Made by a program: the position numbers and the translations under genes. From assembly GCA_003281085.1 (NCBI GenBank), contig QCCZ01000002.1:11028-75027 (forward strand): a stretch of 64,000 nt of DNA, given 5' to 3'. How positions within the stretch are numbered: position 1 is the first letter of the stretch; every line of letters begins with the position of its first letter. The notes beneath the pieces are model-generated. The model worked only from the letters and a program-made list of their open reading frames with translations, searched no databases and had not been told where the DNA came from. Source of the DNA: OCS155 cluster bacterium AG-349-E07 (GTDB lineage Bacteria; Actinomycetota; Acidimicrobiia; Actinomarinales; Actinomarinaceae). Positions 1 through 64,000 of the stretch are shown here, one piece after another.

Positions 1-421
1 TATTAGAAAAATTGATTACTACCTCTACTGAGTTAACAATTAATTTGATGTCTTGTTCGTTAGACGATTCTATGTAACCTTCTAATACATATTCATCTTC
101 TATAGGTTCAAATAATTTAATTTTTACTAATTCACCCAAAGCTAATTCAAAATGCCTGTTTGTTTTTAGTTTTCTTTCAATCCCTGGACTTGAAACAATC
201 ATTTCATATGAACCTTTTTCAATACCCATATTTTCGAGAAGTCTTTGAAATTGTTTATTTAATCTTGAAGTTAAATCAATGTCAATTTCATTATCACTAA
301 CTATATAAACTTCAACTCTTGAAATAGAAGGATAATTAACAATATTTAGGTCATAAAGTTCAAGATTTTCTTCACTTAGATATAGATCGAAAGCCTCTAA
401 GATTTCTTTTTCAGAAACCAT
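1..421 (-). CDS. rimP: Ribosome maturation factor RimP (5' part; 3' end runs off the window)
   Basis: Not in the ORF track because it runs off the left edge. My reverse-strand translation from ATG (421..419) stays open to position 1: MVSEKEILEAFDLYLSEENLELYDL...GSYEMIVSSPGIERKLKTNRHFELALGELVKIKLFEP. It carries the SSPG-x-x-R and hF..a.G..v.v motifs of RimP/DUF150. GGAGG (431..427) lies 5 nt upstream of the ATG. Confidence 0.75.
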   Translation of the reverse strand, partial: MVSEKEILEAFDLYLSEENLELYDLNIVNYPSISRVEVYIVSDNEIDIDLTSRLNKQFQRLLENMGIEKGSYEMIVSSPGIERKLKTNRHFELALGELVKIKLFEPIEDEYVLEGYIESSNEQDIKLIVNSVEVVINFSN

Positions 422-437
422 ATAAACCTCCATTCAT

Positions 438-461
438 AAAAAAAGCGGGCTTGAAACCCAC
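438..461 (-). terminator. Weak intrinsic terminator/attenuator hairpin downstream of proS
   Basis: On the - strand RNA: GUGGGU-UUCAA-GCCCGC (6-bp stem including two G-U pairs, 461..445) followed by U7 (444..438). It lies 64 nt after the proS stop and directly upstream of the rimP SD. Confidence 0.35.
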
Positions 462-524
462 TATACATAGTTAAATTGTCTCTAAGTAATTGTAACAAAC
501 ATTGGAGTTTATTTAAAGCCTTTT

Positions 525-1955
525 TTAATATGCTTTAGAAAAAATTACCTTTTTACCCTCAACAGACTCATTGTTTACAGCTTTGGCAGAACCTTCATTT
601 TCCAAGAGATAGCATCTGAGTGTAGCTTTGGTTAAATCTTTAATTTCAATCTCATCAGAAGTATTTTCATCCCAATAACATGTAACAAAACCTGGAGTTG
701 AATTCAAAGTATCAATTAGTTCTGCTTTACTGTCTACATGGATTGTATTGTCTTTTCTAAAATTCTTTGAGGTCTCTAGTAAGTTAGATTGAATGTCGTC
801 TAAATTGTCTTTTAATTTCTGAGATACTTCATTTATTGATATGGAGTTCTTGCCATCAACACCGTCTCTTCTCGAGAAAACTACAGAATTTTTTTCTATA
901 TCTTTAGGCCCTAATTCAATTCTTAATGGTACTCCTTTTAATTCCCATTCATTGAATTTGAAACCTGGTGAAATATTATCCCTATCATCAATTTTTATTC
1001 GATAACTTTCACGCAATTCTTCGTGTAATTTATTAACAGTTTCTAATACAACTGATTTACTATCCTCATTAGGAATTATTGGAATAAGTACTGATTGAGT
1101 AGGTGCTAATTTTGGTGGGAGTTGTAATCCTTTATCATCACCATGAGCCATAATAATCATTCCTATTAAACGAGTACTAACACCCCAGCTAGTTTGAAAT
1201 GGATGTTGTAACTCATTATTTTCATCAGAATATTGAATTTCAAAAGCCTTTGAAAAATTCTGTCCTAACTCATGTGATGTACCTGCTTGCAATGCTTTCT
1301 TATCTTTCATCATTGCTTCGATCGAATAAGTAGTAGTAGCACCAGCAAATCTTTCATTAGCAGACTTGATACCTTTAACAACAGAAACGCCGGCTGCATT
1401 TTCAGCAAATTCAGCATATATGTCTAACATTTGCAAAGCTTCACTTGTTGCTTCTTCTTGAGTTTTGTGTGCGGTATGACCTTCTTGCCAGAGAAACTCT
1501 GAAGTTCTTAGGAATAATCGCGTTCTCATTTCCCATCTAACAACATTTGCCCACTGGTTAACTAACATTGGTAAATCTCTATGGCTTTTAATCCATTTTG
1601 CAAACATATGGTTAATAATTGTCTCAGATGTTGGTCTTACGACTAAAGGTTCTTCAAGCTCTTTTCCGCCAGCATGTGTGACCGTAGCTAATTCAGGAGA
1701 AAAACCTTCAACATGCTCCGCTTCTTTTTGAATAAAGGAGTTGGGTATAAAAAGTGGGAAATATGCATTCTCATGACCTGTTTCTTTAAATTTTTTATCT
1801 AAGTAGGCTTGAACTCCTTCCCAAAGAGAGTAGCCATATGGTCTTATTACCATCGTTCCTTTTACAGGAGAATAGTCTGCCAATTGTGCTTGTTGAATTA
1901 TGTCAGTGTACCACTCGTTGAAGTCTTCTGACATAGGTGTAATTTTTTCAACCAT
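525..1955 (-). CDS. proS: Prolyl-tRNA synthetase, archaeal/eukaryote-like short form
   Basis: 476 aa. The N-terminus FNEWYTDIIQQAQLADYSPVKG..VIRPYGYSLWE and FPLFIP are typical of the short ProRS subtype. The length leaves no room for the bacterial INS editing domain. The protein ends in ...SKAY (C-terminal Tyr of this subtype). Confidence 0.9.
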   Translation of the reverse strand: MVEKITPMSEDFNEWYTDIIQQAQLADYSPVKGTMVIRPYGYSLWEGVQAYLDKKFKETGHENAYFPLFIPNSFIQKEAEHVEGFSPELATVTHAGGKELEEPLVVRPTSETIINHMFAKWIKSHRDLPMLVNQWANVVRWEMRTRLFLRTSEFLWQEGHTAHKTQEEATSEALQMLDIYAEFAENAAGVSVVKGIKSANERFAGATTTYSIEAMMKDKKALQAGTSHELGQNFSKAFEIQYSDENNELQHPFQTSWGVSTRLIGMIIMAHGDDKGLQLPPKLAPTQSVLIPIIPNEDSKSVVLETVNKLHEELRESYRIKIDDRDNISPGFKFNEWELKGVPLRIELGPKDIEKNSVVFSRRDGVDGKNSISINEVSQKLKDNLDDIQSNLLETSKNFRKDNTIHVDSKAELIDTLNSTPGFVTCYWDENTSDEIEIKDLTKATLRCYLLENEGSAKAVNNESVEGKKVIFSKAY

Positions 1956-1973
1956 GACTATATATTAAAGGTT

Positions 1974-3197
1974 TTAATTTTCAATATCAGTATTTGAAGA
2001 TATCTCCACAACTGATTTTTTTCTTTCCAAGAAATTGTTAATATCTCCCTGAGAATTTATGAGGTCGTTTGCATCTTTACGTGCGATTTCTGCAGCATTT
2101 TTATCTGCAGCAGCTAGCCTTGCATCTATCCCCTGTTCAATAATTAATTTTGCCTCTGATAGTAAAGCATCGACCATTTCTTTTTCATTAACAACTCTTA
2201 CTACTTCACCTTTTATAAATAAGTGCCCTTTATTTTTGCCAGCTGCAATACCTAAATCTGCAGATCTAGCTTCACCAGGACCATTCACAACGCAACCCAT
2301 AACAGCAACTTGTAATGGAATGTTTTCATTATTTAATGCATCTTGTGCTTCTTCTGCAACTTTAATAACATCAACCTCTGCTCTTCCACAACTTGGACAA
2401 GCAATTAAATCTAAAGAGTTCCTTTCTCTTAGACCTAAATACTCCAATAAAGCTCTTCCACTTTTAGCTTCTTCAACCGGGTCAGTTGTTAAAGAGTAAC
2501 GGATTGTGTCACCAATGCCTTCACTTAATAAGGTTCCAATTCCTGCAGTTGACTTAATTAACCCACCAGGTAGTGGTCCTGCTTCTGTTACGCCAAGATG
2601 CAGAGGGTAATCTACTTTTTCAGCTAAAAGCCTATATGATTCAATCATTAATGGTACGTTCGAATGTTTAACGGAAATTTTTATATCGAAAAAACCAACA
2701 TCTTCTAGATACTTTAATTCTTTTAGAGCAGATTCAACTAGAGCTTCAGGTGTAGCATCACCATATTTCTCGAGTAAATCTTTATCAAGAGACCCGCCAT
2801 TAACACCAATTCTAATTGGTATGTTTGCTGACAAAGCTTCTTTGGCCACTTCCTTAATCTGTTGTTCTTTTCTAATGTTTCCAGGGTTAAGTCTTAAGCC
2901 ATTAACACCAGCATCAATAGCTGCAAGTGCTAGTTTGTATTGAAAGTGTACATCAGCAACTATTGGAACCGGGCTTCTTTGTGTGATTTCAACCAACCCT
3001 GTAGCAGCATCTACTTCATTACAAGTTACTCTTACGATATCTGCACCATTAGAAGCAAGTTCGTAAATCTGCGAGAGCGTAGATTCAACATCTTTAGTTT
3101 TTGTTGTAGTCATAGATTGAACAGATATAGGAAAATCTGACCCAATTCCAACTTTACCTATTTGAATTTGTCGTGTTTTTCTTCTATGAAATTTCAT
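1974..3197 (-). CDS. ispG: 4-hydroxy-3-methylbut-2-enyl diphosphate synthase (IspG/GcpE)
   Basis: 407 aa with RIGVNGGSL, CPSCGR and MGCVVNGPGE Fe-S ligand motifs. 4-nt overlap with the upstream rseP stop. Confidence 0.92.
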   Translation of the reverse strand: MKFHRRKTRQIQIGKVGIGSDFPISVQSMTTTKTKDVESTLSQIYELASNGADIVRVTCNEVDAATGLVEITQRSPVPIVADVHFQYKLALAAIDAGVNGLRLNPGNIRKEQQIKEVAKEALSANIPIRIGVNGGSLDKDLLEKYGDATPEALVESALKELKYLEDVGFFDIKISVKHSNVPLMIESYRLLAEKVDYPLHLGVTEAGPLPGGLIKSTAGIGTLLSEGIGDTIRYSLTTDPVEEAKSGRALLEYLGLRERNSLDLIACPSCGRAEVDVIKVAEEAQDALNNENIPLQVAVMGCVVNGPGEARSADLGIAAGKNKGHLFIKGEVVRVVNEKEMVDALLSEAKLIIEQGIDARLAAADKNAAEIARKDANDLINSQGDINNFLERKKSVVEISSNTDIEN

Positions 3198-4297
3198 AAT
3201 CTTATTGGCTGCGTAATATCAAGATAAAATGCTGTTATTCCTAAGAATACAAAGATAAAAATTACAAGAGCAGCTATTGGATATAATTTTTTATCTTCTA
3301 TTTTTTTACCTGTAATGCCTTCATACAACGCTAAAACAATTCTTCCACCATCTAATGGAACTAACGGTATCGAATTAAAAACAGCTAAGAAAATATTAAC
3401 AAAAGCAAGCAAACTAAATAAATTTACATAACCTCCCTCAGCTATTTGGTTTCCAGCTTGTGCTAAACCAATTGGACTCAACGGTCTTACTTCATCAGGA
3501 ACATCTTCGCCTGTATAAGTACCAAGTAAAGCTTCAAGAGTAGATGGGTTAAATAATGTAAAAATCCCTTCAATAGCTGCCTTAGTCATATCAATTTCTA
3601 TAAGAGTTGTTGCAGGTATGGCTTGTAGCAAACCAAGAGTTTGTTTTTCTAAAACAGGTGAGACCCCTAAGTAACCTGAGAGTTCATTGTTTACGAGTCT
3701 TGACTCTAATATAGTTGTAGTTAAGTACATTTGAGAATTTCGAATATATCCTATCGATACATTTTTATCTGGATTAACTTCGATAATTGAAACTAACTCT
3801 TCCCAACTCTGTACCTCTGAACCGTTAAATGAATAAATTATATCTCCTGGAATCAAACCTGCTTTTTTTGATGGAGCATCATCATTTGGATTGCTTATTG
3901 ATTCTCCAATTGTAGCTACCTCTAGCGTTGGTTGGTCTATCCCATAAAAAGCAAATATAGAAAATAAAATTATCCATGCTAGAAAAAAATTGACCAATAT
4001 TCCTGAAGAGGCAATATAAAGCTTTTTAGTCCAAGATGCAGTATGAAACAATTCGTCATTTTTATAGTCTGATACAGGTTCGTTTTCATCCATTCCTGGT
4101 ATCTTTACGTATCCACCCAGCAAAATAGCCTTTAAGCCATATTCAGTATTGTTTCTTTTGAAAGAAAATAGTTTTGGGCCAAAACCAACAAAAAATTCAG
4201 ATACTGCAATTTTTGATCTTCTTGCAGAAATGTAATGACCAAGCTCATGAAGTACCACAAACAATGTAAGCAATAAAATAGTTAAAATAGCATTCAT
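3194..4297 (-). CDS. rseP: M50 site-2 zinc metalloprotease (RseP/Rip1-like) with PDZ domain
   Basis: 367 aa. HELGHY lies in the first TM segment, with a PDZ-like middle (GDIIYSFNG) and the NSIPLVPLDGG motif near the C-terminus. Confidence 0.88.
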   Translation of the reverse strand: MNAILTILLLTLFVVLHELGHYISARRSKIAVSEFFVGFGPKLFSFKRNNTEYGLKAILLGGYVKIPGMDENEPVSDYKNDELFHTASWTKKLYIASSGILVNFFLAWIILFSIFAFYGIDQPTLEVATIGESISNPNDDAPSKKAGLIPGDIIYSFNGSEVQSWEELVSIIEVNPDKNVSIGYIRNSQMYLTTTILESRLVNNELSGYLGVSPVLEKQTLGLLQAIPATTLIEIDMTKAAIEGIFTLFNPSTLEALLGTYTGEDVPDEVRPLSPIGLAQAGNQIAEGGYVNLFSLLAFVNIFLAVFNSIPLVPLDGGRIVLALYEGITGKKIEDKKLYPIAALVIFIFVFLGITAFYLDITQPIRL

Positions 4298-4313
4298 ATA
4301 TTAATTATTACAC

Positions 4314-5231
4314 TTATTGGATTAAATCTAAAAAATGAACGAATAGAACAAGAATTGGAAAACTTAATAATTGTGAATCAATTCTATCTAATACACCACC
4401 ATGACCTGGCAACAAAGTGCTTGTATCTTTAAGTTCAATAGATCGTTTAATTTTTGATTCAAACAAATCTCCCAAAGTCCCAAATAACACGAACAAAATA
4501 GAAATTAATATTTTTTGCGTTAAGGTAACAGTTAAAAAATAATTTAAAACAAAGAAAACAAAAATAGATCCAACAAATAATCCGGCTGCAAAGCCTTCTA
4601 CTGTTTTGTTAGGTGATATGTTTTCTGAAAGCTTCTTTTTGCCATATCGCCTACCAAACTCATAGGCAGCAACATCATTAATTGATATTGAAATTAATAA
4701 AAGAAAAGTAAATAATGGCCCAAAATTATTTAAAAAATAGCCAATTGAAGCTAAACCTGTTCCAAACCAAATAAGAAACAAAAATGAGCTTCCGAATTTA
4801 TCATAGACTCCATAATTTATAAAAGTTCCTGTGTAAACAATTACACCTATAGGAAAAATTAAATATGGAATGTGAAAATTGTTTAAACCAAAAAAATATG
4901 CCACAAACAAAGGAGCAAGAGCTGCATATAGTAGTAACGGATAAGGAAGTATTGTTTCATATTCGAACATATCAAACCATTCTTTAGTAGCAAGAAGACC
5001 AACGATAACCAACAAAATTAGTGCTGAAGTTTTATTAATAAACATTACAGCAACAATAACTATCAATGCTAAACCAGTCACAACTCTTGGATTCGATGAG
5101 AAAAATGAAGGATTTTCTTGGTCTTTACTTGTCTGAGATAAATCATTTTCATCAGGAAGCTCAATGTATCCAGGCCAAAACGTACCATCATTATCTGATT
5201 GAAATAGTTTTTTAAACCTCAAGTAATTCAT
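4314..5231 (-). CDS. cdsA: Phosphatidate cytidylyltransferase
   Basis: 305-aa polytopic protein with the C-terminal signature SKIKRSIELKDTSTLLPGHGGVLDRIDS. The start is uncertain because of a 20-nt overlap with frr. Confidence 0.88.
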   Translation of the reverse strand: MNYLRFKKLFQSDNDGTFWPGYIELPDENDLSQTSKDQENPSFFSSNPRVVTGLALIVIVAVMFINKTSALILLVIVGLLATKEWFDMFEYETILPYPLLLYAALAPLFVAYFFGLNNFHIPYLIFPIGVIVYTGTFINYGVYDKFGSSFLFLIWFGTGLASIGYFLNNFGPLFTFLLLISISINDVAAYEFGRRYGKKKLSENISPNKTVEGFAAGLFVGSIFVFFVLNYFLTVTLTQKILISILFVLFGTLGDLFESKIKRSIELKDTSTLLPGHGGVLDRIDSQLLSFPILVLFVHFLDLIQ

Positions 5232-5763
5232 TTTGCTTTATCAAAAGTAATTCATCAATTTTATTTACATACTTATCAGTTAACTCTTGTACTTTTGATT
5301 CTAATCTTTTTATCTCATCAGCAGAATTTTCATCTTTTAATTTGGAAATTTCATCTATGCCAAATCTTCTGTGTGATCGTATTGAAACTTTTGCATCTTC
5401 TGATGATTTAGAAGCTACTTTACCAAGTTCTTTTCTTCTTTCTTCTGATAAAGGTGGTATTGGTATACGAATTACTTCTCCATCATTTGTTGGATTTAAT
5501 CCAATATCTGCATTTAAAACTGATTTTTCAATTTCTTCTAGAGCTGTTTTGTCAAAAGGTTGTATTACTAATAGCTTTGGATCTGGTACTGATATAGTTG
5601 CTAATTGCTGAAGTGGTGTCTTAGTTCCGTAGTATTCTACATTTAATTTATCGACTAGTGATGGATTTGCTCTGCCGGTTCTGATCGTTGAAAATTCATC
5701 TACCAAGTGATTTAATGAATTAATCATCTTTTGCTCAATATCTTTTATAATTATATCGCTCAT
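5212..5763 (-). CDS. frr: Ribosome recycling factor
   Basis: 183 aa with RTGRANPSLVD and the canonical pyrH-frr-cdsA context. Confidence 0.95.
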   Translation of the reverse strand: MSDIIIKDIEQKMINSLNHLVDEFSTIRTGRANPSLVDKLNVEYYGTKTPLQQLATISVPDPKLLVIQPFDKTALEEIEKSVLNADIGLNPTNDGEVIRIPIPPLSEERRKELGKVASKSSEDAKVSIRSHRRFGIDEISKLKDENSADEIKRLESKVQELTDKYVNKIDELLLIKQNELLEV

Positions 5764-6464
5764 TATTGTATTAAAGTTCCTAGTTTCTCACCTGTAATGG
5801 CTTTGTAAATATTTTGTTCTTTAGTACCATCAAATACTCTTATGGGCATTTCGTTTTCTTCACATAGTGTTATTGCAGTTAAATCCATAACTTTTAATTT
5901 GCTTGAGACCACATCTTTATATGAAATTTCATTATAAAGCTCAGCTTGCTCTTCAACTTCTGGATCTTTATCGAAAACACCTTCAACTCTGGTTGATTTC
6001 AGCATTAAATCCGCATCTATTTCTGCTGCTCGAAGTGAAGCCGCTGTGTCAGTTGTAAAATATGGGTTACCTGTACCTGCTGCAAAAATAACAACTCTAC
6101 CTTTTTCAAGATGCCTTATTGCTCGAAGTCTAATATAAGGTTCTGCAACAGCTGTCATGGTTATAGCGGATTGGACTCGCGTTTGTGTACCGTTCTTGTC
6201 TAAAGCATCTTTTAAAGCAACAGCATTTATAACTGTTGCTAACATTCCCATGTAATCTGCATTTGCTTGTGCCATATTTTTTGCAGATTCTTGTACGCCT
6301 CTAAAAAAGTTACCACCGCCTACAACAACACCTATTTGAATATTCTCATTATTAGCTGCTGTTATCTCAGAAGCGATTCTTTCAATTACCTTTGGTTCAA
6401 TTCCAAAATTAGTTTCAGGATTAGAAAAGGATTCTCCAGAAAGTTTTAGTAGAACCCTACTCAT
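5763..6464 (-). CDS. pyrH: UMP kinase
   Basis: 233 aa with RVLLKLSGE and VVGGGNFFRG. Confidence 0.95.
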   Translation of the reverse strand: MSRVLLKLSGESFSNPETNFGIEPKVIERIASEITAANNENIQIGVVVGGGNFFRGVQESAKNMAQANADYMGMLATVINAVALKDALDKNGTQTRVQSAITMTAVAEPYIRLRAIRHLEKGRVVIFAAGTGNPYFTTDTAASLRAAEIDADLMLKSTRVEGVFDKDPEVEEQAELYNEISYKDVVSSKLKVMDLTAITLCEENEMPIRVFDGTKEQNIYKAITGEKLGTLIQ

Positions 6465-6466
6465 TA

Positions 6467-7075
6467 TTAAGTACCAACCTCAATTCTCGAAAATTTCTTA
6501 ATGTAAATTTTTTCACCTAATTTTCCAGATAGCTCTTCAATCATTGTACCAACTTGACCCTCATAAAATTCTGGATTGCAAAATGTTTGTTCATTCAAAA
6601 CATAATCTTTGTAAAAAGATGAAATTTTTCCATCAACAATCTTTGTTATAACATCTGCTGGCTTTCCTTCATTTTCGGATTGCTTTTTAATAATTTCTTT
6701 TTCTTCCTCAATTCTTTCTGAGGGAACATCTTCAACATCTAAAAATTCAGGTTTTAGAGCTGCTATATGCATTGCTACTTGCTTAGCAACGTTTTTAAAT
6801 TCATCTGATTTAGCAACAAAATCTGTTTCACATGCAAGTTCGACTAGTACACCAGCAACAGCTCTATCCTGTTGAAAATGTATATAGTCACCAATAGTTC
6901 CTTGGTTGGCTTCTTTATCAGCTCTTTTTTTCGAGTCTGCTAAGCCTTTTTCTCTAAGATACTTAACAGCATTATCAAAATCTCCATTGCTTTCAGACAG
7001 AGCTTTTTTGGCATCCATCATTCCAGCACCAGTCATATCACGTAGTTTTTTTACATCAGCTGCTGAAATTGACAT
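6467..7075 (-). CDS. tsf: Elongation factor Ts (short form)
   Basis: 202 aa. N-terminal UBA-like VKKLRDMTGAGMMDAKKAL...YLREKG, located downstream of rpsB. Confidence 0.9.
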   Translation of the reverse strand: MSISAADVKKLRDMTGAGMMDAKKALSESNGDFDNAVKYLREKGLADSKKRADKEANQGTIGDYIHFQQDRAVAGVLVELACETDFVAKSDEFKNVAKQVAMHIAALKPEFLDVEDVPSERIEEEKEIIKKQSENEGKPADVITKIVDGKISSFYKDYVLNEQTFCNPEFYEGQVGTMIEELSGKLGEKIYIKKFSRIEVGT

Positions 7076-7785
7076 TATTCTTTCTCCTTATTCTCAACTT
7101 CACTTCTTTTTCCTGAACCTTTAAGACAAGCGTCAGCAATTGCTGAAGCAATTAACTCGATTGATCTAATTGCATCGTCATTACCAGGTATAACAATTTC
7201 AACTCCTTCAGGATTTACATTTGAGTCTGCTAAACCAATAACTGGAATGCCTAATTTTTGAGCTTCAGTAATGGCTGTAGATTCATTTGAGAGATCTACG
7301 ACAAAAATTGCATCCGGAAGTTTGTTTAAATTTACAATTCCGCCAATTGATTTAGTAAGTTTTTCGATTTCTCTTTTAATCCTTAATCTTTCAGATTTTG
7401 TATATGCGTTTATTTCACCTGAAGACTCTAAAGATTTTAATTCCTTTAGATAAACTACCCGTTTTATAATTGTTTTAAAATTTGTGAGCATACCACCCAA
7501 CCATCTAAAATTCACATAAGGCATGTCAGCTCGAATTGCTTGATCTTCAATTACTTGTTGAGCCTGTGGTTTAGTTCCTACAAATAAAACTTTTCCACTA
7601 TTTGCAACTAACTTTTGTACATATTCCTGAGCTTGTTCAATAGCGTCATAAGTGATTCTGAGATCTAAAATGTGAATACCACTTTTAGCTCCGTAGATAA
7701 ATTTATCCATTTTGGGATTCCATCTTTGTGTTTGATGACCAAAATGTACGCCCGCTTCAAGCAGGTCTTTCATTGTTGTACTCAA
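7075..7785 (-). CDS. rpsB: 30S ribosomal protein S2
   Basis: 236 aa with LLEAGVHFGHQTQRWNPKM. TTG start 5 nt after AAAGGAG; an ATG four codons downstream is the alternative start. Confidence 0.95.
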   Translation of the reverse strand: MSTTMKDLLEAGVHFGHQTQRWNPKMDKFIYGAKSGIHILDLRITYDAIEQAQEYVQKLVANSGKVLFVGTKPQAQQVIEDQAIRADMPYVNFRWLGGMLTNFKTIIKRVVYLKELKSLESSGEINAYTKSERLRIKREIEKLTKSIGGIVNLNKLPDAIFVVDLSNESTAITEAQKLGIPVIGLADSNVNPEGVEIVIPGNDDAIRSIELIASAIADACLKGSGKRSEVENKEKE

Positions 7786-7911
7786 TATTTCTCCTTTGGT
7801 TAATACATCCCATATTCCTTGCCTAAGCGGTTTCCAAACTTTCGTTCACCAAGGAAACTTGCAAATATGGTGTCTATTTTCATTTGAATTCTAATATCAA
7901 AAAGATATTAT
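7786..7911 (-). promoter_or_regulatory. rpsB 5' leader with candidate alternative stems and a 27-codon uORF
   Basis: This 126-nt spacer is unusually long for this window. CCTTG (7817..7821) pairs with CAAGG (7850..7854), and GTTTCC (7830..7835) pairs with GGAAAC (7853..7858). The two pairings share bases and so are mutually exclusive. A - strand uORF (7883..7800) ends 2 nt before the rpsB SD. Confidence 0.3.
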
Positions 7912-8781
7912 TCAACCCCTCGGATGAGATTGTTTGTATTTTTTTTGGAGTTGCTTTTTAGATACATGAGTATAAATTTGTGTTGTACTAGGGTCATTGT
8001 GACCAAGTAGTTCTTGAACTATTCTCAAATCAGCACCGCCCTCTAATAAATGCGTTGCAAAAGTATGCCTAATGCTGTGTGGAAATGTTCCAGTTCTAAA
8101 TTTAACGATCCTTCTAATTTCTCTGTCGCTTAATTGGCCTCCTCTTACACCAAGAAAAAGATAATTTTTTGACTTATCATTCTCAAATTTTGGCCTTGAA
8201 TTCTCAATATATTTTTTTGTACTAACATATGCTCTTTTAGTCATAGGTAAAACTCTTTCTTTACTCCCCTTACCTAAAACTCTTATAGAATTATTTTTGT
8301 TAATACTGTTTGAAGTTAAATTTGAAACTTCACTGACTCTCAGACCAGATGAATACATTAATTCTAAAATTGCTTTATCTCTTATATCTTTTTCAGAAGA
8401 TTCAGGAAGATTGTCTAGAAGTCTATTTATATATGATGAAGTTAAAACATTTGGCAGTTTTTTCTCTACTTTTAAATTATTTACAATTTTTATTTGGTTT
8501 TGATTAAAGTAATTATTGTCAACAGCCCAAGATAAGAAAGTCCTGATTGAAGTGATTTTACGATTAATAGAAGTCTTTGAATATTTATTCTTGTTTAAAT
8601 GTTTTAGATAACTCGAGAATTCTCCAACACTTTCTGTATTTTCAAAATAGTGTTTTATGTCCGAGTTGTATGATTTGATTGTATTTTGTGAATAATTTTT
8701 CACATTATTGATATAGATTAAATATTCTTCAAGTACTTTGTTTCTATCTGATTGATTATTTAGATTCAAGTCTATTCTCAA
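7912..8781 (-). CDS. xerC: Tyrosine recombinase XerC/XerD family
   Basis: 289 aa with the C-terminal catalytic region [39 protein letters not shown]. It occupies the conserved position upstream of rpsB. The start overlaps the permease gene by 26 nt. Confidence 0.85.
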
Positions 8782-9511
8782 GCCTTCTCTGTAGTCCTGA
8801 TAGTATCAAAGTTATTATCAAATATAAAACAGTAAGTACAAGATATGTCTCTGCAAATCTAAATGTACTTCCTGAATACAATCTTCCTCTGTAAGTTAAA
8901 TCTTCAACAGCTAGAACTGATAACAAAGAAGAGTCTTTCATCATTGATATGAAATCATTTCCTAAAGCTGGAAGCATATTTCTAAAAGCTTGAGGTAAGA
9001 CTATAAATCTCATAACTTGCCTGTCTGTTAAACCTAGAGATGCCCCACCCTCTCTCTGACCTACAGGTACAGATTCTATACCAGCTCTAAAGACTTCAGC
9101 AATATATGCACCGTAAAATACTGATAAGGCAATTATTGCTCTTACAAGCATAGGAACATTCCCATTATTAATGTTGAAGAATTCAGCACCTCTTACAACT
9201 ACAACAAATGCAATAGTAAAAATTAAAATCAGAACAGGTACACCTCTTATAAATTCTATATAAGTTCTGGAAATCGTACTTGCAATTTTATTTTTAGAAA
9301 TACGCCCAATTCCTGATATCAAGCCCAAAAATAATGCAATTACAAATGAAATAATTGTTGATAAAAAAGTTATGGAAAGACCAGGAAGAATAAAATTGAA
9401 GGCTTTGTTATATTCTGGATTAGAAAAGATGACATAAATCATCCAAGAAATGATTCCAATCAATATCAGTAACCACCAATTATCAGGTTTGAATAAATTT
9501 TTAATTTTCAT
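8756..9511 (-). CDS. Polar amino-acid ABC transporter permease (His/Glu/Gln/Arg/opine type)
   Basis: 251 aa, polytopic, with the EAA-type loop [40 protein letters not shown]. Confidence 0.85.
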
Positions 9512-9532
9512 TTATTTTTCTAATAATAAAGC

Positions 9533-9558
9533 AATAGGCACGGTTTTCCGTGCCTATT
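9533..9558 (-). terminator. Perfect 11-bp stem / 4-nt loop hairpin between the binding-protein and permease genes
   Basis: AATAGGCACGG-TTTT-CCGTGCCTATT. On the - strand it is followed by a T-rich tract (GCTTTATTATT). It is probably an intra-operon attenuator or mRNA-stability element. Confidence 0.55.
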
Positions 9559-9587
9559 ACAAATTTATATATAAATAAATTATTTAT

Positions 9588-10472
9588 TTATACGTCACAA
9601 TCCTCAGGAAGATATTCAGCTGGAATGTCTTCATCACACTCTGCTATATCATCATAAGTAACTGTAAAATCTGGTGAAAAGAACTTTGCATTTATTTCTG
9701 CAAGTTTTCCACTTTTTTCCATAGCTGCAAGGCCTTGATTAACAACATCTACTAACGGGCTTCCATTAGGAAATGCGAAACCTAGTTGTTCAGATGTTAA
9801 ATCTCCACCAACCAATTTAACTTGATCTTTATTTGCACCCATATATCCTAAACCAGCAGTTTCGTCAATAATAGACGCATCTGCATCGCCAGAGATAACA
9901 GCTTGGATAGCAAAGTTAAAATCATCAAATGCTTTAACTTTGTCTTCACCTAATTCAGCAACAGCAAACTCATAGTTTGTAGTTCCTTTTTGAGTTGCAA
10001 CTGTATAGTCTCCATTTTTAAGATCATCAATACTTGTAATTTCATCGTTACCGACTGCTACAAGTACTCTTTGGGCAAGATTGATATAACCATTAGAAAA
10101 GTCAATAATTTCATCTCTCTCTGCTGTGATTGTGATACCGTCACCAGCAATCATAAATTGTCCATCAGCTACAGCTTGTATCATTCCATCCCAAGCTGCC
10201 GGTACATAAACAGGAACGAAATTCATTAGTTCGCCCATATGATTAAACACATCATAGTCCCAGCCTTTAGCTTCACCATCAGCTGCATCAATATAATTGA
10301 ATGGTAAATATGCATTCTCTACAGCAAATGTAAATTCACAACCACCTAAATCAGGTAATCCGTTTTCTCCTGTTGTAATTTCTACTTCATCACATGGAGT
10401 TGCAGCGGTTGAACAAGCAGCAGCTACCAATGCTAAAACAAAAATTAAAAGGAGTGATTTTCTAGTTTTCAC
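9588..10472 (-). CDS. Amino-acid ABC transporter substrate-binding lipoprotein (family 3 SBP)
   Basis: 294 aa. GTG start with GGAGG 8 nt upstream, signal peptide plus lipobox (LVAAAC), and an acidic SBP body with paired Cys at both termini. Confidence 0.75.
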   Translation of the reverse strand: MKTRKSLLLIFVLALVAAACSTAATPCDEVEITTGENGLPDLGGCEFTFAVENAYLPFNYIDAADGEAKGWDYDVFNHMGELMNFVPVYVPAAWDGMIQAVADGQFMIAGDGITITAERDEIIDFSNGYINLAQRVLVAVGNDEITSIDDLKNGDYTVATQKGTTNYEFAVAELGEDKVKAFDDFNFAIQAVISGDADASIIDETAGLGYMGANKDQVKLVGGDLTSEQLGFAFPNGSPLVDVVNQGLAAMEKSGKLAEINAKFFSPDFTVTYDDIAECDEDIPAEYLPEDCDV

Positions 10473-10505
10473 TTAGTAAACCTCCAATTTCTTAAGTACA
10501 AATTA

Positions 10506-10541
10506 TTGCATAAAAATTCACTTATATGTATATTTATGCAA
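10506..10541. promoter_or_regulatory. 9-bp inverted repeat upstream of the SBP gene (candidate operator)
   Basis: TTGCATAAA-N18-TTTATGCAA in the 74-bp spacer upstream of the transporter operon. Confidence 0.25.
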
Positions 10542-10546
10542 ATATT

Positions 10547-11302
10547 TTATTCATCTAATGTATTTTTATAATTTGGTTGTCTCTTTTCAAAAAAGGCATT
10601 CATACCTTCAATTACATCTGAATGCTGAAACCTGCTATTTTGATTAATTGTTTCGTTGGCTATCGATTTTTCAAATGTTAAATCTAGACCGTCTTTAATT
10701 TGTTGTTTAACCATACATATAGATATGAAACTTTGTTTATTTAGATTTTCAATTAAATTTTTAAATTCTGTATCCATGTTTTCAGCATTTGTTAGCTTGT
10801 AAAGGACACCTAATCTATCTAATTCCTCCCCATTGATTTCATTGGATGTCATCATTAATTCTTTAGCCTTTTGAATACCTATTATTCTTGGCAATACCCA
10901 TGATCCCCCGAAATCAACAACCAATCCCCTTCTGACAAAAACTTCAATAAACCTTGTCTGTGGGGTAGCAATAATAAAATCGCTAATAAGCATCATATTT
11001 GCTCCAGCACCTGCAGCAATTCCATCAACAAGAGAAATTATTGGTTTTTTGCAATTCCACAATTTTATAGCTGCTTTAGAGACATCATCCATAAGTGCAT
11101 TTACTGTCTCTCCTAATTGAGCGCCAGCAGAATAATTTCCGTTGATATGTTTAATTACCAGATACTTTTGGTCACTATTTTCAAACGAATCTATTTCTTC
11201 TTGCAATTTAATCCAGTCATCAGCACCAATTGCATTCATTGCATTTTCATCATTAAATTGCAAAAATTTAATCTCATTTACAATATTCGATTCAAGTGTC
11301 AT
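10547..11302 (-). CDS. Enoyl-CoA hydratase/isomerase (crotonase) family protein
   Basis: 251 aa with the crotonase oxyanion-hole region SLVDGIAAGAGANMMLISDFIIA. Confidence 0.8.
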   Translation of the reverse strand: MTLESNIVNEIKFLQFNDENAMNAIGADDWIKLQEEIDSFENSDQKYLVIKHINGNYSAGAQLGETVNALMDDVSKAAIKLWNCKKPIISLVDGIAAGAGANMMLISDFIIATPQTRFIEVFVRRGLVVDFGGSWVLPRIIGIQKAKELMMTSNEINGEELDRLGVLYKLTNAENMDTEFKNLIENLNKQSFISICMVKQQIKDGLDLTFEKSIANETINQNSRFQHSDVIEGMNAFFEKRQPNYKNTLDE

Positions 11303-11340
11303 ATCTAGAAGTTTAATACAAATCTATTTAGAATGTATGT

Positions 11341-11448
11341 ATGGGATTTGATCCGAATAAACCTTACAAAGCAAATAAGACAGACTATCTGAATATAGTT
11401 GCAGCTCTTTTTCTAACAATTATTGTTGTTATTTGGGCATTAAATTAA
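11341..11448 (+). CDS. Candidate 35-aa single-pass membrane peptide (not in ORF track)
   Basis: My translation: MGFDPNKPYKANKTDYLNIVAALFLTIIVVIWALN, a polar head followed by a clean TM helix. It fills an otherwise empty 126-bp spacer and overlaps the rnhB 3' end by 20 nt. No obvious SD. Confidence 0.3.
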   Translation: MGFDPNKPYKANKTDYLNIVAALFLTIIVVIWALN

Positions 11449-12016
11449 AAGATTTACGATGGACATCTGAAAGCCCATATTTTTCTATAGCTAATCTATG
11501 CTCTTTAGTTCCATAACCTTTATTTTTTTCAAATGCATATCTGTTATATTTATTTGATATTTCAATCATGAAATTATCTCTAAGAACTTTTGCGATAATA
11601 CTTGCTAGAGCAATTGGCCTACAATTATCTTCACCCCTAATAAGTGAAATAGCATTAAATTTGGAAATCTTAAAATGATCAACATATACAATATCTCCGT
11701 CTTTAAATATTGAAGAAATAGAATCTTCTAAAACTTTTTCATTTGCAAGCTTAATTCCATAAAGATCAATAAATTCATTATCACGTTCTACATACGAATA
11801 TTCAATTTCACTTTCATGAACTAATTCAAATATCTGATTTCTTTTTTTTGGTGATAACTTTTTTGAATCTTTAACGTCAAGTAATAAATCTATATGTTCG
11901 TAATTGATTCTTACGGAAGCTGCTCCAATTGGTCCAGCAAAAGAACCCCTTCCAACTTCATCACTTCCGATGATGTATGTACTTGGATTGTTGTTCCAAA
12001 TTTTATCTTCAATCAT
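11429..12016 (-). CDS. rnhB: Ribonuclease HII
   Basis: 195 aa with the DEVGRGSFAGP motif, in the lepB-rnhB context. Confidence 0.9.
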   Translation of the reverse strand: MIEDKIWNNNPSTYIIGSDEVGRGSFAGPIGAASVRINYEHIDLLLDVKDSKKLSPKKRNQIFELVHESEIEYSYVERDNEFIDLYGIKLANEKVLEDSISSIFKDGDIVYVDHFKISKFNAISLIRGEDNCRPIALASIIAKVLRDNFMIEISNKYNRYAFEKNKGYGTKEHRLAIEKYGLSDVHRKSFNLMPK

Positions 12017-12599
12017 CTAATTTTTTAAAGTTTTCTAATGGATAAATCAAATGAGTAGCTTTGCCAATAATATTTCTCATAGGAATAGTTCCAATATATC
12101 TTGAGTCTTGACTGTTTGGTCTATTGTCCCCCAGTACAAAAATTTCGTTTTCAGGAATTAAAAATGTTTCTCTCTTGAAGTTCACTCCTTCATCAATATC
12201 AAATATTGTGAATCTGGAATTATTTACGAACACTTCCCCATTTTCTAAGATTTCAACTGTATCGCCTCCTACTCCAACCACTCTTTTAATAATCGCAGTA
12301 TTTTTTTGAGAATCTATATCACTTATTTTCCAGATTTGTAACCCATCTATATATTCTTGAAAGAAACTAATAGAATGTTCTGAGTCATTATTGTAAAAAA
12401 CTACAATATCGCCGCTAGCGATATCTAATTGCATAATTGTATCTTTAACTACAAGGACTCGATCATCTATTTTTAATGTAGGTTCCATTGATGTTGACGG
12501 AATATAATATATCTGAATTAGCAATGTTCTTACTAATGTAGCTACAAGAACAGCTAAAACGATTGTCGAAATTAATTTAAGTAGTTTTTTGATAATAAT
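12009..12599 (-). CDS. lepB: Signal peptidase I (5' end extended beyond the ORF-track TTG to include the membrane anchor)
   Basis: Catalytic boxes IPSTSMEPTL, IKRVVGVGGD and GDNRPNSQDSRY are present. The 25 in-frame codons upstream of TTG 12524 encode IIIKKLLKLISTIVLAVLVATLVRT, a typical SPase I anchor, and are bounded by an in-frame TAA at 12602..12600. Only ATT/ATC are available as start codons. Confidence 0.7.
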   Translation of the reverse strand: MIIKKLLKLISTIVLAVLVATLVRTLLIQIYYIPSTSMEPTLKIDDRVLVVKDTIMQLDIASGDIVVFYNNDSEHSISFFQEYIDGLQIWKISDIDSQKNTAIIKRVVGVGGDTVEILENGEVFVNNSRFTIFDIDEGVNFKRETFLIPENEIFVLGDNRPNSQDSRYIGTIPMRNIIGKATHLIYPLENFKKLDD

Positions 12600-12613
12600 T
12601 TAATAATAATTAG

Positions 12614-12964
12614 TTAATTACGATCTTCTTTAATTTTTGCAGATTTACCTACTCGATCACGAAGATAATAAAGTTTTGAGCGTCTTACTTTACCTTTTCT
12701 AACTACTTCTAAAGAATCAACAATTGGTGCATGTACAGGAAATATTCTTTCTACACCAACACCAAATGATAATTTTCGAACTGTAATAGTCTTGTTAATT
12801 CCAACACCGTTGATGGCTATAATAACTCCTTCAAATGTTTGAATTCTCTCTCTATTTCCTTCAGAGACTTTAACATTAACCTTTACAGTGTCCCCAGATT
12901 TCAATTCCGGTAAATCTTCTTTTAAATAATCTTTTTCAATGTTTTCGATTAGATCCATAATCAC
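12614..12964 (-). CDS. rplS: 50S ribosomal protein L19
   Basis: 116 aa with [26 protein letters not shown]. The start could be 2 codons downstream. Confidence 0.95.
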
Positions 12965-12995
12965 TCCAAAAATGAATTATATAAGTAAATAGACT

Positions 12996-13631
12996 TTATA
13001 TGTCCTTTAAATTATTCTTTTTCCACTCTTCGATATCTTTATGGTTACCAGACAGCAAAACTTCAGGTACAGATAGATTTTTAAATGTTTCGGGCCTTGT
13101 ATATACAGGAAAGTCATATTTGTTGTCATTAAATGTTTCATATTTTAATGAATCTGGATTTCCTAATACGCCCGGAATCCTTCTTATTAAAGCTTCGAGC
13201 AAATACATCGCTGGAACTTCACCTCCAGAAATGACGGTGTGTCCAATAGAAACTTCATAATCTGAATGGATATCCAAGATTCTTTGATCAAAACCTTCAT
13301 ATCTGCCTGCAATTAGATTTATAGTCTTAAATGATAATAATTCAATTAATAGAGTTTCATCCAACTGCTCCCCTGATGGTGTTAGAAAAACATTAATTTC
13401 TGAATTTGAAGAGTTAATCGCATTGTCTAATGGCTCAGGCATTAATACCATTCCAGGTCCCCCGCCATATGGAGCATCATCTACTTGTTTATATTCTCCA
13501 ATTCCAAATTCCCTTAAGTTTGTAGTTTGAATATTTACCAACTGATTTTTAATAGCTTGTCTCACAATGCCTATATTTTTCCACTCCTCAATTAAATTAG
13601 GGAATAGTGTAATGACATTATATGTATTCAT
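12996..13631 (-). CDS. trmD: tRNA (guanine37-N1)-methyltransferase
   Basis: 211 aa with DDAPYGGGPGMVL and GRYEGFDQR. ATGA overlap with the cofH stop. Confidence 0.9.
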   Translation of the reverse strand: MNTYNVITLFPNLIEEWKNIGIVRQAIKNQLVNIQTTNLREFGIGEYKQVDDAPYGGGPGMVLMPEPLDNAINSSNSEINVFLTPSGEQLDETLLIELLSFKTINLIAGRYEGFDQRILDIHSDYEVSIGHTVISGGEVPAMYLLEALIRRIPGVLGNPDSLKYETFNDNKYDFPVYTRPETFKNLSVPEVLLSGNHKDIEEWKKNNLKDI

Positions 13632-15463
13632 GAATATTGGATTAAAGTTTTAGGATTTTTAAAATCTGTATAAAGAGTGTTTCTTAATACAGGTGTTTTA
13701 TTACAATTTTCAATTAGATCTATAAATTGCTGATCTGTAGTTTCTTGACCATGGTTGGCTCCAGAAGCTCTACTAATATTTTCATTAATTAATGTACCTC
13801 CTAAATCATTTACGCCTGCATCTAATAATTTACCAGCACCATCATGCCCTAGCTTCACCCAGCTTGCCTGTATATTATTAATTACATTTGTAAAATATAT
13901 TCGAGCAAGTGAATGAATTAGAACAACTTCATCCCATGTAGGACCCGGCATGCTTTTTCCTTGCAAATAAATTGGAGATCCCATATGTACAAAAGGTAGG
14001 GGTACAACTTCTGTAAAACCCCCAGTTTTTAACTGGATATTCCTTATAAGCGAGAAATGATTTACCCATGACTCTACATCATCTATATGTCCAAACATGA
14101 TTGTTGCTGTAGACTTCATTCCTAAACTGTGAGCTACTTCCATCACATATGCCCATTGAGATGACGTTATCTTATCTGGACACAAATATTTTCGGACTCT
14201 ATCATCTAATATTTCAGCTGCAGTTCCTGGTAATGTATTCAGACCAGCATCAAAAAGAAGTTTTAAATAATCTTCAATACTCAAATTTATTGTCTCAGCA
14301 CCTTGCCATATTTCTAAAGGTGTAAATCCATGAATGTGCATTTCTGGGATTGATTGTTTTATTTCTTCTACCATATTTAAATAAAATTCACCTGTGTAAT
14401 CAGGATGTATTCCTCCTTGTAGACATACTTCGGAAGCTCCCATTTCAAAAGCTTCAACGGTTCTATCTACTACCTCTTTTATATCAATAGAATATGGTTT
14501 TTCTTTAAGATTTAAACTTTTTGGACCTTTTGAGAATCCACAGAAACCACATTTGTAATAGCATTGATTTGTATAGTTAATATTTCTATTTTTAACAAAA
14601 GTTACTTTGTTGCCATTTTTAAGGAAATTTAATTGATTTGCAACATCAGCGATATCATTTATTTTTTCACCAGCAGTATTAAATAAAAGATTTAATTCAT
14701 CATCATTAATTTGATAACCATTTAATACATTATTTAGAATCTCATCTATATCGAAATGTTTTATTTGGCTTTTATTGTTATATACAAAATTGTTTAACTG
14801 AGGTATGTCTTTTCCGCTACCAGGATACCAATTGGTTTTCTCCCTTCTAAATCCTCTTACGTTTCTTGTGTTTAAATATCTAAAGAAACGCTCTTTAGTG
14901 AATTCTTTCCTTGCTTCATCAATTGAAAAAACTGGAGATAGTAATGTTCTCTCGTAAAAATTAAAACCTTGAATATTTTGTAATTCATCAATTTGTGCTG
15001 AACTCCAATCTCTCAGCAACAAATCAGAAATTCCATTTTTAATGTAACCTAGTGCTTCGTCAATAGTGTTTACGTATGCTGTTGTTATAAATTTAGTTTT
15101 TGTGTTTATTCCTTTTAAAAAATTAATATCTAAAGGATCTGATATCAATATAGTGTAGGGCTTCAATCTATCAATAACTTCAAGTGAAATTTCTTTGTTA
15201 TTTTTAAAATCATAAACAATTCTTTTGGGATTTATATCCTTAAAGTCTTCCCAATTATTATCCTTAATTATCCAACAATCAGAATCTACTGATACATCTT
15301 TAGACAAAGTTTGAAAATCTTTTTTATGAATTTTACTAATATCAAGATCTAATTCACTTTTAATTAAAAAAGCAGATGTGCCCTCTTTTCGTCTAGAATT
15401 TAGATAGATTTCATTATTGTTATCGCAGGGTCTTATTCTTAAAAAAGAAATATTTTCATTCAT
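13628..15463 (-). CDS. cofH: FO synthase subunit 2 (CofH-like radical SAM) with a long unrecognised N-terminal extension
   Basis: VKNRNINYTNQCYYKCGFCGF (CofH-type CxxxCxxC) is followed by about 310 aa of CofH-like body. The start is set at ATG 15463 (MNENIS), giving an 8-nt ATGAATGA overlap with the cofG stop. About 200-plus residues precede the radical-SAM core. Confidence 0.8.
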   Translation of the reverse strand: MNENISFLRIRPCDNNNEIYLNSRRKEGTSAFLIKSELDLDISKIHKKDFQTLSKDVSVDSDCWIIKDNNWEDFKDINPKRIVYDFKNNKEISLEVIDRLKPYTILISDPLDINFLKGINTKTKFITTAYVNTIDEALGYIKNGISDLLLRDWSSAQIDELQNIQGFNFYERTLLSPVFSIDEARKEFTKERFFRYLNTRNVRGFRREKTNWYPGSGKDIPQLNNFVYNNKSQIKHFDIDEILNNVLNGYQINDDELNLLFNTAGEKINDIADVANQLNFLKNGNKVTFVKNRNINYTNQCYYKCGFCGFSKGPKSLNLKEKPYSIDIKEVVDRTVEAFEMGASEVCLQGGIHPDYTGEFYLNMVEEIKQSIPEMHIHGFTPLEIWQGAETINLSIEDYLKLLFDAGLNTLPGTAAEILDDRVRKYLCPDKITSSQWAYVMEVAHSLGMKSTATIMFGHIDDVESWVNHFSLIRNIQLKTGGFTEVVPLPFVHMGSPIYLQGKSMPGPTWDEVVLIHSLARIYFTNVINNIQASWVKLGHDGAGKLLDAGVNDLGGTLINENISRASGANHGQETTDQQFIDLIENCNKTPVLRNTLYTDFKNPKTLIQYS

Positions 15464-16574
15464 GTGAGTCTTTTGGGTAACCATCTGTATCAATAATATT
15501 ATTAACTTTTTCAAAAATTTCGTCATTTAACCATTCTTTTTTTATAAATTCTGGATATATTGGGAGTCTTTTTTTAAGTACTTGACCAGTTACTGAAGTA
15601 TCTTTTTTTAATTTATCAATATTTGGCCAAAGGTGATCTGGGTTTACCCAATCTATAGTCAATGGTGAAATTCCACCAAGATCATTTATCCCACTTTTTA
15701 GAAACAAATTTATGTCTGGCGACAAATTAGGTGGAACTTGAATTGAAATATGAGAAGGAGAATATATTCTAGTGGTAGCAATTATTCTTAAAAATAAATC
15801 ATTTGTAATTTCAGAATTATTCTTCATAATAGTATTTTTTTTAGCTCTAAAATTTTGAAGGATAATCTCTTGAATAGCCATATTATTTTGTATTAATAAA
15901 ATGAGGTTTGTTATATCATCTACCACTTCATCTTTAGTAGAAGTAAGTCCTAAAAGAAGCCCTGTAGTTACTGGGTACTTTGCTTTTAGAGCATTTTCTA
16001 GAGATTCCATTCTAAGATCGATAAATTTTGTTTGAGTTTTGTAATGAGCTTGTCCCTTATCATATATATTTTTTGAAAATGTTTCAATCATTAAGCCGCC
16101 GGATGGTGAATATTTTTTTAACTCTTTTATTTCTTCAAAACTCATCAATCCGGGATTTGCATGTGGAAATAATTTAAACGTATCATTTACTTTTTTCATT
16201 GAACTGATCAAGTAATCATGAGTTGAAGAAAATCCAAGTTGTTCGAGTTGAGTCAACGCAAAGTCCCATTTTAATTCTGGCTTATCCCCTAATGTAAATA
16301 AAGCCTCATAACATCCTGCTTCATCACCTGCACCTGCAATACTTAAAACTTCTTCTTCGTTTAAATATGTTCCACCTTCATTTGGTGATTTAACAAAAGT
16401 GCAATATCCACAACTATCTCTACACATTGTTGTAAGTGGTATGAATACTTTTGGGCTGTAAGTTATTGTATTTCCAAAATAATTTATTTTTCTATCGAAT
16501 GCTTTAGAAAGCAAATCTTCAGTTGGTTCAGGTCCAAAAATTGAATCGTGAATATTTCTTCTTAATTCTCTCAT
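15456..16574 (-). CDS. cofG: FO synthase subunit 1 (CofG-like radical SAM)
   Basis: 372 aa with the CofG-type cluster motif IPLTTMCRDSCGYCTF. Confidence 0.82.
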   Translation of the reverse strand: MRELRRNIHDSIFGPEPTEDLLSKAFDRKINYFGNTITYSPKVFIPLTTMCRDSCGYCTFVKSPNEGGTYLNEEEVLSIAGAGDEAGCYEALFTLGDKPELKWDFALTQLEQLGFSSTHDYLISSMKKVNDTFKLFPHANPGLMSFEEIKELKKYSPSGGLMIETFSKNIYDKGQAHYKTQTKFIDLRMESLENALKAKYPVTTGLLLGLTSTKDEVVDDITNLILLIQNNMAIQEIILQNFRAKKNTIMKNNSEITNDLFLRIIATTRIYSPSHISIQVPPNLSPDINLFLKSGINDLGGISPLTIDWVNPDHLWPNIDKLKKDTSVTGQVLKKRLPIYPEFIKKEWLNDEIFEKVNNIIDTDGYPKDSHE

Positions 16575-16643
16575 ACTTAGTGTTTTTAAGGTATATTATT
16601 AGTTGATTGTAACAACAATTAATCAATAGTTTTGTGAGGGTTG

Positions 16644-17648
16644 ATGACAAATGTTTCACTTGTTGGTTTTGGAAGAATAGGTAGAGACCTATTCAGACAG
16701 ACATTGGGAGACAAAGACATTAACATAGTCTCAATATCAGATACTGCTGATAAAAAAAACCTAATTTATTTGCTCAAATATGACTCTATATATGGAAAAT
16801 TGAATGCTGAAATTCATGAAACAGAAACAGGCATTGTTGTAGATGACAAAGAAATCATATTTAACTCTTGGAAAGATGGAGATGAAGCTGAATGGGTGAA
16901 AATTGGAACAGATGTTGTAATACTTGCAACTGGTAAACCAAAAACAAAAAAAGAAGTTGATGTACATTTATCAAAAGGGTGTAAAAAAGTAATAGTTGCC
17001 TCTACACCAGATAATTTTAAAGATATCCAAATTTTTATACCTGGTGCAAACGATGAAAATATTGATTTTAAATCAAATGTGTTTTCTCTAGGATCAAATA
17101 CTGCAAATGCTGTTGCACCAATACTAAAAGCATTAGATAAAGACGTTGGCGTAGAAAGAGCTTTTTTAACAACTGTGCATGGATATTCGAACTCAAACAG
17201 ATTAGCTGATGTAGCTGGTGAAGGATTCAGACTAAATAGGGCCGCTGGCGAAAATATAATACCTAGTATTACTAAATCATCAGAAGTAATTGTAAATGTA
17301 CTTCCTTTTCTAAAAAATAAAATAGCATCCTCATCAATGACAGTTCCGATTCCTGATGGAAGTACAGTAGACCTAACAATAGATATTAGAAAAGAAACCA
17401 CTATTGAAGAAATTAACAATCTGCTAAAAAACTATTCAGAAAATGAGTTAAAAAATATAATCGGAATTACATATGACCCAATTGTTTCGTCTGATGTAGT
17501 CAGAAGCACATTTTCTGGACTGATAGATGGTCTTGCTACAATGGGTATTAATAATAAGAAAATAAAATTAATAATTTGGTTTGATAACGGTTGGGGTTAC
17601 GCTGCAAGAATAATAGACACTATTAAACGATTGGGACAGGAACTCTAA
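16644..17648 (+). CDS. GAPDH-family paralogue lacking the catalytic Cys (probable pseudoenzyme)
   Basis: The fold is GAPDH-like (GFGRIGR, LLKYDSIYG, TTVHGYS, WFDNGWGY). The active-site box reads SLGSNTANAVAP instead of SNASCTTNCLAP (AAT at 17097..17099 where a Cys codon is expected), and MRVP is replaced by MTVP. The ATG at 16644 is preferred over TTG 16641 (GAGG 4 nt upstream). Confidence 0.8.
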   Translation: MTNVSLVGFGRIGRDLFRQTLGDKDINIVSISDTADKKNLIYLLKYDSIYGKLNAEIHETETGIVVDDKEIIFNSWKDGDEAEWVKIGTDVVILATGKPKTKKEVDVHLSKGCKKVIVASTPDNFKDIQIFIPGANDENIDFKSNVFSLGSNTANAVAPILKALDKDVGVERAFLTTVHGYSNSNRLADVAGEGFRLNRAAGENIIPSITKSSEVIVNVLPFLKNKIASSSMTVPIPDGSTVDLTIDIRKETTIEEINNLLKNYSENELKNIIGITYDPIVSSDVVRSTFSGLIDGLATMGINNKKIKLIIWFDNGWGYAARIIDTIKRLGQEL

Positions 17649-18653
17649 ATGGGTAACATAGCTATAAATGGTTTTGGAAGAATTGGTAGATCAATTCTAA
17701 GGATTATTGTAGAAAATGATTCTGATATAAATGTTGTGGCAATCAATGATTTAGGGAACTATGAAAATCTTGCATATCTGCTTAAACATGACTCAGTAAT
17801 GGGAATATTAGATAGAAATGTCAGCGTAGCTGGGGATAAATTAATTGTAGATGATAGGACTATACAATTGACTTCAATTAAAGACCCTGCGGAGCTTCCT
17901 TGGAAAGAAATGGATGTTGATGTTGTTGTTGAATCAACTGGAATATTTAGAGATAGTGAATCATTAAATAAGCATCTTGATGCTGGAGCTAAAAAAGTAT
18001 TACTAACTGTACCTCCAAAAGACGATATAGATGCGACAATAGTCCTCGGAGTCAATGATGGTGATCTTAAGCCTGAAGATAAAATAGTTTCAAATGCATC
18101 TTGCACTACAAACTGTTTAGCTCCTATAGCAAAAGTTTTAGATGATAACTTTGGAATTATATCCGGATTGATGACAACTGTACATGCATATACTAATGAT
18201 CAGGCATTAGCTGAAACTACCCATAGTGACTTTAGACGAGGACGTAGTGCAACTCAAAATATTATCCCTACATCAACAGGTGCAGCAAAAGCTGTTGGTA
18301 TGGTTCTTCCAGAACTTAATGGTAAATTAGATGGAATGGCTATGAGAGTACCAGTTCCTGATGGAAGCGTAGTTGATCTTGTCGTTGAATTAGAAAAAAA
18401 AGTCTCTATAGATGATATCAATAAGGCAGTAAAGTATGCAGCAGATAATGAGTTAAATGGAATATTAGAGTATTCAGAAGTTCCTCTTGTATCTACTGAT
18501 ATTTTGAACAATCCGCACTCAAGTATATACGATGCTTCGTCTACTCAGTTACTAGAAGGGAATCATGTAAAAGTAGTTTGCTGGTACGACAATGAGTGGG
18601 GATATTCAAATAGAGTTGTAGATTTAATAGGAAACTTACTAGATAATGGATAA
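17649..18653 (+). CDS. gap: Glyceraldehyde-3-phosphate dehydrogenase (canonical)
   Basis: 334 aa with GFGRIGR, SNASCTTNCLAP, TTVHAYT and MRVPVPDGS. It starts immediately after the stop of the paralogue (TAAATG). Confidence 0.95.
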   Translation: MGNIAINGFGRIGRSILRIIVENDSDINVVAINDLGNYENLAYLLKHDSVMGILDRNVSVAGDKLIVDDRTIQLTSIKDPAELPWKEMDVDVVVESTGIFRDSESLNKHLDAGAKKVLLTVPPKDDIDATIVLGVNDGDLKPEDKIVSNASCTTNCLAPIAKVLDDNFGIISGLMTTVHAYTNDQALAETTHSDFRRGRSATQNIIPTSTGAAKAVGMVLPELNGKLDGMAMRVPVPDGSVVDLVVELEKKVSIDDINKAVKYAADNELNGILEYSEVPLVSTDILNNPHSSIYDASSTQLLEGNHVKVVCWYDNEWGYSNRVVDLIGNLLDNG

Positions 18654-19062
18654 AGAATTACCAGTTGCACCGTCGGCTATTGGAAATTATGTAACATATA
18701 AAAAAGTTGGAAATTACATATATACATCTGGCCACGTTCCATTTACTGAAAAGAAAAAATATCAAGGAAAGATACCTTCTGAGGTATCAATAGAAGATGG
18801 TTATGAAGCTGCTTCCCTATGTGCTGAATTAACTATATCTACACTTTTAGCAAATGGTGAAATTAAAAATCTACAGCCTGTAAATGTATTAGGATTCGTA
18901 AATGCTGATAATGATTTTCAAGATCACGCAAAAGTATTGAATGGTTTTACGGATAAGCTTGCAGAATATTTTGAAGAAAAGTCAACACGGTCTGCTGTTG
19001 GAGTTGCGAGCTTACCACTTAATGTGTCAGTGGAAGTTCAATGTATTTTTGTAAATGAATAA
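18646..19062 (+). CDS. RidA/YjgF/UK114 family protein
   Basis: 138 aa with YIYTSGHVPF and overall RidA-like length and pattern. 8-nt overlap with gap. Confidence 0.65.
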   Translation: MDKELPVAPSAIGNYVTYKKVGNYIYTSGHVPFTEKKKYQGKIPSEVSIEDGYEAASLCAELTISTLLANGEIKNLQPVNVLGFVNADNDFQDHAKVLNGFTDKLAEYFEEKSTRSAVGVASLPLNVSVEVQCIFVNE

Positions 19063-19759
19063 ATTAATTGGAATCTCAACTGGGATAAAAGATGTCCAAA
19101 TGGCACCTGGAAATATTCCATGTGTTGTAATAAACAATGATTTTATAAACTTATGTAACAAATTTGGGAATACTGCAATAGTTATTGGTCCACAAAATGA
19201 TAATCTTGAAATTGATGCTTCAAAATTTGATGCTTTGATAATTTCTGGAGGTGGAGATATAAACCCAGAAAGGTATAACCAAAAAATTGATTCTAAAACA
19301 ATTCGAATATCAGACAATAGAGATTTTACTGAATTGAATCTACTCAAATCTGCAGAAGAAAACAACGTCAAAACTCTTGCAATATGTAGAGGACATCAAT
19401 TATTGAATGTTTATAAAAATGGTACTTTATATCAAGATCTTAATGATTCAGGTTTTAAAGAAATTGAGCACGATAAACCATTCGAAGATGCTCGATCTCA
19501 CATTCATGATATTGAAGTTTATGAAGACTCAAAACTATTTGAAATAATTAAAGAAAAAAACATAATGGTAAATTCTATACATCATCAAGGTATTGATAAA
19601 TTAGGTGAAGATTTAAAAATAACTGCAAAATCAAATGATGGTTTGATTGAAGGAATTGAAACTACTAATGAATGGAATGCTATTGGTATTCAATGGCATC
19701 CAGAAAATATGGTAAAAGATACATATAGTAATTTAATTTTTGACTGGTTAAACAGTTAG
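19055..19759 (+). CDS. Class I glutamine amidotransferase, peptidase C26 / gamma-glutamyl-GABA hydrolase-like
   Basis: 234 aa with the nucleophile elbow AICRGHQLLNV and GIQWHPE. Confidence 0.75.
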   Translation: MNKLIGISTGIKDVQMAPGNIPCVVINNDFINLCNKFGNTAIVIGPQNDNLEIDASKFDALIISGGGDINPERYNQKIDSKTIRISDNRDFTELNLLKSAEENNVKTLAICRGHQLLNVYKNGTLYQDLNDSGFKEIEHDKPFEDARSHIHDIEVYEDSKLFEIIKEKNIMVNSIHHQGIDKLGEDLKITAKSNDGLIEGIETTNEWNAIGIQWHPENMVKDTYSNLIFDWLNS

Positions 19760-20230
19760 GTTGTCATTAATTAAAATAAGTTGATTATTCTGATATGAAA
19801 AAAACTTATCATTATAAGGAATTGGAAAATCAGTTAAATTAGAAACTTTGCAAAATGTAAAGTTTTGAGAATAATAGAACCCAAGTAAAACTAAATCTGA
19901 TTTACCTAAGTTTTTATTTATAAAAAAACCAGGCCAAGGTAATTTACTATCATTTAGAAAATCATTTTTATATTTATCTGAAATAGAGACAACCTTTTCC
20001 CTTAATCTCTCAATTGACTCAATAGTATCAAAATCTTTAAATTTAATTAGATTTCTATCTTTTAAGTGGGTTTTAAAATTCTCAACTATTAATTCTTCAT
20101 TACCAACTTGCATTGATATATTGCTTAAGTCAAACCTTCTAAAAAAATTGTCTATGTTTATATATTGAAATCCCCTAAGTGAGTGAGGTTTACCTAATTT
20201 AGCAACTTGATATAAAGTATTATTAGTCAA
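19748..20230 (-). CDS. rimM: 16S rRNA processing protein RimM
   Basis: 160 aa with the N-terminal VAKLGKPHSLRG, positioned after rpsP-KH. Confidence 0.75.
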   Translation of the reverse strand: MTNNTLYQVAKLGKPHSLRGFQYINIDNFFRRFDLSNISMQVGNEELIVENFKTHLKDRNLIKFKDFDTIESIERLREKVVSISDKYKNDFLNDSKLPWPGFFINKNLGKSDLVLLGFYYSQNFTFCKVSNLTDFPIPYNDKFFSYQNNQLILINDNLTV

Positions 20231-20474
20231 TAAATTCTACGCTAGATTGAAGACCTTCTTCATCTGCTGCTGCTTGAGCTACTGTACGAATCGCTCTAGC
20301 TACTCTTCCTCTTTTACCAATAACTCTTCCCATATCATCTGGAGAAGTTCTAACTTCAATTGTTACATTTTCATCATCTGAATCTGCAATGTCGACTTTC
20401 ACAGACTTGGTGTCCTCCACAATTTGCGTAACAATATATTCAACTACGTTTTTTACAATTGAACCTGCTGCCAT
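20223..20474 (-). CDS. KH-domain RNA-binding protein (YlqC-like)
   Basis: 83 aa with VIGKRGRVARAIRTV, between rpsP and rimM. Confidence 0.8.
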   Translation of the reverse strand: MAAGSIVKNVVEYIVTQIVEDTKSVKVDIADSDDENVTIEVRTSPDDMGRVIGKRGRVARAIRTVAQAAADEEGLQSSVEFID

Positions 20475-20477
20475 AAA

Positions 20478-20870
20478 TTATTCCTCTTCTGTGTCTTCTG
20501 AAGATTCTTCAGAAGTTTCTTCTTGAGTAGCTTCTTCTTTCTTTTTATTTGCCTTTGAACTGCTTTTAACTTTTTCTGCTGGAGGAGCAGGAATAGACAC
20601 AACTTCTCCCTTTGATGATCTCCACTGAGCCCATGCCCCAGAAATTTCTAATAATTTTTTCGCACGCTCTGATGGCTGAGCTCCCTTGTCTAACCATGAC
20701 ACAGCTTTATCAACATTAATTTCAACTTTTGAAGGGTTATGATGCGGATCATAGTAGCCCAAGTCTTCAATAAACTTTCCATCTCTTGGTGAGCGAGAAT
20801 CGGCAACAACTACTCTGTAAGTTCTATTCTTTTTCTTACCTCTTTGTGCAAGTCTTATCTTTACAGGCAT
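20478..20870 (-). CDS. rpsP: 30S ribosomal protein S16 with Lys/Glu-rich C-terminal tail
   Basis: MPVKIRLAQRGKKKNRTYRVVVADSRSPRDGKFIE. The ATG at 20870 (AGGA upstream) is preferred over the TTG at 20894 used by the ORF track. Confidence 0.93.
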   Translation of the reverse strand: MPVKIRLAQRGKKKNRTYRVVVADSRSPRDGKFIEDLGYYDPHHNPSKVEINVDKAVSWLDKGAQPSERAKKLLEISGAWAQWRSSKGEVVSIPAPPAEKVKSSSKANKKKEEATQEETSEESSEDTEEE

Positions 20871-20998
20871 TAATTTCCTTTTTTTAAATAGCAATACATT
20901 ATATTACATTAAGTAGAGCATAAAATGTACTTTTATTAGATTAACTTCTTATCAAAAATAACTAGAAAAGATTTAATGTTTTGCTAACCTAATTTTTA

Positions 20999-21619
20999 AT
21001 GCAAGTAATTGAATTATCTCATCCACTTAAAAGTCACTATTTAACAATACTCAGAAATGAAAATACCAATAGTGAAGAATTTAGAGCATACGCAACCAAA
21101 CTTTCATATTTACTTTTTATTGAAGGTACTAAAAATATTTCATTGAAAGAAAAAAATATAACTACACCATTAGTAGATACTAAGGGTTATGAAGTAGAAA
21201 ACGACAGTGTTGCTATTTCCGTACTAAGAGCTGGACTGGGTTTAATGGATGGAGTTAAAGAGCTTTTGCCAAATGTTTCATTTGGGTATATTGGTGTTCA
21301 AAGAAATGAAGAAACTGCAGAACCAGAATATTATTATGAAAATTTACCAGATTTAAATAACAAAAACGTTTTTATATTAGAACCCATGCTTGCTACCGGA
21401 GGTTCTCTATCTTTTGCCATTGATAAAGTAAAGGAACAAAAACCAAAAGATATTATTGCTCTAACTGTTATTTCTGCCCCCGAGGGTATTGAACGGTTAA
21501 AAAAAGAGCATCCAGATATTACATTGATAACAAGTAATATCGACGAAAAACTTAACGAAAGTTGGTATATAGTTCCAGGCCTTGGAGATATGGGAGATAG
21601 GCTTTTTGGTACAACTTAA
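20999..21619 (+). CDS. upp: Uracil phosphoribosyltransferase
   Basis: 206 aa with LEPMLATGGS (PRPP loop) and VPGLGDMGDR. Confidence 0.9.
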   Translation: MQVIELSHPLKSHYLTILRNENTNSEEFRAYATKLSYLLFIEGTKNISLKEKNITTPLVDTKGYEVENDSVAISVLRAGLGLMDGVKELLPNVSFGYIGVQRNEETAEPEYYYENLPDLNNKNVFILEPMLATGGSLSFAIDKVKEQKPKDIIALTVISAPEGIERLKKEHPDITLITSNIDEKLNESWYIVPGLGDMGDRLFGTT

Positions 21620-22770
21620 TGAAAAGATGTTTTCTTGTTGTTATTGATTCTTTAGGTGTTGGTGAAGCACCTGATGCGGATACATATGGTGATTTAGGAA
21701 CAAATACTCTTTCAAATGTTGCGAATGCTGTAGGTGGTGTCAATTTACCAACTATGGAAAAGTTAGGTTTTGGAAAAATTACTGAAGTAAAAAATATGGA
21801 TACTAACCATATTGCTACTGTTGGAAGACTTTCTGAAAAGTCAATTGGAAATGATTCAACTACTGGACATTGGGAACTTGCAGGTTTAATAACTGAAGAA
21901 GATTTCTCAACTTATCCTGACGGATTTCCACAGGATTTAATTCATTCAATTCAAAAAGAAGCAAATATTGAATTCATAGGCAACAAACATGCATCAGGTA
22001 CTGAAATATTAAAAGAAATGGGAAGAGAGCATCTATCATCGGGAAAATTAATTTTATATACTTCTGGAGATTCAGTTTTTCAAATTGCCGCTCACGAAAA
22101 TATTTGTTCTGTAGAGAAACTTTACAAAATATGCGAGATTTCAAGAAAATATTGTGATCAATACAATATAGGACGAGTAATAGCTAGACCATTTATTGGG
22201 GAATATGACAATTTTGTAAGAACTTATGATAGAAAAGATTTTGGTATGAATCCCCCAGGTGAAACAATCCTAAGTTATTTATACAAAAATAATCTATCTA
22301 CATATGGAATTGGTAAAATCAGTGATTTATTTGGAGAAATGTTTTTAACAACTGCTGTTCATACTGAGGGTGATTCAAATGGACTTGAATACCTTTATGA
22401 TGAAGCAAAAAGTGGTAACCATAATTTTATTTTTGTTAATTTAGTTGACTTAGATATGCTGTATGGCCACAGAGAAGACCCGAATGGTTATTATGAAGGA
22501 TTAAAGCTTATTGATAAAAAAATTCAAAGAATTTTAGATGTCATGAGCGAAAACGACCTAATAATTTTTACAGGTGATCATGGTACAGATCCAACAGACG
22601 GTAAAACAGACCATTCAAGAGAATACGTGCCGATGGTTGCTTATAAAAAAAATTGTAAAGCCGAATATATTGGTGATCTTGAAGGTTTCTATAATGTAGC
22701 TTCAACGATATGTGATTTTTTTGAATTAGATAATATATTTCCAGGTAAAAGCTTTTTAAATCAAATTTAA
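21619..22770 (+). CDS. deoB: Phosphopentomutase
   Basis: 383 aa with VIDSLGVGE and GDHGTDP. Confidence 0.9.
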   Translation: MKRCFLVVIDSLGVGEAPDADTYGDLGTNTLSNVANAVGGVNLPTMEKLGFGKITEVKNMDTNHIATVGRLSEKSIGNDSTTGHWELAGLITEEDFSTYPDGFPQDLIHSIQKEANIEFIGNKHASGTEILKEMGREHLSSGKLILYTSGDSVFQIAAHENICSVEKLYKICEISRKYCDQYNIGRVIARPFIGEYDNFVRTYDRKDFGMNPPGETILSYLYKNNLSTYGIGKISDLFGEMFLTTAVHTEGDSNGLEYLYDEAKSGNHNFIFVNLVDLDMLYGHREDPNGYYEGLKLIDKKIQRILDVMSENDLIIFTGDHGTDPTDGKTDHSREYVPMVAYKKNCKAEYIGDLEGFYNVASTICDFFELDNIFPGKSFLNQI

Positions 22771-22789
22771 CTTATTAACCTAATATCAA

Positions 22790-23617
22790 ATGATTGAAAA
22801 AATAACAGAGTCTAAAGCGTTTATCTCAGAAATCATTGAAGGAAAAACCATAGAATCTGTGATTGTATTAGGATCTGGAATGAGTGGTTTTGAAGAAAAC
22901 TTTAAACCCTTATATCAATTAAATTATTCTGAAATACCTAATTTTTTACAACCTTCTATCGAAGGTCACTCTGGGAAATTAAGTATTGTAGATATTGAGG
23001 GAAAAATAACTGCAATTCTTTCTGGTCGTGCTCATTTTTATGAAGGTTACCCTATTCAAGAATTAGTAATCCCAATAAGAACTTTTATTATGCTAGGTGC
23101 AAAAACTCTAATACTTACGAATGCCGCTGGAGGGATTTCTTCAGAGTATATCCCTGGTGATATTGTTGCGATTACTGACCATATTAATTTAACTGGTGAT
23201 AATCCATTAATTGGTAAAAACTTAGAAGAATTTGGACCAAGATTTCCAGATATGTCTGAAGTGTACAATTCTGAATTGTTGACGTTAGCAGAAAAAGTAG
23301 CGGAAAATCATTTTGAGTTTAAAACTGGTGTATACGCCTGGTTTACTGGTCCTTCTTATGAAACACCTGCAGAAGTAAATTTTGCTAAAAATATAGGAGC
23401 TGATCTTGTTGGAATGTCAACAGTTCCTGAAGCAATTGTAGCCAAGCATGCAGGTATAAAAACTGTAGCTTTTTCATTAGTTACTAATTTAGCCGCTGGA
23501 ATAAGCGAAAATCCATTAGATCATAATGAAGTAATTGAAATTGCTGAGAAATCTAAAGTAAAACTTCAAAACTTTATGAAAGAATTTTTGTCTGAAATAA
23601 ATATCGGTAATAATTAA
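22790..23617 (+). CDS. punA: Purine nucleoside phosphorylase (trimeric PunA type)
   Basis: 275 aa with LILTNAAGG, GPSYETPAE and GMSTVPE. Confidence 0.85.
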   Translation: MIEKITESKAFISEIIEGKTIESVIVLGSGMSGFEENFKPLYQLNYSEIPNFLQPSIEGHSGKLSIVDIEGKITAILSGRAHFYEGYPIQELVIPIRTFIMLGAKTLILTNAAGGISSEYIPGDIVAITDHINLTGDNPLIGKNLEEFGPRFPDMSEVYNSELLTLAEKVAENHFEFKTGVYAWFTGPSYETPAEVNFAKNIGADLVGMSTVPEAIVAKHAGIKTVAFSLVTNLAAGISENPLDHNEVIEIAEKSKVKLQNFMKEFLSEINIGNN

Positions 23618-23637
23618 TTCTAATTAATATAAAATTT

Positions 23638-24387
23638 ATGAACATCACTGTATGCGCTAAACAGATTCCGGATCCAGCAAACGAAACGTCGTATGACAAC
23701 GGAATTATCGTTCGGCCTGAAGAACAAGTTTTAGATGACACTGACAGGTACGGCATTGAAGTTGCACTTCAGTTAAAAGAAAAGTTCGATGCTGAAGTAA
23801 CGATTATTTCCATGGGTCCCGCAGGAACTATGAAAGGCTTACAACAAGCATTACAGATGGGTGCAGATAAAGCATTATATGTAGATGATGACTCTTTAAA
23901 AGGCGCTAATTCTTTAATGACAGCTAATGTTTTAAGTGAACTCGCAAAAACAACCAACGCAGATATTGTTATTTTTGGTACCGAATCTACTGATGGTTAT
24001 TCAGGAACAGTACCACAACAAGTTTCAAGATTTTTGAACTTAGATTGTATATCTTATGTTAAAGCTATAGAAATTGGTGACGATGTATCACTTACTAGGC
24101 AAACATCAGAGGGATCCGAAAAAGTAAAAATGCCACAAAATTGTGTTATATCAGTAACTGCTGGAGGTGTAGAACCTAGATATCCGAATTTTAAAGATAT
24201 TATGGCTGCAAAGTCGAAACCAATAGAAAAAGTTGAATTAAGCACACTAAACATCACTGCAGAACAAAATTTGGAATTTGTGGGCATTGAAGCACTTGAA
24301 AACTTAAAAAATGGTGAAAAAATTATTGATGAAGGAGAAGCTTTCCAAGTTATTGTAGACAAACTTAAGGAACTTAAGGTTATATGA
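23638..24387 (+). CDS. etfB: Electron transfer flavoprotein beta subunit
   Basis: 249 aa with MNITVCAKQIPD, followed by etfA with an ATGA overlap. Confidence 0.85.
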   Translation: MNITVCAKQIPDPANETSYDNGIIVRPEEQVLDDTDRYGIEVALQLKEKFDAEVTIISMGPAGTMKGLQQALQMGADKALYVDDDSLKGANSLMTANVLSELAKTTNADIVIFGTESTDGYSGTVPQQVSRFLNLDCISYVKAIEIGDDVSLTRQTSEGSEKVKMPQNCVISVTAGGVEPRYPNFKDIMAAKSKPIEKVELSTLNITAEQNLEFVGIEALENLKNGEKIIDEGEAFQVIVDKLKELKVI

Positions 24388-25301
24388 AAACATTAATATT
24401 AGGTGAAATTTTAAATGGAACGCTTAGCAGTGGAACATTAGAGATAATTAAAAAAGCACAAGATGAAAGTCTAGATTATCAAGTTGTAACAATAGGAAGT
24501 GACGATGTGCCAAAAATTGGTTGCGAATCTTTTAAACAAACCTATATCAAAAGAAGCAGTGAATCTTTACAATTCAGTAAAGTTACAGATTTGATAACAA
24601 AAATTGTGAATGATGAAGGTATAAACCTGATCTTAGGGTCATCCACATATCTTTGTAGAGATCTGATTTCTTTTATCTCTGTAGACTTAAATTCAAGTCC
24701 TGTTTCAAATGTGATTGATTTTGAAATTAATGGAGATGTAGTTTCAACAATTAACTCTATTAATGGCGGCGAAAGTTTATATAAATCTAATATTGAATCT
24801 GATCATTCGCTTTTATTAATAAGACCAAAATCTTTTGAACCTGCTGATGTTGAATTAAATGATAATTTTGAGACTATTGAAGTAGAAAATTCTGATGTTT
24901 CTATTTTTGATATTTATAAAGAAGAAAAAACTGGTCCACAATTGGAAGATTCAAAAGTAGTGATATCAGCTGGAAGAGGTCTGGTAGAGAAAGAAAATTT
25001 AGTTATTGTTGAAGAATTAGCAGCAAAATTGAATGCAGCTATTGGCGGAACTAGAGCAATTGTAGATGCAGGATGGATGCCATATTCACAGCAGGTAGGT
25101 CAAACAGGTAAAACAGTGAAACCAGATGTTTATATTGCCTGTGGAATATCTGGAGCTACACAACACCAGGTGGGGATGAAAGATTCAAAATTCATAATTG
25201 CAATTAATAAAGATGAAGAGGCACCAATATTTCAATTAGCTGATTTAGGTATCGTTGGTGATACTTTAAGTGTTATTCCGAAAATTAATCAAAATCTTTA
25301 A
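24384..25301 (+). CDS. etfA: Electron transfer flavoprotein alpha subunit
   Basis: 305 aa with the C-terminal FAD motif GISGATQHQVGM. Confidence 0.85.
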   Translation: MKTLILGEILNGTLSSGTLEIIKKAQDESLDYQVVTIGSDDVPKIGCESFKQTYIKRSSESLQFSKVTDLITKIVNDEGINLILGSSTYLCRDLISFISVDLNSSPVSNVIDFEINGDVVSTINSINGGESLYKSNIESDHSLLLIRPKSFEPADVELNDNFETIEVENSDVSIFDIYKEEKTGPQLEDSKVVISAGRGLVEKENLVIVEELAAKLNAAIGGTRAIVDAGWMPYSQQVGQTGKTVKPDVYIACGISGATQHQVGMKDSKFIIAINKDEEAPIFQLADLGIVGDTLSVIPKINQNL

Positions 25302-25681
25302 AATTTAAAATTATAAGGAAGTATTTCGTCAAAGGTGTATTCTTTGTAACCATCTTTATCAACAACAATGACATTCTTTGTGTCAAATTCAGCTAATCTC
25401 TGACGAGAAATTCCACATGGAAATATTGCAGTGTCTGATTCAGCATCAATACATGCAACCGCAATTGTTTCAATACTCTTTTCACCTTCTGATATAGCCT
25501 TAACCACTGCAACATCTTCCGCACAAACTGTTGCTGGATATGATGCATTTTCAATATTGCAACCAGTATATACATTTCCAGAGTCGGTAATCAGTGCAGC
25601 ACCAACTCTAAAATTTGAATATGGTGCATATGCTTTTTCTGCAATATTTCTAGCTAAATCAGCTAAGTCGCTATTTTTCAT
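25298..25681 (-). CDS. cdd: Cytidine deaminase (homotetrameric type) with an atypical zinc site
   Basis: 127 aa. CAE (C53, E55) is present, but the PCGxCRQ box reads PCGISRQ (Ser codon TCT at 25408..25406). Confidence 0.8.
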   Translation of the reverse strand: MKNSDLADLARNIAEKAYAPYSNFRVGAALITDSGNVYTGCNIENASYPATVCAEDVAVVKAISEGEKSIETIAVACIDAESDTAIFPCGISRQRLAEFDTKNVIVVDKDGYKEYTFDEILPYNFKF

Positions 25682-28322
25682 TAGTACCTATTAAACTTTC
25701 AAAATCTTCTTTTGTCTTTGTGAACACTCTAGATCCAGAACCTGGCTCCATAGTGACACCATACAACACATCTCCAGCATGCATGGTTTGTTGTTGATGT
25801 GTAACGATTATGTATTGTGCATCTTCTTTTATTTTATCGAGCAAATTAATCATTCTATGAAGATTTGCATCATCAAGAGCTGCTTCAACTTCATCTAAAA
25901 TATAAAATGGACTCGGGAAAGATTTAAATATTGAAAATAGAAATGCAATTGCAGCCAATGACCTCTCTCCACCAGATAATAATGAAAGTTTTTTAACTTT
26001 CTTGCCTCTTGGTTGTACTGATATCTCTATGCCAGTCTCTAAGATATTTGTTTTATCAGTGAATGAAAGTGATCCTTTACCCCCTGGAAATAATGTTTCA
26101 AATATTTCAGAAAAATGTACAGATATAGAATTAAATGATGATTCTATTCTGAATTCTATTTCAGTTTCTACTTCTTTAATGTTTAACAACAACTCTTTTT
26201 TTGAAAGCTGTAAATCATCAATGGTAGACTGTATTTCTTCATATCTGAGATTTAAAGAATCAAAGTCTTCTTTTGCTAGGTAATTGACAGTACCTATCTC
26301 TTCTAACTTGTTTTCAAGAAGTTTAATTTCATTTTCTAATTCACTTTGATTTGCAGCAATAATTCCATATTGATTAATTTGATCAATATTCAAACCATAT
26401 ATATTTACTAAATTAGAGTAATGATTGCCCTTAGAACTCTCCATTTCAGATTTTTTGATTGCTACATTAGTTAACATATCTTTTGTATTGAAAAGCTCAT
26501 TATTTAAATTTTCAATTTGTTCATCTATTCTTTCAATTTTCTTATTAGAATTTCCATATTTTTGGTCAAATTTTTCAGATTCTATTTCTAATTTATTAGA
26601 AGTTGAGTTTGTAAACTCTATAAAAGTTTTTGCAGAATTGATTATTTCAGATAACTGTAACTTCTGATGTAATCTATCAATTCCCTCAAGATTCTTTTTT
26701 ACAATATTTAATTCAGTATTCTGATTAGAAAGATTTTTTATTCTTTCTTGAGATGTAATAAGTTGATTGCTAATAAGACTTATATCTTGTTCTAATTGTT
26801 TAAGTTTATTTTCTAATTCATCTTTTTGTTTGTTTATATCAGATTTAAATTCTTCTTTATGAAAAATATTTGAGAGGAGCTCTTCTTTCTTAAGAAGTTC
26901 AGAATTTAAATTTTCAGAATCAAAATTAATTTTTAGAATATTATTTTTATTAATGTCTAATTCTCTTTGTATTATTTTTTTTGTATGAGCCGGAAATTCT
27001 TCAACTAAATCTTTTGGAATTTGATACGATTCTAATTTTATGTTTAAATCATTTAACAAAGATTCTGAAATTTGTAGATCTTCTTCCCACTTTGAAAATT
27101 CCTTTTCAAAAAGTTGTAAATCTTTATTTGTAATATCAATTGATTGTCTAATTTGTTTGATTTCACTTTCTAAAACTGCTTCATTTACCTCTGTAGAAGC
27201 AGATAGTTTTTTAATAATCTCTTCAATTTGATACTTAATGTCTACACTTTGATTTTCTAAATTAGTTAGGCTTTGCTTTTTATCCATCAACTGAGAGGTG
27301 AGCATTGATATTTGATTATTATTTTCATTTATTTTATTAATAGTTTTATTTAGCTCTTCGGAAGCTTTAATTTCTTCACGTTCTAAATTATCTTTTCTCT
27401 CATATGCAACTTGAGCTAAAGACCTAAGTTGCTCAGATAGATTTAAAAATTTTCCAGAGTAATCTTTAAATGTTGAACCTATTGAGTATCCATCACCAAG
27501 TTCATTATTTATCTGACCTTTTTGATCTTTTAATGTATTTAATTTTTTATCAATATCTTCTAAGTTTTGATCCAAGGAATTTTCTTCAATTACAAAACTT
27601 TTATATTTATCATCAAATTTTCTGAACATCATGACATTCAGTTCAATAACTTTACTCTTTAGGAGCTTTGTACTCTCTTCATGTATTTTTGCTTTTTCTG
27701 CTTGATCTTGCAGAGGTTTAAGTTGTTTTTTAATCTCACGAAGAACATCTTTTGCTCTCTTAATTTCTTTCTCGCCAGATTCAATTCTTTTTAATGATTT
27801 TTCTTTCTTAACTCTAAGTGGAAGAATTCCGGCTGCCTCTTCAATGGTTGTTCTGTGATCTTCAGGTTTAGAATTTAAAATTTCAGCTATTTGCCCCTGG
27901 GAAATAATGATATGTTGCTGCTTTCCAATACCAACATCATTTAAAAATTCTTGAATATCTAATAAACGGCAATTTAATCCGTTCATAAAATATTCTGAAG
28001 TACCATCCCTAAATAATTTTCTCCCAATAGATATTTCAGAATTTCCATTGAATAATTTTTCATCCACTTCAAAATTCAAATAAACTTCTGCAAAACCTTT
28101 TTGAGACAACTTTTCAGTACCAGCAAATATAACATCTTCCATCTTATTAGTTCTTAAGGTTGCTGGACTTTGAGTACCTAATACCCAAGAAATTGCATCA
28201 ACGACATTGGATTTACCAGAACCATTCGGTCCAACTATTACATTGACTTTATTTGAAAAGTCAACAGAAGTTTTTTCATAGAATGACTTAAAGCCATTAA
28301 TATCTAAAGATTTTAAATACAT
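25671..28322 (-). CDS. smc: SMC-family chromosome partition ATPase, short (883 aa), no recognisable hinge
   Basis: N-head FKSF...GPNGSGKSNVVDAISWVLG. C-head LSGGERSLAAIAFLFSIF, PFYILDEVEAALD and VLYGVTM. About 505 aa of heptad-like coil lie between the heads. Confidence 0.85.
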   Translation of the reverse strand: MYLKSLDINGFKSFYEKTSVDFSNKVNVIVGPNGSGKSNVVDAISWVLGTQSPATLRTNKMEDVIFAGTEKLSQKGFAEVYLNFEVDEKLFNGNSEISIGRKLFRDGTSEYFMNGLNCRLLDIQEFLNDVGIGKQQHIIISQGQIAEILNSKPEDHRTTIEEAAGILPLRVKKEKSLKRIESGEKEIKRAKDVLREIKKQLKPLQDQAEKAKIHEESTKLLKSKVIELNVMMFRKFDDKYKSFVIEENSLDQNLEDIDKKLNTLKDQKGQINNELGDGYSIGSTFKDYSGKFLNLSEQLRSLAQVAYERKDNLEREEIKASEELNKTINKINENNNQISMLTSQLMDKKQSLTNLENQSVDIKYQIEEIIKKLSASTEVNEAVLESEIKQIRQSIDITNKDLQLFEKEFSKWEEDLQISESLLNDLNIKLESYQIPKDLVEEFPAHTKKIIQRELDINKNNILKINFDSENLNSELLKKEELLSNIFHKEEFKSDINKQKDELENKLKQLEQDISLISNQLITSQERIKNLSNQNTELNIVKKNLEGIDRLHQKLQLSEIINSAKTFIEFTNSTSNKLEIESEKFDQKYGNSNKKIERIDEQIENLNNELFNTKDMLTNVAIKKSEMESSKGNHYSNLVNIYGLNIDQINQYGIIAANQSELENEIKLLENKLEEIGTVNYLAKEDFDSLNLRYEEIQSTIDDLQLSKKELLLNIKEVETEIEFRIESSFNSISVHFSEIFETLFPGGKGSLSFTDKTNILETGIEISVQPRGKKVKKLSLLSGGERSLAAIAFLFSIFKSFPSPFYILDEVEAALDDANLHRMINLLDKIKEDAQYIIVTHQQQTMHAGDVLYGVTMEPGSGSRVFTKTKEDFESLIGTNEK

Positions 28323-28387
28323 TATTTACCCTGTTGTTAACTTAATAATAGTAAAAAATAGAATAATTTGCTTTAAATTGAAAAAAT

Positions 28388-29323
28388 TTAAAAAACAGTT
28401 ATCGTGACTGCCTTAGTTTTTTGAGTATTTAAACTATAAAGATTGCTTAAATATTGAAAAGGTTTTTCATTAACCATTCCTATTTCGTTTAAGTATTTAG
28501 TTGCAGCTAAATCTACTCCCCTTTTACTTCCATCAATACATTTAAACAAATATGATTCATCGTTATTTGTAACAAATAGAACACCTTCTGCACCAGATTT
28601 AGCTAAAACTGTTTTGCTTGAATTGAGAATGATATTTGTATCTGTTCGATTTTCACCGCCAATAAGTAATGGGTTTGTATAGTAAGAATTAAACATATCA
28701 GACCAATTATTAGAGTATTCTGTAGTTTTTATCTTATTAACCGCTTTTAAAAAACTATCAGTTCGTAAATGTATTGCTGGAAGACCACATCCGTCTGTGC
28801 CAAAACCAATATCATTATCAGTGAAAATAAATTGAAAGAACTCTTTAACTATCGATTGTGTTTTACTTTTAAAAGTATGATAAATTTTGTTATCCTCGTT
28901 AAGAATTTTTGAAAATAAAAGCATAGCAAGGTGCTTTCCTGAGCAATTATGGTGTAATTTTGTATATTCTTTATTATCTCGTAGTAATTTATCAGCGGTA
29001 GGTTCATGAAAAGGTCTTTGTTTTCCACAAACTAATCTTTCAAGTTCTAAATCATATTTTTTTGCAATTGTTTTAATTAATTTTGTATGAATTTCTTGAC
29101 CAGAATGAGAAGATGAAAATATAGCTATTTCTTCACTTGTAAATAATATATTTTGATTTTGGGCTTCATAAAGAAGAGGGATAAGTTGAAAAGGTTTAAC
29201 AGCTGATCTTGGAAAAAAATAATCATATTCTTTTTGATCATTTTTATATACGTTAACAACGTGAGTCGATTCAAGAGAACCGTCTCTATTTAGTTGAACT
29301 TTTAATTTTTTAATTTTTGACAT
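28388..29323 (-). CDS. Asparaginase II-family protein (putative)
   Basis: 311 aa with SSHSGQEIH and HNCSGKHLAML, resembling the Rhizobium-type asparaginase II family. Confidence 0.55.
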   Translation of the reverse strand: MSKIKKLKVQLNRDGSLESTHVVNVYKNDQKEYDYFFPRSAVKPFQLIPLLYEAQNQNILFTSEEIAIFSSSHSGQEIHTKLIKTIAKKYDLELERLVCGKQRPFHEPTADKLLRDNKEYTKLHHNCSGKHLAMLLFSKILNEDNKIYHTFKSKTQSIVKEFFQFIFTDNDIGFGTDGCGLPAIHLRTDSFLKAVNKIKTTEYSNNWSDMFNSYYTNPLLIGGENRTDTNIILNSSKTVLAKSGAEGVLFVTNNDESYLFKCIDGSKRGVDLAATKYLNEIGMVNEKPFQYLSNLYSLNTQKTKAVTITVF

Positions 29324-30105
29324 TTCCTACAAAAATATGTAGCTCTTTGGTTAATGTATATTTTATCAATTATATGTTCACAATTAAAACAATTTGTTTT
29401 GCTATATATTTTTAAAAAATTCTGATTTGAACCAAATTCACCATAAGGCAAAAAATAAGTCATATCACTTAAAGTTGTTCCATTGTTTTTAATTGCTAAA
29501 CGCATAATTTTTTTGGTGTTATTAAAAAATTCTTGCCAATTATTGCTACTTAAAGCATTTACTTTTGTTTCAGGGTGAATTCTTGAGGCAAACAATATTT
29601 CGTTTGCATAAATGTTACCTATTCCACTCATGTATTTTTGGTTAAGTATAAAATCTTTTATCAATGATTTTGATTTCTTACTTTTATCAATAATTATTCT
29701 TGATTGTTTTGTACTAATATCCAACACATCTGGACCAATTTTATTCAAATAATCAATTTTTAATTCCACTTTTATGATATTAATAAATCCAAATCTTCTA
29801 ATATCATCAAAATTTACTGTATCTTTGTCAAAATAAAAACGGGCTCTTGTATGTTTATTTTTTTTATCGTTTACTTGGATTCTTCCGCTCATTCCTAAAT
29901 GAAAAATGATCGAATAATGTTCAAAATCAAAAATTAAAAGTTTACCTTTTCTTGATATTCCTGATAAAGATTCTTTAATTGTTGGTTTTTTAGTATTATA
30001 TCTATTTGTTCTATGATCATAGATTTTATAATTCTCTAGTTTCTGACCAACAATATTTGAAGATAACGAACGTTTAATTGATTCTACTTCAGGCAGTTCA
30101 GGCAT
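29302..30105 (-). CDS. mutM: Formamidopyrimidine-DNA glycosylase
   Basis: 267 aa with the N-terminal MPELPEVE and a C-terminal zinc finger (CFNCEH...CRKCQ). Confidence 0.85.
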   Translation of the reverse strand: MPELPEVESIKRSLSSNIVGQKLENYKIYDHRTNRYNTKKPTIKESLSGISRKGKLLIFDFEHYSIIFHLGMSGRIQVNDKKNKHTRARFYFDKDTVNFDDIRRFGFINIIKVELKIDYLNKIGPDVLDISTKQSRIIIDKSKKSKSLIKDFILNQKYMSGIGNIYANEILFASRIHPETKVNALSSNNWQEFFNNTKKIMRLAIKNNGTTLSDMTYFLPYGEFGSNQNFLKIYSKTNCFNCEHIIDKIYINQRATYFCRKCQKLKN

Positions 30106-30775
30106 TTATTTTTTCTAATGCTTGTTTCGCAGCTTCTTGTTGTGAACTTTTCTTTGACTTGCCTTCTCCAACTCCGATAATTTCTTTATCCAAAAAAACT
30201 TGTGTTTGAAATTTTTTATCATGATCTGGACCAGTAGATGAATCCATATAATTTACTTTTTTCCCAACTTTCGCATAATACTCTTGAAGTCTTGTTTTAT
30301 AATCTTTCTGCCCAGGATTTTCAGAAAGCTCTTTTATGCTCGGATATATGTATTTAGAAACAAATCCATTTACTGCGGTTAATCCCCCGTCAAAATATAA
30401 TGCTGCAATTAAAGCTTCTACTGCATCTTCAATTATGGATGACTTGTTCCTACCTCCGGTAGAATCCTCTGCTTTGCTTAAAAACATAAAAGATCCAATA
30501 TTTATTTCATTACCTAATTTCACTAAATTCGTCTGATTAACAGCACTTGATCTTATCTTTGTAAGACTTCCTTCATCTAAATCTGGAAAATGTTTAAAAA
30601 GGTATTCAGTTAAATCAAAATCCAAAATAGTATCTCCAAAGAATTCATAGCGCTGATTTGATATTAAATCTGGGTTTTCGTCTAAATAAGATTTATGAGT
30701 CAAAGCAATTTTTAAAAGTTTTTTGTCTTTAAAGCTATACCCTATTGTTTTCTCAAATTCTTCTATGCTTTTCAT
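30098..30775 (-). CDS. rnc: Ribonuclease III
   Basis: 225 aa with the QRYEFFGDTILD signature and a C-terminal dsRBD. Confidence 0.9.
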   Translation of the reverse strand: MKSIEEFEKTIGYSFKDKKLLKIALTHKSYLDENPDLISNQRYEFFGDTILDFDLTEYLFKHFPDLDEGSLTKIRSSAVNQTNLVKLGNEINIGSFMFLSKAEDSTGGRNKSSIIEDAVEALIAALYFDGGLTAVNGFVSKYIYPSIKELSENPGQKDYKTRLQEYYAKVGKKVNYMDSSTGPDHDKKFQTQVFLDKEIIGVGEGKSKKSSQQEAAKQALEKINA

Positions 30776-31743
30776 AATTCACTTAATGCGGAGGAAAACT
30801 TACTGATTAAATCTTTTTTTACAGCAGTTTCTGTATATATAATTGCATTTTTGACTGCTTCGGAATTAGAAGAACCATGACCTATTGTGACTACTCCGTT
30901 CACTCCTAATAAGTATGAAGCACCAGATTTATCTGGATTAAGCTGATCTTTAACAGGTTGCAAAGCTTTTTTTACTGGAATTAACAAAGGTTTAAATAAA
31001 TTATCTAACAGTGCTGAAGAAATTAGATTTTGCTGTAATTTTGCAGTGCCTTCTAATGTTTTTAATACTACATTTCCAGTAAATCCGTCAGTAACAAACA
31101 CATCAGCTTTTTTTGTTGAAAAATCTCTTCCTTCTATATTTCCAACAAAGTTTAAATTACTATTTTTTAATAATTTATATGCTGCTTTTTCTACATCTCG
31201 ACCTTTAGTTTCCTCTTCTCCGTTATTTAGAAGACCTACTTTAGGATTGTCAATATCCATTATTACTTCAGCTAATTTTGCTCCCATTATTCCGTATTGA
31301 AAAAGAACTTTTGGCTTTACATCTAAACTAGCTCCTGAATCAAGAAGAATTGTATTACCACTTAACGAAGGCAACACAGAAGCTATGACAGGCCTAATAA
31401 CTCCCTTATGTTTTCCAAGAATTGAAATTGCACTTATTAATGTTGCGCCTGTAGAACCTGCAGAAAATACTGCCTGTACTTTTTTGTCTTTAAGTAATTG
31501 CATACACCCAACTATTGATGCATTTTTTTTATTTCTTATAGCTCTTAATGGATCTTCATCCATAGAAATAACTTCGGGAAAATCAAAAACAGGTATTTCA
31601 TGATTTTCTAAATATGGATTAATTAAATTTTTATCACCACATAAAACAACATCAACATCCTGCTCTTTCGCTTTAATAGCTCCTTTAACGATATCAATTG
31701 GAGCAGAGTCACCACCCATTGCATCAATAGCAATAGTATTCAT
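30772..31743 (-). CDS. plsX: Phosphate acyltransferase PlsX
   Basis: 323 aa with IAIDAMGGDSAP, in the rpmF-plsX context. Confidence 0.9.
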   Translation of the reverse strand: MNTIAIDAMGGDSAPIDIVKGAIKAKEQDVDVVLCGDKNLINPYLENHEIPVFDFPEVISMDEDPLRAIRNKKNASIVGCMQLLKDKKVQAVFSAGSTGATLISAISILGKHKGVIRPVIASVLPSLSGNTILLDSGASLDVKPKVLFQYGIMGAKLAEVIMDIDNPKVGLLNNGEEETKGRDVEKAAYKLLKNSNLNFVGNIEGRDFSTKKADVFVTDGFTGNVVLKTLEGTAKLQQNLISSALLDNLFKPLLIPVKKALQPVKDQLNPDKSGASYLLGVNGVVTIGHGSSNSEAVKNAIIYTETAVKKDLISKFSSALSEL

Positions 31744-31750
31744 AGCAAAC

Positions 31751-31933
31751 TTAACTTACTTCAGGTTCTTTTACTTGACGACCGTTATAAGTACCATCAG
31801 CAGGATTTACTCTATGAGATTGTTTTGCTACACCTGTTTCAGGGTCTACTACATAATGAGGTTTAGATATTTTATGTGTAGCTTTTCTGCGTCTAGTTCT
31901 TGATTTAGACATCTTTTTCTTTGGAACTGCCAT
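31751..31933 (-). CDS. rpmF: 50S ribosomal protein L32
   Basis: 60 aa beginning MAVPKKKMSKSRTRRRKATHK. Confidence 0.9.
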   Translation of the reverse strand: MAVPKKKMSKSRTRRRKATHKISKPHYVVDPETGVAKQSHRVNPADGTYNGRQVKEPEVS

Positions 31934-31951
31934 ATCTATATTCCTTTCAAA

Positions 31952-32449
31952 CTACAAATCTAGCTGACTTAGGGAAGAAAATGGACTTTCTTTTAAGTTT
32001 TTTTCTTCGCAATTACACTTAATTTTATTCATATTGCTGCCGCAAATACCGCATAAACCTTTACATTTATTGCTGCATATATAAAGTCTATCTAAATTAT
32101 CGATAATTATTTCTGAAATAAATGGCTCTATATCTACATATTCTCTATCAAAATTAATTTCATAATCGTTTTCTACATCAATATTAAGCTTAAATAATCT
32201 TGACTTTTTCATCTTATTTGCCTTTTTAGAGAGACATCTTCCGCATTCTGATTTATAAGAAAGTTCTAAATTGATATTAATATTTAATATTGAATCATCA
32301 ATATAAAGTTCCGAAATTAAATTCACTAAATCTTGATCTTCTGTGAAATGATTTGCATAAGAAATTTCAAATTTCCCAGAAAGATTGACAACTAAAGGAA
32401 CAGGAGAATTCACTATATCAATGGTTTTTATCTTTGAATTGAGCTTCAT
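31952..32449 (-). CDS. yceD: DUF177/YceD-family protein
   Basis: 165 aa with the C-terminal Cys cluster CSNKCKGLCGICGSNMN, immediately upstream of rpmF. Confidence 0.75.
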   Translation of the reverse strand: MKLNSKIKTIDIVNSPVPLVVNLSGKFEISYANHFTEDQDLVNLISELYIDDSILNININLELSYKSECGRCLSKKANKMKKSRLFKLNIDVENDYEINFDREYVDIEPFISEIIIDNLDRLYICSNKCKGLCGICGSNMNKIKCNCEEKNLKESPFSSLSQLDL

Positions 32450-32952
32450 TAATTTTCTGGGTTTTCTATGTTTCTAGGCTCACGTAGTTTATTTTTTTCA
32501 TTTTCTAAAAAATTAGAAAGTTGATTAATTTTATTCTGAATGTCATCTATTCTCTGATCAATTGTATCTTCTATATTTGTTCTATATGTTTGCATCTCAA
32601 CTTCAGCTTGTTTTATTATTGCATTTGCTTCAATTACAGCTTCCTGAATAACATATGAATTTGCAATCAATTTTTCAGATTCTGCCTTGGCATCATCTAA
32701 AAGAGCTTTCGATTCAATTTTGGCTTGATTGATAAAACTTTCTTGTTCTCTAACAATCCATCTTGCAGTGCGCATCTCAACTGGCATAGAGTCAATTATT
32801 TCATCAATACTCTTTAATATATCTTTTTTATTAATTCTCCCCTTAAGAGTATTTGAATTTAATTGATTTCTTAAATTTTCTAATTTGTCTACTATTTCGA
32901 TTTTACTTTCACCTTTAAAAACATCTTCAAAGTTTGTTTCAGAATTATTCAT
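32449..32952 (-). CDS. Coiled-coil protein of unknown function (occupies the slot of DivIVA/SepIVA-like proteins in other Actinobacteria)
   Basis: 167 aa with an Ala/Glu/Lys-rich heptad region (AKIESKALLDDAKAESEKLIANSYVIQEAVIEANAIIKQAEVE). The functional label rests on position only. Confidence 0.35.
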   Translation of the reverse strand: MNNSETNFEDVFKGESKIEIVDKLENLRNQLNSNTLKGRINKKDILKSIDEIIDSMPVEMRTARWIVREQESFINQAKIESKALLDDAKAESEKLIANSYVIQEAVIEANAIIKQAEVEMQTYRTNIEDTIDQRIDDIQNKINQLSNFLENEKNKLREPRNIENPEN

Positions 32953-33409
32953 TGTTTAGCCTTTTTAAAACTTCTGGTGGAACTAAAGAAGAAACATCCC
33001 CACCAAAAGAATGTATTTCTTTAACCATTGAACTGGATAAATAACCAAATTCCGGTGAAGAAGGAATGAATATGGTCTCAAATCCAGCAAGTGTAGAATT
33101 TGCCTGAGCCATTTGAAACTCGTAATCAAAATCTGTCATTGCTCTTAATCCTTTAACAATTGCATCTACAGAATTTTTTGAGGCAAAGTCAACTAAAAGA
33201 CCTTCAAAACTCATAACTTTTATATTTTTGTAGTCTTTAAATATTTCCTCAAGCATTGATGATCTCTCTTCACGTGAAAATAATGATTCTTTTGAAGGAT
33301 TAACTACAACACCAACAAGAATTTCAGTAAAGATTTTGGAACATCTTTTTATTACATCTATATGGCCATTTGTTGGTGGATCAAAAGAGCCTGGAATTAA
33401 AATTTTCAT
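32945..33409 (-). CDS. coaD: Phosphopantetheine adenylyltransferase
   Basis: 154 aa with PGSFDPPTNGHIDVI. Confidence 0.9.
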   Translation of the reverse strand: MKILIPGSFDPPTNGHIDVIKRCSKIFTEILVGVVVNPSKESLFSREERSSMLEEIFKDYKNIKVMSFEGLLVDFASKNSVDAIVKGLRAMTDFDYEFQMAQANSTLAGFETIFIPSSPEFGYLSSSMVKEIHSFGGDVSSLVPPEVLKRLNNE

Positions 33410-33942
33410 AATTTCCTCAATATAAGAATATTACTTTGACCATAGTTTTTTTCTTTATGAATTTTATAATTTTTTAAAGTATCAAGTTCTTTTGATGCTG
33501 TATGGCGGTGTATTACAACAAATCCATCAGTATTTAATATATTATAAATTTTCATGACCTCGTTTTTAACAACATCCGTTTCTATTTTGAAAGGAGGGTC
33601 ATAAAAAACAATATCGTATGTACTCAAGGATGTTTGTAAAAACTTATCTACACTAGATTTAGTGATTTTATAATTATTTTCAAATTCGTTTAAATTTTGC
33701 TTCAAAATAGTTATGCAATCATCTGAATTTTCAATAAAAGTTACAAAATTCGCACCTCTACTCAAAGATTCAATTCCTAAGCTTCCTGAACCGGCATAAA
33801 GATCTAAAATATCTTTTTTTTCAATGTTGAATTGTAGAGAATTAAATATTGATTCCCTTACTTTGCTCATCATAGGTCTGGTTAATGGATCATTAATTGT
33901 TCGAATTAATTTTGACTTATATCTTCCAGCAAGAACTCTCAT
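33406..33942 (-). CDS. rsmD: 16S rRNA (guanine966-N2)-methyltransferase RsmD
   Basis: 178 aa with LDLYAGSGSLGIE and the FYDPPF motif. Confidence 0.85.
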   Translation of the reverse strand: MRVLAGRYKSKLIRTINDPLTRPMMSKVRESIFNSLQFNIEKKDILDLYAGSGSLGIESLSRGANFVTFIENSDDCITILKQNLNEFENNYKITKSSVDKFLQTSLSTYDIVFYDPPFKIETDVVKNEVMKIYNILNTDGFVVIHRHTASKELDTLKNYKIHKEKNYGQSNILILRKL

Positions 33943-36065
33943 GTAGTTCCACTTGCTTTAAAATAATTTGGAAATAGAATTTGCGCTTCCTCGAACAGTA
34001 GTTTTTTAATATCTTCAGATTCAATTTTATCAAATATATTTTTTGATTCTAAAAGCAGTTCATAATCGAATCTCAAATCGGCTATCTTTAAATCAGATTG
34101 CCCAGATTGGCTTGTACCAGTAACTTTACCTTCACCTCTAATCTCTAAATCAATTTCTGATAATTTAAAGCCATCTTTTATATTTACAATCGCTTCTAAT
34201 CTTCTCTTTCCATCTTCACTGATTGTATTTAATGTTTTTTTCTTAGAAACATGAAAAATACATTCTGATTGTTTGTCACTTCTCCCAACCCTACCTCTTA
34301 ATTGGTGTAGTTGGTTTAGTCCAAATCTTTCAGCGCTTTCAATAATCATTAATGTTGCATTCGGTATATCTATTCCAACTTCAATAACGACTGTAGAAAC
34401 TAGGATATCTACTTTACCATTCTTCATATCTTGCATTATTTGGTCTTTTTCATCAAAAGACATCTTTCCATGAAGAATCGAAACATTGTAATCTTTAAAC
34501 TTTTCTTTATACTCAATGAAAACATTTTCAGCAGCTTGAATATCCACCAATTCACTTTCTTCAATAAATGGGCAGACTACAAATATTTGTGATTTTTTCT
34601 GGAGATGAAACTCACAAATATCATAAATAGTTTCGTTATCTTTTTTTGATCCTTCTATTAGATGTGAAGTGATGTCTTTTCTCCCAGGTGGTAATTCATT
34701 AATCGAAGAAATTTCTAAATCTCCATAAATTGACAATGCTGTAGTTCTTGGAATTGGTGTAGCAGTCATAACTAACTGGTCAGGAATATCTCCAGTTTCA
34801 TTTATTAGCTTTTTTCTTTGCTCTACACCAAATCTCTGTTGTTCATCAATAATAGCAAATCCAAGATTTGAAAATTTAATACTTTCCTGAATTAGTGCGT
34901 GAGTACCAATATATAGGGCTGGTTTACCATTATTTAAGTTGTCTAAAATGTTTTCTCTATCTTTAATTGATGAAGTAAGTAGGTATATGTCACATTGATC
35001 TTTATTCATAAATTGATTAATTGAGGCAAAGTGTTGCTCAGCTAAAACCTCTGTTGGAGCCATTAATGCAACCTGATAGCCTGATTTAATTGCAGCATAA
35101 GATGCGATAGTAGCCACGACTGTTTTTCCTGAACCAACATCGCCTTGCAGCAGTCTTTTCATAGGATAATTTTTTCTAAAATCCTCTAAAATTTCGTTTA
35201 CAGCTTTTAATTGTGATTGTGTTAACTGAAATGGGAGTTGGTCTATAAATTCATCTATGTCTGAATTAGAAAATGTGTAAACTAATCCTTTATTTTCATT
35301 CTTATATTTTGACTTTAGATTTTCAAATATTGACCTTAAATAAATAAACTCATCTAAAACTAATCTCCGTCTTGCATTTTTATAATCAACTTCGTTTTTT
35401 GGAAAATGAATCTTTTTTACACTTTGTAATCTATTTTCAAGAGAATGTTCTTTTATGATTTCAGAAGGTAAGACATCAAATAATCCAGGTGTAAAATCAT
35501 CTTTTGTCGACTCTAATATAGCGATAATTTCCTTTAACCCTTTTCTAATGCTTGCACTTGTCATGCCTTCTACTTTTTTGTAAATAGGAATAAAAGAACC
35601 CGTCTCATTTAATTCTTCAATATCAGTAAATTTTTCAATAGCTGGATTTTTAAAATCAACACTTCCAGTTTTTTTAACTTCAGGCTTTCCTGATACAGCA
35701 ACTACTTCACCTTCTTTAAATCTAGACTCTATATATTGAGGACCAAACCATTTGGCTTTTAAACTTCCTGATTCATCAGAAATACTAAGTGTTGCAATTC
35801 TTAATCTTGTCTTAGTAGTAAAAACGGATACTTTATCAATAGTTCCAAAGATAGTTACTTCATTATTTTCATCATTTTTATCGATTTCAGATATTAACTT
35901 AACCTTAGATCTGTCAATATGTGTTCTTGGAAAATAGCGAATTAAATCAACAACAGTTTTTAATTTACTTTTTTTTAAACTTGCAAACTTTTTTTCGCCT
36001 ATTCCCCTAACAAAACTAAGTTCTATTTCATCTAAATATTTAAAGCTTCTTTCAACCACAATCAA
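33939..36065 (-). CDS. recG: ATP-dependent DNA helicase RecG
   Basis: 708 aa with an N-terminal wedge/OB region, GDVGSGKT, IIDEQQRFG and QLRGRVGR. Confidence 0.9.
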   Translation of the reverse strand: MIVVERSFKYLDEIELSFVRGIGEKKFASLKKSKLKTVVDLIRYFPRTHIDRSKVKLISEIDKNDENNEVTIFGTIDKVSVFTTKTRLRIATLSISDESGSLKAKWFGPQYIESRFKEGEVVAVSGKPEVKKTGSVDFKNPAIEKFTDIEELNETGSFIPIYKKVEGMTSASIRKGLKEIIAILESTKDDFTPGLFDVLPSEIIKEHSLENRLQSVKKIHFPKNEVDYKNARRRLVLDEFIYLRSIFENLKSKYKNENKGLVYTFSNSDIDEFIDQLPFQLTQSQLKAVNEILEDFRKNYPMKRLLQGDVGSGKTVVATIASYAAIKSGYQVALMAPTEVLAEQHFASINQFMNKDQCDIYLLTSSIKDRENILDNLNNGKPALYIGTHALIQESIKFSNLGFAIIDEQQRFGVEQRKKLINETGDIPDQLVMTATPIPRTTALSIYGDLEISSINELPPGRKDITSHLIEGSKKDNETIYDICEFHLQKKSQIFVVCPFIEESELVDIQAAENVFIEYKEKFKDYNVSILHGKMSFDEKDQIMQDMKNGKVDILVSTVVIEVGIDIPNATLMIIESAERFGLNQLHQLRGRVGRSDKQSECIFHVSKKKTLNTISEDGKRRLEAIVNIKDGFKLSEIDLEIRGEGKVTGTSQSGQSDLKIADLRFDYELLLESKNIFDKIESEDIKKLLFEEAQILFPNYFKASGTT

Positions 36066-36149
36066 ACATTACCTAAAAAGTTTTAAAATGAAAGTACCTA
36101 CAAATTAATAAATTAGTTATAGTTAGAATTGTATTTTGGAGGAAATATT

Positions 36150-36386
36150 ATGGCAAATAGATGTCAAGTTACAGGAAGAGAACCACGCTCTGGGAAGAAC
36201 GTTACCTTTTCTCATAAACGAAATCCTCGATGGTTTAAACCAAATATTCAAACAAAAAAATATTGGCTTGCTAGCGAAAATAGATGGGTAAAACTTAAAG
36301 TTAGTACAAGAGGAAACAAAATTATTGATAAGCGTGGAATAGAGTCAGTTGTTAAGGAAATTAGACAAAGAGGCGAAAAAGTTTAA
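36150..36386 (+). CDS. rpmB: 50S ribosomal protein L28
   Basis: MANRCQVTGREPRSGKNVTFSHKRNPRWFKPN. The ATG at 36150 has GGAGG 6 nt upstream; the ORF-track start at 36129 is rejected. Confidence 0.9.
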   Translation: MANRCQVTGREPRSGKNVTFSHKRNPRWFKPNIQTKKYWLASENRWVKLKVSTRGNKIIDKRGIESVVKEIRQRGEKV

Positions 36387-36601
36387 TGGCACAAGGTGTT
36401 GTTAAATCGTATGACCCAAATACCGGAAACGGGATTATTTTATTAGATACCGACAAATCAGAAGTTTTTATTATTCCAGGTTCACTTAAAGGATCTATTT
36501 TTAGAACATTAAGACAGGGCCAGAGAATAAATTTCGAAATTGAAGCACAAGATGACGTAAATGTTGTCAAAAATATCCGAATTGGACAAGATAAGTACTA
36601 A
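36386..36601 (+). CDS. Divergent cold-shock-domain (OB-fold) protein
   Basis: 71 aa: MAQGVVKSYDPNTGNGIILLDTDKSEVFIIPGSL...GQRINFEIE follows the CspA pattern, but the RNP1/RNP2 aromatic residues are replaced by aliphatic ones. 1-nt overlap (TAATG) with rpmB. Confidence 0.55.
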   Translation: MAQGVVKSYDPNTGNGIILLDTDKSEVFIIPGSLKGSIFRTLRQGQRINFEIEAQDDVNVVKNIRIGQDKY

Positions 36602-36609
36602 ACAACTTA

Positions 36610-37809
36610 ATGTCCTTAATTAATTTAGACTTATCCAACGAAGAAATAATTAACAAATATTTTAATGATTTATGCTGCGATAAGTACATAGAACCTTCAA
36701 TAAAAGGGGGTCAATCCAATGCAGATAATGCTTTAAACACACTAGATATTAAAAATTATGCAAAAACAAGAAATAATGTATTTCCAATTGAAAAAAGAGG
36801 TTCGTCTTATTTATCTGCTTATATACGACATGGTTTAATTTCGTTACCCGAAGTATGGAATTTTGTAGAAAAATTTGAATACCAAGATAAAACAAAATTC
36901 AGAGATGAGCTGTTATGGCAAGAGTTTTCGAGGCATTTATACGCAATTGTAGGTAAAAATTCAAATGATTATTTAAATTATGCAATCAAATCAAATAAAA
37001 ATATTGAAAAAAACTATCAAAACATGAATTGTATTAATTCAATTAAAACAGAGCTTGAAAGTACTGGATACATGGTTAATCAAACAAGAATGTGGTTTGC
37101 ATCCCATTTTTCATTGCGAACTGGAGATAACTGGAGAAATTATGAAGATTACATGTTTAAACATCTAGTTGATGGATCAAGATTTGCAAATAGATTAGGT
37201 TGGCATTGGGTTATGGGCTCTCAAACTGGAAAAGTGTATGGTTTTTCAAAATTCCAAGTAGACAAAAGAGCAAAAAGTTTTTGTGACAACTGTGAGGTCA
37301 AATACAATTGTCCTATACAAAATTGGCCTGAAGAAATCAACATAACTAAAAAAACAATAGATGTTGATTTGAATCTTGAAACTAATTTTGGACCTGAGAG
37401 TATAAAAAATAATATTGATTCAAAACCTGAATTTGTTTGGATGACTGCTGAGTCACTAGGAGACAATGATCCAGCATTGAATTATTATTCAAATCTTCCA
37501 GCTGTTTTTATTTTTGACAAACCTTTATTAAATTATTTACAACTTTCAACTAAAAGAATTATATTTTTATTGGATTGTTTAAGAGAATTATCTAACAAAA
37601 GAAGTACTCAAGTGTACTTAGATGATCCAATTGAATATCTTAAAAATAAAAATTTTGCATCCACATTTGCAGCAGTCCCAAAATACAAAAAAATAACTCG
37701 AGTAAATATTCCCACTACCGAATTCCCCTCTGTTAGATTAGTAAAGCCTATAAATTTTTATCCATCGAGTTATAGTTCTTGGAAAAAAAGAATAGAATTG
37801 AATACATGA
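36610..37809 (+). CDS. Photolyase/cryptochrome-family protein with apparently permuted domain order and a Cys cluster
   Basis: FAD-domain motifs lie at residues ~33-207 (SSYLSAYIRHGLISLPEVW, ELLWQEFSRHLY, TGYMVNQTRMWFASHF, NWRNYEDYMFKHLVDGSRFANRLGWHWVMGSQTG). Motifs of the N-terminal alpha/beta domain lie at residues ~274-330 (EFVWMTAESLGDNDPAL...AVFIFDKPLL...RIIFLLDCLRELS). Cys residues: C141 and C225-x2-C228-x5-C234. Confidence 0.6.
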   Translation: MSLINLDLSNEEIINKYFNDLCCDKYIEPSIKGGQSNADNALNTLDIKNYAKTRNNVFPIEKRGSSYLSAYIRHGLISLPEVWNFVEKFEYQDKTKFRDELLWQEFSRHLYAIVGKNSNDYLNYAIKSNKNIEKNYQNMNCINSIKTELESTGYMVNQTRMWFASHFSLRTGDNWRNYEDYMFKHLVDGSRFANRLGWHWVMGSQTGKVYGFSKFQVDKRAKSFCDNCEVKYNCPIQNWPEEINITKKTIDVDLNLETNFGPESIKNNIDSKPEFVWMTAESLGDNDPALNYYSNLPAVFIFDKPLLNYLQLSTKRIIFLLDCLRELSNKRSTQVYLDDPIEYLKNKNFASTFAAVPKYKKITRVNIPTTEFPSVRLVKPINFYPSSYSSWKKRIELNT

Positions 37810-38228
37810 AAAGATATTTATTATTTTTATTTCTTTTCTTTCATAACTATATTTATATTTACTCAAACGGAAGAATCGGTAAATTTTTAAATAATCGTCC
37901 TTGTTTAATACTTCATACAACTGGGGCAAAAACAAATCTGGAAAGAAAAAATGTTTTAGTTTTCCTAAAAGAGGATAATGAAATTTGCATTGTAGCCTCA
38001 AAAGGTGGGAGCGAAACTAATCCAGGCTGGTATCACAATTTAAAAAAATATCCTGAGTGTGAAGTTCAAATTGGAAGAGAAAAATTTAAAGCAGTATCCA
38101 GAGAAATATTTGAAGATGAAAGAAATGATTGGTGGAACAAAATGGATTATATGAATAAGGGTGGGTACTCTGCTTATCAAAGAAGAACGCAAAGAAAAAT
38201 TCCTGTATTAGTACTTGATATTTCTTAG
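37806..38228 (+). CDS. DDN-family deazaflavin (F420H2)-dependent reductase-fold protein with hydrophobic N-terminal anchor
   Basis: LILHTTGAKTNLERKNVLVFLKEDNEICIVASKGGSETNPGWYHNLKKYPECEVQI...RKIPVLVL closely follows the Ddn / F420H2 quinone reductase pattern. ATGA overlap with the upstream stop. The N-terminus is MKRYLLFLFLFFHNYIYIY. Confidence 0.75.
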   Translation: MKRYLLFLFLFFHNYIYIYSNGRIGKFLNNRPCLILHTTGAKTNLERKNVLVFLKEDNEICIVASKGGSETNPGWYHNLKKYPECEVQIGREKFKAVSREIFEDERNDWWNKMDYMNKGGYSAYQRRTQRKIPVLVLDIS

Positions 38229-38281
38229 TCACATTTTGTGCCTAAGAAAGTTTTGTAATTTATTTTAAAAATATCTCCTTT

Positions 38282-38917
38282 TTATAGACTTTTTAAAATC
38301 TTATTTATAATTTCTAGTTCTAACATTTCAACTATTTGATCAGCTTCACTCAACTGTTCTTTAGAAAACATACCTCTGTCTATAGCTAAAACATAAGATC
38401 CCGAAGCTTTTCCAGATGAAATTCCAGTTGGACTATCTTCGATAACTAAATTATAAGAAGTTCCCAATTTTTCTATCGCTCTATTGTAAATATCTGGATA
38501 TGGTTTGTTTCTACTTACCTGATCTCCTCCAATAACAAAATCAAAATAAGAATCAACGTTGAACTTTTGAAGTTTTTTACTTAATAAACCATATGGACTT
38601 GCAGATACACAAGCCTGTTTATGTTCAAGTTGTGATAATTGATAAAGTACTTGTTTTGAGTCTTGAAATATAATTCTTTCATCTAGCGAGTTTTCAATTA
38701 TAGAACCTAACTTCGACATCGTTTGATCAAAATTTTCTAAATCTACCTGGTCCGAATAAAACGAATGCACTATCCTGTCGTCAACTCCAATAAATTGTTT
38801 TATTTCATCTTCAGGAATACTTAATCCAAAGTCTTTTAAATGTGTCTGCCATGCATAGGCATAAAGTCGCTCAGTATCCATGATTGTTCCATCACAGTCC
38901 CAAAGTATACCGAGCAT
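38282..38917 (-). CDS. HAD-superfamily hydrolase (beta-phosphoglucomutase/phosphatase subfamily)
   Basis: 211 aa with motif I LWDCDGTIMDTE and a later ...IEDSPTGI... Confidence 0.7.
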   Translation of the reverse strand: MLGILWDCDGTIMDTERLYAYAWQTHLKDFGLSIPEDEIKQFIGVDDRIVHSFYSDQVDLENFDQTMSKLGSIIENSLDERIIFQDSKQVLYQLSQLEHKQACVSASPYGLLSKKLQKFNVDSYFDFVIGGDQVSRNKPYPDIYNRAIEKLGTSYNLVIEDSPTGISSGKASGSYVLAIDRGMFSKEQLSEADQIVEMLELEIINKILKSL

Positions 38918-39999
38918 TAACCCAACTTACTTTTAATATCTTTTGCTGATTTTAATGCGGTCCCATCAGATCCTTCTGTGGACCAAGATGACAAAGAATT
39001 TCTGGCTTCAGAAATCATATCATTCATTAACTCAAATTTGCTAAACCCTTTTGACTCCCATAAGTAAAGTGCATGGCTACCGGGTATTGTATTGACTTCA
39101 TTTATATATAATTCTTTATCTTTCAATAGAAAATCTACCCTTGCTATTCCCCTAATATCAACAATTGACATAAATAAATCTAAAATTCGATTAATTTCAT
39201 CTTTAATTTCTTTCGATATATTTGCTGGCAGTTCTCTCTTTGAACCTTCTAATCCACCATTTTCAAGATATTTGTCAGTGTATGAAAATAATTCAAAATT
39301 GTTTGATCTAATTGGCTTTTCAATATCTGAATAATCAATTTGAGGAAATGATCTTACAGCAACCAACAAATCTAAAGATTCTCTAAGATACTTTTCAATG
39401 GTTGCACCCTGGTTATATAAATCTGAATTTGAAGAGATAGTTATTGCGGTTTTATAATCGTCTACAACTTCTACACCAATTGAAGATCCTCCAAATCTAG
39501 GTTTTAGAATATATGGTCCCTCAAATTTTGGAAGAACTTTTTCTGATACTAAATGTTTTTCCAGAACTGGTATGTTATTACTGTTCATTAAGGCAAAAAA
39601 AGCATACTTATCCATACATAATTGAGATGTGGTCAACGAAGAGCCAGTAAAATCTATCTCTAATAATGCAAATAAACTCTGCAATGTTCCGTCTTCACCT
39701 GGACCACCATGACATGAATTTACGATTAAATCTATTTCTATTTTTTTCTTTTTAATGTAAAAACCAGGATTTGAATCGTACTTAATTGTTATCTCTTTTT
39801 TAAAAATATTTTTATTTTCAATAAAATCCTTAGATTCAAGATCATTATCAACTAAAAACAATCTGTTGTCACGAGACCAATAGATATTTAAAACTTCATA
39901 TTTTGAAGACAATATTTTTGCAGCTTGTAAGCCAGTCAATATTGAAATGTCGTGTTCTGGAGATGGACCTCCATAAATGACTGCTAATTTGTTACTCAT
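38917..39999 (-). CDS. ddl: D-alanine--D-alanine ligase
   Basis: 360 aa with AVIYGGPSPEHDISILTG, an ATP-grasp core and INEVNTIPGS. Confidence 0.85.
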   Translation of the reverse strand: MSNKLAVIYGGPSPEHDISILTGLQAAKILSSKYEVLNIYWSRDNRLFLVDNDLESKDFIENKNIFKKEITIKYDSNPGFYIKKKKIEIDLIVNSCHGGPGEDGTLQSLFALLEIDFTGSSLTTSQLCMDKYAFFALMNSNNIPVLEKHLVSEKVLPKFEGPYILKPRFGGSSIGVEVVDDYKTAITISSNSDLYNQGATIEKYLRESLDLLVAVRSFPQIDYSDIEKPIRSNNFELFSYTDKYLENGGLEGSKRELPANISKEIKDEINRILDLFMSIVDIRGIARVDFLLKDKELYINEVNTIPGSHALYLWESKGFSKFELMNDMISEARNSLSSWSTEGSDGTALKSAKDIKSKLG

Positions 40000-40002
40000 A
40001 AT

Positions 40003-41526
40003 TTAAGGGTGATGGTCAGGTAAATCATTTTCAAATAATACAACATCATTATCTTTCACCACAGAGTTTAGATAAGAAACAGCTAAATCTCTATTTTTAA
40101 AAAATTTAACTGGAACATCGTTATCTTCAAAAGCCAGTGTAAGTGATGTTTTGTTTGTAAATCCTACTACAAGAGCTTCATCTACAATCTCACTTGCATT
40201 AAAAGCAAACTCATAATTATATGTAAACTGTTCGGAACCTAGTTCTACCATTCCTGGAGTAATTAAATATTTTTTACCACTAGTTTCATATGAATGCAAT
40301 AGTTCTAAACTTGCTAGATTTGAAATTGGGTTTGAATTAAAAGAATTATCAATAATAGTTTGGCCCATGTTGCCTTTTAATACATTCTGACGATGAGAGG
40401 TTTTCTCTAAATTTTCAATCTTTTGAAAATATTCTATTATGTCCATCTCTAAAGCTATTAATACACCAACCGTCAATGCAATAGAGAGTTGTAATATTTT
40501 AGAACCTTTTACAGAAGTTATGAATTTACCTGATATGTAAATTGAATGTAGTGAATTTTCATAATCAACAAAGACAGCAGCATTTTTTGATGTTACAGAA
40601 CAATCGATAACCATCTTTTGTGCAGTCCATAATCTAGCTTGATTAAGTAGCAACTCATCATCTCCATTAATTATGACCGTACCTGTAAGGTCAACAATCT
40701 CTGATTTTGCATCAAGAATATTTTCTAGTGATTTCATTCTTTCTAAGTGAACAGGTGCTATGCCAGTTATTACTGAAATATGAGGCTTCACCCATGCACA
40801 CATTTCACGTATTTCCCCAAATCCATAAGTTCCCATTTCAAAAATAGCAATTTCATGTGAAGAATTTAAATCTTCATTAATTGATTTAGATATTCCAAGT
40901 CGATTATTAAAACTTTCTGGTGTAGCAAACACATTGCTTTTGGTTGAAATTACTTGAGAAATAGTATTTTTAGTCGTTGTCTTAGAATATGAACCAGTAA
41001 TTGCAATTATTGGACCGTTGAATGTTGATAGCTTTTTTTCTGCTTCATCAACATAAATTTGAGATTTATTTTTTTCAAAACCTTTTGTGATTCTAAGAGC
41101 TTGATCAAATACATAATGAGAGAAAACATTTGCAATTAGTGCAAGAAAATAACCAAATCCAGAGTTTATTGATATAAGTGATATGGAAATAATTAAGATA
41201 TAGTAAACAATATTTAAACGTTTTAATCTTTCAGTAAATTCAACTTTTGAAGATCTGTCTTTAAATAATAGGCCCCTGGGTAGGAAAAGATTTATAATAG
41301 CTAGTCCAATTGCGGTGTATGGAGTCCAGAGGCTTAAAAGAGCTAATATGATACTAGTTAAATAATAAAGATTGTTAAAAGGTACTAATCTAACCCATCT
41401 AAAGTAAAACTTTGTTACATACCCAGGGATATAATGTTCTCTCTGAGCAACCCTACCCCATCTTAAAGAATTTACGCATGAACTTAATGTGAGTAAAATT
41501 AAAACAGCTGTGTAAAGAGTATTCAT
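40003..41526 (-). CDS. MurF-like Mur ligase with N-terminal polytopic membrane domain
   Basis: 507 aa. Residues 1-140 are hydrophobic (about 4 helices). They are followed by AITGSYSKTTTK (P-loop variant), IIDNSFNSNP and LITPGMVELG, as in the MurF central and C-terminal domains. Confidence 0.6.
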   Translation of the reverse strand: MNTLYTAVLILLTLSSCVNSLRWGRVAQREHYIPGYVTKFYFRWVRLVPFNNLYYLTSIILALLSLWTPYTAIGLAIINLFLPRGLLFKDRSSKVEFTERLKRLNIVYYILIISISLISINSGFGYFLALIANVFSHYVFDQALRITKGFEKNKSQIYVDEAEKKLSTFNGPIIAITGSYSKTTTKNTISQVISTKSNVFATPESFNNRLGISKSINEDLNSSHEIAIFEMGTYGFGEIREMCAWVKPHISVITGIAPVHLERMKSLENILDAKSEIVDLTGTVIINGDDELLLNQARLWTAQKMVIDCSVTSKNAAVFVDYENSLHSIYISGKFITSVKGSKILQLSIALTVGVLIALEMDIIEYFQKIENLEKTSHRQNVLKGNMGQTIIDNSFNSNPISNLASLELLHSYETSGKKYLITPGMVELGSEQFTYNYEFAFNASEIVDEALVVGFTNKTSLTLAFEDNDVPVKFFKNRDLAVSYLNSVVKDNDVVLFENDLPDHHP

Positions 41527-42230
41527 TTTTTAATAACTTCAATTATAATCTGTGAGCTACTCATTAGTACATTGTGGCCGCCACCAGGGATTATCGTTAA
41601 TTCAGAATTAGGAATTATATCATTTGAGTCCAAACCTACTTGAAGTGGTACTTCTGAGTCTTTTTCTCCCCACACAAGTTCGACTTTAGTGTCTATATAT
41701 GGAAGAATGCCTTTCAAGTCATCATTGACTGCCATTACTAGTGTGTCTTTTAAATGTTTATTAGCATTTTTATAATCTTCAGAACCATATTTATTTTTCA
41801 TCTGATCTAACTTTTCATTATCAAGTAATTTATATTTATTCATTAACTTATAGAGGTTAAAAGCAGAAAATGATTTTTTAGTATTTTGTTTTCTTATCAA
41901 AGGTGTACCAATTAACACTATCTTCTTATAATTTTTTATCTGTGACAAGTGAACAGCTATTCTTCCACCAAATGAATGTCCAACTAAAACTTGGACAGAA
42001 CTAGGAATTATATCAGCGAGATATTCAGCATATTTTTTTGGAGATAGACTTTGTGAAAATGGAACAGATTTCCCAAAGCCAGGAATGTCTAAAGAGATAG
42101 ATTCAAATTTATTTTCTATATTCATAAAATCTTTAGAGCTTCTGCCCCATCCATGAAGAAAGCAGACTTTTGGTTTATCAGAATTAATATTTGCGAGCGT
42201 CAAATTATCATCAAGAACTTTATATCCCAT
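41523..42230 (-). CDS. Alpha/beta-fold hydrolase
   Basis: 235 aa with FLHGWGRS (oxyanion region), GHSFGGR (nucleophile elbow) and a C-terminal GGGHN. Confidence 0.6.
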   Translation of the reverse strand: MGYKVLDDNLTLANINSDKPKVCFLHGWGRSSKDFMNIENKFESISLDIPGFGKSVPFSQSLSPKKYAEYLADIIPSSVQVLVGHSFGGRIAVHLSQIKNYKKIVLIGTPLIRKQNTKKSFSAFNLYKLMNKYKLLDNEKLDQMKNKYGSEDYKNANKHLKDTLVMAVNDDLKGILPYIDTKVELVWGEKDSEVPLQVGLDSNDIIPNSELTIIPGGGHNVLMSSSQIIIEVIKK

Positions 42231-42598
42231 TAATTAAGTCCTAATCCTAAAGTTTGAATAGCCCTAATTTCCATTCCCATCAAAAAGAATAAAGCAAAAG
42301 ACCAGTATAAATAATAATTTAATCTCATCTCATTTCGGTAAATATATAGAAATGTTAAAACGAATAAATTTACAATATTATAGAACATACTGAAAGAGCC
42401 GATTTCATTACTTTGGGAATAATAAACAACTATCAATACTTGTAGTAATACAGTTGCAAGAGAAAATGTTATTAAATAATTGGTGATAGTAATGCTTACT
42501 TCAAATTTGCTGAATTTTATAAATAATAAAACAAGACCCACTAATGCACATATAACAATACTTATATATGAAGGTAATTCCATATAGTAAAAATCCAT
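42230..42598 (-). CDS. Small polytopic membrane protein, unknown function
   Basis: 122 aa with about 4 predicted TM helices by eye. It is the first gene of a tightly overlapped 5-gene - strand operon. Confidence 0.5.
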   Translation of the reverse strand: MDFYYMELPSYISIVICALVGLVLLFIKFSKFEVSITITNYLITFSLATVLLQVLIVVYYSQSNEIGSFSMFYNIVNLFVLTFLYIYRNEMRLNYYLYWSFALFFLMGMEIRAIQTLGLGLN

Positions 42599-42659
42599 GT
42601 GTCTATTTTAGTGGCTATAGAATTGAGTATTAATAATTAATCAGTTACAGTATTCATTA

Positions 42660-43922
42660 ATGGTTAATCTAATGAACAATGCTATCACTCAAAATGTGCC
42701 AAGTGCATGGTATAGCACTCTAGAAAATTTCATTGTAAAGGGAAAAAATGCTGAAATCTGGGATTCTGAGGGTAAAAGATATCTAGATTATGTTGGTGGT
42801 TACGCAGTGCTTAATACCGGCCATCTTCATCCAAGAGTAGTTGAAAAAGTAAAAAATCAACTTAATGATTTTTCACATTCCTGTTTTGCATTTGCACCTC
42901 ATGAAAATGCTGTAAAGCTATCGGAAGAGTTAAATAAAAGATATCCAATTACTTCAGATACAAAAACATTTATGGTTAATAGTGGAGCTGAAGCTGTTGA
43001 AAATGCTGTAAAAATAGCAAGATATTATACAAATAAAAAATCAATCATCTCATTTAAAGGTGGTTTTCACGGAAGAACATATCTAGCGATGGGTTTAACA
43101 GGAAAAGATAAGCCATATAAAGAGGGGTTTGGTCCATTCCCAGAATTCGTAAAACATGCATTGTACCCATATTTATATAGGGATATATCTGATGACGATG
43201 CATTGGCAAGTATTAAAGATTTATTTAAAAAAACACTCAATCCTGATGATACTGCTGCTGTTGTTGTTGAGATACAACTCGGTGAAGGCGGCTATATTCC
43301 TGCTTCAAATTATTTCTTAAAAAGCTTGAGAGAAATTTGTGATTATCATAATATTCTGCTTATTTTTGATGAAGTACAAACTGGCTATGGAAGAACTGGT
43401 GAAATGTTTGGTGCAGAAACTGTAGGAGTTAATCCAGATTTAGTTACATTAGCAAAAGGTATAGCTGGAGGATTTCCATTAGCCGCTGTACTAGGTAAAG
43501 CAGAAATAATGGATACTATTCATGATGCAGGAATAGGAAGTACTTTTGGAGCTTCGCCAGTCTCATGCGCTGCAGCTTTAGGTGTATTAGAAGCTTTTGA
43601 TAATGAAAATATATTAGGAAATGCTTCAAAACAATCTGAAATGATGAATTCTTTTTTAAAAAATTTGATGAATGAAAATGAATTTATCGGTGATGTAAGA
43701 GGCTATGGTCCAATGATCGGTGTTGAGATCGTAGAAAATAAAGATTCAAAAACACCCAACAAAGAAAAAGCTCAAGAAATAATCAATAATTGTAGAGATA
43801 ACGGTCTTCTTTTAGTAACTTGTGGAGAAAATGGAAACGTAATTAGATTTATGGGACCTCTCACTACGCCAATAAAGCATGTTGAGGAGGCTTTAGGAAT
43901 ATTTGAAAATTCTATAATCTAA
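42660..43922 (+). CDS. gabT: Class III PLP aminotransferase, 4-aminobutyrate aminotransferase-like
   Basis: 420 aa with LIFDEVQTGYGRTG and TLAKGIAGGFPL (PLP Lys). An alternative start lies at 42672. Confidence 0.8.
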   Translation: MVNLMNNAITQNVPSAWYSTLENFIVKGKNAEIWDSEGKRYLDYVGGYAVLNTGHLHPRVVEKVKNQLNDFSHSCFAFAPHENAVKLSEELNKRYPITSDTKTFMVNSGAEAVENAVKIARYYTNKKSIISFKGGFHGRTYLAMGLTGKDKPYKEGFGPFPEFVKHALYPYLYRDISDDDALASIKDLFKKTLNPDDTAAVVVEIQLGEGGYIPASNYFLKSLREICDYHNILLIFDEVQTGYGRTGEMFGAETVGVNPDLVTLAKGIAGGFPLAAVLGKAEIMDTIHDAGIGSTFGASPVSCAAALGVLEAFDNENILGNASKQSEMMNSFLKNLMNENEFIGDVRGYGPMIGVEIVENKDSKTPNKEKAQEIINNCRDNGLLLVTCGENGNVIRFMGPLTTPIKHVEEALGIFENSII

Positions 43923-44996
43923 TTAAATCTCTTTATGTGTAAGCTCATGGAGCTTCAATAATACATCACCGTCTTTAACGGGTTTAAATGGTGCTTTCAT
44001 TAACCAAGCAGAAACCAAATCGAGTGACTCTAAATCATTTTGCTCTTTAAAAAATTTCATATACCTAACTGCATCAATGGTCACACCCGCGCTATTTGGA
44101 GAATCCCATACTTCTAGTTGAACCTCTATATTTAATGGCGCCCCACCAAAAGCTTTTCCTTCAAGTCTAATAAAAGCTTTTTTTCTATCTTCTAACCACT
44201 TAACGTAATCCGATGGGCCTATTCTCACATTATCAGCTGAAATGCCTGTACCTTTGTTAGCAACAGAAGTCACAGATGAAGTTTTACTTGTTCTTTTAGT
44301 TTCTAATCTATCTTCTTCTAGCATATTGAGAAAATCCATATTTCCACCAACGTTTAATTGATAGGTGTTTTCAAGCTTGACGCCACGGTCAGAAAATAAC
44401 TGTGCAAGAGCTCTATGGACAATAGTTGCTCCAACTTGGCTTTTAATATCATCACCAATTAATGGAACCGAAGCATCTTTAAATTTTTGATACCATTCTT
44501 CATCGCGAGCAATAAAAACCGGTATACAGTTTATAAAGCCTACATTAGAATTTATTGCAGCTTGTGCATAATATTTCACTGCCTCATCAGATCCAACTGG
44601 TAGAAGGTTAATCAATATTTCTGCCCCTGATTCCCTAAGAGATTCTTCAAAATTATCCGAATCAGGAGAAGTGTTGATAATATCTTCAACGAATTTACCA
44701 ACTCCATCATTTATAACACCTGGTTGAACAGTCACTCCTGTTTTTGGAACATCGCTAAATTTCATAGTATTATTTGGTTCAGCAAAAATTGCTTCACTTA
44801 AATCTTTTCCTACTTTTGATGAGTTTATGTCGTAGGCAGCAACAACTTCAATGTCAGAGACTTTATATCCGCCGATTACATCTGATATTAAGCCATCTTC
44901 ATTGTCGGAATTGCTATAGTGTTCAATGCCTTGTACAAATGAACTTGCACAATTTCCAATTCCAAGAATTGCTACTTTGATTTTGTCATTGCTCAT
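43923..44996 (-). CDS. ino1: myo-Inositol-1-phosphate synthase
   Basis: 357 aa with KVAILGIGNCASSFVQG and overall actinobacterial/archaeal Ino1 pattern. Its stop abuts the gabT stop (TAA|TTA). Confidence 0.85.
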   Translation of the reverse strand: MSNDKIKVAILGIGNCASSFVQGIEHYSNSDNEDGLISDVIGGYKVSDIEVVAAYDINSSKVGKDLSEAIFAEPNNTMKFSDVPKTGVTVQPGVINDGVGKFVEDIINTSPDSDNFEESLRESGAEILINLLPVGSDEAVKYYAQAAINSNVGFINCIPVFIARDEEWYQKFKDASVPLIGDDIKSQVGATIVHRALAQLFSDRGVKLENTYQLNVGGNMDFLNMLEEDRLETKRTSKTSSVTSVANKGTGISADNVRIGPSDYVKWLEDRKKAFIRLEGKAFGGAPLNIEVQLEVWDSPNSAGVTIDAVRYMKFFKEQNDLESLDLVSAWLMKAPFKPVKDGDVLLKLHELTHKEI

Positions 44997-45199
44997 TCAT
45001 ATAACTTTAGCAACAATCAGATTTATGAAAAATACAGTCTTAATTGAAAAGGAAATTAAACCAGCTAAAGGAATTATACAAAATGCCAATTACAAAATAC
45101 AAGATAAAAGTAGCAATGCCTACGATTTGTAATACTTTAAGAAAACTGTTCACTATTACATTTTACAAATATTCGAAATAATATATATATAATTTACAT

Positions 45200-46183
45200 A
45201 TGATAAAAAATTTATCTCCTTCAAGAGCATCTCAATTTAAAACCTGTCCCAAGCAATTTAAATTCGCAAATGTTGATAAATTAAAAGAACCCACAAATGA
45301 AGTTCAAGCAAAAGGAACTACTGTACATCAAGCACTAGAAGATTTGTTTGATTTGCCAAAAGAAGAGAGAAGTATTGAAAAACTACATAATTTATTTCGA
45401 GATGCTTGGACAAAAGTTAGAGGGAATGATGAACATCATAATTTATTTTCGAATGTAGAAGAAGAAAGAGAATGGGGTGTTGATGGTCTTAAATTGCTTA
45501 ATAATTATATGGAAATAGAAGACCCTACAAGTTTTGAACCTTTAGAGCGCGAGCGTTGGGTTAGAGGCTCAATCAATGACTTAAATTTAAGAGGTATCTT
45601 AGACAGGATGGACAGAAATCAAAATGGTGATTTAATCATTGTGGACTACAAGAGTGGAAAAGCTCCAATGGCTAAATATAAAGAACCTAGATTTTTTGCT
45701 TTAAAATTATATGCGCTTCTGATCAAAGAAGAGCTCGGTGAGATGCCAGTTGAGCTAAAGTTAATTTACCTGAAAAATTCAACTATTCACACATTGAAAA
45801 TAACCGAAGAAGATTTATCAAATGCAAAAAATGAAATTTTAGAAATTTGGGCAAATATAAAAAAAGCATATGAAGAGAATGAGTTTCCTGCAATAAAAAA
45901 TACATTGTGTGACTGGTGTTACTACAAACCAATCTGTCCAGAATTTAATGAAAATGCTCCAAATACCGAAAATCTCAGAATTATAAACGAATCAATAACT
46001 GAATTAGAGGAAGAAATTGAAGTTTTAGATATGTTTAAAGATGATGATAAAATTCCAGTAGATAGTCCGATTGGTAACTCTAACAGAAAAGATATTGAAT
46101 CAAAAATTTCTGAATTAGAAAATCAAAAAAACGAAATTCAAACTGAAATCGAAAAGCTTTTAAGGGAACAGTCCTCTAGTTAA
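45200..46183 (+). CDS. PD-(D/E)XK nuclease, RecB/AddB/Cas4-like with 4-Cys cluster and acidic coiled-coil tail
   Basis: 327 aa with SPSRASQFKTCPKQF (first Cys), GILDRMDRNQNGDLIIVDYKSGK (nuclease core) and CDWCYYKPICP (C-x2-C-x5-C). The C-terminal ~70 aa is a Glu/Ile/Asn-rich coil. Confidence 0.7.
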   Translation: MIKNLSPSRASQFKTCPKQFKFANVDKLKEPTNEVQAKGTTVHQALEDLFDLPKEERSIEKLHNLFRDAWTKVRGNDEHHNLFSNVEEEREWGVDGLKLLNNYMEIEDPTSFEPLERERWVRGSINDLNLRGILDRMDRNQNGDLIIVDYKSGKAPMAKYKEPRFFALKLYALLIKEELGEMPVELKLIYLKNSTIHTLKITEEDLSNAKNEILEIWANIKKAYEENEFPAIKNTLCDWCYYKPICPEFNENAPNTENLRIINESITELEEEIEVLDMFKDDDKIPVDSPIGNSNRKDIESKISELENQKNEIQTEIEKLLREQSSS

Positions 46184-47425
46184 TTTTGCAGCAGCTACTC
46201 TTTTAATTCCTTTTATCAATGCAGCTGTACGCAAATCACAGTTTTGTTTTTGCGAAATAGTCCAAACTTCCTCAAATGAAGTAAGCATTACATCGATAAG
46301 CTTTTCATGTAATTCAGTTTCTTTCCATAAATAATTTTGAGTATTTTGTACCCATTCAAAATAACTAGCAGTAATTCCTCCTGCATTAGCTAATATATCT
46401 GGAATAATAATTACTCCATTTTCTCTTAAAATCTTGTCAGCATTTAAAGTTGTTGGCGAATTTGCACCTTCAATAAGCACATTTGTTTTAATTTTTTCTG
46501 CGTTACTAGAAGTAATTACACCTCCGACAGCTGCAGGTATTAGAACATCACATTCTATTTCTAGAATTTCACCTTCATAGTCTTCGCCACCTTCAAAGCC
46601 TTTTACAGAGGGGGTTTTTGCAATATGTTTAAAAAGTTCCGGAATATTTAATCCATCTTTATTAAATACTGCACCACCTAGATCGTTAACTGCAATTACT
46701 TTAGCTCCCCGTTCATAAGAATCTAAAGCAGCATATCTTCCGACATTGCCAAATCCTTGAATTACAACGCGTGAATCCCCATATTTTTTACCTAGTTTTT
46801 TCATTGCAGCTTCCCCTACAGCCACAGCTCCTCTTCCTGTTGATTCTCTTCTTGTTATAGAACCTCCCAGTGAAACTGGTTTTCCTGTGACTATTCCAGG
46901 TTGAGGAGAGCCAACAAAGTTACTATACGTATCCATAATCCATGCCATTGTTTGCTCATCTGTGCCGAGATCTGGAGCAGGTATGTCTTTATCGACCCCT
47001 ATAATCGGAAGTAATTCTGCTGTATACCTTCTAGTAACTCTTTGCTTTTCAGCTCTTGTTAAAGGATTAGGATCAATGGCTACTCCACCCTTAGCTCCAC
47101 CATATGGTAATCCAACAATTGCAGATTTCCAAGACATCAATATAGCCAAAGCTGTAACTTCACCTAGATTTACATCTGGAGCATATCTTATACCACCTTT
47201 AGTAGGTCCCATCGACAAAACATGCTGGACTCGATATCCTACAACTGTTTCTACTTCGTCATATTCATCCCTTCTAAAAGGAAAAGTGACAACTAAAGAC
47301 CTTTGGGGTAATTTAAGCCTTTCTCTTATATTGGAATCAAGATTTATTAAATTAGAGACTTCGTCATACTGTTTGATGACTTCTTTATACATATGTGAGT
47401 CAAAGAGATTATTTTCAACTATCAC
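46160..47425 (-). CDS. gdhA: Glutamate dehydrogenase
   Basis: 421 aa with GLPYGGAKGG and a Rossmann region (VVIQGFGNVG). GTG start at 47425, or an ATG 11 codons downstream. Confidence 0.9.
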   Translation of the reverse strand: MIVENNLFDSHMYKEVIKQYDEVSNLINLDSNIRERLKLPQRSLVVTFPFRRDEYDEVETVVGYRVQHVLSMGPTKGGIRYAPDVNLGEVTALAILMSWKSAIVGLPYGGAKGGVAIDPNPLTRAEKQRVTRRYTAELLPIIGVDKDIPAPDLGTDEQTMAWIMDTYSNFVGSPQPGIVTGKPVSLGGSITRRESTGRGAVAVGEAAMKKLGKKYGDSRVVIQGFGNVGRYAALDSYERGAKVIAVNDLGGAVFNKDGLNIPELFKHIAKTPSVKGFEGGEDYEGEILEIECDVLIPAAVGGVITSSNAEKIKTNVLIEGANSPTTLNADKILRENGVIIIPDILANAGGITASYFEWVQNTQNYLWKETELHEKLIDVMLTSFEEVWTISQKQNCDLRTAALIKGIKRVAAAKLTRGLFP

Positions 47426-47505
47426 AAGCTCATAATATATAGGTTTTGGCTAGAAAGATTGCTATTTTATTTTTTTTGTCTCACTGAATTTCTAAATTAT
47501 TAAAT

Positions 47506-47622
47506 ATGAAAGATAAAGAAATACTTAAATTACTTGAAACGTCCGGGATCAAAGCAAATTTTATTTGCATAGACCACAATGACAGATGCAATTGTCATAG
47601 AATATATGATGAAGCAGCATAA
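47506..47622 (+). CDS. Candidate 38-aa Cys/His-rich peptide (not in ORF track)
   Basis: My translation: MKDKEILKLLETSGIKANFICIDHNDRCNCHRIYDEAA. It ends 13 nt before the next start. No obvious SD of its own. Confidence 0.25.
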   Translation: MKDKEILKLLETSGIKANFICIDHNDRCNCHRIYDEAA

Positions 47623-47635
47623 ATTAGGAGAATAG

Positions 47636-48157
47636 ATGAAAGATTTGATCTGGGATATTGCCAAAAGTGGAGAGGAAGCTCTAGAAAACACAGAACTACA
47701 AACAATTGAAGAACCTAAAGAATTATTTGTAGCAAGAGGAGTTTCTATAGAAGCAAAAGACAGTACTTATAAAATCAATAAATTTGTAGATAATAAAATT
47801 GCACTCGATGTTCAGGAAAAAGGAGCGATAAAAATATCTGATACTGTCTTTAATTACTCTAAAAGTTACAAATCAAAAACTCTAGATTTAAAAAAATTAA
47901 TTGATTGGGCTACCAACAAGAAACTTTCAGATGATGATATTGAAAACTTAGTAGCGCTTTGTGGAAATACTTTTGTACCAAAATTAAGGGGCCTAGATGC
48001 AGTTGCAGAAAAAAAAGGAATGGATAAACAGCTAGCAAGAGATACTTTTATTGAAAAAATTTGGGATGAGGAACCTAAATTACAAGTCATTAAAACAAGC
48101 AACGATACCGCTCCAGTATGGGCGAAAGATTTGAAAGAAATGGAGAGAAGAAAATGA
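47636..48157 (+). CDS. Hypothetical protein (173 aa), partner of the SSAP gene
   Basis: Strong AGGAG (47626..47630) 5 nt upstream of the ATG. Its TGA overlaps the ATG of the next gene (ATGA). I recognise no family motif. Confidence 0.6.
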   Translation: MKDLIWDIAKSGEEALENTELQTIEEPKELFVARGVSIEAKDSTYKINKFVDNKIALDVQEKGAIKISDTVFNYSKSYKSKTLDLKKLIDWATNKKLSDDDIENLVALCGNTFVPKLRGLDAVAEKKGMDKQLARDTFIEKIWDEEPKLQVIKTSNDTAPVWAKDLKEMERRK

Positions 48158-48582
48158 AACAATTGTATGAACTATCAAGAAAATTTCCAAAAGATTGGAT
48201 AAAAAAAGCACCTAAGGGCAAGTTTGGAAATTACGTTCCACATCCTGTAATTACACAACGTCTATTAGAAGTTTGTGGACCTTTTAATTGGGAAGTTGTT
48301 GAATTGATCAGACAGGAAACTACAGGAGCAGTAGTAGGTTGCTTTGGAAAGTTGACCGTTGAAATTGATGGCAAATTAGTCACTGTAACATCTATCGGTG
48401 ACGTAGAGCACGATCAAAAAAATGATGGTAGTAATGCAAAGCATGCAGAGTCAGATTCTTTCAAAAGGTGTGCGATGAAACTCGGGCTTGGATTACATTT
48501 ATGGGCTGGAGAAGAATATTATCTTGATAAACAACTTGATAAAAAAGAAATAGGAAAAAAAACTAAGCTTCAATCTGCTTGA
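48154..48582 (+). CDS. Rad52/Sak-like single-strand annealing protein (SSAP)
   Basis: 142 aa from ATG 48154 (GGAG 8 nt upstream). FGNYVPHPVITQRLLEVCGPFNWEVVEL...GKLTVEIDGKLVTVTSIGD...NAKHAESDSFKRCAMKLGLGLHLWAGEEYYL matches the Rad52-superfamily annealase pattern. Confidence 0.65.
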   Translation: MKQLYELSRKFPKDWIKKAPKGKFGNYVPHPVITQRLLEVCGPFNWEVVELIRQETTGAVVGCFGKLTVEIDGKLVTVTSIGDVEHDQKNDGSNAKHAESDSFKRCAMKLGLGLHLWAGEEYYLDKQLDKKEIGKKTKLQSA

Positions 48583-49034
48583 TCAATTAACTCACCATTT
48601 CTAGCAGTCAATACAAAGGTTGCAGGACCATCGTTGATTAAACCTACATCCATCATGGCGCCGAAGCTTCCAGTCTTTACAGTTACATGTTCAGAAAATT
48701 CCTGAACAATTTTTGAAATCATCTCTTCAGCGATTTCTGGAGATTTTGCTTTAACAAACGAAGGCCTGTTCCCTTTTAGAAATTTTCCAGCTAACGTGAA
48801 CTGACTAACAATTAAAATCTCTCCTGATATGTCTACAATTGATTTATTCATTTTTAAATTTTCATCAGAAAAAACTCTAAAGTTTAAAATTTTATTTATC
48901 AGAATATGACTTTCAACTTCAGAATCAGCTTCTTCAATCCCCCATAAAAGTAAATAGCCGTGATTAATTTCTGAAATAATACTTGAGTCAACTTTTACGT
49001 AAGCACTTTTAACTCTCTGCAAAACAACTTTCAT
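48570..49034 (-). CDS. dtd: D-aminoacyl-tRNA deacylase
   Basis: 154 aa with MKVVLQRV, VSQFTL and NDGPATF. Confidence 0.9.
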   Translation of the reverse strand: MKVVLQRVKSAYVKVDSSIISEINHGYLLLWGIEEADSEVESHILINKILNFRVFSDENLKMNKSIVDISGEILIVSQFTLAGKFLKGNRPSFVKAKSPEIAEEMISKIVQEFSEHVTVKTGSFGAMMDVGLINDGPATFVLTARNGELIDQAD

Positions 49035-49051
49035 AAACTATAATTTAACAG

Positions 49052-49462
49052 ATGGGATTAGACAATAAAACAATTCAAATGGCATCTGGCCCAAATTATG
49101 CAGCGTTGACAACTTTATTTAAAGATGGCGTTCCACAAACACATGTGATGTGGGTTGATACAGATGGTGAAAATATTTTAATCAATACAGAGATACATAG
49201 ATTCAAATACAAAAATATTTTAAAAGATCCCAGAGTCACGGTTACGATTTGGAAGCACGACAATCCATTTAAATTTGTTGAAATAAGAGGTGAAGTTATC
49301 GCTGAAATCACTGGTCAAGAAGCAAGAGACAATATTGATAAATTATCTGAAAAATATTGGGAGAAACCTTATCCATTCCCAATACAAAGCGAAAGAATTG
49401 TACTTGTTATAAAATCAAACAAGGAAGTGATGTTTAATCTTAAAGACGAAGATTTTGAATAA
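49052..49462 (+). CDS. PPOX-class (pyridoxamine 5'-phosphate oxidase fold) probable F420-dependent enzyme
   Basis: 136 aa with the pattern NYAALTTLFKDGVPQTHVMWVDTDGENILINT...VEIRGEV typical of the small split-barrel flavin/deazaflavin family. Confidence 0.65.
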   Translation: MGLDNKTIQMASGPNYAALTTLFKDGVPQTHVMWVDTDGENILINTEIHRFKYKNILKDPRVTVTIWKHDNPFKFVEIRGEVIAEITGQEARDNIDKLSEKYWEKPYPFPIQSERIVLVIKSNKEVMFNLKDEDFE

Positions 49463-49463
49463 A

Positions 49464-50324
49464 TTAGTCTTTTTTGTATTCATAAAAGCCTTTACCGGTT
49501 TTTACTCCTAAATCACCATTCATAACTTTTTCTTCTAAAAACTTTTTTGGTTCATCTTTAGGATCACCAGATTCTTCAAATTTTTTCAATTTAGCATAGT
49601 AATGTATATCTAATCCTGAATAATCTGAAAGTTCAAATGGGCCCAAAGGATGATTTAATCCTTTTTTGATAGCAAGATCTATATCTTTAAAATCAGCAAT
49701 TCCCTCATCATAAAGTTCATAAGCTTCATCTACCAAGGCAGCCAACATCCTGTTTACAATAAATCCTGGGGTTTCCTTTTTGAGAACTACCACTGATCTA
49801 CCCATTTTTTCACTTACAGTTTTAGTGCGTTCTAACACTCCTTTTGATACATTAGCTGGATATGAAATCTCAATTAAATCCATTCGTATTGGTGGATAGA
49901 AAAAGTGCATGTTTATAAACCTTTCAGGATGTTCACAATGTTTTGAGATTTCAGAAGCTTGAATGAAAGAACTATTAGTTGCCATTACAACCTCATCATT
50001 CATCAATTTAGAAATTTTATTAAATATTTCAAGCTTTACATCAAACTTTTCAACTACAGCTTCTATTACAAATGATTTACCTACAATTACATCTTCAAGT
50101 GAATAATCGAGTTCTAAATTTTCTTTGTAGTAATCTAATTTATCTTCAGAATATATTTTTTTGTCTATTAAATTTTTAATGTTTTCTTCAACAAATTTAT
50201 ATCTATATTCCAAATTTTCTTTATTTTCATCATAAATATTTGTTTTATAACCAGCCATTGCAGCCAAAGCTGCTATTTGACTTCCCATTTGGCCGCCACC
50301 AATTACTGCAATTTTTTCGTTCAC
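49464..50324 (-). CDS. 3-Hydroxyacyl-CoA (3-hydroxybutyryl-CoA) dehydrogenase
   Basis: 286 aa with KIAVIGGGQMGSQIA and a C-terminal HCDH domain (GFIVNR, LGPFE). Confidence 0.85.
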   Translation of the reverse strand: MNEKIAVIGGGQMGSQIAALAAMAGYKTNIYDENKENLEYRYKFVEENIKNLIDKKIYSEDKLDYYKENLELDYSLEDVIVGKSFVIEAVVEKFDVKLEIFNKISKLMNDEVVMATNSSFIQASEISKHCEHPERFINMHFFYPPIRMDLIEISYPANVSKGVLERTKTVSEKMGRSVVVLKKETPGFIVNRMLAALVDEAYELYDEGIADFKDIDLAIKKGLNHPLGPFELSDYSGLDIHYYAKLKKFEESGDPKDEPKKFLEEKVMNGDLGVKTGKGFYEYKKD

Positions 50325-51526
50325 GAGTGTTTGTTTATTTCACGTCTTGCAATAGATCTTAAATGTACTTCGTCTGGTCCGTCAGCAATCCTTAACGTTC
50401 TAACACCAGCTGACATTTTTGCTAAGGGGGTATCTTGCGAAACTCCCATAGCTCCATGTGCTTGAATGGCTTTATCAATTACATACGAAGCAGCTTCGAT
50501 AACTCCAACTTTTATTGCAGATATTTCAATTTTGGCTTGCTCTTTACCCACATTGTCAATCAACCATGCCGTTTTTAAAGTAAGCAATCTAGCCTCTTCA
50601 ATTTTAATTCTTGACCTAGCAATCCAATCCTGCACAACACCATGATCGGAGATTTTTGTACCGAATGTTTCTCTAGACAAAGCTCTTTTTATCATTAATT
50701 CAAGTGCTCTCTCTGCCATTCCTATTGTTCTCATGCAGTGATGGATTCTTCCTGGACCTAATCTAGCTTGGGCAATTTGAAAGCCCATACCTTCCCCACC
50801 GATAATATTTGATTTTGGTACAACAACATTTTCAAAATTTAATTCTGGATGTCCAGTGTACCCATCATCATAGCCATAAACATGCATCGGTCTAACTATA
50901 GTTATCCCTTCTGTATCCATAGGGACAAGCACTTGACTTTGTCTTGTGTGTGGAGGATTATCTGGATTTGTTATTCCCATAAAAATACATATCTTGGCGC
51001 GTGGATTGATTGCATTTGAAGTCCACCATTTTCTTCCATTGATAATATAATTATCTCCATCTGAAACTATTGAACTTGAAATATTCGTTGCATCAGATGA
51101 GGCAACATCCGGTTCGGTCATAGCGAAACAAGAACGAATATCTCCATTAAGTAACGGACTTAACCATTGGTCTTTTTGTTCTTGAGTTCCAAATTCTGCA
51201 AGTATTTCCATATTTCCAGTATCTGGTGCAGAACAGTTAAATACCTCAGGAGCCCACCAGACCTGACCAGTTATTTCTGCTAAAGGTGCATAGTCAACAT
51301 TTGTTAGTCCTGCACCGTATTCACTGTCGGGTAAAAATAAGTTCCATAAATCTTCTTTTCTTGCTTTATCTTTTAACTCATCAAGTAATGCAGGAATGTG
51401 CAAAGGATCTCCTGAATCTAATATTGATTTTTCGTAAGCTTCTTCGTTGGGAAAAATATGTTCTTCAAAAAATTTATTCATTTTTTCTTGAAGTTCTAAT
51501 GACTTTTGAGAAAATTTAAAATCCAT
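50321..51526 (-). CDS. Acyl-CoA dehydrogenase, ACAD10/ACAD11 (FadE2)-like subtype
   Basis: 401 aa with RKWWTSNA and QARLGPGRIHHCMRTIG, characteristic of the ACAD10/11-type branch as I recall it. Confidence 0.8.
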   Translation of the reverse strand: MDFKFSQKSLELQEKMNKFFEEHIFPNEEAYEKSILDSGDPLHIPALLDELKDKARKEDLWNLFLPDSEYGAGLTNVDYAPLAEITGQVWWAPEVFNCSAPDTGNMEILAEFGTQEQKDQWLSPLLNGDIRSCFAMTEPDVASSDATNISSSIVSDGDNYIINGRKWWTSNAINPRAKICIFMGITNPDNPPHTRQSQVLVPMDTEGITIVRPMHVYGYDDGYTGHPELNFENVVVPKSNIIGGEGMGFQIAQARLGPGRIHHCMRTIGMAERALELMIKRALSRETFGTKISDHGVVQDWIARSRIKIEEARLLTLKTAWLIDNVGKEQAKIEISAIKVGVIEAASYVIDKAIQAHGAMGVSQDTPLAKMSAGVRTLRIADGPDEVHLRSIARREINKHS

Positions 51527-51584
51527 TGCTTTATTCTATCAATTAACTTGAGACCAAGAGAATTAAATCATAAGATATTTGTTA

Positions 51585-52601
51585 ATGGAATTTTTTAATG
51601 AAAAAATAAGAAACTACATAGCTTCCAATCTTGATTTGGATAACCAATTTAAATTTGAAAAATTTAAAGTTGGTAGATCAAACATTACTTTTAAAATTTT
51701 TGACGATAGAAATAGTTATGTTCTAAGAAGACCTCCATTTGGTGATAAATTAGAGTCTGCGCATAACATGCAACGTGAATACAGAATTATTAATGAACTG
51801 AGTAAAAATAATATAAAAGTTCCGAAACCAATTCTTTTATATACCGATAGAACACTTTCTGATGATGATTTTTACATTATGGAATATATTGAAGGTGCAA
51901 CTATTGCAGATAATGTAATAGCTGAAAATTATTCGAAAAATGATAAAAAGGAAATTACGAATTCATTTATTACAACACTTGCTGAATTGCATAATTTCGA
52001 TGTAAAAAATTCTAAATTAAATGATTTAGGAAAACATGAAGACTATGTCTTAAGGCAGTTAAACAGATGGACAAAACAATTTAATGCACAGAAAGTAAGA
52101 GATATTGCCGATTTAGATATTGCTACGAAATTATTATTCGATACTATCCCCACACAACAAAAAGTAAGTATTGTTCATGGAGATTACAGATTAGATAATG
52201 TAAGGGTAAATAATAACTTGGTTGCAGCAATTGTTGATTGGGAACTCTGTACATTAGGAGACCCACTAGCTGATCTAGGAACTGTGATTGCTTCTTGGTC
52301 AAATAAGAATGAAACTGATACTCCATTTATATATTCACCCTCTTTAAGTGATGGATTCCCAAACAGGCAAGAAATAATTAATCTATATGAATCTAAATCA
52401 GACCTCGATTTAAACAATATTGAATTCTATGTAAGACTATCTTTTTGGAAACATGCAATGATAATGGAAGGAGTCTACGTTAGGTATTCTCTTGGTTATT
52501 ATGGTAATGTTGATAAGAAAGATGTAGAGGCATTTGGTAAAAGCACATTAAGTTTTGCAAAAAAAGCATCTAATAAGAATCTACTTAAGGAGATATTTTG
52601 A
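51585..52601 (+). CDS. APH-fold phosphotransferase (ACAD10/11 kinase-domain-like)
   Basis: HGDYRLDN catalytic loop and IVDWELCTLGDP metal-binding region. The ATG at 51585 is preferred over TTG 51579. It is divergent from the ACAD gene. Confidence 0.75.
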   Translation: MEFFNEKIRNYIASNLDLDNQFKFEKFKVGRSNITFKIFDDRNSYVLRRPPFGDKLESAHNMQREYRIINELSKNNIKVPKPILLYTDRTLSDDDFYIMEYIEGATIADNVIAENYSKNDKKEITNSFITTLAELHNFDVKNSKLNDLGKHEDYVLRQLNRWTKQFNAQKVRDIADLDIATKLLFDTIPTQQKVSIVHGDYRLDNVRVNNNLVAAIVDWELCTLGDPLADLGTVIASWSNKNETDTPFIYSPSLSDGFPNRQEIINLYESKSDLDLNNIEFYVRLSFWKHAMIMEGVYVRYSLGYYGNVDKKDVEAFGKSTLSFAKKASNKNLLKEIF

Positions 52602-53059
52602 AAGTTATTCCAGCAAATGAGCTAGAAAATCATATTGGTGAAGAGGTAGGTGTTTCTGATTGGTTCGAGGTAACTCAAGAAAGAATTAATCAATTTGCTG
52701 AAGCAACAAATGACCACCAATTTATTCATGTAGATCCTGAAATGGCAAAGGCAACGCCGTGGGGTTCCACAATTGCACATGGTTTTTTAACTTTAAGCTT
52801 GCTTACCTATCTTCAAGCTGATATTGGATATATGCCAGAAGGGCTTCAGATGGCTATAAATTACGGTGCAGACAAAGTCAGATTTATGGAAGCTGTTCCT
52901 GTAAATAGTAAAATCAGAGGTCGTTTTGTTCTTGCAGAAGTTAATTATAAAAAAAATGGAAGATGGCTTACGAAAACAACTTGTACAATCGAAATTGAGG
53001 GTAAAGAAAAACCTGCAGCGATTGTCGAAGCATTAACTTTATACGTTGTAAGTGAATAA
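52598..53059 (+). CDS. MaoC-like (R)-specific enoyl-CoA hydratase
   Basis: 153 aa with HVDPEMAKATPWGSTIAHG. TTG start 5 nt after AAGGAG, overlapping the upstream TGA. Confidence 0.8.
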   Translation: MKVIPANELENHIGEEVGVSDWFEVTQERINQFAEATNDHQFIHVDPEMAKATPWGSTIAHGFLTLSLLTYLQADIGYMPEGLQMAINYGADKVRFMEAVPVNSKIRGRFVLAEVNYKKNGRWLTKTTCTIEIEGKEKPAAIVEALTLYVVSE

Positions 53060-53074
53060 TAAAAGGAGATATTT

Positions 53075-54253
53075 ATGAGAGAATCAGTAATAGTATCTGC
53101 AGCTAGAACACCTATAGGTAAGGCTTACAGAGGGGCTTTTAATAACACAGCTGCCCCAACCCTAGCCTCTTACTCTATAAAAGAAGCTGTCGACAGAGCT
53201 GGAATAGATCCAAAAGAAGTTGAAGATGTTGTTTTAGGATGTGCACAGCAACAAGGTTCACAGGCTATAAATATAGGAAGATTAGCTGGTATTGCAGCAG
53301 GGCTTCCTGATAATGTTCCAGGCATGACAATAGACAGGCAATGTTCATCGGGAATGATGGCAATTGCGACTGCATCAAAACAGGTTGTTACAGACAATAT
53401 GGACGTTGTTGTTGCTGGAGGAGTTGAATCTATTTCACTCGTACAAACTGCAGATTTTAGGGTAGATATTGATCCTAATGTTACTGAGCATGCAAAACAT
53501 GCATACATGCCAATGATTGAGACTGCTGATCACGTTGCTGAAAAATATAATGTAACAAGAGAAAGTCAAGACGAGTACTCTCTTCAAAGTCAGCAAAGGA
53601 CAGCAGCTGCACAAGAAGCAGATCTTTACAAAGACGAAATCATTTCAACCACGACTACTAAGTTAGTTAAAGACAAAGAATCCGGGGAAATTTCTGAACA
53701 AGAAGTCACTTTAGAAAAAGACGAAGGTAACAGACCAGAAACAAATATAGAAGGTCTATCATCTTTAGTCCCAGTGTATGGAGAGGGTAAGTTCATAACT
53801 GCTGGAAATGCATCTCAGTTATCTGATGGATCCGCATCCGTAGTGGTTATGGAATCAAAGGTTGCAGAAAACAAAGGCCTAACACCACTTGGCTATTACC
53901 GAGGAATGGCTGTTGCAGGTTTAGCTCCAGAAGAAATGGGAATTGGGCCAATTTATGCTGTTCCTAAATTGCTTGACAAATATAACTTAAGTATTGATGA
54001 CATTGGCTTATGGGAGCTTAATGAAGCATTCGCAGTGCAAGCTTTATATTGTAGAGATTATCTAGGTATTGATAATGAAATTTACAATGTTAATGGTGGC
54101 TCAATATCTATAGGACATCCATACGGAATGACTGGTGCAAGAATGACAATGCATGCTCTTATGGAAGGTAAACGAAGAGGTGCAAAGTATGTTGTTGTCA
54201 CAATGTGTGTTGGTGGTGGAATGGGTGCTGCTGGATTATTTGAGGTCATATAA
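53075..54253 (+). CDS. Acetyl-CoA acetyltransferase / 3-ketoacyl-CoA thiolase
   Basis: 392 aa with DRQCSSGM (active Cys), [17 protein letters not shown] and MCVGGGMG. Confidence 0.9.
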
Positions 54254-54304
54254 ATTAACAAGTATTTAAAAGACTTGACATAAATTCTAAAAGTATAATT
54301 GAAT

Positions 54305-55756
54305 ATGAACAAAATTACTGACAAAAACAGTTATTTAGATTCAATTAAAAATAGAAATTTAAAAATTTATCTTATGGGTGAACTTATTAAGGAACCTTTA
54401 GATCATCCAATTATTAGACCAAGCGTTGAAGCAATGGCGGAAACATATGAACTAGCAGTCAGTGAACCGGAATTAGCATCAGCAACATCTCCATATACTG
54501 GTGAAAGTATAAATAGATTTTTACACATCGCTGAAAGTAATGAAGATCTATTTTTACAAAATAAAATGCAAAGAAAGCTTGGTCAACTAACTGGTACCTG
54601 CTTTCAAAGATGTGTTGGTATGGATGCGTTTAATGCACTTCATTCTGTAACTTTTGAAATTGATGAAAAACACAATACTGAATATCACAAGAATTTTATT
54701 AATTTTCTAACTGAAATGCATAAATACAATTTGGTAATTGGTGGTGCAATGACAGACGTTAAAGGTGATAGATCAAAATTACCACACGAACAAGAAGATG
54801 AAGATGTGTATTTAAGAATTGTAAAAAGGACACAAGATGGTGTTTATGTTAAGGGAGCAAAAGCACATCAGACTGGGTGTATTAATTCACACTGGATGGT
54901 TGTAATGCCTACCTTGAGACTGTCTGATAAAGACAAAGACTATGCAATAGTTGGTGCAATCCCAGTTGATGCAGAAGGAATAACGTATATTTATGGTAGA
55001 CAGTCATGCGATACAAGAAGCATGGAGCCTGGTGAATATGATGTGGGAAATAAATATTTTGCCGGTCAAGAAGCAATGGTTATTTTTGATAATGTATTCA
55101 TACCAAATGACTACATTTTTATGAATGGTGAATATGAATATGCATCTATGTTAGTTGAGAGATTTACAACATATCATAGAAGATCTTATGTATGTAAATC
55201 GGGCGTTGGCGATGTACTCATAGGAGCTGCAGCAACTATTGCAGAGTACAACGGTGTTGAAGAAGCATCACATATTAAAGATAAACTTGTTGAAATGAAT
55301 AAGCTCAATGAAACAATTTATGCTACTGGCATCGCTTCATCCCTACAGGGTTCAAGCACTAAGTCAGGAAACTTCATTAATGATGATCTTTTGGCAAATG
55401 TGTGTAAACAACATGTAACAAAAGAAACATACGAGATTGGTCGAATTGCACAAGATCTTGCAGGTGGTCTAGTGGGGTCAATGCCTTCAGGAATTGATTT
55501 TAATGAGGGGACAATGTCTGAAGATTTAAAAAAATATTTAAAAGGTAAAAAAGATATTAACTCAGAAGATCGAGTAAAAATTCTAAGATTGATTGAAAAT
55601 ATGACACTAGGTAGAAACGCCGTTGCTTATTTAACTGAATCTTTACATGGTGCAGGCTCCCCACAAGCACACAGAGTCCAGATTAGAAGGAAAGTAAATA
55701 TTGAAGAAAAAAAGGACTTTGCCAAAAAATTATCGGGAATTATTGAGAGAGAATAA
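54305..55756 (+). CDS. 4-Hydroxybutyryl-CoA dehydratase/vinylacetyl-CoA isomerase-like (AbfD/HpaB superfamily)
   Basis: C-x3-C (TGTCFQRCVG) lies near residue 100 and an H-x5-C (YHRRSYVC) near residue 295, as expected for the AbfD [4Fe-4S] ligands and absent from HpaB monooxygenases. The ATG at 54305 is preferred over TTG 54299. Confidence 0.7.
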   Translation: MNKITDKNSYLDSIKNRNLKIYLMGELIKEPLDHPIIRPSVEAMAETYELAVSEPELASATSPYTGESINRFLHIAESNEDLFLQNKMQRKLGQLTGTCFQRCVGMDAFNALHSVTFEIDEKHNTEYHKNFINFLTEMHKYNLVIGGAMTDVKGDRSKLPHEQEDEDVYLRIVKRTQDGVYVKGAKAHQTGCINSHWMVVMPTLRLSDKDKDYAIVGAIPVDAEGITYIYGRQSCDTRSMEPGEYDVGNKYFAGQEAMVIFDNVFIPNDYIFMNGEYEYASMLVERFTTYHRRSYVCKSGVGDVLIGAAATIAEYNGVEEASHIKDKLVEMNKLNETIYATGIASSLQGSSTKSGNFINDDLLANVCKQHVTKETYEIGRIAQDLAGGLVGSMPSGIDFNEGTMSEDLKKYLKGKKDINSEDRVKILRLIENMTLGRNAVAYLTESLHGAGSPQAHRVQIRRKVNIEEKKDFAKKLSGIIERE

Positions 55757-56727
55757 TGAAAGCAGTTGTATGTACAAAACTAGGTGAACCGAATTTACTA
55801 GAAATAAAAGAAGTTGATAAGCCAACGATTAATAAAGATGAAGTCCTAATAAAAGTTGAAGTTGCTGGGGTTAATTTTCCAGATGCACTTCTTGTTCAAG
55901 GAAAGTATCAAATTGTAATAGATCCACCATTTATTCCAGGTAATGAAGTTTGTGGAATTATTGAAGAGAAAGGTGAAAATGTAGATATTCCTGTGGGAAC
56001 AAAAGTAATTGGCATTCCTCCAATTGGAGGGTTTGCTGAATTCGTTACAATAAATAAAAATTTGGTAATTCCAGTAAATATGAACTTTGATTCTTTGTCA
56101 GGAGCAAGCTTACCAATTAATTACGGTACTTCATATTATGCTCTAAAAAGAAGAGCAAATGCTCAGAGTGGAGAAAGTCTTTTAGTCCTTGGTGCCTCTG
56201 GTGGGATTGGAACTGCAACTATTCAATTAGCAAAAGTTATGGGACTGAAAACAATCTGTGCTGTCGGTTCTGACAACAAAGAAGAATATGTAAAAAGTTT
56301 AGGTGGAGATCAAATAGTAAGATATGATCAAGTTGACTTAAAAGAAACGGTGAAAGAACTCACTGATGGCAAAGGTGTAGATATAGTTATTGATCCTGTT
56401 GGTGGTGAAGTTTCTGAACAAGCATTAAGAGCTACAGCATTCAATGGCAGACTATTAGTTATTGGCTTTGCTAATGGAGAGATACCTAAAATTTCACTTA
56501 ACTTAACACTTGTAAAAGGGGTATCAATTGTTGGCGTTTGGTGGGGTCGATGGACTAATACTTCCCCTCATGAAACAGCAGAAGATTTTAGTGAATTAAT
56601 TTCTTTTGTTGAAAGTGGAAAATTAAATATTGTTCCAAAAAATAATTACGAAATTGAAGATACTGCAGTAGCACTGGAAAACTTTCTAAATAGGAAAAAT
56701 ATTGGTAAAACTGTTATCAGCGTCTAG
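55756..56727 (+). CDS. Medium-chain (zinc-independent) NADPH:quinone oxidoreductase-like dehydrogenase
   Basis: 323 aa with MKAVVC...GVNFPD and GASGGIGTA. 1-nt overlap with the AbfD-like gene. Confidence 0.75.
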   Translation: MKAVVCTKLGEPNLLEIKEVDKPTINKDEVLIKVEVAGVNFPDALLVQGKYQIVIDPPFIPGNEVCGIIEEKGENVDIPVGTKVIGIPPIGGFAEFVTINKNLVIPVNMNFDSLSGASLPINYGTSYYALKRRANAQSGESLLVLGASGGIGTATIQLAKVMGLKTICAVGSDNKEEYVKSLGGDQIVRYDQVDLKETVKELTDGKGVDIVIDPVGGEVSEQALRATAFNGRLLVIGFANGEIPKISLNLTLVKGVSIVGVWWGRWTNTSPHETAEDFSELISFVESGKLNIVPKNNYEIEDTAVALENFLNRKNIGKTVISV

Positions 56728-57350
56728 TGTGAGGCGAAATATGGGTTTTCACCAGCTGCATGATCAGTAGCATCTATAATATTTCCTATTTCAGGAACAG
56801 CTTCACGAAGAGATGCTTCAATACCTTGTGTGAGTGTGACTTGTGCCATACCACACCCTTGGCAACCACCACCAAGTCTTAAGTAAATATCATTTCCCTC
56901 GACACCTATTAATTGGGCAGCACCTCCATGGGAAGCGATTGCTGGGTTTATTTGATTTTCTAGTACTGCTTGGACCTTTTCAGCTAGTTCACCCTTTAAT
57001 TCTGGTAAATCTGCTGGATTACCAATCATCGCAGGACTTGGTGTGTTTGGATTATCCATTGTAAGTCCTGGTGCTTGGTCATCGTCTGACATATCTAAAC
57101 TTGCACCATCGAATTTATCAATATCTTTTGAAGCAATGACAACGGCTAGATCTCCAAAATCTATTCTCTTATCATCTGATCTAGTTTGTTCAATGTCTAA
57201 GAAACTTAAGTCATAGGTAAATTGATTTCCATGAACACCGTCAATCTGAAGAAATAATGCATACTGCTTGTCCCCAGGCTCTTGGTCTCTCAACTCTATA
57301 ATTGTTTTTACTGCTTCGTCGCCAATTTTAAATGTAAATTCGTTACTCAT
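56724..57350 (-). CDS. NfuA-like Fe-S cluster carrier (degenerate A-type domain + Nfu domain)
   Basis: 208 aa with the C-terminal GGGCQGCGMA Nfu motif. The N-terminal domain lacks Cys. Confidence 0.75.
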   Translation of the reverse strand: MSNEFTFKIGDEAVKTIIELRDQEPGDKQYALFLQIDGVHGNQFTYDLSFLDIEQTRSDDKRIDFGDLAVVIASKDIDKFDGASLDMSDDDQAPGLTMDNPNTPSPAMIGNPADLPELKGELAEKVQAVLENQINPAIASHGGAAQLIGVEGNDIYLRLGGGCQGCGMAQVTLTQGIEASLREAVPEIGNIIDATDHAAGENPYFASH

Positions 57351-57411
57351 AGAATTAATGATACAAGATTTGAGATATGTGAGAAATTTTTTAACATTAA
57401 ACTAAGAAAAT

Positions 57412-58026
57412 ATGAAAAATTACCTAATTTCAATTGGTGGAAATTCAACAAGTAATGTATTAAGTATTGAAAGCAACTTTGAAGAAATAATTGCTGTTGA
57501 CTCAGGAATAGAACATTTGCACAATCTTTCCTTAGATCCAACTACTTTAATTGGTGATTTAGATTCAATATCAAAAAAATCATTAGACGAGGTTAAGAAG
57601 AATGGAGTTAAAATTTTGGCTTTTAACAGTAAAAAAGACCAAACTGACTTTGAACTTGCACTGAATTATCTTGACGAAGCTGAAAAATCAAAAGTTTATA
57701 TTATTGGCGGAGAATCAGGTGAGATTGATCATTTAATTTCGATTTTTTTATTAATTCCTTCAAAATCATTTTCTGAAAATATCATATGGCTTTACGGAGA
57801 TAAGAGAATAATCTTCCGACAAAAACTTAAATTAAATATTAAAAAGTTAACCAAATTTAGCATAATTCCACTTTCAGATTTAACAAATCTTTCAATAGAT
57901 GGTGCTGAGTGGAATTTAGATAATAAAAATATTCAATTTGGAGAAACTTTAACTTTAAGAAATGTCACTAATGAAGAACAGCTTAATATTAGATGCGATA
58001 AAGGAATTTTCGCTTTTATTTATTAA
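57412..58026 (+). CDS. thiN: Thiamine pyrophosphokinase
   Basis: 204 aa with LIGDLDS, KKDQTDFELAL and a C-terminal thiamine-binding beta domain pattern. Confidence 0.7.
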   Translation: MKNYLISIGGNSTSNVLSIESNFEEIIAVDSGIEHLHNLSLDPTTLIGDLDSISKKSLDEVKKNGVKILAFNSKKDQTDFELALNYLDEAEKSKVYIIGGESGEIDHLISIFLLIPSKSFSENIIWLYGDKRIIFRQKLKLNIKKLTKFSIIPLSDLTNLSIDGAEWNLDNKNIQFGETLTLRNVTNEEQLNIRCDKGIFAFIY

Positions 58027-59240
58027 GACCTAGGAATATCTTTCCAAGCTTTATCTTTATCTAATTTGGGTTCGCTAGGTAGTCCAAGCACTCTCTCAGC
58101 AATTATATTTCTCATAATTTCTGATGTACCACCTTCAATTGAATTTGCTCTTGATCTTAAAAACAAGCTTTGAGTGTCAGTAAATCCAAAAGTTTCATTT
58201 TCAAAATTTAGCTCAGGTTGAGTTAATGCATAACCTCTTGGAAACAAAAGGCCATCATTCCCTAACATATCCATACCAAATTCGTAGGAGGCTTTGTTAA
58301 TTTCAGCTTCATATAATTTACTTGTAGACCCTTCTGGACCAGGAGTCCCTTTTTCTCTATTTTCAACAGCTCTCATGTTTGTTAATCTTACAGCTTCTTG
58401 CTCAATCCATAGTTTTATGAGTTTGTCTCGAGTAACTGGATCTTGAAGATTTTTTTCTTTCCAAAGCTGGACAAGATGACCAGGAGCACCGCTACCTCTT
58501 TCTCTAACATTTCCTCCTATTGCAACTCTCTCATTCATTAAAATAGTCAATGAAACTCTCCAACCTTCACCTAAAGAACCTAATATATTTTCTTTAGGAA
58601 TTTTTACATCAGTAAAGTACACTTCGTTAAATTCAGCTTCACCTGTAATCTGTCTTAGTGGTCTTACGTCAACTCCATCAGATTCCATATCAACAATGAA
58701 GAATGTAAGGCCTCTGTGTTTTGGAACATTAGGATCTGTTCGTGTAACAATTAATCCCCATTTTGCTAAATGCCCCAGAGTTGTCCAAACTTTCTGCCCA
58801 TTAACAATATATCCGTCCCCATCATCAACAGCTTTTGTTGATAGGCTTGCCAAGTCTGAACCTGAGCCTGGTTCTGAAAATAGTTGGCACCAGATTTCTT
58901 CTGTAGTAAACATAGGCCTTAAATACTTTGAAATTTGTTCTTCTGTGCCGTATTCAATAATTGTAGGTGCTCCCATTCCAATGCCCAGAATGTTCGCTAC
59001 CCTATTTTGTTGAGAGATACCCTCATTTCTTAGAGTTTCAATTACCATCAGTTGGTATTTAGGGTTTAATCCAAGACCGCCTGCTCCTTCAGGAAATTGA
59101 ACCCAAGCTAAGCCTAGATCAAATTGTTTTCCCCAAAATTCTTTAATATCATTATTTTCTTTTCTAAAATCAATAAGTTCTTGCAGCTTACTTTTGACTA
59201 ACTCTTCTGCGTCTAAGGATTTGGTTTCGATTTTTGTCAT
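58023..59240 (-). CDS. Acyl-CoA dehydrogenase
   Basis: 405 aa with ACAD N, middle and C domain pattern (WCQLFSEPGSGSDLAS, GQKVWTT, IEGGTSEI). Confidence 0.8.
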   Translation of the reverse strand: MTKIETKSLDAEELVKSKLQELIDFRKENNDIKEFWGKQFDLGLAWVQFPEGAGGLGLNPKYQLMVIETLRNEGISQQNRVANILGIGMGAPTIIEYGTEEQISKYLRPMFTTEEIWCQLFSEPGSGSDLASLSTKAVDDGDGYIVNGQKVWTTLGHLAKWGLIVTRTDPNVPKHRGLTFFIVDMESDGVDVRPLRQITGEAEFNEVYFTDVKIPKENILGSLGEGWRVSLTILMNERVAIGGNVRERGSGAPGHLVQLWKEKNLQDPVTRDKLIKLWIEQEAVRLTNMRAVENREKGTPGPEGSTSKLYEAEINKASYEFGMDMLGNDGLLFPRGYALTQPELNFENETFGFTDTQSLFLRSRANSIEGGTSEIMRNIIAERVLGLPSEPKLDKDKAWKDIPRS

Positions 59241-59270
59241 AGAAAATTATACATCAAAATAATTAGAAAA

Positions 59271-60173
59271 CTAATTTCCTTGAATTGCTTTTTGAATTAT
59301 GACTAGTTCATCTTCATTACTAAAAGGATACGTTCCATCAACAATTGTTCTAATTTCATCAATATTGCTGGCAATATCCTCTGCAGATGCACTTGTATTG
59401 ACGTAGCCTTTATGAGTAATAATTCCAATACGAGCAAATCTTCCTGCAGCAACTCCAAAAATTTCATGGGATGGTTCACAAGCTTCAGAAGCTAAGTAAG
59501 TTACCATTGGAGTCACTAGCTCTGGTCCAAATAACTTACCAACATCTTCTGGAAGTAATGCTTCTGTCATACGTGTGTAAGCTGTTGGTGCAATTACATT
59601 TACTTTTATATTGTATTTAGCACCTTCAATTGCCAAAACATTTGTAAGACCTACAATTCCCATTTTTGCCGCACCATAATTTGATTGTCCAAAGTTGCCA
59701 AATAAACCAGAAGGTGATGCTACATTGACAATTCTTCCATAATTTTTCTCTTTCATAACTCTGAATGCTGGTTGAGAGACAAAAAATGTACCTTTCAAAT
59801 GAACATCGATAATTAATGAGAGTTCTTCTTCAGTCATTTTTGCAAAACTTTTATCACGTAAAATTCCTGCATTATTAATTACTGCATCTACAGTACCAAA
59901 ACTATCTATAGCTGTTTGTACGATTGCCTCCCCGCCGTCTTTTGTAGCAACTGAGTCATAATTTGCAACAGCTTCGCCACCATTAGCAATAATCTCATTG
60001 ACAACTTCGTCAGCTGGAGTACTACCAGAACCTGAACCGTCAACTGAACCACCTAGATCATTGACAACAACTTTTGCACCTCTGTTTCCTAGTTCAATGG
60101 CATATGCTTTTCCTAATCCATTTCCAGCACCAGTGACAATTACCGTTCTATCTTCAAAAGATATATCTGACAT
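59271..60173 (-). CDS. Short-chain dehydrogenase, MFE-2-type (D-specific) 3-hydroxyacyl-CoA dehydrogenase-like
   Basis: 300 aa with VTGAGNGLGKAYA, VVVNDLGGSVDGSG and the SNYGAAKMG catalytic YxxxK. Confidence 0.8.
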   Translation of the reverse strand: MSDISFEDRTVIVTGAGNGLGKAYAIELGNRGAKVVVNDLGGSVDGSGSGSTPADEVVNEIIANGGEAVANYDSVATKDGGEAIVQTAIDSFGTVDAVINNAGILRDKSFAKMTEEELSLIIDVHLKGTFFVSQPAFRVMKEKNYGRIVNVASPSGLFGNFGQSNYGAAKMGIVGLTNVLAIEGAKYNIKVNVIAPTAYTRMTEALLPEDVGKLFGPELVTPMVTYLASEACEPSHEIFGVAAGRFARIGIITHKGYVNTSASAEDIASNIDEIRTIVDGTYPFSNEDELVIIQKAIQGN

Positions 60174-60177
60174 TTAC

Positions 60178-62103
60178 TTACCCTTCCTCATACATTGATT
60201 CAATTTCATCATTATACATTTCAGCAATAACATTGCGCTTTAATTTCAAAGTGGGTGTTAACTCTCCACTTGAGTCAGTCCACTCTTTTTCTAAAACTAC
60301 AAATTTTTTAATTTGTTGAACTTGTGCAACTTGAGAGTTAGCCTCATCTACTTGCTTTTGTATTGCATCAATAACCGATTGGTCCTTAGACATAGTTGCA
60401 ATAGAATACTCAACATTATTTTCTGAGGCCCATGCTTCTGCACCTCCATCACCATCTAAAACGATTAAAGCTGTGAGATATTTCTTTCCATCACCAACAA
60501 CACAAACTTGACCAATCAATTGATGTGGTTTTATTAAATCTTCAACTTCAACAGGAGCAATGTTTTTTCCAGCTGAAGTTATAAGAATTTCTTTTTTTCT
60601 TCCAATTATCTTTACATAACCTTCATCATCAATTTCTGCTAAATCACCAGTATGTAGCCATCCATCTGCATCAAATGTTTCTTTTGTTTGCTCTTCAGAC
60701 TTGAAATATCCCTGTGCAACGTGGTTGCCTTTAATACATAGTTCTCCATCATCCATAACTTTTACTTCTGTTCCGGGAATAGGAATGCCTACTTTTCCGA
60801 TCGGATTTAAAACACTAGGCACTTTAATTGAATCTGCTTTTAATCTTTTTTCAAAAGATTCAACTGCATTACCTGGAACGCCTATTGTTGCAGGACCAGT
60901 ATCCTCCGTCATTCCGTAAATTTCTGTTACGTCTATACCAATAGCATGAAACCATCTGTGAACATCTTTATTCATTGGAGCTGCAGCAGTCACAAAATAT
61001 TCCGTATCAACTATTCCTAATCCTTCTTTAAATTTTGAAAAGACTAATTTTGCAAAGATTTTATCTTTTAGGCCAACCATAAATGGAACTGATTCACCTT
61101 TTTGCTCATAATCTACCTTCTCAAGCCCATTTTGAATTGCTTTTGCTATTAGGTCTTTTTTCGGATTTTCCTCAATTCTTGCTTCGAGTCCTGCCTTAAA
61201 CTTTTCCCAAACTCTTGGTACAGCAAGAAACACTGATGGCTTAATTGTAGGTAGCGCATCTCTCATGTCTTCAAGTACTGGAACTGGAAATATTTGACCA
61301 ATTCTGTAAATTGCTTGATAGTGATCTCCTGCACGGGCTGCAATGTGAGCCATTGGTAAGTAAGAGACTATTCTTGGAAATTTTGTTGCAGGAATCATCT
61401 GACCAAACAAACTTTCAATAGTCCATAGAACATTTTTATGTGATATCATCACACCCTTAGGCTTACCAGTTGTACCAGAAGTGAAAATGAGACAAGCTAA
61501 GGAGTCTGGTGTTACTGTAGCAATAGCGGAGTCAAGTTTTGAAGTGTCCTCACTATTTATGCTTTTACCTTTTTCAATTAATTCATGATAACTGTAAACA
61601 TAATCAAGATCTTTCTTCTCTTCATATCCATCGATTAGAACAATTGCGTTTAAATTGATACAATCTTTTTTTGCTTTGTTTACTTCTTCGAATAGCTCAA
61701 GATCTCCAACCACTGCAACTTTAGCTTCCATTAAATTTGCCACGTATTCAATTTGGGAATATTTAAGTTGCTTATATAAAGTTGATGGTGTGGCACCTGA
61801 GTACACAATTCCTAGATCAGCAATATTATGTTCTTTTGTATTGTTTGACATAATAAAAGCTGTATCTCCTGGGCCCAAGCCTAAAGTCATTAGTCCAGCT
61901 GCTAAATTTTTTGATGTCTCTCTATATTCAGACCATGAAATAGAATCCCATGCAGAGTACTCCGCATTTGCAGGTGAATTAAGTGCAGGATGGTCAGGAT
62001 ACTCATTAGCATTTCTGTCTACGAAATCTAATAATGTCTTTCCTTCTACGGCTGATGTAATTATGCTTTCTTGATTTTTTAAATACTCGTGTAATTTTGA
62101 CAT
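60178..62103 (-). CDS. fadD: Long-chain fatty-acid--CoA ligase (AMP-forming)
   Basis: 641 aa with the FTSGTTGKPKGV AMP-binding motif, YGMTE and GWLHTGD. Confidence 0.85.
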   Translation of the reverse strand: MSKLHEYLKNQESIITSAVEGKTLLDFVDRNANEYPDHPALNSPANAEYSAWDSISWSEYRETSKNLAAGLMTLGLGPGDTAFIMSNNTKEHNIADLGIVYSGATPSTLYKQLKYSQIEYVANLMEAKVAVVGDLELFEEVNKAKKDCINLNAIVLIDGYEEKKDLDYVYSYHELIEKGKSINSEDTSKLDSAIATVTPDSLACLIFTSGTTGKPKGVMISHKNVLWTIESLFGQMIPATKFPRIVSYLPMAHIAARAGDHYQAIYRIGQIFPVPVLEDMRDALPTIKPSVFLAVPRVWEKFKAGLEARIEENPKKDLIAKAIQNGLEKVDYEQKGESVPFMVGLKDKIFAKLVFSKFKEGLGIVDTEYFVTAAAPMNKDVHRWFHAIGIDVTEIYGMTEDTGPATIGVPGNAVESFEKRLKADSIKVPSVLNPIGKVGIPIPGTEVKVMDDGELCIKGNHVAQGYFKSEEQTKETFDADGWLHTGDLAEIDDEGYVKIIGRKKEILITSAGKNIAPVEVEDLIKPHQLIGQVCVVGDGKKYLTALIVLDGDGGAEAWASENNVEYSIATMSKDQSVIDAIQKQVDEANSQVAQVQQIKKFVVLEKEWTDSSGELTPTLKLKRNVIAEMYNDEIESMYEEG

Positions 62104-62167
62104 ATTTCCTCCTACATAGTGCTAATTGAATTTTAATATTTTAAAGACAAATTCTCTAATTGTTATC

Positions 62168-63214
62168 CTAAAATTGTTGCTTAATTTTTTCCCATCTACC
62201 ATTACCATCATAGGTTTCTAATGCACACATAACTTCTAAAACACGAAATGGTAATAATATTTCATCTTGTGAAATGTTATTACCATTTATAGACTTAACC
62301 ATATTAATTACACCAAGGCCTCTGTAATAGTTGTTTTCTTCATTTGTAGAAGAATGAACTTTTTCCCACCGGTACAATTTTTTATCAAATATTGATACAT
62401 CACCATCATAATTATTTGGATCTGCAAATTTTATTGAAGACAATGTTCCATAAAATTCTAATTTTGGTTCATAGGGCTTCCAAATATCAAAGCTTATTTC
62501 AAAATCAACAACAACGCCAGATTTAAATTTTAGTAATGCAAGATAATGTGTATCTACATCAACATCAATATTTTTATACTTGACTTCTGGATTATCAACA
62601 CTCCTAACTGGAAATGTTTTTTGAGAATATGAAATGATTTCACTAACAGGACCCAAAATTTTAAAAAGTGCAGTTAAATAATATGGTCCCATATCAAACA
62701 ATGGTCCCCCTCCTTTTTTATAATAAAACGAAGGATTAGGATGCCAACCCTCCACACCATGGGTCACAAAACTAGCTGATGCCCCGATTATTTCACCAAT
62801 TTTTCCAGACAAAATCAAGTCCTGACCTTTAGTAAATGCTGGACCTAAAGTTGTGTCTGGTGCAGAAAATAAATATCGGTCATTTTTTTTTATTAGACTA
62901 TAAAGTTTTTTTCCCTGTTCTACTGAGAGAGCTAACGGTTTTTCAGAAAATACATGTTTTCCATTTTTCAAAGATTTATAAGAAATTTTAAAATGCGAAG
63001 ACGGTGGAGTTAGATTTACAATAATATCTATATCTGGATTAGACAAAAGATTCTGTACAGTTAAATCTTCAATATTGTACTCTTTGGCAAATAATTTAGA
63101 TTTTTCATTATCTAAGTCAGCACAAGCAACAACATTTACATCAATTTTATTCTTATCAAATCCGATCATATATTGACTTGATATTGCTCCGCAACCAATA
63201 ATTCCAATATTCAT
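62168..63214 (-). CDS. Gfo/Idh/MocA-family NAD(P)-dependent oxidoreductase
   Basis: 348 aa with MNIGIIGCGAIS and the EKPLA motif (FSEKPLALS). Confidence 0.75.
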   Translation of the reverse strand: MNIGIIGCGAISSQYMIGFDKNKIDVNVVACADLDNEKSKLFAKEYNIEDLTVQNLLSNPDIDIIVNLTPPSSHFKISYKSLKNGKHVFSEKPLALSVEQGKKLYSLIKKNDRYLFSAPDTTLGPAFTKGQDLILSGKIGEIIGASASFVTHGVEGWHPNPSFYYKKGGGPLFDMGPYYLTALFKILGPVSEIISYSQKTFPVRSVDNPEVKYKNIDVDVDTHYLALLKFKSGVVVDFEISFDIWKPYEPKLEFYGTLSSIKFADPNNYDGDVSIFDKKLYRWEKVHSSTNEENNYYRGLGVINMVKSINGNNISQDEILLPFRVLEVMCALETYDGNGRWEKIKQQF

Positions 63215-63885
63215 TAACTTTTAACAGCCCAATTAATACCCTGGCAAATTAACCTAACAACATCTAAATTTTCAAAATCTTTCATATGATGACCAATAGA
63301 GCAATAGAAAATTTTTCCTTTGCCCCAACTCTTTGTGTAAGCAATTGGCATTTCCACTCCATCAATCCAACTGTGATATTTCTCGTTAAAAGTTGTTGAT
63401 GCAATGATATTAACTGATGGATCATAGTGTAAAAAATACTGCTCCGAATGAACATTGAAATCATTAATACTGTTGGCAATAGGATGTTTATCATCTTTTA
63501 TAATTACCTGATAATCTACGAAATCTCCGGGATGACAAACAAATTGACTTCCTACTAAAAATTGAAAATTTGTATTGTCTCTAAAAGCATCTGCCATTCC
63601 TCCGTGCCATCCTGCAAGACCAACACCTGAATGTATAACCTCTTGTAAGTTTCCAATTTTCGAATTCTTTATATCCCAATTATCATCATCAATTTTTCCC
63701 ATTGTCCAAACCGGTATAATAATGTCAAAATTTTTTAGAAAATTAATATCTCCTAGAACGTCCAACTCATTTACTATTTCACTTTGGATTTTAAATTGTT
63801 GCAATTCACTCGATATAAATTCTGAAGTTTCTTGTGGTTCATGTCCTTCCCAACCACCGGATAAAAAAAGTGCTTTTTTTGTCAT
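63214..63885 (-). CDS. ThuA-domain protein (trehalose-utilisation-like, GATase-1 fold)
   Basis: The start is set at ATG 63885 (MTKKALFLSGGWEGHEP), which overlaps (ATGA) the stop of the upstream permease. The ORF-track 5' extension is the permease read in another frame. Confidence 0.6.
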   Translation of the reverse strand: MTKKALFLSGGWEGHEPQETSEFISSELQQFKIQSEIVNELDVLGDINFLKNFDIIIPVWTMGKIDDDNWDIKNSKIGNLQEVIHSGVGLAGWHGGMADAFRDNTNFQFLVGSQFVCHPGDFVDYQVIIKDDKHPIANSINDFNVHSEQYFLHYDPSVNIIASTTFNEKYHSWIDGVEMPIAYTKSWGKGKIFYCSIGHHMKDFENLDVVRLICQGINWAVKS

Positions 63886-64000
63886 CCTTTTATAGAACCC
63901 GCAGTTAAACCACCAGTTATTTGCTTTTGGAAGAATAAGAACAAAACAGCAATAGGTGTTGCAGCAATAACGGATGCTGCAGCAATGCTTCCCCATTCAT
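63882..64000 (-). CDS. Carbohydrate ABC transporter permease, C-terminal end (partial, 5' end off window)
   Basis: My translation of the - strand frame ending at TGA 63884..63882: EWGSIAAASVIAATPIAVLFLFFQKQITGGLTAGSIKG*, a typical MalG/UgpE-type permease C-terminus. Confidence 0.6.
   Translation of the reverse strand, partial: EWGSIAAASVIAATPIAVLFLFFQKQITGGLTAGSIKG

Follow-up and report, generated by a model that had tools for sequence, protein, structure and literature searches.

The 399-aa open reading frame (ORF) at 36610..37809 very probably encodes, judging by its sequence, an Fe-S-cluster-bearing photolyase of the NewPHL/SPL class from Candidatus Actinomarina. The ORF lies in a window of 64,000 nucleotides, the whole stretch of DNA that was analyzed, and its product is an ordinary member of a family already described as NewPHL (Emmerich 2020, PMC7736829) and as SPL (Xu 2021, PMC8476157), which are the same class. 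The original prediction held that the protein matches no known photolyase/cryptochrome architecture. We found that its domain order belongs to the characterized NewPHL/SPL proteins, including RfSPL from Rhodococcus fascians, which on the prediction's own terms overturns that claim. The main value of the analysis is corrective: an architecture thought to be unprecedented is that of a published class, and the gene can therefore be annotated as a putative Fe-S-bearing short photolyase. The features of the locus are:

36610..37809, plus strand: SPL/NewPHL-type photolyase gene, 399 aa (ORF list, full-length homologues, AF2 model)
36610..37326, plus strand: all-α FAD-binding/catalytic domain, residues 1-239 (Pfam PF03441, NCBIfam photolyase models, hhalign)
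37030..37032, plus strand: codon of Cys141, first putative Fe-S ligand (aligns with RfSPL Cys155; invariant in 42 homologues)
37282..37311, plus strand: C225-x2-C228-x5-C234, three further putative Fe-S ligands (align with RfSPL Cys239/242/248; invariant in 42 homologues)
37393..37806, plus strand: α/β "Z-domain", residues 262-399, β-α-β-α-β-α-β-α-β (AF2, Foldseek, hhalign, PF00875)
37806..37809, plus strand: ATGA stop/start overlap of the photolyase and Ddn genes (sequence)
37806..38228, plus strand: Ddn-family (FDOR-A) F420H2-dependent reductase gene, 140 aa (PF04075, TIGR00026)

The FAD-binding helical domain comes first in the ORF and the α/β motifs come last, as had been predicted. Pfam FAD_binding_7 (PF03441) matched residues 99-224 (E 8e-9) and the NCBIfam photolyase models placed residues 32-227 at model positions ~210-420, indicating that the helical FAD domain is N-terminal. 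Photolyase FAD-domain models matched this N-terminal part only, and no α/β domain precedes it. Comparison with canonical photolyases using hhalign aligned residues 25-209 with residues 195-394 of E. coli Phr (Prob 99.7%), and a family profile searched against the PDB recovered the photolyases 1tez and 1owl (E 1.9e-21). The domain is shorter than usual, with ~30 residues after the aligned core compared to ~78 in E. coli, which bears out another part of the prediction. Seven of the eight motifs were located where they had been placed; the eighth, INFYPSSYSSWKKRI, occupies residues 381-395 rather than ~380-394.

Full-length homologues of ~400 aa abound (3077 proteins at E<=1e-5, and at least 586 relatives across GTDB species genomes) and reach down to 40-46% identity. 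In the source records the photolyase gene is unnamed, called hypothetical, or given the generic name "deoxyribodipyrimidine photo-lyase". We used a 406-aa protein from Rhodococcus sp. 06-235-1A (locus L073) as a proxy for RfSPL; its length is the one quoted for RfSPL, and all 20 quoted residues agree in identity and position. The window protein was 43% identical to the proxy over 387 aligned columns, spanning the full length, and kept 19 of the 20 quoted residues, the sole change being R228 to K214. The 16 residues of RfSPL that make up the active site, the FAD site, the Trp dyad and the Cys set were all kept.

Mapped on RfSPL, the putative CPD site consists of E100, W103, N157, M161 and W200 (RfSPL E112, W115, N171, M175 and W214; EcCPDI E274, W277, N341, M345 and W384), and the putative FAD site of R160, D188, A193, N194 and G197 (RfSPL R174, D202, A207, N208 and G211; EcCPDI R344, D372, A377, N378 and G381). 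Nine of these ten residues were invariant among 42 homologues and A193 was present in >=90%. The Trp dyad W198 and W175 corresponds to RfSPL W212 and W189. The distal Trp of the canonical triad (Ec W306) is absent, since no Trp occurs between residues 103 and 162, where it would be expected.

The conservation of these sites bears on whether the protein is a repair enzyme or a cryptochrome-like light or redox sensor in which the Fe-S cluster and the C-terminal domain would serve signaling. Xu et al. (PMC8476157) raise SPLs as bacterial cryptochromes, citing low repair activity and C-terminal extensions; the repair activity of RfSPL is indeed weak, and Actinomarinales carry another photolyase, next to a rhodopsin gene (PMC7771536). 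The residues for CPD binding and catalysis, however, are all kept and are invariant across the 42 homologues, in contrast to NewCRY-type proteins, which lose the equivalents of E274 and N341. CPD photolyase activity has been measured in three members of the class, RfSPL, DsNewPHL and MmNewPHL (PMC8476157, PMC7736829), and a genome of ~1 Mb is unlikely to retain a decayed enzyme. We regard a sensor as very improbable, and a CPD photolyase is the reading that we follow.

Four cysteines are supported by sequence conservation as an Fe-S-type ligand set, as proposed in the original prediction. The protein has seven Cys (22, 23, 141, 225, 228, 234 and 323), and four of them, 141, 225, 228 and 234, align one-to-one with those of RfSPL at the identical spacing C-x83-C-x2-C-x5-C, the arrangement that marks the Fe-S-bearing SPL subgroups Ac and C. 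Fe-S motifs of WhiB3 showed a weak resemblance to the C225/C228/C234 region (E 0.31). Membership in the FeS-BCP photolyases was considered and rejected: a Pfam search of the window protein gave no match to PF04244, the FeS-BCP structure 4dja scored E 0.014 compared to E 1.9e-21 for 1tez, and the CPD-type active site is kept.

The C-terminal Z-domain appears to be related to the α/β domain of photolyases, as had been predicted from its motifs. When the Z-domain profile was aligned by hhalign with 15 canonical photolyases, residues 273-347 matched residues 3-91 of E. coli Phr with P 7.6e-6, compared to P 0.26 for the reversed profile and P 0.033 for the best of 30 column shuffles; significance was reached only with this 15-sequence alignment. 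With thin templates the comparison was not significant, neither with E. coli Phr alone (P 0.72) nor with five FeS-BCP sequences (P 0.078), although in the latter the alignment fell at the right place, residues 4-60. Foldseek with the isolated domain, for which AF2 gave a pLDDT of 90.9, returned photolyase chains as best matches, namely class II CPD photolyases (prob 1.00, TMq 0.45-0.55, ~141 columns) and also PhrB, at weak E-values of ~1e-2. PF00875 was the only recurrent Pfam match on isolated Z-domains (6 of 22), and the window protein's own Z-domain gave no Pfam match. With the family profile, second stretches of PDB photolyase/cryptochrome chains were matched in inverted order; in a phmmer search of the PDB with the window protein itself, the second stretch scored only 2.6 bits. 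Full-length Foldseek aligned the helical domain alone, the outcome that a permutation would produce, and its matches included no solved structure of a NewPHL/SPL protein. Together, the profile and model comparisons support a resemblance beyond chance and suggest that the Z-domain is homologous to the N-terminal domain of canonical photolyases.

The inverted order (an α/β domain at residues ~262-399 after the FAD domain, where canonical photolyases have PF00875 and then PF03441) is supported as a circular permutation or domain swap, in agreement with the original prediction. We considered whether it could be an assembly or annotation artefact, either a mis-join or a reversed fusion of the split halves of a canonical photolyase. 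The idea comes from the unusual domain order alone, and we found no support for it. The same ORF, ~400 aa long and without interruption, is present in >80 independent genomes, among them single-cell genomes with 98-99% identity to the window, MAGs and complete isolate chromosomes. Conservation across the 42 homologues extends to residues ~240-399 and to the interdomain linker and Cys motif, and the full-length AF2 model is a single compact two-domain structure (pLDDT 92.7, pTM 0.91). Based on the homologues, their conservation and the independent genomes, we rejected mis-assembly, which had been named as a way in which the prediction could fail; its probability is negligible.

Both family papers leave open or deny a kinship of the Z-domain to the photolyase α/β domain, and both prefer NewPHL/SPL proteins as primordial single-domain ancestors of all photolyases (PMC7736829, PMC8476157). 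Our sequence and model comparisons support a modest addition to this literature, that the Z-domain may be a permuted photolyase α/β domain. If it shares its ancestry with the canonical antenna domain, the family would be a domain-order permutation of the two-domain photolyase. The evidence thus favors an early domain swap and weighs against the view of a primordial single-domain ancestor. A conserved Trp of the Z-domain may correspond to W391, and a conserved "GFF" motif is reported in the Z-domain of DsNewPHL and MmNewPHL (PMC7736829).

We propose a mechanism in which cofactor content, substrate and activity are those suggested by the characterized relatives. The N-terminal helical domain would bind FAD, which light would reduce through the two-Trp chain of W198 and W175, and excited FADH- would then split cyclobutane pyrimidine dimers held by E100, W103, N157, M161 and W200. 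The substrate would most likely be single-stranded DNA, a specificity that was established solely in the Cys-less subgroup-A NewPHLs, which repair CPDs in ssDNA only and have the inverted topology (PMC7736829). RfSPL, a member of SPL subgroup Ac that holds FAD and an Fe-S cluster, repaired CPDs in oligo(dT)16, the one substrate on which its repair was assayed, and not (6-4) photoproducts, at low activity and with very low cofactor occupancy (PMC8476157). Cysteines 141, 225, 228 and 234 would hold a [4Fe-4S] or [3Fe-4S] cluster, like their counterparts in RfSPL and FeS-BCPs, and the α/β Z-domain, presumably homologous to the N-terminal antenna domain of canonical photolyases, would pack on the FAD domain and seal the flavin.

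The gene that overlaps the photolyase gene by ATGA encodes, as predicted, a Ddn-family protein. It scored far above the cut-offs of PF04075 (E 1.9e-36, 125.5 bits; cut-off 22) and TIGR00026 (E 4.6e-27, 94.9 bits; cut-off 46.35), and its nearest solved structures are the deazaflavin-dependent nitroreductases 7kl8 (E 1.2e-23) and 3r5l/3r5r (3r5r E 6.6e-21). The hydrophobic N-terminal anchor attributed to this protein was not borne out: its maximum 19-residue Kyte-Doolittle mean was 0.99, below the threshold of 1.6 for a transmembrane helix. In 26 orthologues the maxima were 0.6-1.07 and the segment was interrupted by a conserved H-N. Peripheral association with the membrane is still conceivable.

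The two genes are presumably co-transcribed and probably translationally coupled. A promoter and terminator scan around the operon gave 6 promoter-like sites, no excess over the 12.7 expected. Further features of the window give the context:

36151..36601, plus strand: block that starts with rpmB (L28), ATG at 36151 (Pfam)
36386..36601, plus strand: cold-shock-domain-like gene, 71 aa (Pfam)
13628..~14760, minus strand: cofH, FO (8-HDF) synthase (NCBIfam TIGR03551, E 9e-137)
15456..16574, minus strand: cofG, FO (8-HDF) synthase (NCBIfam TIGR03550, E 7e-106)

The presence of FO synthase in the window, at 13628..16574, had been predicted correctly; cofG and cofH are ~20 kb from the photolyase gene.

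The original prediction joined the two overlapping genes in a light- or redox-linked module. In such a module the Ddn reductase could, for example, supply electrons in darkness to FAD or to the Fe-S cluster, or both proteins could draw on one deazaflavin (FO/F420) pool. The window and all 26 related Actinomarinales loci retain the 4-nt overlap, at 57-99% protein identity, and the pair stays together in locus L010, where a rearrangement has its breakpoint immediately upstream of the photolyase gene; rpmB and the cold-shock-like gene are absent there and are thus dispensable neighbors. The organism also makes FO and F420, given cofG and cofH in the window and the reported synthesis of F420 by Actinomarinales (PMC7771536). 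On the other hand, the survey of linkage, run from the SPL side, found that the Ddn gene follows SPL in 26 of 26 related Actinomarinales loci and that a Ddn-family gene lies within ~3-4 kb of SPL in 0 of 59 non-Actinomarinales actinobacterial loci (tblastn and HMM). Among these loci, the Ddn neighbor is confined to Actinomarinales. The recurrent SPL neighbors elsewhere are DUF2256/DUF3253 genes and FeS-BCP photolyases. The 26 linked loci are not independent, because they all come from one order and the downstream gene order is also kept, with HAD/Ddl/Mur genes in the same order in the three Actinomarinales loci examined. Overlaps occur in 29 of the 51 same-strand neighboring ORF pairs in the window, including the functionally unrelated coaD/rsmD/recG. 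Because overlaps are this common in a streamlined genome, a functional two-protein module, which had been drawn from adjacency, is not supported, and we consider it unlikely. Rather than a functional partner, the Ddn gene is most likely a neighbor peculiar to this lineage with its compact genome.

We give a similarly low probability to the combined possibility that, in hosts that produce FO/F420 such as Actinomarina, the Z-domain is a working FO (8-HDF) antenna and the Ddn reductase is a true partner, for example by reducing FAD or the Fe-S cluster in the dark or by using the same deazaflavin pool. The published results indicating no antenna in SPL/NewPHL proteins leave an FO antenna possible, because the proteins were made in E. 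coli, without FO; in the FeS-BCP SePhrB, the 8-HDF antenna became visible only upon co-expression of FO synthase (PMC9178010). Whether deazaflavins have a role in this class, as antenna or reductant, can be approached in this marine lineage, which is abundant and streamlined and in which a photolyase gene overlaps that of an F420H2-dependent reductase.

Compared with known systems, the window protein is closest to RfSPL. Both are ~400 aa long, begin with the FAD helical domain and end in a domain of ~150 aa, share the Cys spacing and all CPD-site, FAD-site and Trp-dyad residues, and come from hosts in the F420/FO-producing phylum Actinomycetota. The window protein differs in coming from a deep, low-GC marine branch (Acidimicrobiia, Actinomarinales), in being just ~40-46% identical to other actinobacterial SPL members, and in the ATGA overlap with a Ddn-family gene, which is absent from the Rhodococcus locus. 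DsNewPHL and MmNewPHL (PMC7736829) share the N-terminal catalytic domain and the ~150-aa C-terminal Z-domain that seals the FAD site, the two-Trp photoreduction chain, the lack of a phosphate-binding linker loop and the CPD active site, but are alphaproteobacterial proteins of subgroup A, without the four Cys and without an Fe-S cluster.

Canonical class I/II/III CPD photolyases (E. coli Phr 1DNP, S. elongatus 1TEZ, M. mazei class II 2XRY/4CDN) share a homologous FAD domain, identical CPD-binding residues and, by hhalign (P 7.6e-6) and Foldseek (TMq ~0.5), an apparently homologous α/β domain. In contrast to them, the window protein has the reversed domain order without the long interdomain linker, a helical domain truncated after the W-x-W motif and missing the distal Trp, an added putative Fe-S site, and a compacted α/β domain with shorter helices. 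FeS-BCPs (PhrB 4DJA, CryB) have a four-Cys Fe-S site in the corresponding part of the helical domain (PhrB C350/C438/C441/C454), and their genes often adjoin SPL genes in other actinobacteria. They differ in their normal domain order, DPRP-type N-terminal domain (PF04244), repair of (6-4) photoproducts and last Cys spacing, x12 compared to x5 in the window protein. The neighboring protein shares with Ddn (Rv3547) and the FDOR-A family the PF04075/TIGR00026 matches above cut-offs and an aromatic-rich N-terminal segment ahead of the conserved core, which probably corresponds to the N-terminal helix of Ddn; we know of no description of adjacency to a photolyase gene for this family.

The photolyase ORF adds a divergent marine member to the Fe-S-bearing photolyases of the SPL/NewPHL family. 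The genes concerned are listed here.

Features of the photolyase locus and of FO synthesis
36610..37809, + strand: SPL/NewPHL-type photolyase ORF, 399 aa
37806..37809: ATGA, the photolyase stop overlapping the ATG of the Ddn ORF
37806..38228, + strand: Ddn/FDOR-A family ORF (PF04075, E 1.9e-36; TIGR00026; closest structures 7kl8, 3r5l and 3r5r)
13628..16574: cofG and cofH (FO synthase), about 20 kb from the photolyase

The helical FAD domain comes first, as the original prediction had proposed. The sole Pfam match of the ORF was PF03441 (FAD_binding_7) at residues 99-224, and the NCBIfam photolyase and DASH models aligned residues 32-227 with model positions ~210-420. The final ~170 residues had no significant family match of their own in Pfam, NCBIfam or PDB sequence searches. 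Because the family models match the N-terminal part only, the catalytic helical domain is N-terminal. PDB searches found the class I photolyases 1tez/1owl with the single sequence (E 1.6e-9) and with the family profile (E 1.9e-21). Seven of the eight motifs quoted in the prediction were at the residues assigned to them; the other, INFYPSSYSSWKKRI, was found at 381-395. The four cysteines that it singled out (141, 225, 228 and 234, among seven in the protein) do not vary across a family alignment of 42 sequences. The ORF sequence has no Trp at the expected position of the distal triad Trp. The C-x2-C-x5-C segment (residues 213-236; window 37246..37317) weakly resembles WhiB3 [4Fe-4S] proteins (PDB E 0.31-0.38, not significant alone); WhiB-like proteins share this Cys spacing.

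The domain architecture is real, and it is not new. The NewPHL class was defined by Emmerich et al. 2020 (PMC7736829), and the SPL ('short photolyase-like') proteins of Xu et al. 2021 (PMC8476157) are that same class, so the domain order thought to match no known photolyase had already been published. There were 3077 full-length homologues of ~400 aa at E<=1e-5, and at least 586 relatives among GTDB species genomes. Because single-cell genomes, MAGs and isolates all encode such homologues, mis-assembly was ruled out.

The reading of the fold as a circular permutation was supported by the C-terminal α/β domain (Z-domain, residues 262-399). The full-length AF2 model, built on the family alignment, was confident (pLDDT 92.7, pTM 0.91), and the isolated Z-domain (pLDDT 90.9) had the order β-α-β-α-β-α-β-α-β. 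When the isolated domain was compared with the PDB using Foldseek, chains of the M. mazei class II CPD photolyase ranked top (E 0.012-0.14, prob 0.87-1.00, TMq 0.45-0.55, ~141 columns), followed by the (6-4) photolyase PhrB (prob 0.82) and other Rossmann-like proteins (prob <0.45). Judging from the match length and α/β type, the matched part of the photolyase chains would be their N-terminal α/β domain. A Z-domain profile had 14 PDB matches, all sub-threshold, 10 of them photolyase or cryptochrome chains and all of these at residues ~31-115; the full-length profile matched a second stretch on many such chains, in inverted order. PF00875 was the only Pfam family to recur on isolated Z-domains (6 of 22, best E 0.0077). 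In an hhalign comparison with a diverse set of 15 canonical photolyases, taken from plasmid records and E. coli, residues 273-347 fell on E. coli Phr 3-91 (Prob 84%, P 7.6e-6); the controls gave P 0.26 (reversed profile) and 0.033 (best of 30 column shuffles). Emmerich et al. regarded the fold type as unknown, with an element order unlike the Rossmann fold, described in a figure legend a contact map like that of the antenna domain, and mentioned 'early domain swapping' as a scenario that they favoured less (PMC7736829); Xu et al. described SPLs as lacking the α/β domain (PMC8476157). Our evidence favours a domain-swap origin, a modest addition to this literature.

The adjacency of the SPL and Ddn genes is weak evidence for the functional module that had been suggested. 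The downstream gene does belong to the DDN family; its proposed hydrophobic N-terminal anchor was not borne out, the segment being aromatic-rich, with Kyte-Doolittle values that peak at 0.99 (orthologues 0.6-1.07), and no convincing transmembrane helix. In a survey run from the SPL side, all 26 related Actinomarinales loci (57-99% identity) had a Ddn gene directly after the SPL gene, joined to it in every case by the ATGA overlap, and the pair was intact in locus L010 despite a breakpoint directly upstream; both would be compatible with a functional link. However, no Ddn-family ORF lay within 3-4 kb of the SPL gene at any of 59 other actinobacterial loci (tblastn, HMM), and of the window's 51 pairs of adjacent same-strand ORFs, 29 overlap (mechanical ORF starts; 4 nt in 10, 1 nt in 9), unrelated genes included. 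We consider a real functional link quite improbable; with the linkage confined to Actinomarinales and overlaps common, what the survey shows is a gene arrangement conserved within a single streamlined order.

At the non-Actinomarinales loci, SPL had other neighbours. A DUF2256/DUF3253 gene was next to it in ~16 of 59 (L003, L032, L034, L040, L042, L052, L055, L056, L058, L060, L064, L065, L077 and L085 among them), directly beside it and in some loci with a stop/start overlap, and an FeS-BCP (6-4) photolyase gene in 5 of 59 (L002, L035, L036, L047 and L064). These look like more general partners of the family.

The locus is 98-99% identical to the uncultured Candidatus Actinomarina single-cell genomes AG-447-P23 and AG-447-L16. 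Window GC is low (~31%) and gene packing very compact throughout. Two further DNA-repair genes, recG (33939..36065, - strand), directly upstream on the opposite strand, and fpg/mutM (29302..30105, - strand), lie near the photolyase gene, probably a coincidence of the small genome. In L010 (1..3000; Acidimicrobiaceae single-cell genome AH-558-F08), recG-rpmB-csd are replaced by inverted homologues of window 52598..56727, which places a rearrangement breakpoint directly 5' of the photolyase gene. Elsewhere, within about 3.4 kb (45200..48582), a Cas4/RecB-like nuclease (45200..46183), an ORF without a family (47636..48157) and a Rad52/22-family annealing protein (48118..48582), all + strand, resemble a small recombination module of possible phage origin; a 421-aa ORF (46160..47425, - strand) separates the nuclease from the other two.

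FO synthase is encoded in the window, as had been noted. F420 synthesis has been reported in Actinomarinales, in which another photolyase adjoins a rhodopsin gene (PMC7771536). Since RfSPL (PMC8476157) and the NewPHLs (PMC7736829), for which no antenna was reported, were made in E. coli, and SePhrB showed 8-HDF only with FO synthase co-expressed (PMC9178010), the Z-domain may, though with low probability, hold a deazaflavin antenna in FO-producing hosts. The mechanical cofH ORF (13628..15526, - strand, 632 aa) matches CofH models at residues ~259-624 only; the 259 aa at its N-terminus (14750..15526) gave no match in Pfam, and their coding stretch shares 71 nt with the 3' end of cofG. Translation probably begins inside this ORF, the alternative being an unexplained N-terminal extension. 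A second F420-linked gene (49052..49462, + strand) encodes a PPOX-class F420-dependent oxidoreductase (TIGR03618, E 2.9e-21; 76 bits, slightly below the 79-bit cut-off).

We hold the proposed family and mechanism with considerable confidence. The enzyme most likely performs light-driven, FAD-dependent splitting of CPDs, probably on ssDNA; the putative Fe-S cluster would have a structural or redox role, and the permuted α/β domain would cap the flavin. NewPHLs use a photoreduction chain of two Trp and repair CPDs in ssDNA only (PMC7736829). About one third of SPL members (subgroups C and Ac) have four conserved Cys; the actinobacterial RfSPL from Rhodococcus fascians (406 aa; Cys155/239/242/248) carries both FAD and an Fe-S cluster and, on oligo(dT)16, repairs CPDs and not (6-4) photoproducts (PMC8476157). 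As a proxy for RfSPL we used the 406-aa protein of Rhodococcus sp. 06-235-1A (L073, from the genome scan), because it reproduces all 20 quoted RfSPL residue identities and positions. FeS-BCP membership was rejected: the window protein has no DPRP domain and matches PhrB (E 0.014) more weakly than class I photolyases (E 1.9e-21). It aligns with the proxy end to end (43% identity, 387 columns), and the two share the CPD-site residues E100, W103, N157, M161 and W200, the FAD-site residues R160, D188, A193, N194 and G197, the Trp dyad W198 and W175 (window numbering), and the Cys spacing C-x83-C-x2-C-x5-C.

Follow-up and report, generated by a model that had tools for sequence, protein, structure and literature searches.

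A Rad52-fold annealase with an undescribed partner family in a putatively domesticated core operon of Actinomarinales

Single-strand annealing proteins (SSAPs) found on bacterial chromosomes are usually taken for prophage cargo, and phage SSAPs of the Rad52 superfamily anneal single-stranded DNA (ssDNA) at the lagging strand in recombineering. The precedent for a chromosomally fixed bacterial SSAP is DdrA of Deinococcus, a cellular protein of the Rad52 family that belongs to the radiation/desiccation regulon and for which neither an operonic partner nor a micro-ORF is known. Among phages, the Lambda Red and P22 modules, with their Gam, Abc1/2 and Arf proteins, share with the locus described here the concept of an SSAP joined by small accessory proteins that modulate recombination, and in P22 the very small arf ORF lies just upstream of erf. 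Actinomarina are among the smallest and most abundant bacteria of the ocean and have an extremely streamlined genome; two Actinomarinales genome papers make no mention of Rad52 or annealing.

The locus lies within the window, i.e. the whole 64-kb stretch of Ca. Actinomarina (OCS155) DNA that was analysed, between gdhA (46160-47425) and dtd (48570-49034), both on the - strand and both assigned by Pfam in agreement with a preliminary description of this DNA. Three + strand ORFs form a compact cassette between them: a micro-ORF of 38 aa (47506-47622), MKDKEILKLLETSGIKANFICIDHNDRCNCHRIYDEAA; a gene for a 173-aa protein, here termed the partner (47636-48157); and a gene for a 142-aa SSAP (48154-48582). 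The 13-nt gap between micro-ORF and partner contains the Shine-Dalgarno sequence AGGAG of the partner gene (47626-47630, + strand, read directly from the sequence), the partner stop and SSAP start overlap as ATGA at 48154-48157, and the SSAP ORF shares 13 nt with the 3' end of dtd on the opposite strand. All of these features had been listed in the preliminary description, and every coordinate and strand that it gave for the ORFs proved right on checking against the sequence, as did the 38-codon ORF with its Cys/His cluster, the 13-nt gap, the Shine-Dalgarno sequence and both overlaps. Its claim of a 210-bp spacer ahead of the cassette stands in part: 47426-47635 (210 nt) is the longest part of the window free of ORFs of 60 aa or more, but it includes the micro-ORF, so that the true spacer is 80 nt.

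Chromosomal loci down to approximately 74% gdhA identity, 26/26 in all, share one gene order (gdhA, micro-ORF, partner, SSAP, dtd), and orthologues keep the start of the 142-aa SSAP rather than that of a 154-aa ORF beginning at 48118. As all three cassette ORFs are intact in each of these orthologous loci, the cassette is well beyond chance and the three ORFs are real genes. The median dN/dS of the SSAP was 0.048, which makes it as constrained as gdhA (0.057); the partner had a value of 0.073 and the micro-ORF one of 0.27. In a neighbour-joining tree, which carries no support values, the chromosomal SSAPs fall together in a single clade inside the diversity of phage SSAPs, and all non-chromosomal SSAP homologues examined lie in phages. 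This pattern suggests that the SSAP is of phage origin and that its chromosomal copies have a single origin, while the combination of synteny, monophyly and purifying selection argues for cellular, vertically inherited status. The cassette as a whole would appear to be a domesticated, vertically inherited annealase operon under strong purifying selection. We put at roughly 0.6 the probability that it goes back to a single capture of a recombination module from phage, kept since then as a core operon between gdhA and dtd.

Assignment of the 142-aa protein to the Rad52 superfamily, as proposed in the preliminary description, is backed by agreeing profile and fold searches, both of which returned significant similarity. 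The protein matches Pfam PF04098 (Rad52_Rad22) at 25.7 bits (gathering cut-off 20.3, E 1.2e-5), with residues 6-121 aligned to positions 8-139 of the 153 in the profile, a further Pfam family, PF06420, and PHROG 3290 'single strand annealing protein' at 1.2e-12. A PDB sequence-profile search with the SSAP family gave nothing significant, so a fold search was needed. The AF2 monomer model (pLDDT 86.5, pTM 0.77) agrees with the Rad52 N-terminal fold, in which a sheet of three strands packs against a long helix, and Foldseek placed Mgm101 (9yi6) best, at E 3e-6, TM 0.61 and probability 1.0, with human RAD52 (5jrb/8bjm) also at probability 1.0. Across 21 SSAP homologues R105 is invariant and K104 nearly so, within the stretch ...SD-x-FKR-x(4)-GLGLHLW; this pair may correspond to K152/R153, the basic pair of the RAD52 DNA-binding groove. 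Judged by profile and predicted fold, the protein is most readily described as a minimal Rad52-fold single-strand annealing protein, 142 aa long and reduced to the annealing domain and a short basic tail, and the ATGA overlap suggests translational coupling to the partner gene.

The surroundings of the cassette are those of the core chromosome, as the lack of prophage context reported in the preliminary description had indicated. There is no tRNA, GC anomaly, att-like repeat or prophage gene in the window, and a recent insertion was rejected for want of att-like repeats, tRNA and a GC shift. No phage genes surround the chromosomal cassette, as they would in a phage or prophage recombination module, and a synteny comparison across relatives placed the trio in chromosomes rather than prophages, with no frame disruption. 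Nor is there a SynExo pair, in which a 5'-3' exonuclease adjoins the SSAP in an operon: the gene upstream is the partner, and the nearest nuclease to the SSAP is 1.3 kb away, past gdhA. This nuclease, a 327-aa PD-(D/E)XK protein of Cas4/AddB type (45200..46183, + strand; Pfam PDDEXK_1 at 5.8e-34), is syntenic in relatives with a dN/dS of 0.11, and gdhA, on the opposite strand, lies between it and the cassette. It does not share the cassette's promoter motif, as no conserved GTC box of the kind described below lies upstream of it, and it shows no similarity to the phage exonuclease found ahead of the partner, of which it was rejected as an orthologue. The preliminary description was thus correct as to the presence of a Cas4/AddB-like gene at this position, but we found nothing that ties it to the cassette beyond conserved proximity, and it is a candidate resection partner only.

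Both the phage origin of the SSAP and the nearby Cas4-like nuclease could be read as signs of a cassette for anti-phage defence or counter-defence, or of an inert prophage remnant. We regard either as highly improbable. Against PADLOC-DB 2.0 neither the micro-ORF nor the partner nor the SSAP had a match, the separate Cas4-like nuclease alone matching (Cas4/DruK profiles), and the cassette was rejected as a defence system on this basis; the phage-defence role suggested in the preliminary description found no supporting evidence. At the 26 loci the cassette sits within a conserved core chromosomal context and not a variable island, which argues against both versions, while the missing prophage genes, att-like repeats and tRNA speak against a remnant. 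Decay is ruled out by intact frames in 26/26 loci together with dN/dS values of 0.05-0.27.

The partner, in which the preliminary description could place no motif, was likewise uninformative in profile and fold searches. It has no match in Pfam, PHROG, NCBIfam, PADLOC or PDB sequences, distant members included. Searching 1.84 billion representatives with the partner profile gave 45 matches, and a broadened search gave 313 members, none of them named and without domain fusion among the 120 members listed; single distant partners used as IMG/VR queries added nothing new. The AF2 model (pLDDT 85) had no significant match among PDB folds and weak matches in BFVD ('Siphovirus Gp157' at E 0.11 and 'host-nuclease inhibitor' at E 0.31, TM <=0.26); given a predicted fold with no informative match, a role for the partner can be proposed from context only. 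The family is acidic (pI about 5), almost lacks invariant polar residues and has no conserved catalytic residues. At nearly all orthologous loci (A)GGAG is conserved within the 13-16 nt that separate micro-ORF stop and partner start, locus L037 reading GGAAG. On these searches the partner belongs to a narrow, acidic and undescribed family.

Genomic context is more instructive. Distant partner homologues directly adjoin a Rad52-like SSAP in phage contigs, and this adjacency recurs, with either gene coming first, in five divergent lineages; across the viral loci examined, the gene immediately upstream of the SSAP is a Cas4-like exonuclease in 31 and the partner in 11. Because the partner stands directly beside the SSAP in phages too, in either order, it is best viewed as a cognate cofactor, and the two genes appear to travel together in phages as an SSAP and its non-enzymatic-looking companion. 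The preliminary description had offered two alternatives, a domesticated module or an undescribed module with an uncharacterised partner, and both seem to be true together: core synteny, intact frames and low dN/dS point to the first, and a partner family that is undescribed and also accompanies the SSAP in phages points to the second.

Several other identities for the partner were considered and rejected. A degenerate or novel exonuclease is contradicted by the lack of any nuclease profile match and the near absence of invariant polar residues, by hhalign probabilities below 1% against Cas4-like and phrog_284 exonucleases, and by phages of the L098/L117 type, which have a separate exonuclease beside the partner. 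There was no profile-profile signal against the C-terminus of Marvin gp63, as for a detached C-terminal domain of the long SSAPs, or against SSB clusters. A 246-aa phage gene upstream of the SSAP at locus L007, tried as a partner homologue, is a PD-(D/E)XK exonuclease. A further reading, which we consider rather unlikely, takes the partner for a Gam/Gp157/Abc-like inhibitor or a protector of DNA ends, keeping host nucleases off the ends of linear DNA during annealing by the SSAP; the chromosomal copy would then direct breaks towards annealing. Its acidity, its lack of conserved catalytic residues, its position in the SSAP-adjacent slot where phages put such genes and the weak BFVD matches to Gp157 and host-nuclease inhibitor would all suit such a protein. 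However, the TM of those matches is low, 13 diverse partner members searched at E up to 1 gave no Gam/Gp157 match (PF07352/PF05565-type) in Pfam or PHROG, distant members included, and a permanent inhibitor of the cell's own end-processing enzymes seems at odds with strong purifying selection.

The micro-ORF differs from the other two genes in its distribution, being present in 26/26 chromosomal loci and 0 phage loci. It is always 38 codons long, with an invariant C-terminal Ala-Ala and a Cys/His cluster of the form C21-x2-H24-x3-C28-x-C30-H31. Synonymous codons encode its invariant C, H, G and A residues, and its variable sites are distributed 24/16/35 over the three codon positions. It has no match in Pfam, PHROG, NCBIfam or PADLOC, and a strict pattern scan of IMG/VR gave two matches, both unrelated. 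These observations suggest that the micro-ORF is specific to the chromosomal cassette and under protein-level selection.

Upstream of the micro-ORF, TGTC and TAnnnT with N12 between them are invariant in all 26 chromosomal loci, including two (L004 and L037) whose remaining spacer cannot be aligned; in the window this promoter-like element reads TGTC-N12-TAAATT (47477..47498, + strand). Its geometry, 22 nt with a -26-type GTC box and a -10 hexamer, is that of the PafBC motif tGTCgg(N10)tA(N3)T, of which the GTC triplet is strictly conserved (PMC8635444). PafBC-dependent (RecA-NDp) promoters and the Actinomarina element have in common this geometry, the invariant GTC and the lack of a -35 box, and differ in that the GG following GTC in the motif reads AC, TC or similar in AT-rich Actinomarina. 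Promoter prediction on the + strand found no sigma-70 -35/-10 pair, and neither spacer nor cassette gave a credible match to an Rfam RNA element. In its loose form the motif shows no enrichment across the window, with 12 matches where 11 are expected, so weight rests on conservation and position; its sole other intergenic copy there precedes an enoyl-CoA hydratase gene, and there is no WYL gene within the window. The -10 hexamer ends approximately 7 nt upstream of the micro-ORF ATG (6-8 nt across loci), implying a leaderless transcript. From these features we infer that the operon has a PafBC-type DNA-damage promoter and a leaderless mRNA.

This element also bears on two other roles for the cassette. 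It could be a module for horizontal gene flow, annealing ssDNA, whether incoming or displaced, to the lagging strand at replication forks and thereby driving the recombination signal of Actinomarina, a role consistent with the high homologous-recombination signal reported in Actinomarina populations, with an SSAP constrained like a central metabolic enzyme and with the use of phage SSAPs of the same superfamily in recombineering; yet there are no competence or DNA-uptake genes near the cassette, and the conserved promoter geometry suggests damage control over constitutive or competence control, and we find this role unlikely. Alternatively, the module may be an Mgm101-like constitutive genome-maintenance or replication factor, acting in recombination-dependent replication restart or nucleoid maintenance and compensating for recombination mediators lost in streamlining. 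That Mgm101, a mitochondrial genome-maintenance annealase, is the best structural match of the SSAP, and that the SSAP gene is very strongly conserved in an extremely streamlined genome, would fit, but the promoter resembles an inducible class, and we consider this role quite unlikely.

Under the preferred reading, that of a captured phage recombination module, a single capture would have occurred in an ancestor common to the sampled Ca. Actinomarinales lineages, with the module a core chromosomal operon ever since, and its function is probably in DNA repair or recombination. A leaderless operon mRNA would be produced from the PafBC-type promoter (-26 GTC box plus -10 hexamer) and, if it is so transcribed, the operon would be part of the DNA-damage response. 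A ring of the SSAP would bind resected ssDNA and anneal complementary strands, leading to RecA-independent single-strand annealing or to gap or fork repair. The acidic partner would bind the SSAP as a stoichiometric cofactor, and may serve to load it on ssDNA, or on ssDNA ends, or to control how it assembles at these sites, standing in for the C-terminal interaction domain or adjacent exonuclease usual for phage SSAPs. The Cys/His micro-protein may be a metal-binding regulatory or structural subunit, gained after domestication. A bolder version, which we hold to be improbable, is that the Rad52-fold ring, an acidic SSAP cofactor of a new class and the metal-binding micro-protein together are a principal recombination and repair engine of Actinomarinales, which rank with the smallest free-living cells, under PafBC-type ssDNA-sensing control, with RecA-independent annealing of resected or incoming ssDNA, canonical mediators lost in streamlining partly replaced and the unusually strong recombination signal raised as a result.

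The significance of the cassette lies in a fixed, strongly constrained core SSAP in a streamlined genome, where each retained gene presumably pays its way, so that it joins a very small group of candidates for a cellular repair or recombination pathway of Rad52 type in bacteria. It also adds a conserved 38-aa Cys/His micro-protein and a new family co-travelling with Rad52-like annealases in phages, a candidate missing cofactor of interest for recombineering. If the bolder version were correct, no dedicated non-nuclease cofactor of the Rad52-type annealases of bacteria and phages would have been described before the partner family, which could also improve recombineering in Actinobacteria. The predicted PafBC-type leaderless transcription would tie an uncultured lineage to the actinobacterial DNA-damage response.

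Compared with known systems, the Actinomarina SSAP is closest to the phage Rad52-like SSAPs (Sak/Erf-type, PHROG 3290), with which it shares its fold, sequence family and KR...GLGLHLW core motif, and it is coupled translationally to an upstream gene as in phage recombination modules. In contrast to these phage-borne proteins it is chromosomal, vertically inherited and core; it has 142 aa where gp63 of Mycobacterium phage Marvin has 350, and its tail is short and basic, unlike the acidic ...EPF-type tips of other phage homologues. Its upstream gene belongs to the partner family, whereas many phage loci have a Cas4-like exonuclease there, and, unlike phage SSAP modules, the cassette has no SSB gene after the SSAP. 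Sequence and profile comparisons revealed no similarity of the partner or the micro-ORF to Gam, Abc1/2 or Arf. The best structural matches of the SSAP model, the RAD52 N-terminal domain and Mgm101, align with a TM of 0.5-0.6 at a sequence identity of about 17%, and the C-terminal half of RAD52, which interacts with RPA and RAD51, is missing from the Actinomarina protein. DdrA resembles it by class: both are chromosomally fixed bacterial Rad52-superfamily proteins, cellular, vertically inherited and outside prophages, behind DNA-damage-type promoter elements (predicted in Actinomarina), DdrA belonging to another phylum and having the RDRM palindrome where the Actinomarina operon has a PafBC-type -26/-10 element.

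The cassette lies on the + strand between gdhA, whose identity is backed by Pfam, and dtd, and re-reading of the sequence showed that all three of its ORFs had been placed exactly in the preliminary description. The 38-aa micro-ORF (47506-47622) is followed, after a 13-nt gap containing AGGAG, by the 173-aa partner ORF (47636-48157), from which the 142-aa single-strand annealing protein (SSAP) ORF (48154-48582) is entered through an ATGA stop/start overlap, and the 3' end of dtd (48570-49034, - strand, Pfam) shares 13 nt with the SSAP ORF. The gap of 210 nt that separates gdhA from the 173-aa gene, previously taken as the longest spacer, is the window's longest stretch free of ORFs of 60 aa or more, but the micro-ORF lies inside it, which leaves a real spacer of 80 nt. 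A 154-aa SSAP reading from an upstream in-frame ATG at 48118 is frequent in databases and is used in the largest SSAP cluster (P0001, 619 member sequences); the start kept among orthologues is that at 48154, and the 48118 start is not conserved. A Cas4/AddB-type PD-(D/E)XK nuclease gene (45200-46183, Pfam) is convergent with gdhA, their 3' ends overlapping by 24 nt (46160-46183), an arrangement kept in relatives that is a further sign of extreme gene packing.

The earlier assignment of the 142-aa protein to the Rad52 superfamily was upheld by the Pfam family Rad52_Rad22 (25.7 bits against a gathering threshold of 20.3) and by agreeing fold matches. The protein also matched PHROG 3290 'single strand annealing protein' (1.2e-12), an Erf-like PHROG and, weakly, the Mgm101 Pfam family, and the core SD-x-FKR-x4-GLGLHLW is invariant or nearly invariant across the family. 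Sequence-only PDB searches gave no significant match, and a confident AlphaFold2 model from 21 homologues (pLDDT 86.5) had its best PDB fold matches in yeast Mgm101 (E 3e-6, TM 0.61) and the human RAD52 N-terminal rings (probability 1.0). Judged from sequence and model, the protein is a Rad52-fold annealase, with annealing activity predicted. PDB chain 8pq8_A (169 aa, deposited as 'Topoisomerase') aligned to the SSAP profile over KR...GLGL-x-(W/Y) at a non-significant E of 0.85, and may be a misnamed annealase of the Sak3/DUF1071 type. In the family alignment, phage homologues P0058, P0067 and P0073 end in acidic-aromatic tips (...EQEPF, ...EEPFE, ...PPGAF) resembling those of the SSBs encoded just downstream in phage loci L059 and L061 (...DEEPF, ...EHEPF), in place of which the chromosomal Actinomarina SSAP carries a short, basic tail (...KLQSA).

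There is no prophage setting, as had been noted: neither phage structural or lysis genes nor an integrase gene were found flanking the cassette, and no att-like repeats around it. GC is about 32% across the entire window and the cassette shows no compositional anomaly; there are no tRNA genes in the window, and the remaining genes encode core functions, including ribosomal proteins, EF-Ts, ProRS, Fpg, SMC, a XerC/D-type recombinase and fatty-acid oxidation. A Phage_integrase-family gene (7912-8781, - strand), with an ABC transporter permease gene on one side and rpsB on the other, looks like a housekeeping XerC/D-type recombinase and not a prophage marker, and two GAPDH paralogues, of 335 and 334 aa, stand in tandem, head to tail, at 16641-18653 (+ strand). 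The partner is 100% identical to its counterpart in Ca. Actinomarina (OCS155 clade) single-cell genomes. The order nuclease, gdhA, micro-ORF, partner, SSAP, dtd, PNPOx was the same in all 26 chromosomal loci recovered (19-22 distinct sequences), extending to two (L004 and L037) in which gdhA is 74-75% identical. No frame disruption was found in these relatives, all three ORFs being intact in 26/26 loci, and median dN/dS was 0.048 for the SSAP, 0.073 for the partner and 0.27 for the micro-ORF, with 0.057 for gdhA and 0.17 for dtd. In a neighbour-joining tree without support values, the 22 distinct chromosomal SSAPs formed a single clade with no viral member inside, nested among viral SSAPs. Homologues outside this clade were phage-borne in every context examined: tape measure, portal, holin, amidase, WhiB or terminase genes are present in L007, L130 and L131, members of Mycobacterium phage cluster S, Marvin among them, have phage annotations, and a relative is present on at least 346 IMG/VR contigs. 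The simplest history is one capture from phage followed by vertical inheritance, and the cassette is domesticated, not a remnant. A defence system or inert remnant is unlikely, given the lack of a PADLOC match and intact ORFs with dN/dS of 0.048-0.27.

The 173-aa partner, in which no motif had been recognized, indeed had no Pfam, PHROGs, NCBIfam, PADLOC or PDB sequence match, and 13 divergent members scanned one by one still matched no Pfam or PHROG family. When 1.84 billion representative proteins were searched exhaustively by profile, only 45 matches were obtained, about ten full length; a broadened profile gathered 313 members, none named, with no fusion to another domain among the 120 listed. 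No profile-profile relation was found to exonucleases, SSBs or the C-terminal domain of long SSAPs. The AlphaFold2 model is confident (pLDDT 85), with nothing significant in the PDB (best E 0.88) and weak BFVD matches (E 4e-3 to 0.3, TM no higher than 0.37) to uncharacterised phage proteins, actinophage RecB-like exonucleases, Gp157 and a host-nuclease inhibitor; a Gam/Gp157-like partner would fit the last two and, with matches this weak, is unlikely. In phage or mobile contigs, distant homologues (20-40% identity) directly adjoin a Rad52-like SSAP, as overlapping partner-SSAP pairs (L012/L013), as overlapping pairs in reversed order (L009-L011), as partner then SSAP after an exonuclease of phrog_284 (L098/L107/L112-L117 and L120-L126), or as partner then SSAP ahead of a replication initiator, a 182-aa gene without assignment and SSB (L069/L095/L110). 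The SSAP is adjacent in every partner-bearing locus; directly upstream of the viral SSAP, 31 loci have a Cas4-like exonuclease gene and 11 have the partner gene. Members of the partner family are acidic, with a pI of about 5, and nearly devoid of invariant polar residues. On this evidence, the context being decisive, we take the partner to be a cognate and probably non-enzymatic cofactor of the SSAP lineage; candidate roles are those of adaptor or loader, of regulator of assembly and of protector of ends. One partner-bearing locus, L036 (contig PAEL01000130.1, MAG 'Gammaproteobacteria bacterium MED855'), has partner-SSAP genes and neighbours like those of IMG/VR loci L098/L114/L117 (GC 0.33-0.36), and is probably a mis-binned phage contig.

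The micro-ORF has 38 codons in each of the 26 chromosomal loci. No phage locus has it, and IMG/VR scanned with a strict pattern returned only two matches, both unrelated. Its invariant residues (M1, E5, G14, C21, H24, C28, C30, H31, A37, A38) use alternating synonymous codons, and variable sites by codon position number 24/16/35, third positions being most variable. By these measures it is a real, lineage-specific gene, and the Cys/His spacing suggests a metal-binding knuckle. The product ends in Ala-Ala in 19/19 distinct orthologous sequences, with synonymous codon variation (within 47614-47622), which we speculatively take to resemble the C-terminal determinant of ssrA-type ClpXP degrons; the micro-protein might be unstable.

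When the 80-nt spacer was aligned across all loci, one footprint survived even where the rest was unalignable: TGTC, 12 nt and a TAnnnT hexamer, ending 6-8 nt upstream of the micro-ORF ATG. This shares the 22-nt geometry of the actinobacterial RecA-independent PafBC DNA-damage promoter, tGTCgg(N10)tA(N3)T, which lacks a -35 element and in which PafB reads a strictly conserved GTC triplet (PMC8635444). No canonical sigma-70 promoter was predicted on the cassette strand, and we infer a PafBC-type promoter from the footprint. Its distance from the ATG implies a leaderless mRNA beginning at the micro-ORF start codon; such mRNAs are common in Actinobacteria. The window shows no enrichment of the loose motif (12 observed, 11 expected), and the only other intergenic copy (11361-11382, - strand), which precedes an enoyl-CoA hydratase gene (10547-11302) by about 58 nt, is probably chance. 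Another conserved block, which reads CATAATATATAG on the + strand and lies in the gdhA-proximal part of the spacer (47426-47470), is likely the divergent gdhA promoter, so that the spacer seems to hold two back-to-back promoters. Set beside the damage-type footprint, a module for gene flow (natural recombineering), compatible with the use of phage SSAPs in recombineering, is improbable, and an Mgm101-like constitutive maintenance factor, compatible with the SSAP fold match, is similarly improbable.

In the proposed damage-response mechanism, DNA damage would induce operon transcription from the -26/-10 promoter, and the SSAP would form a Rad52-like ring on ssDNA and anneal complementary strands, in RecA-less single-strand annealing or gap and fork repair. 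The acidic partner would bind the SSAP, standing in for the interaction function given to phage SSAPs by a C-terminal tail or adjacent exonuclease, with loading at ssDNA or ends, or control of ring assembly, as candidate tasks; the micro-protein would be a regulatory or structural layer gained after domestication. The nearby Cas4/AddB-type nuclease, the one nuclease that the preliminary description saw close by, is at most a candidate source of resection: it is unrelated to the phage exonuclease, lies beyond gdhA and lacks the promoter footprint.

As a member of the Rad52 superfamily the SSAP is of a known kind; the cassette is not mentioned in either Actinomarinales genome paper. What is new is a core, vertically inherited SSAP operon in a free-living, extremely streamlined bacterium, together with an undescribed partner family co-travelling with the SSAP in phages, a Cys/His micro-protein confined to chromosomal copies, and a putative PafBC-type promoter footprint. 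For the first of these, the closest precedent is DdrA of Deinococcus, a Rad52-family protein that is cellular and belongs to a damage regulon.
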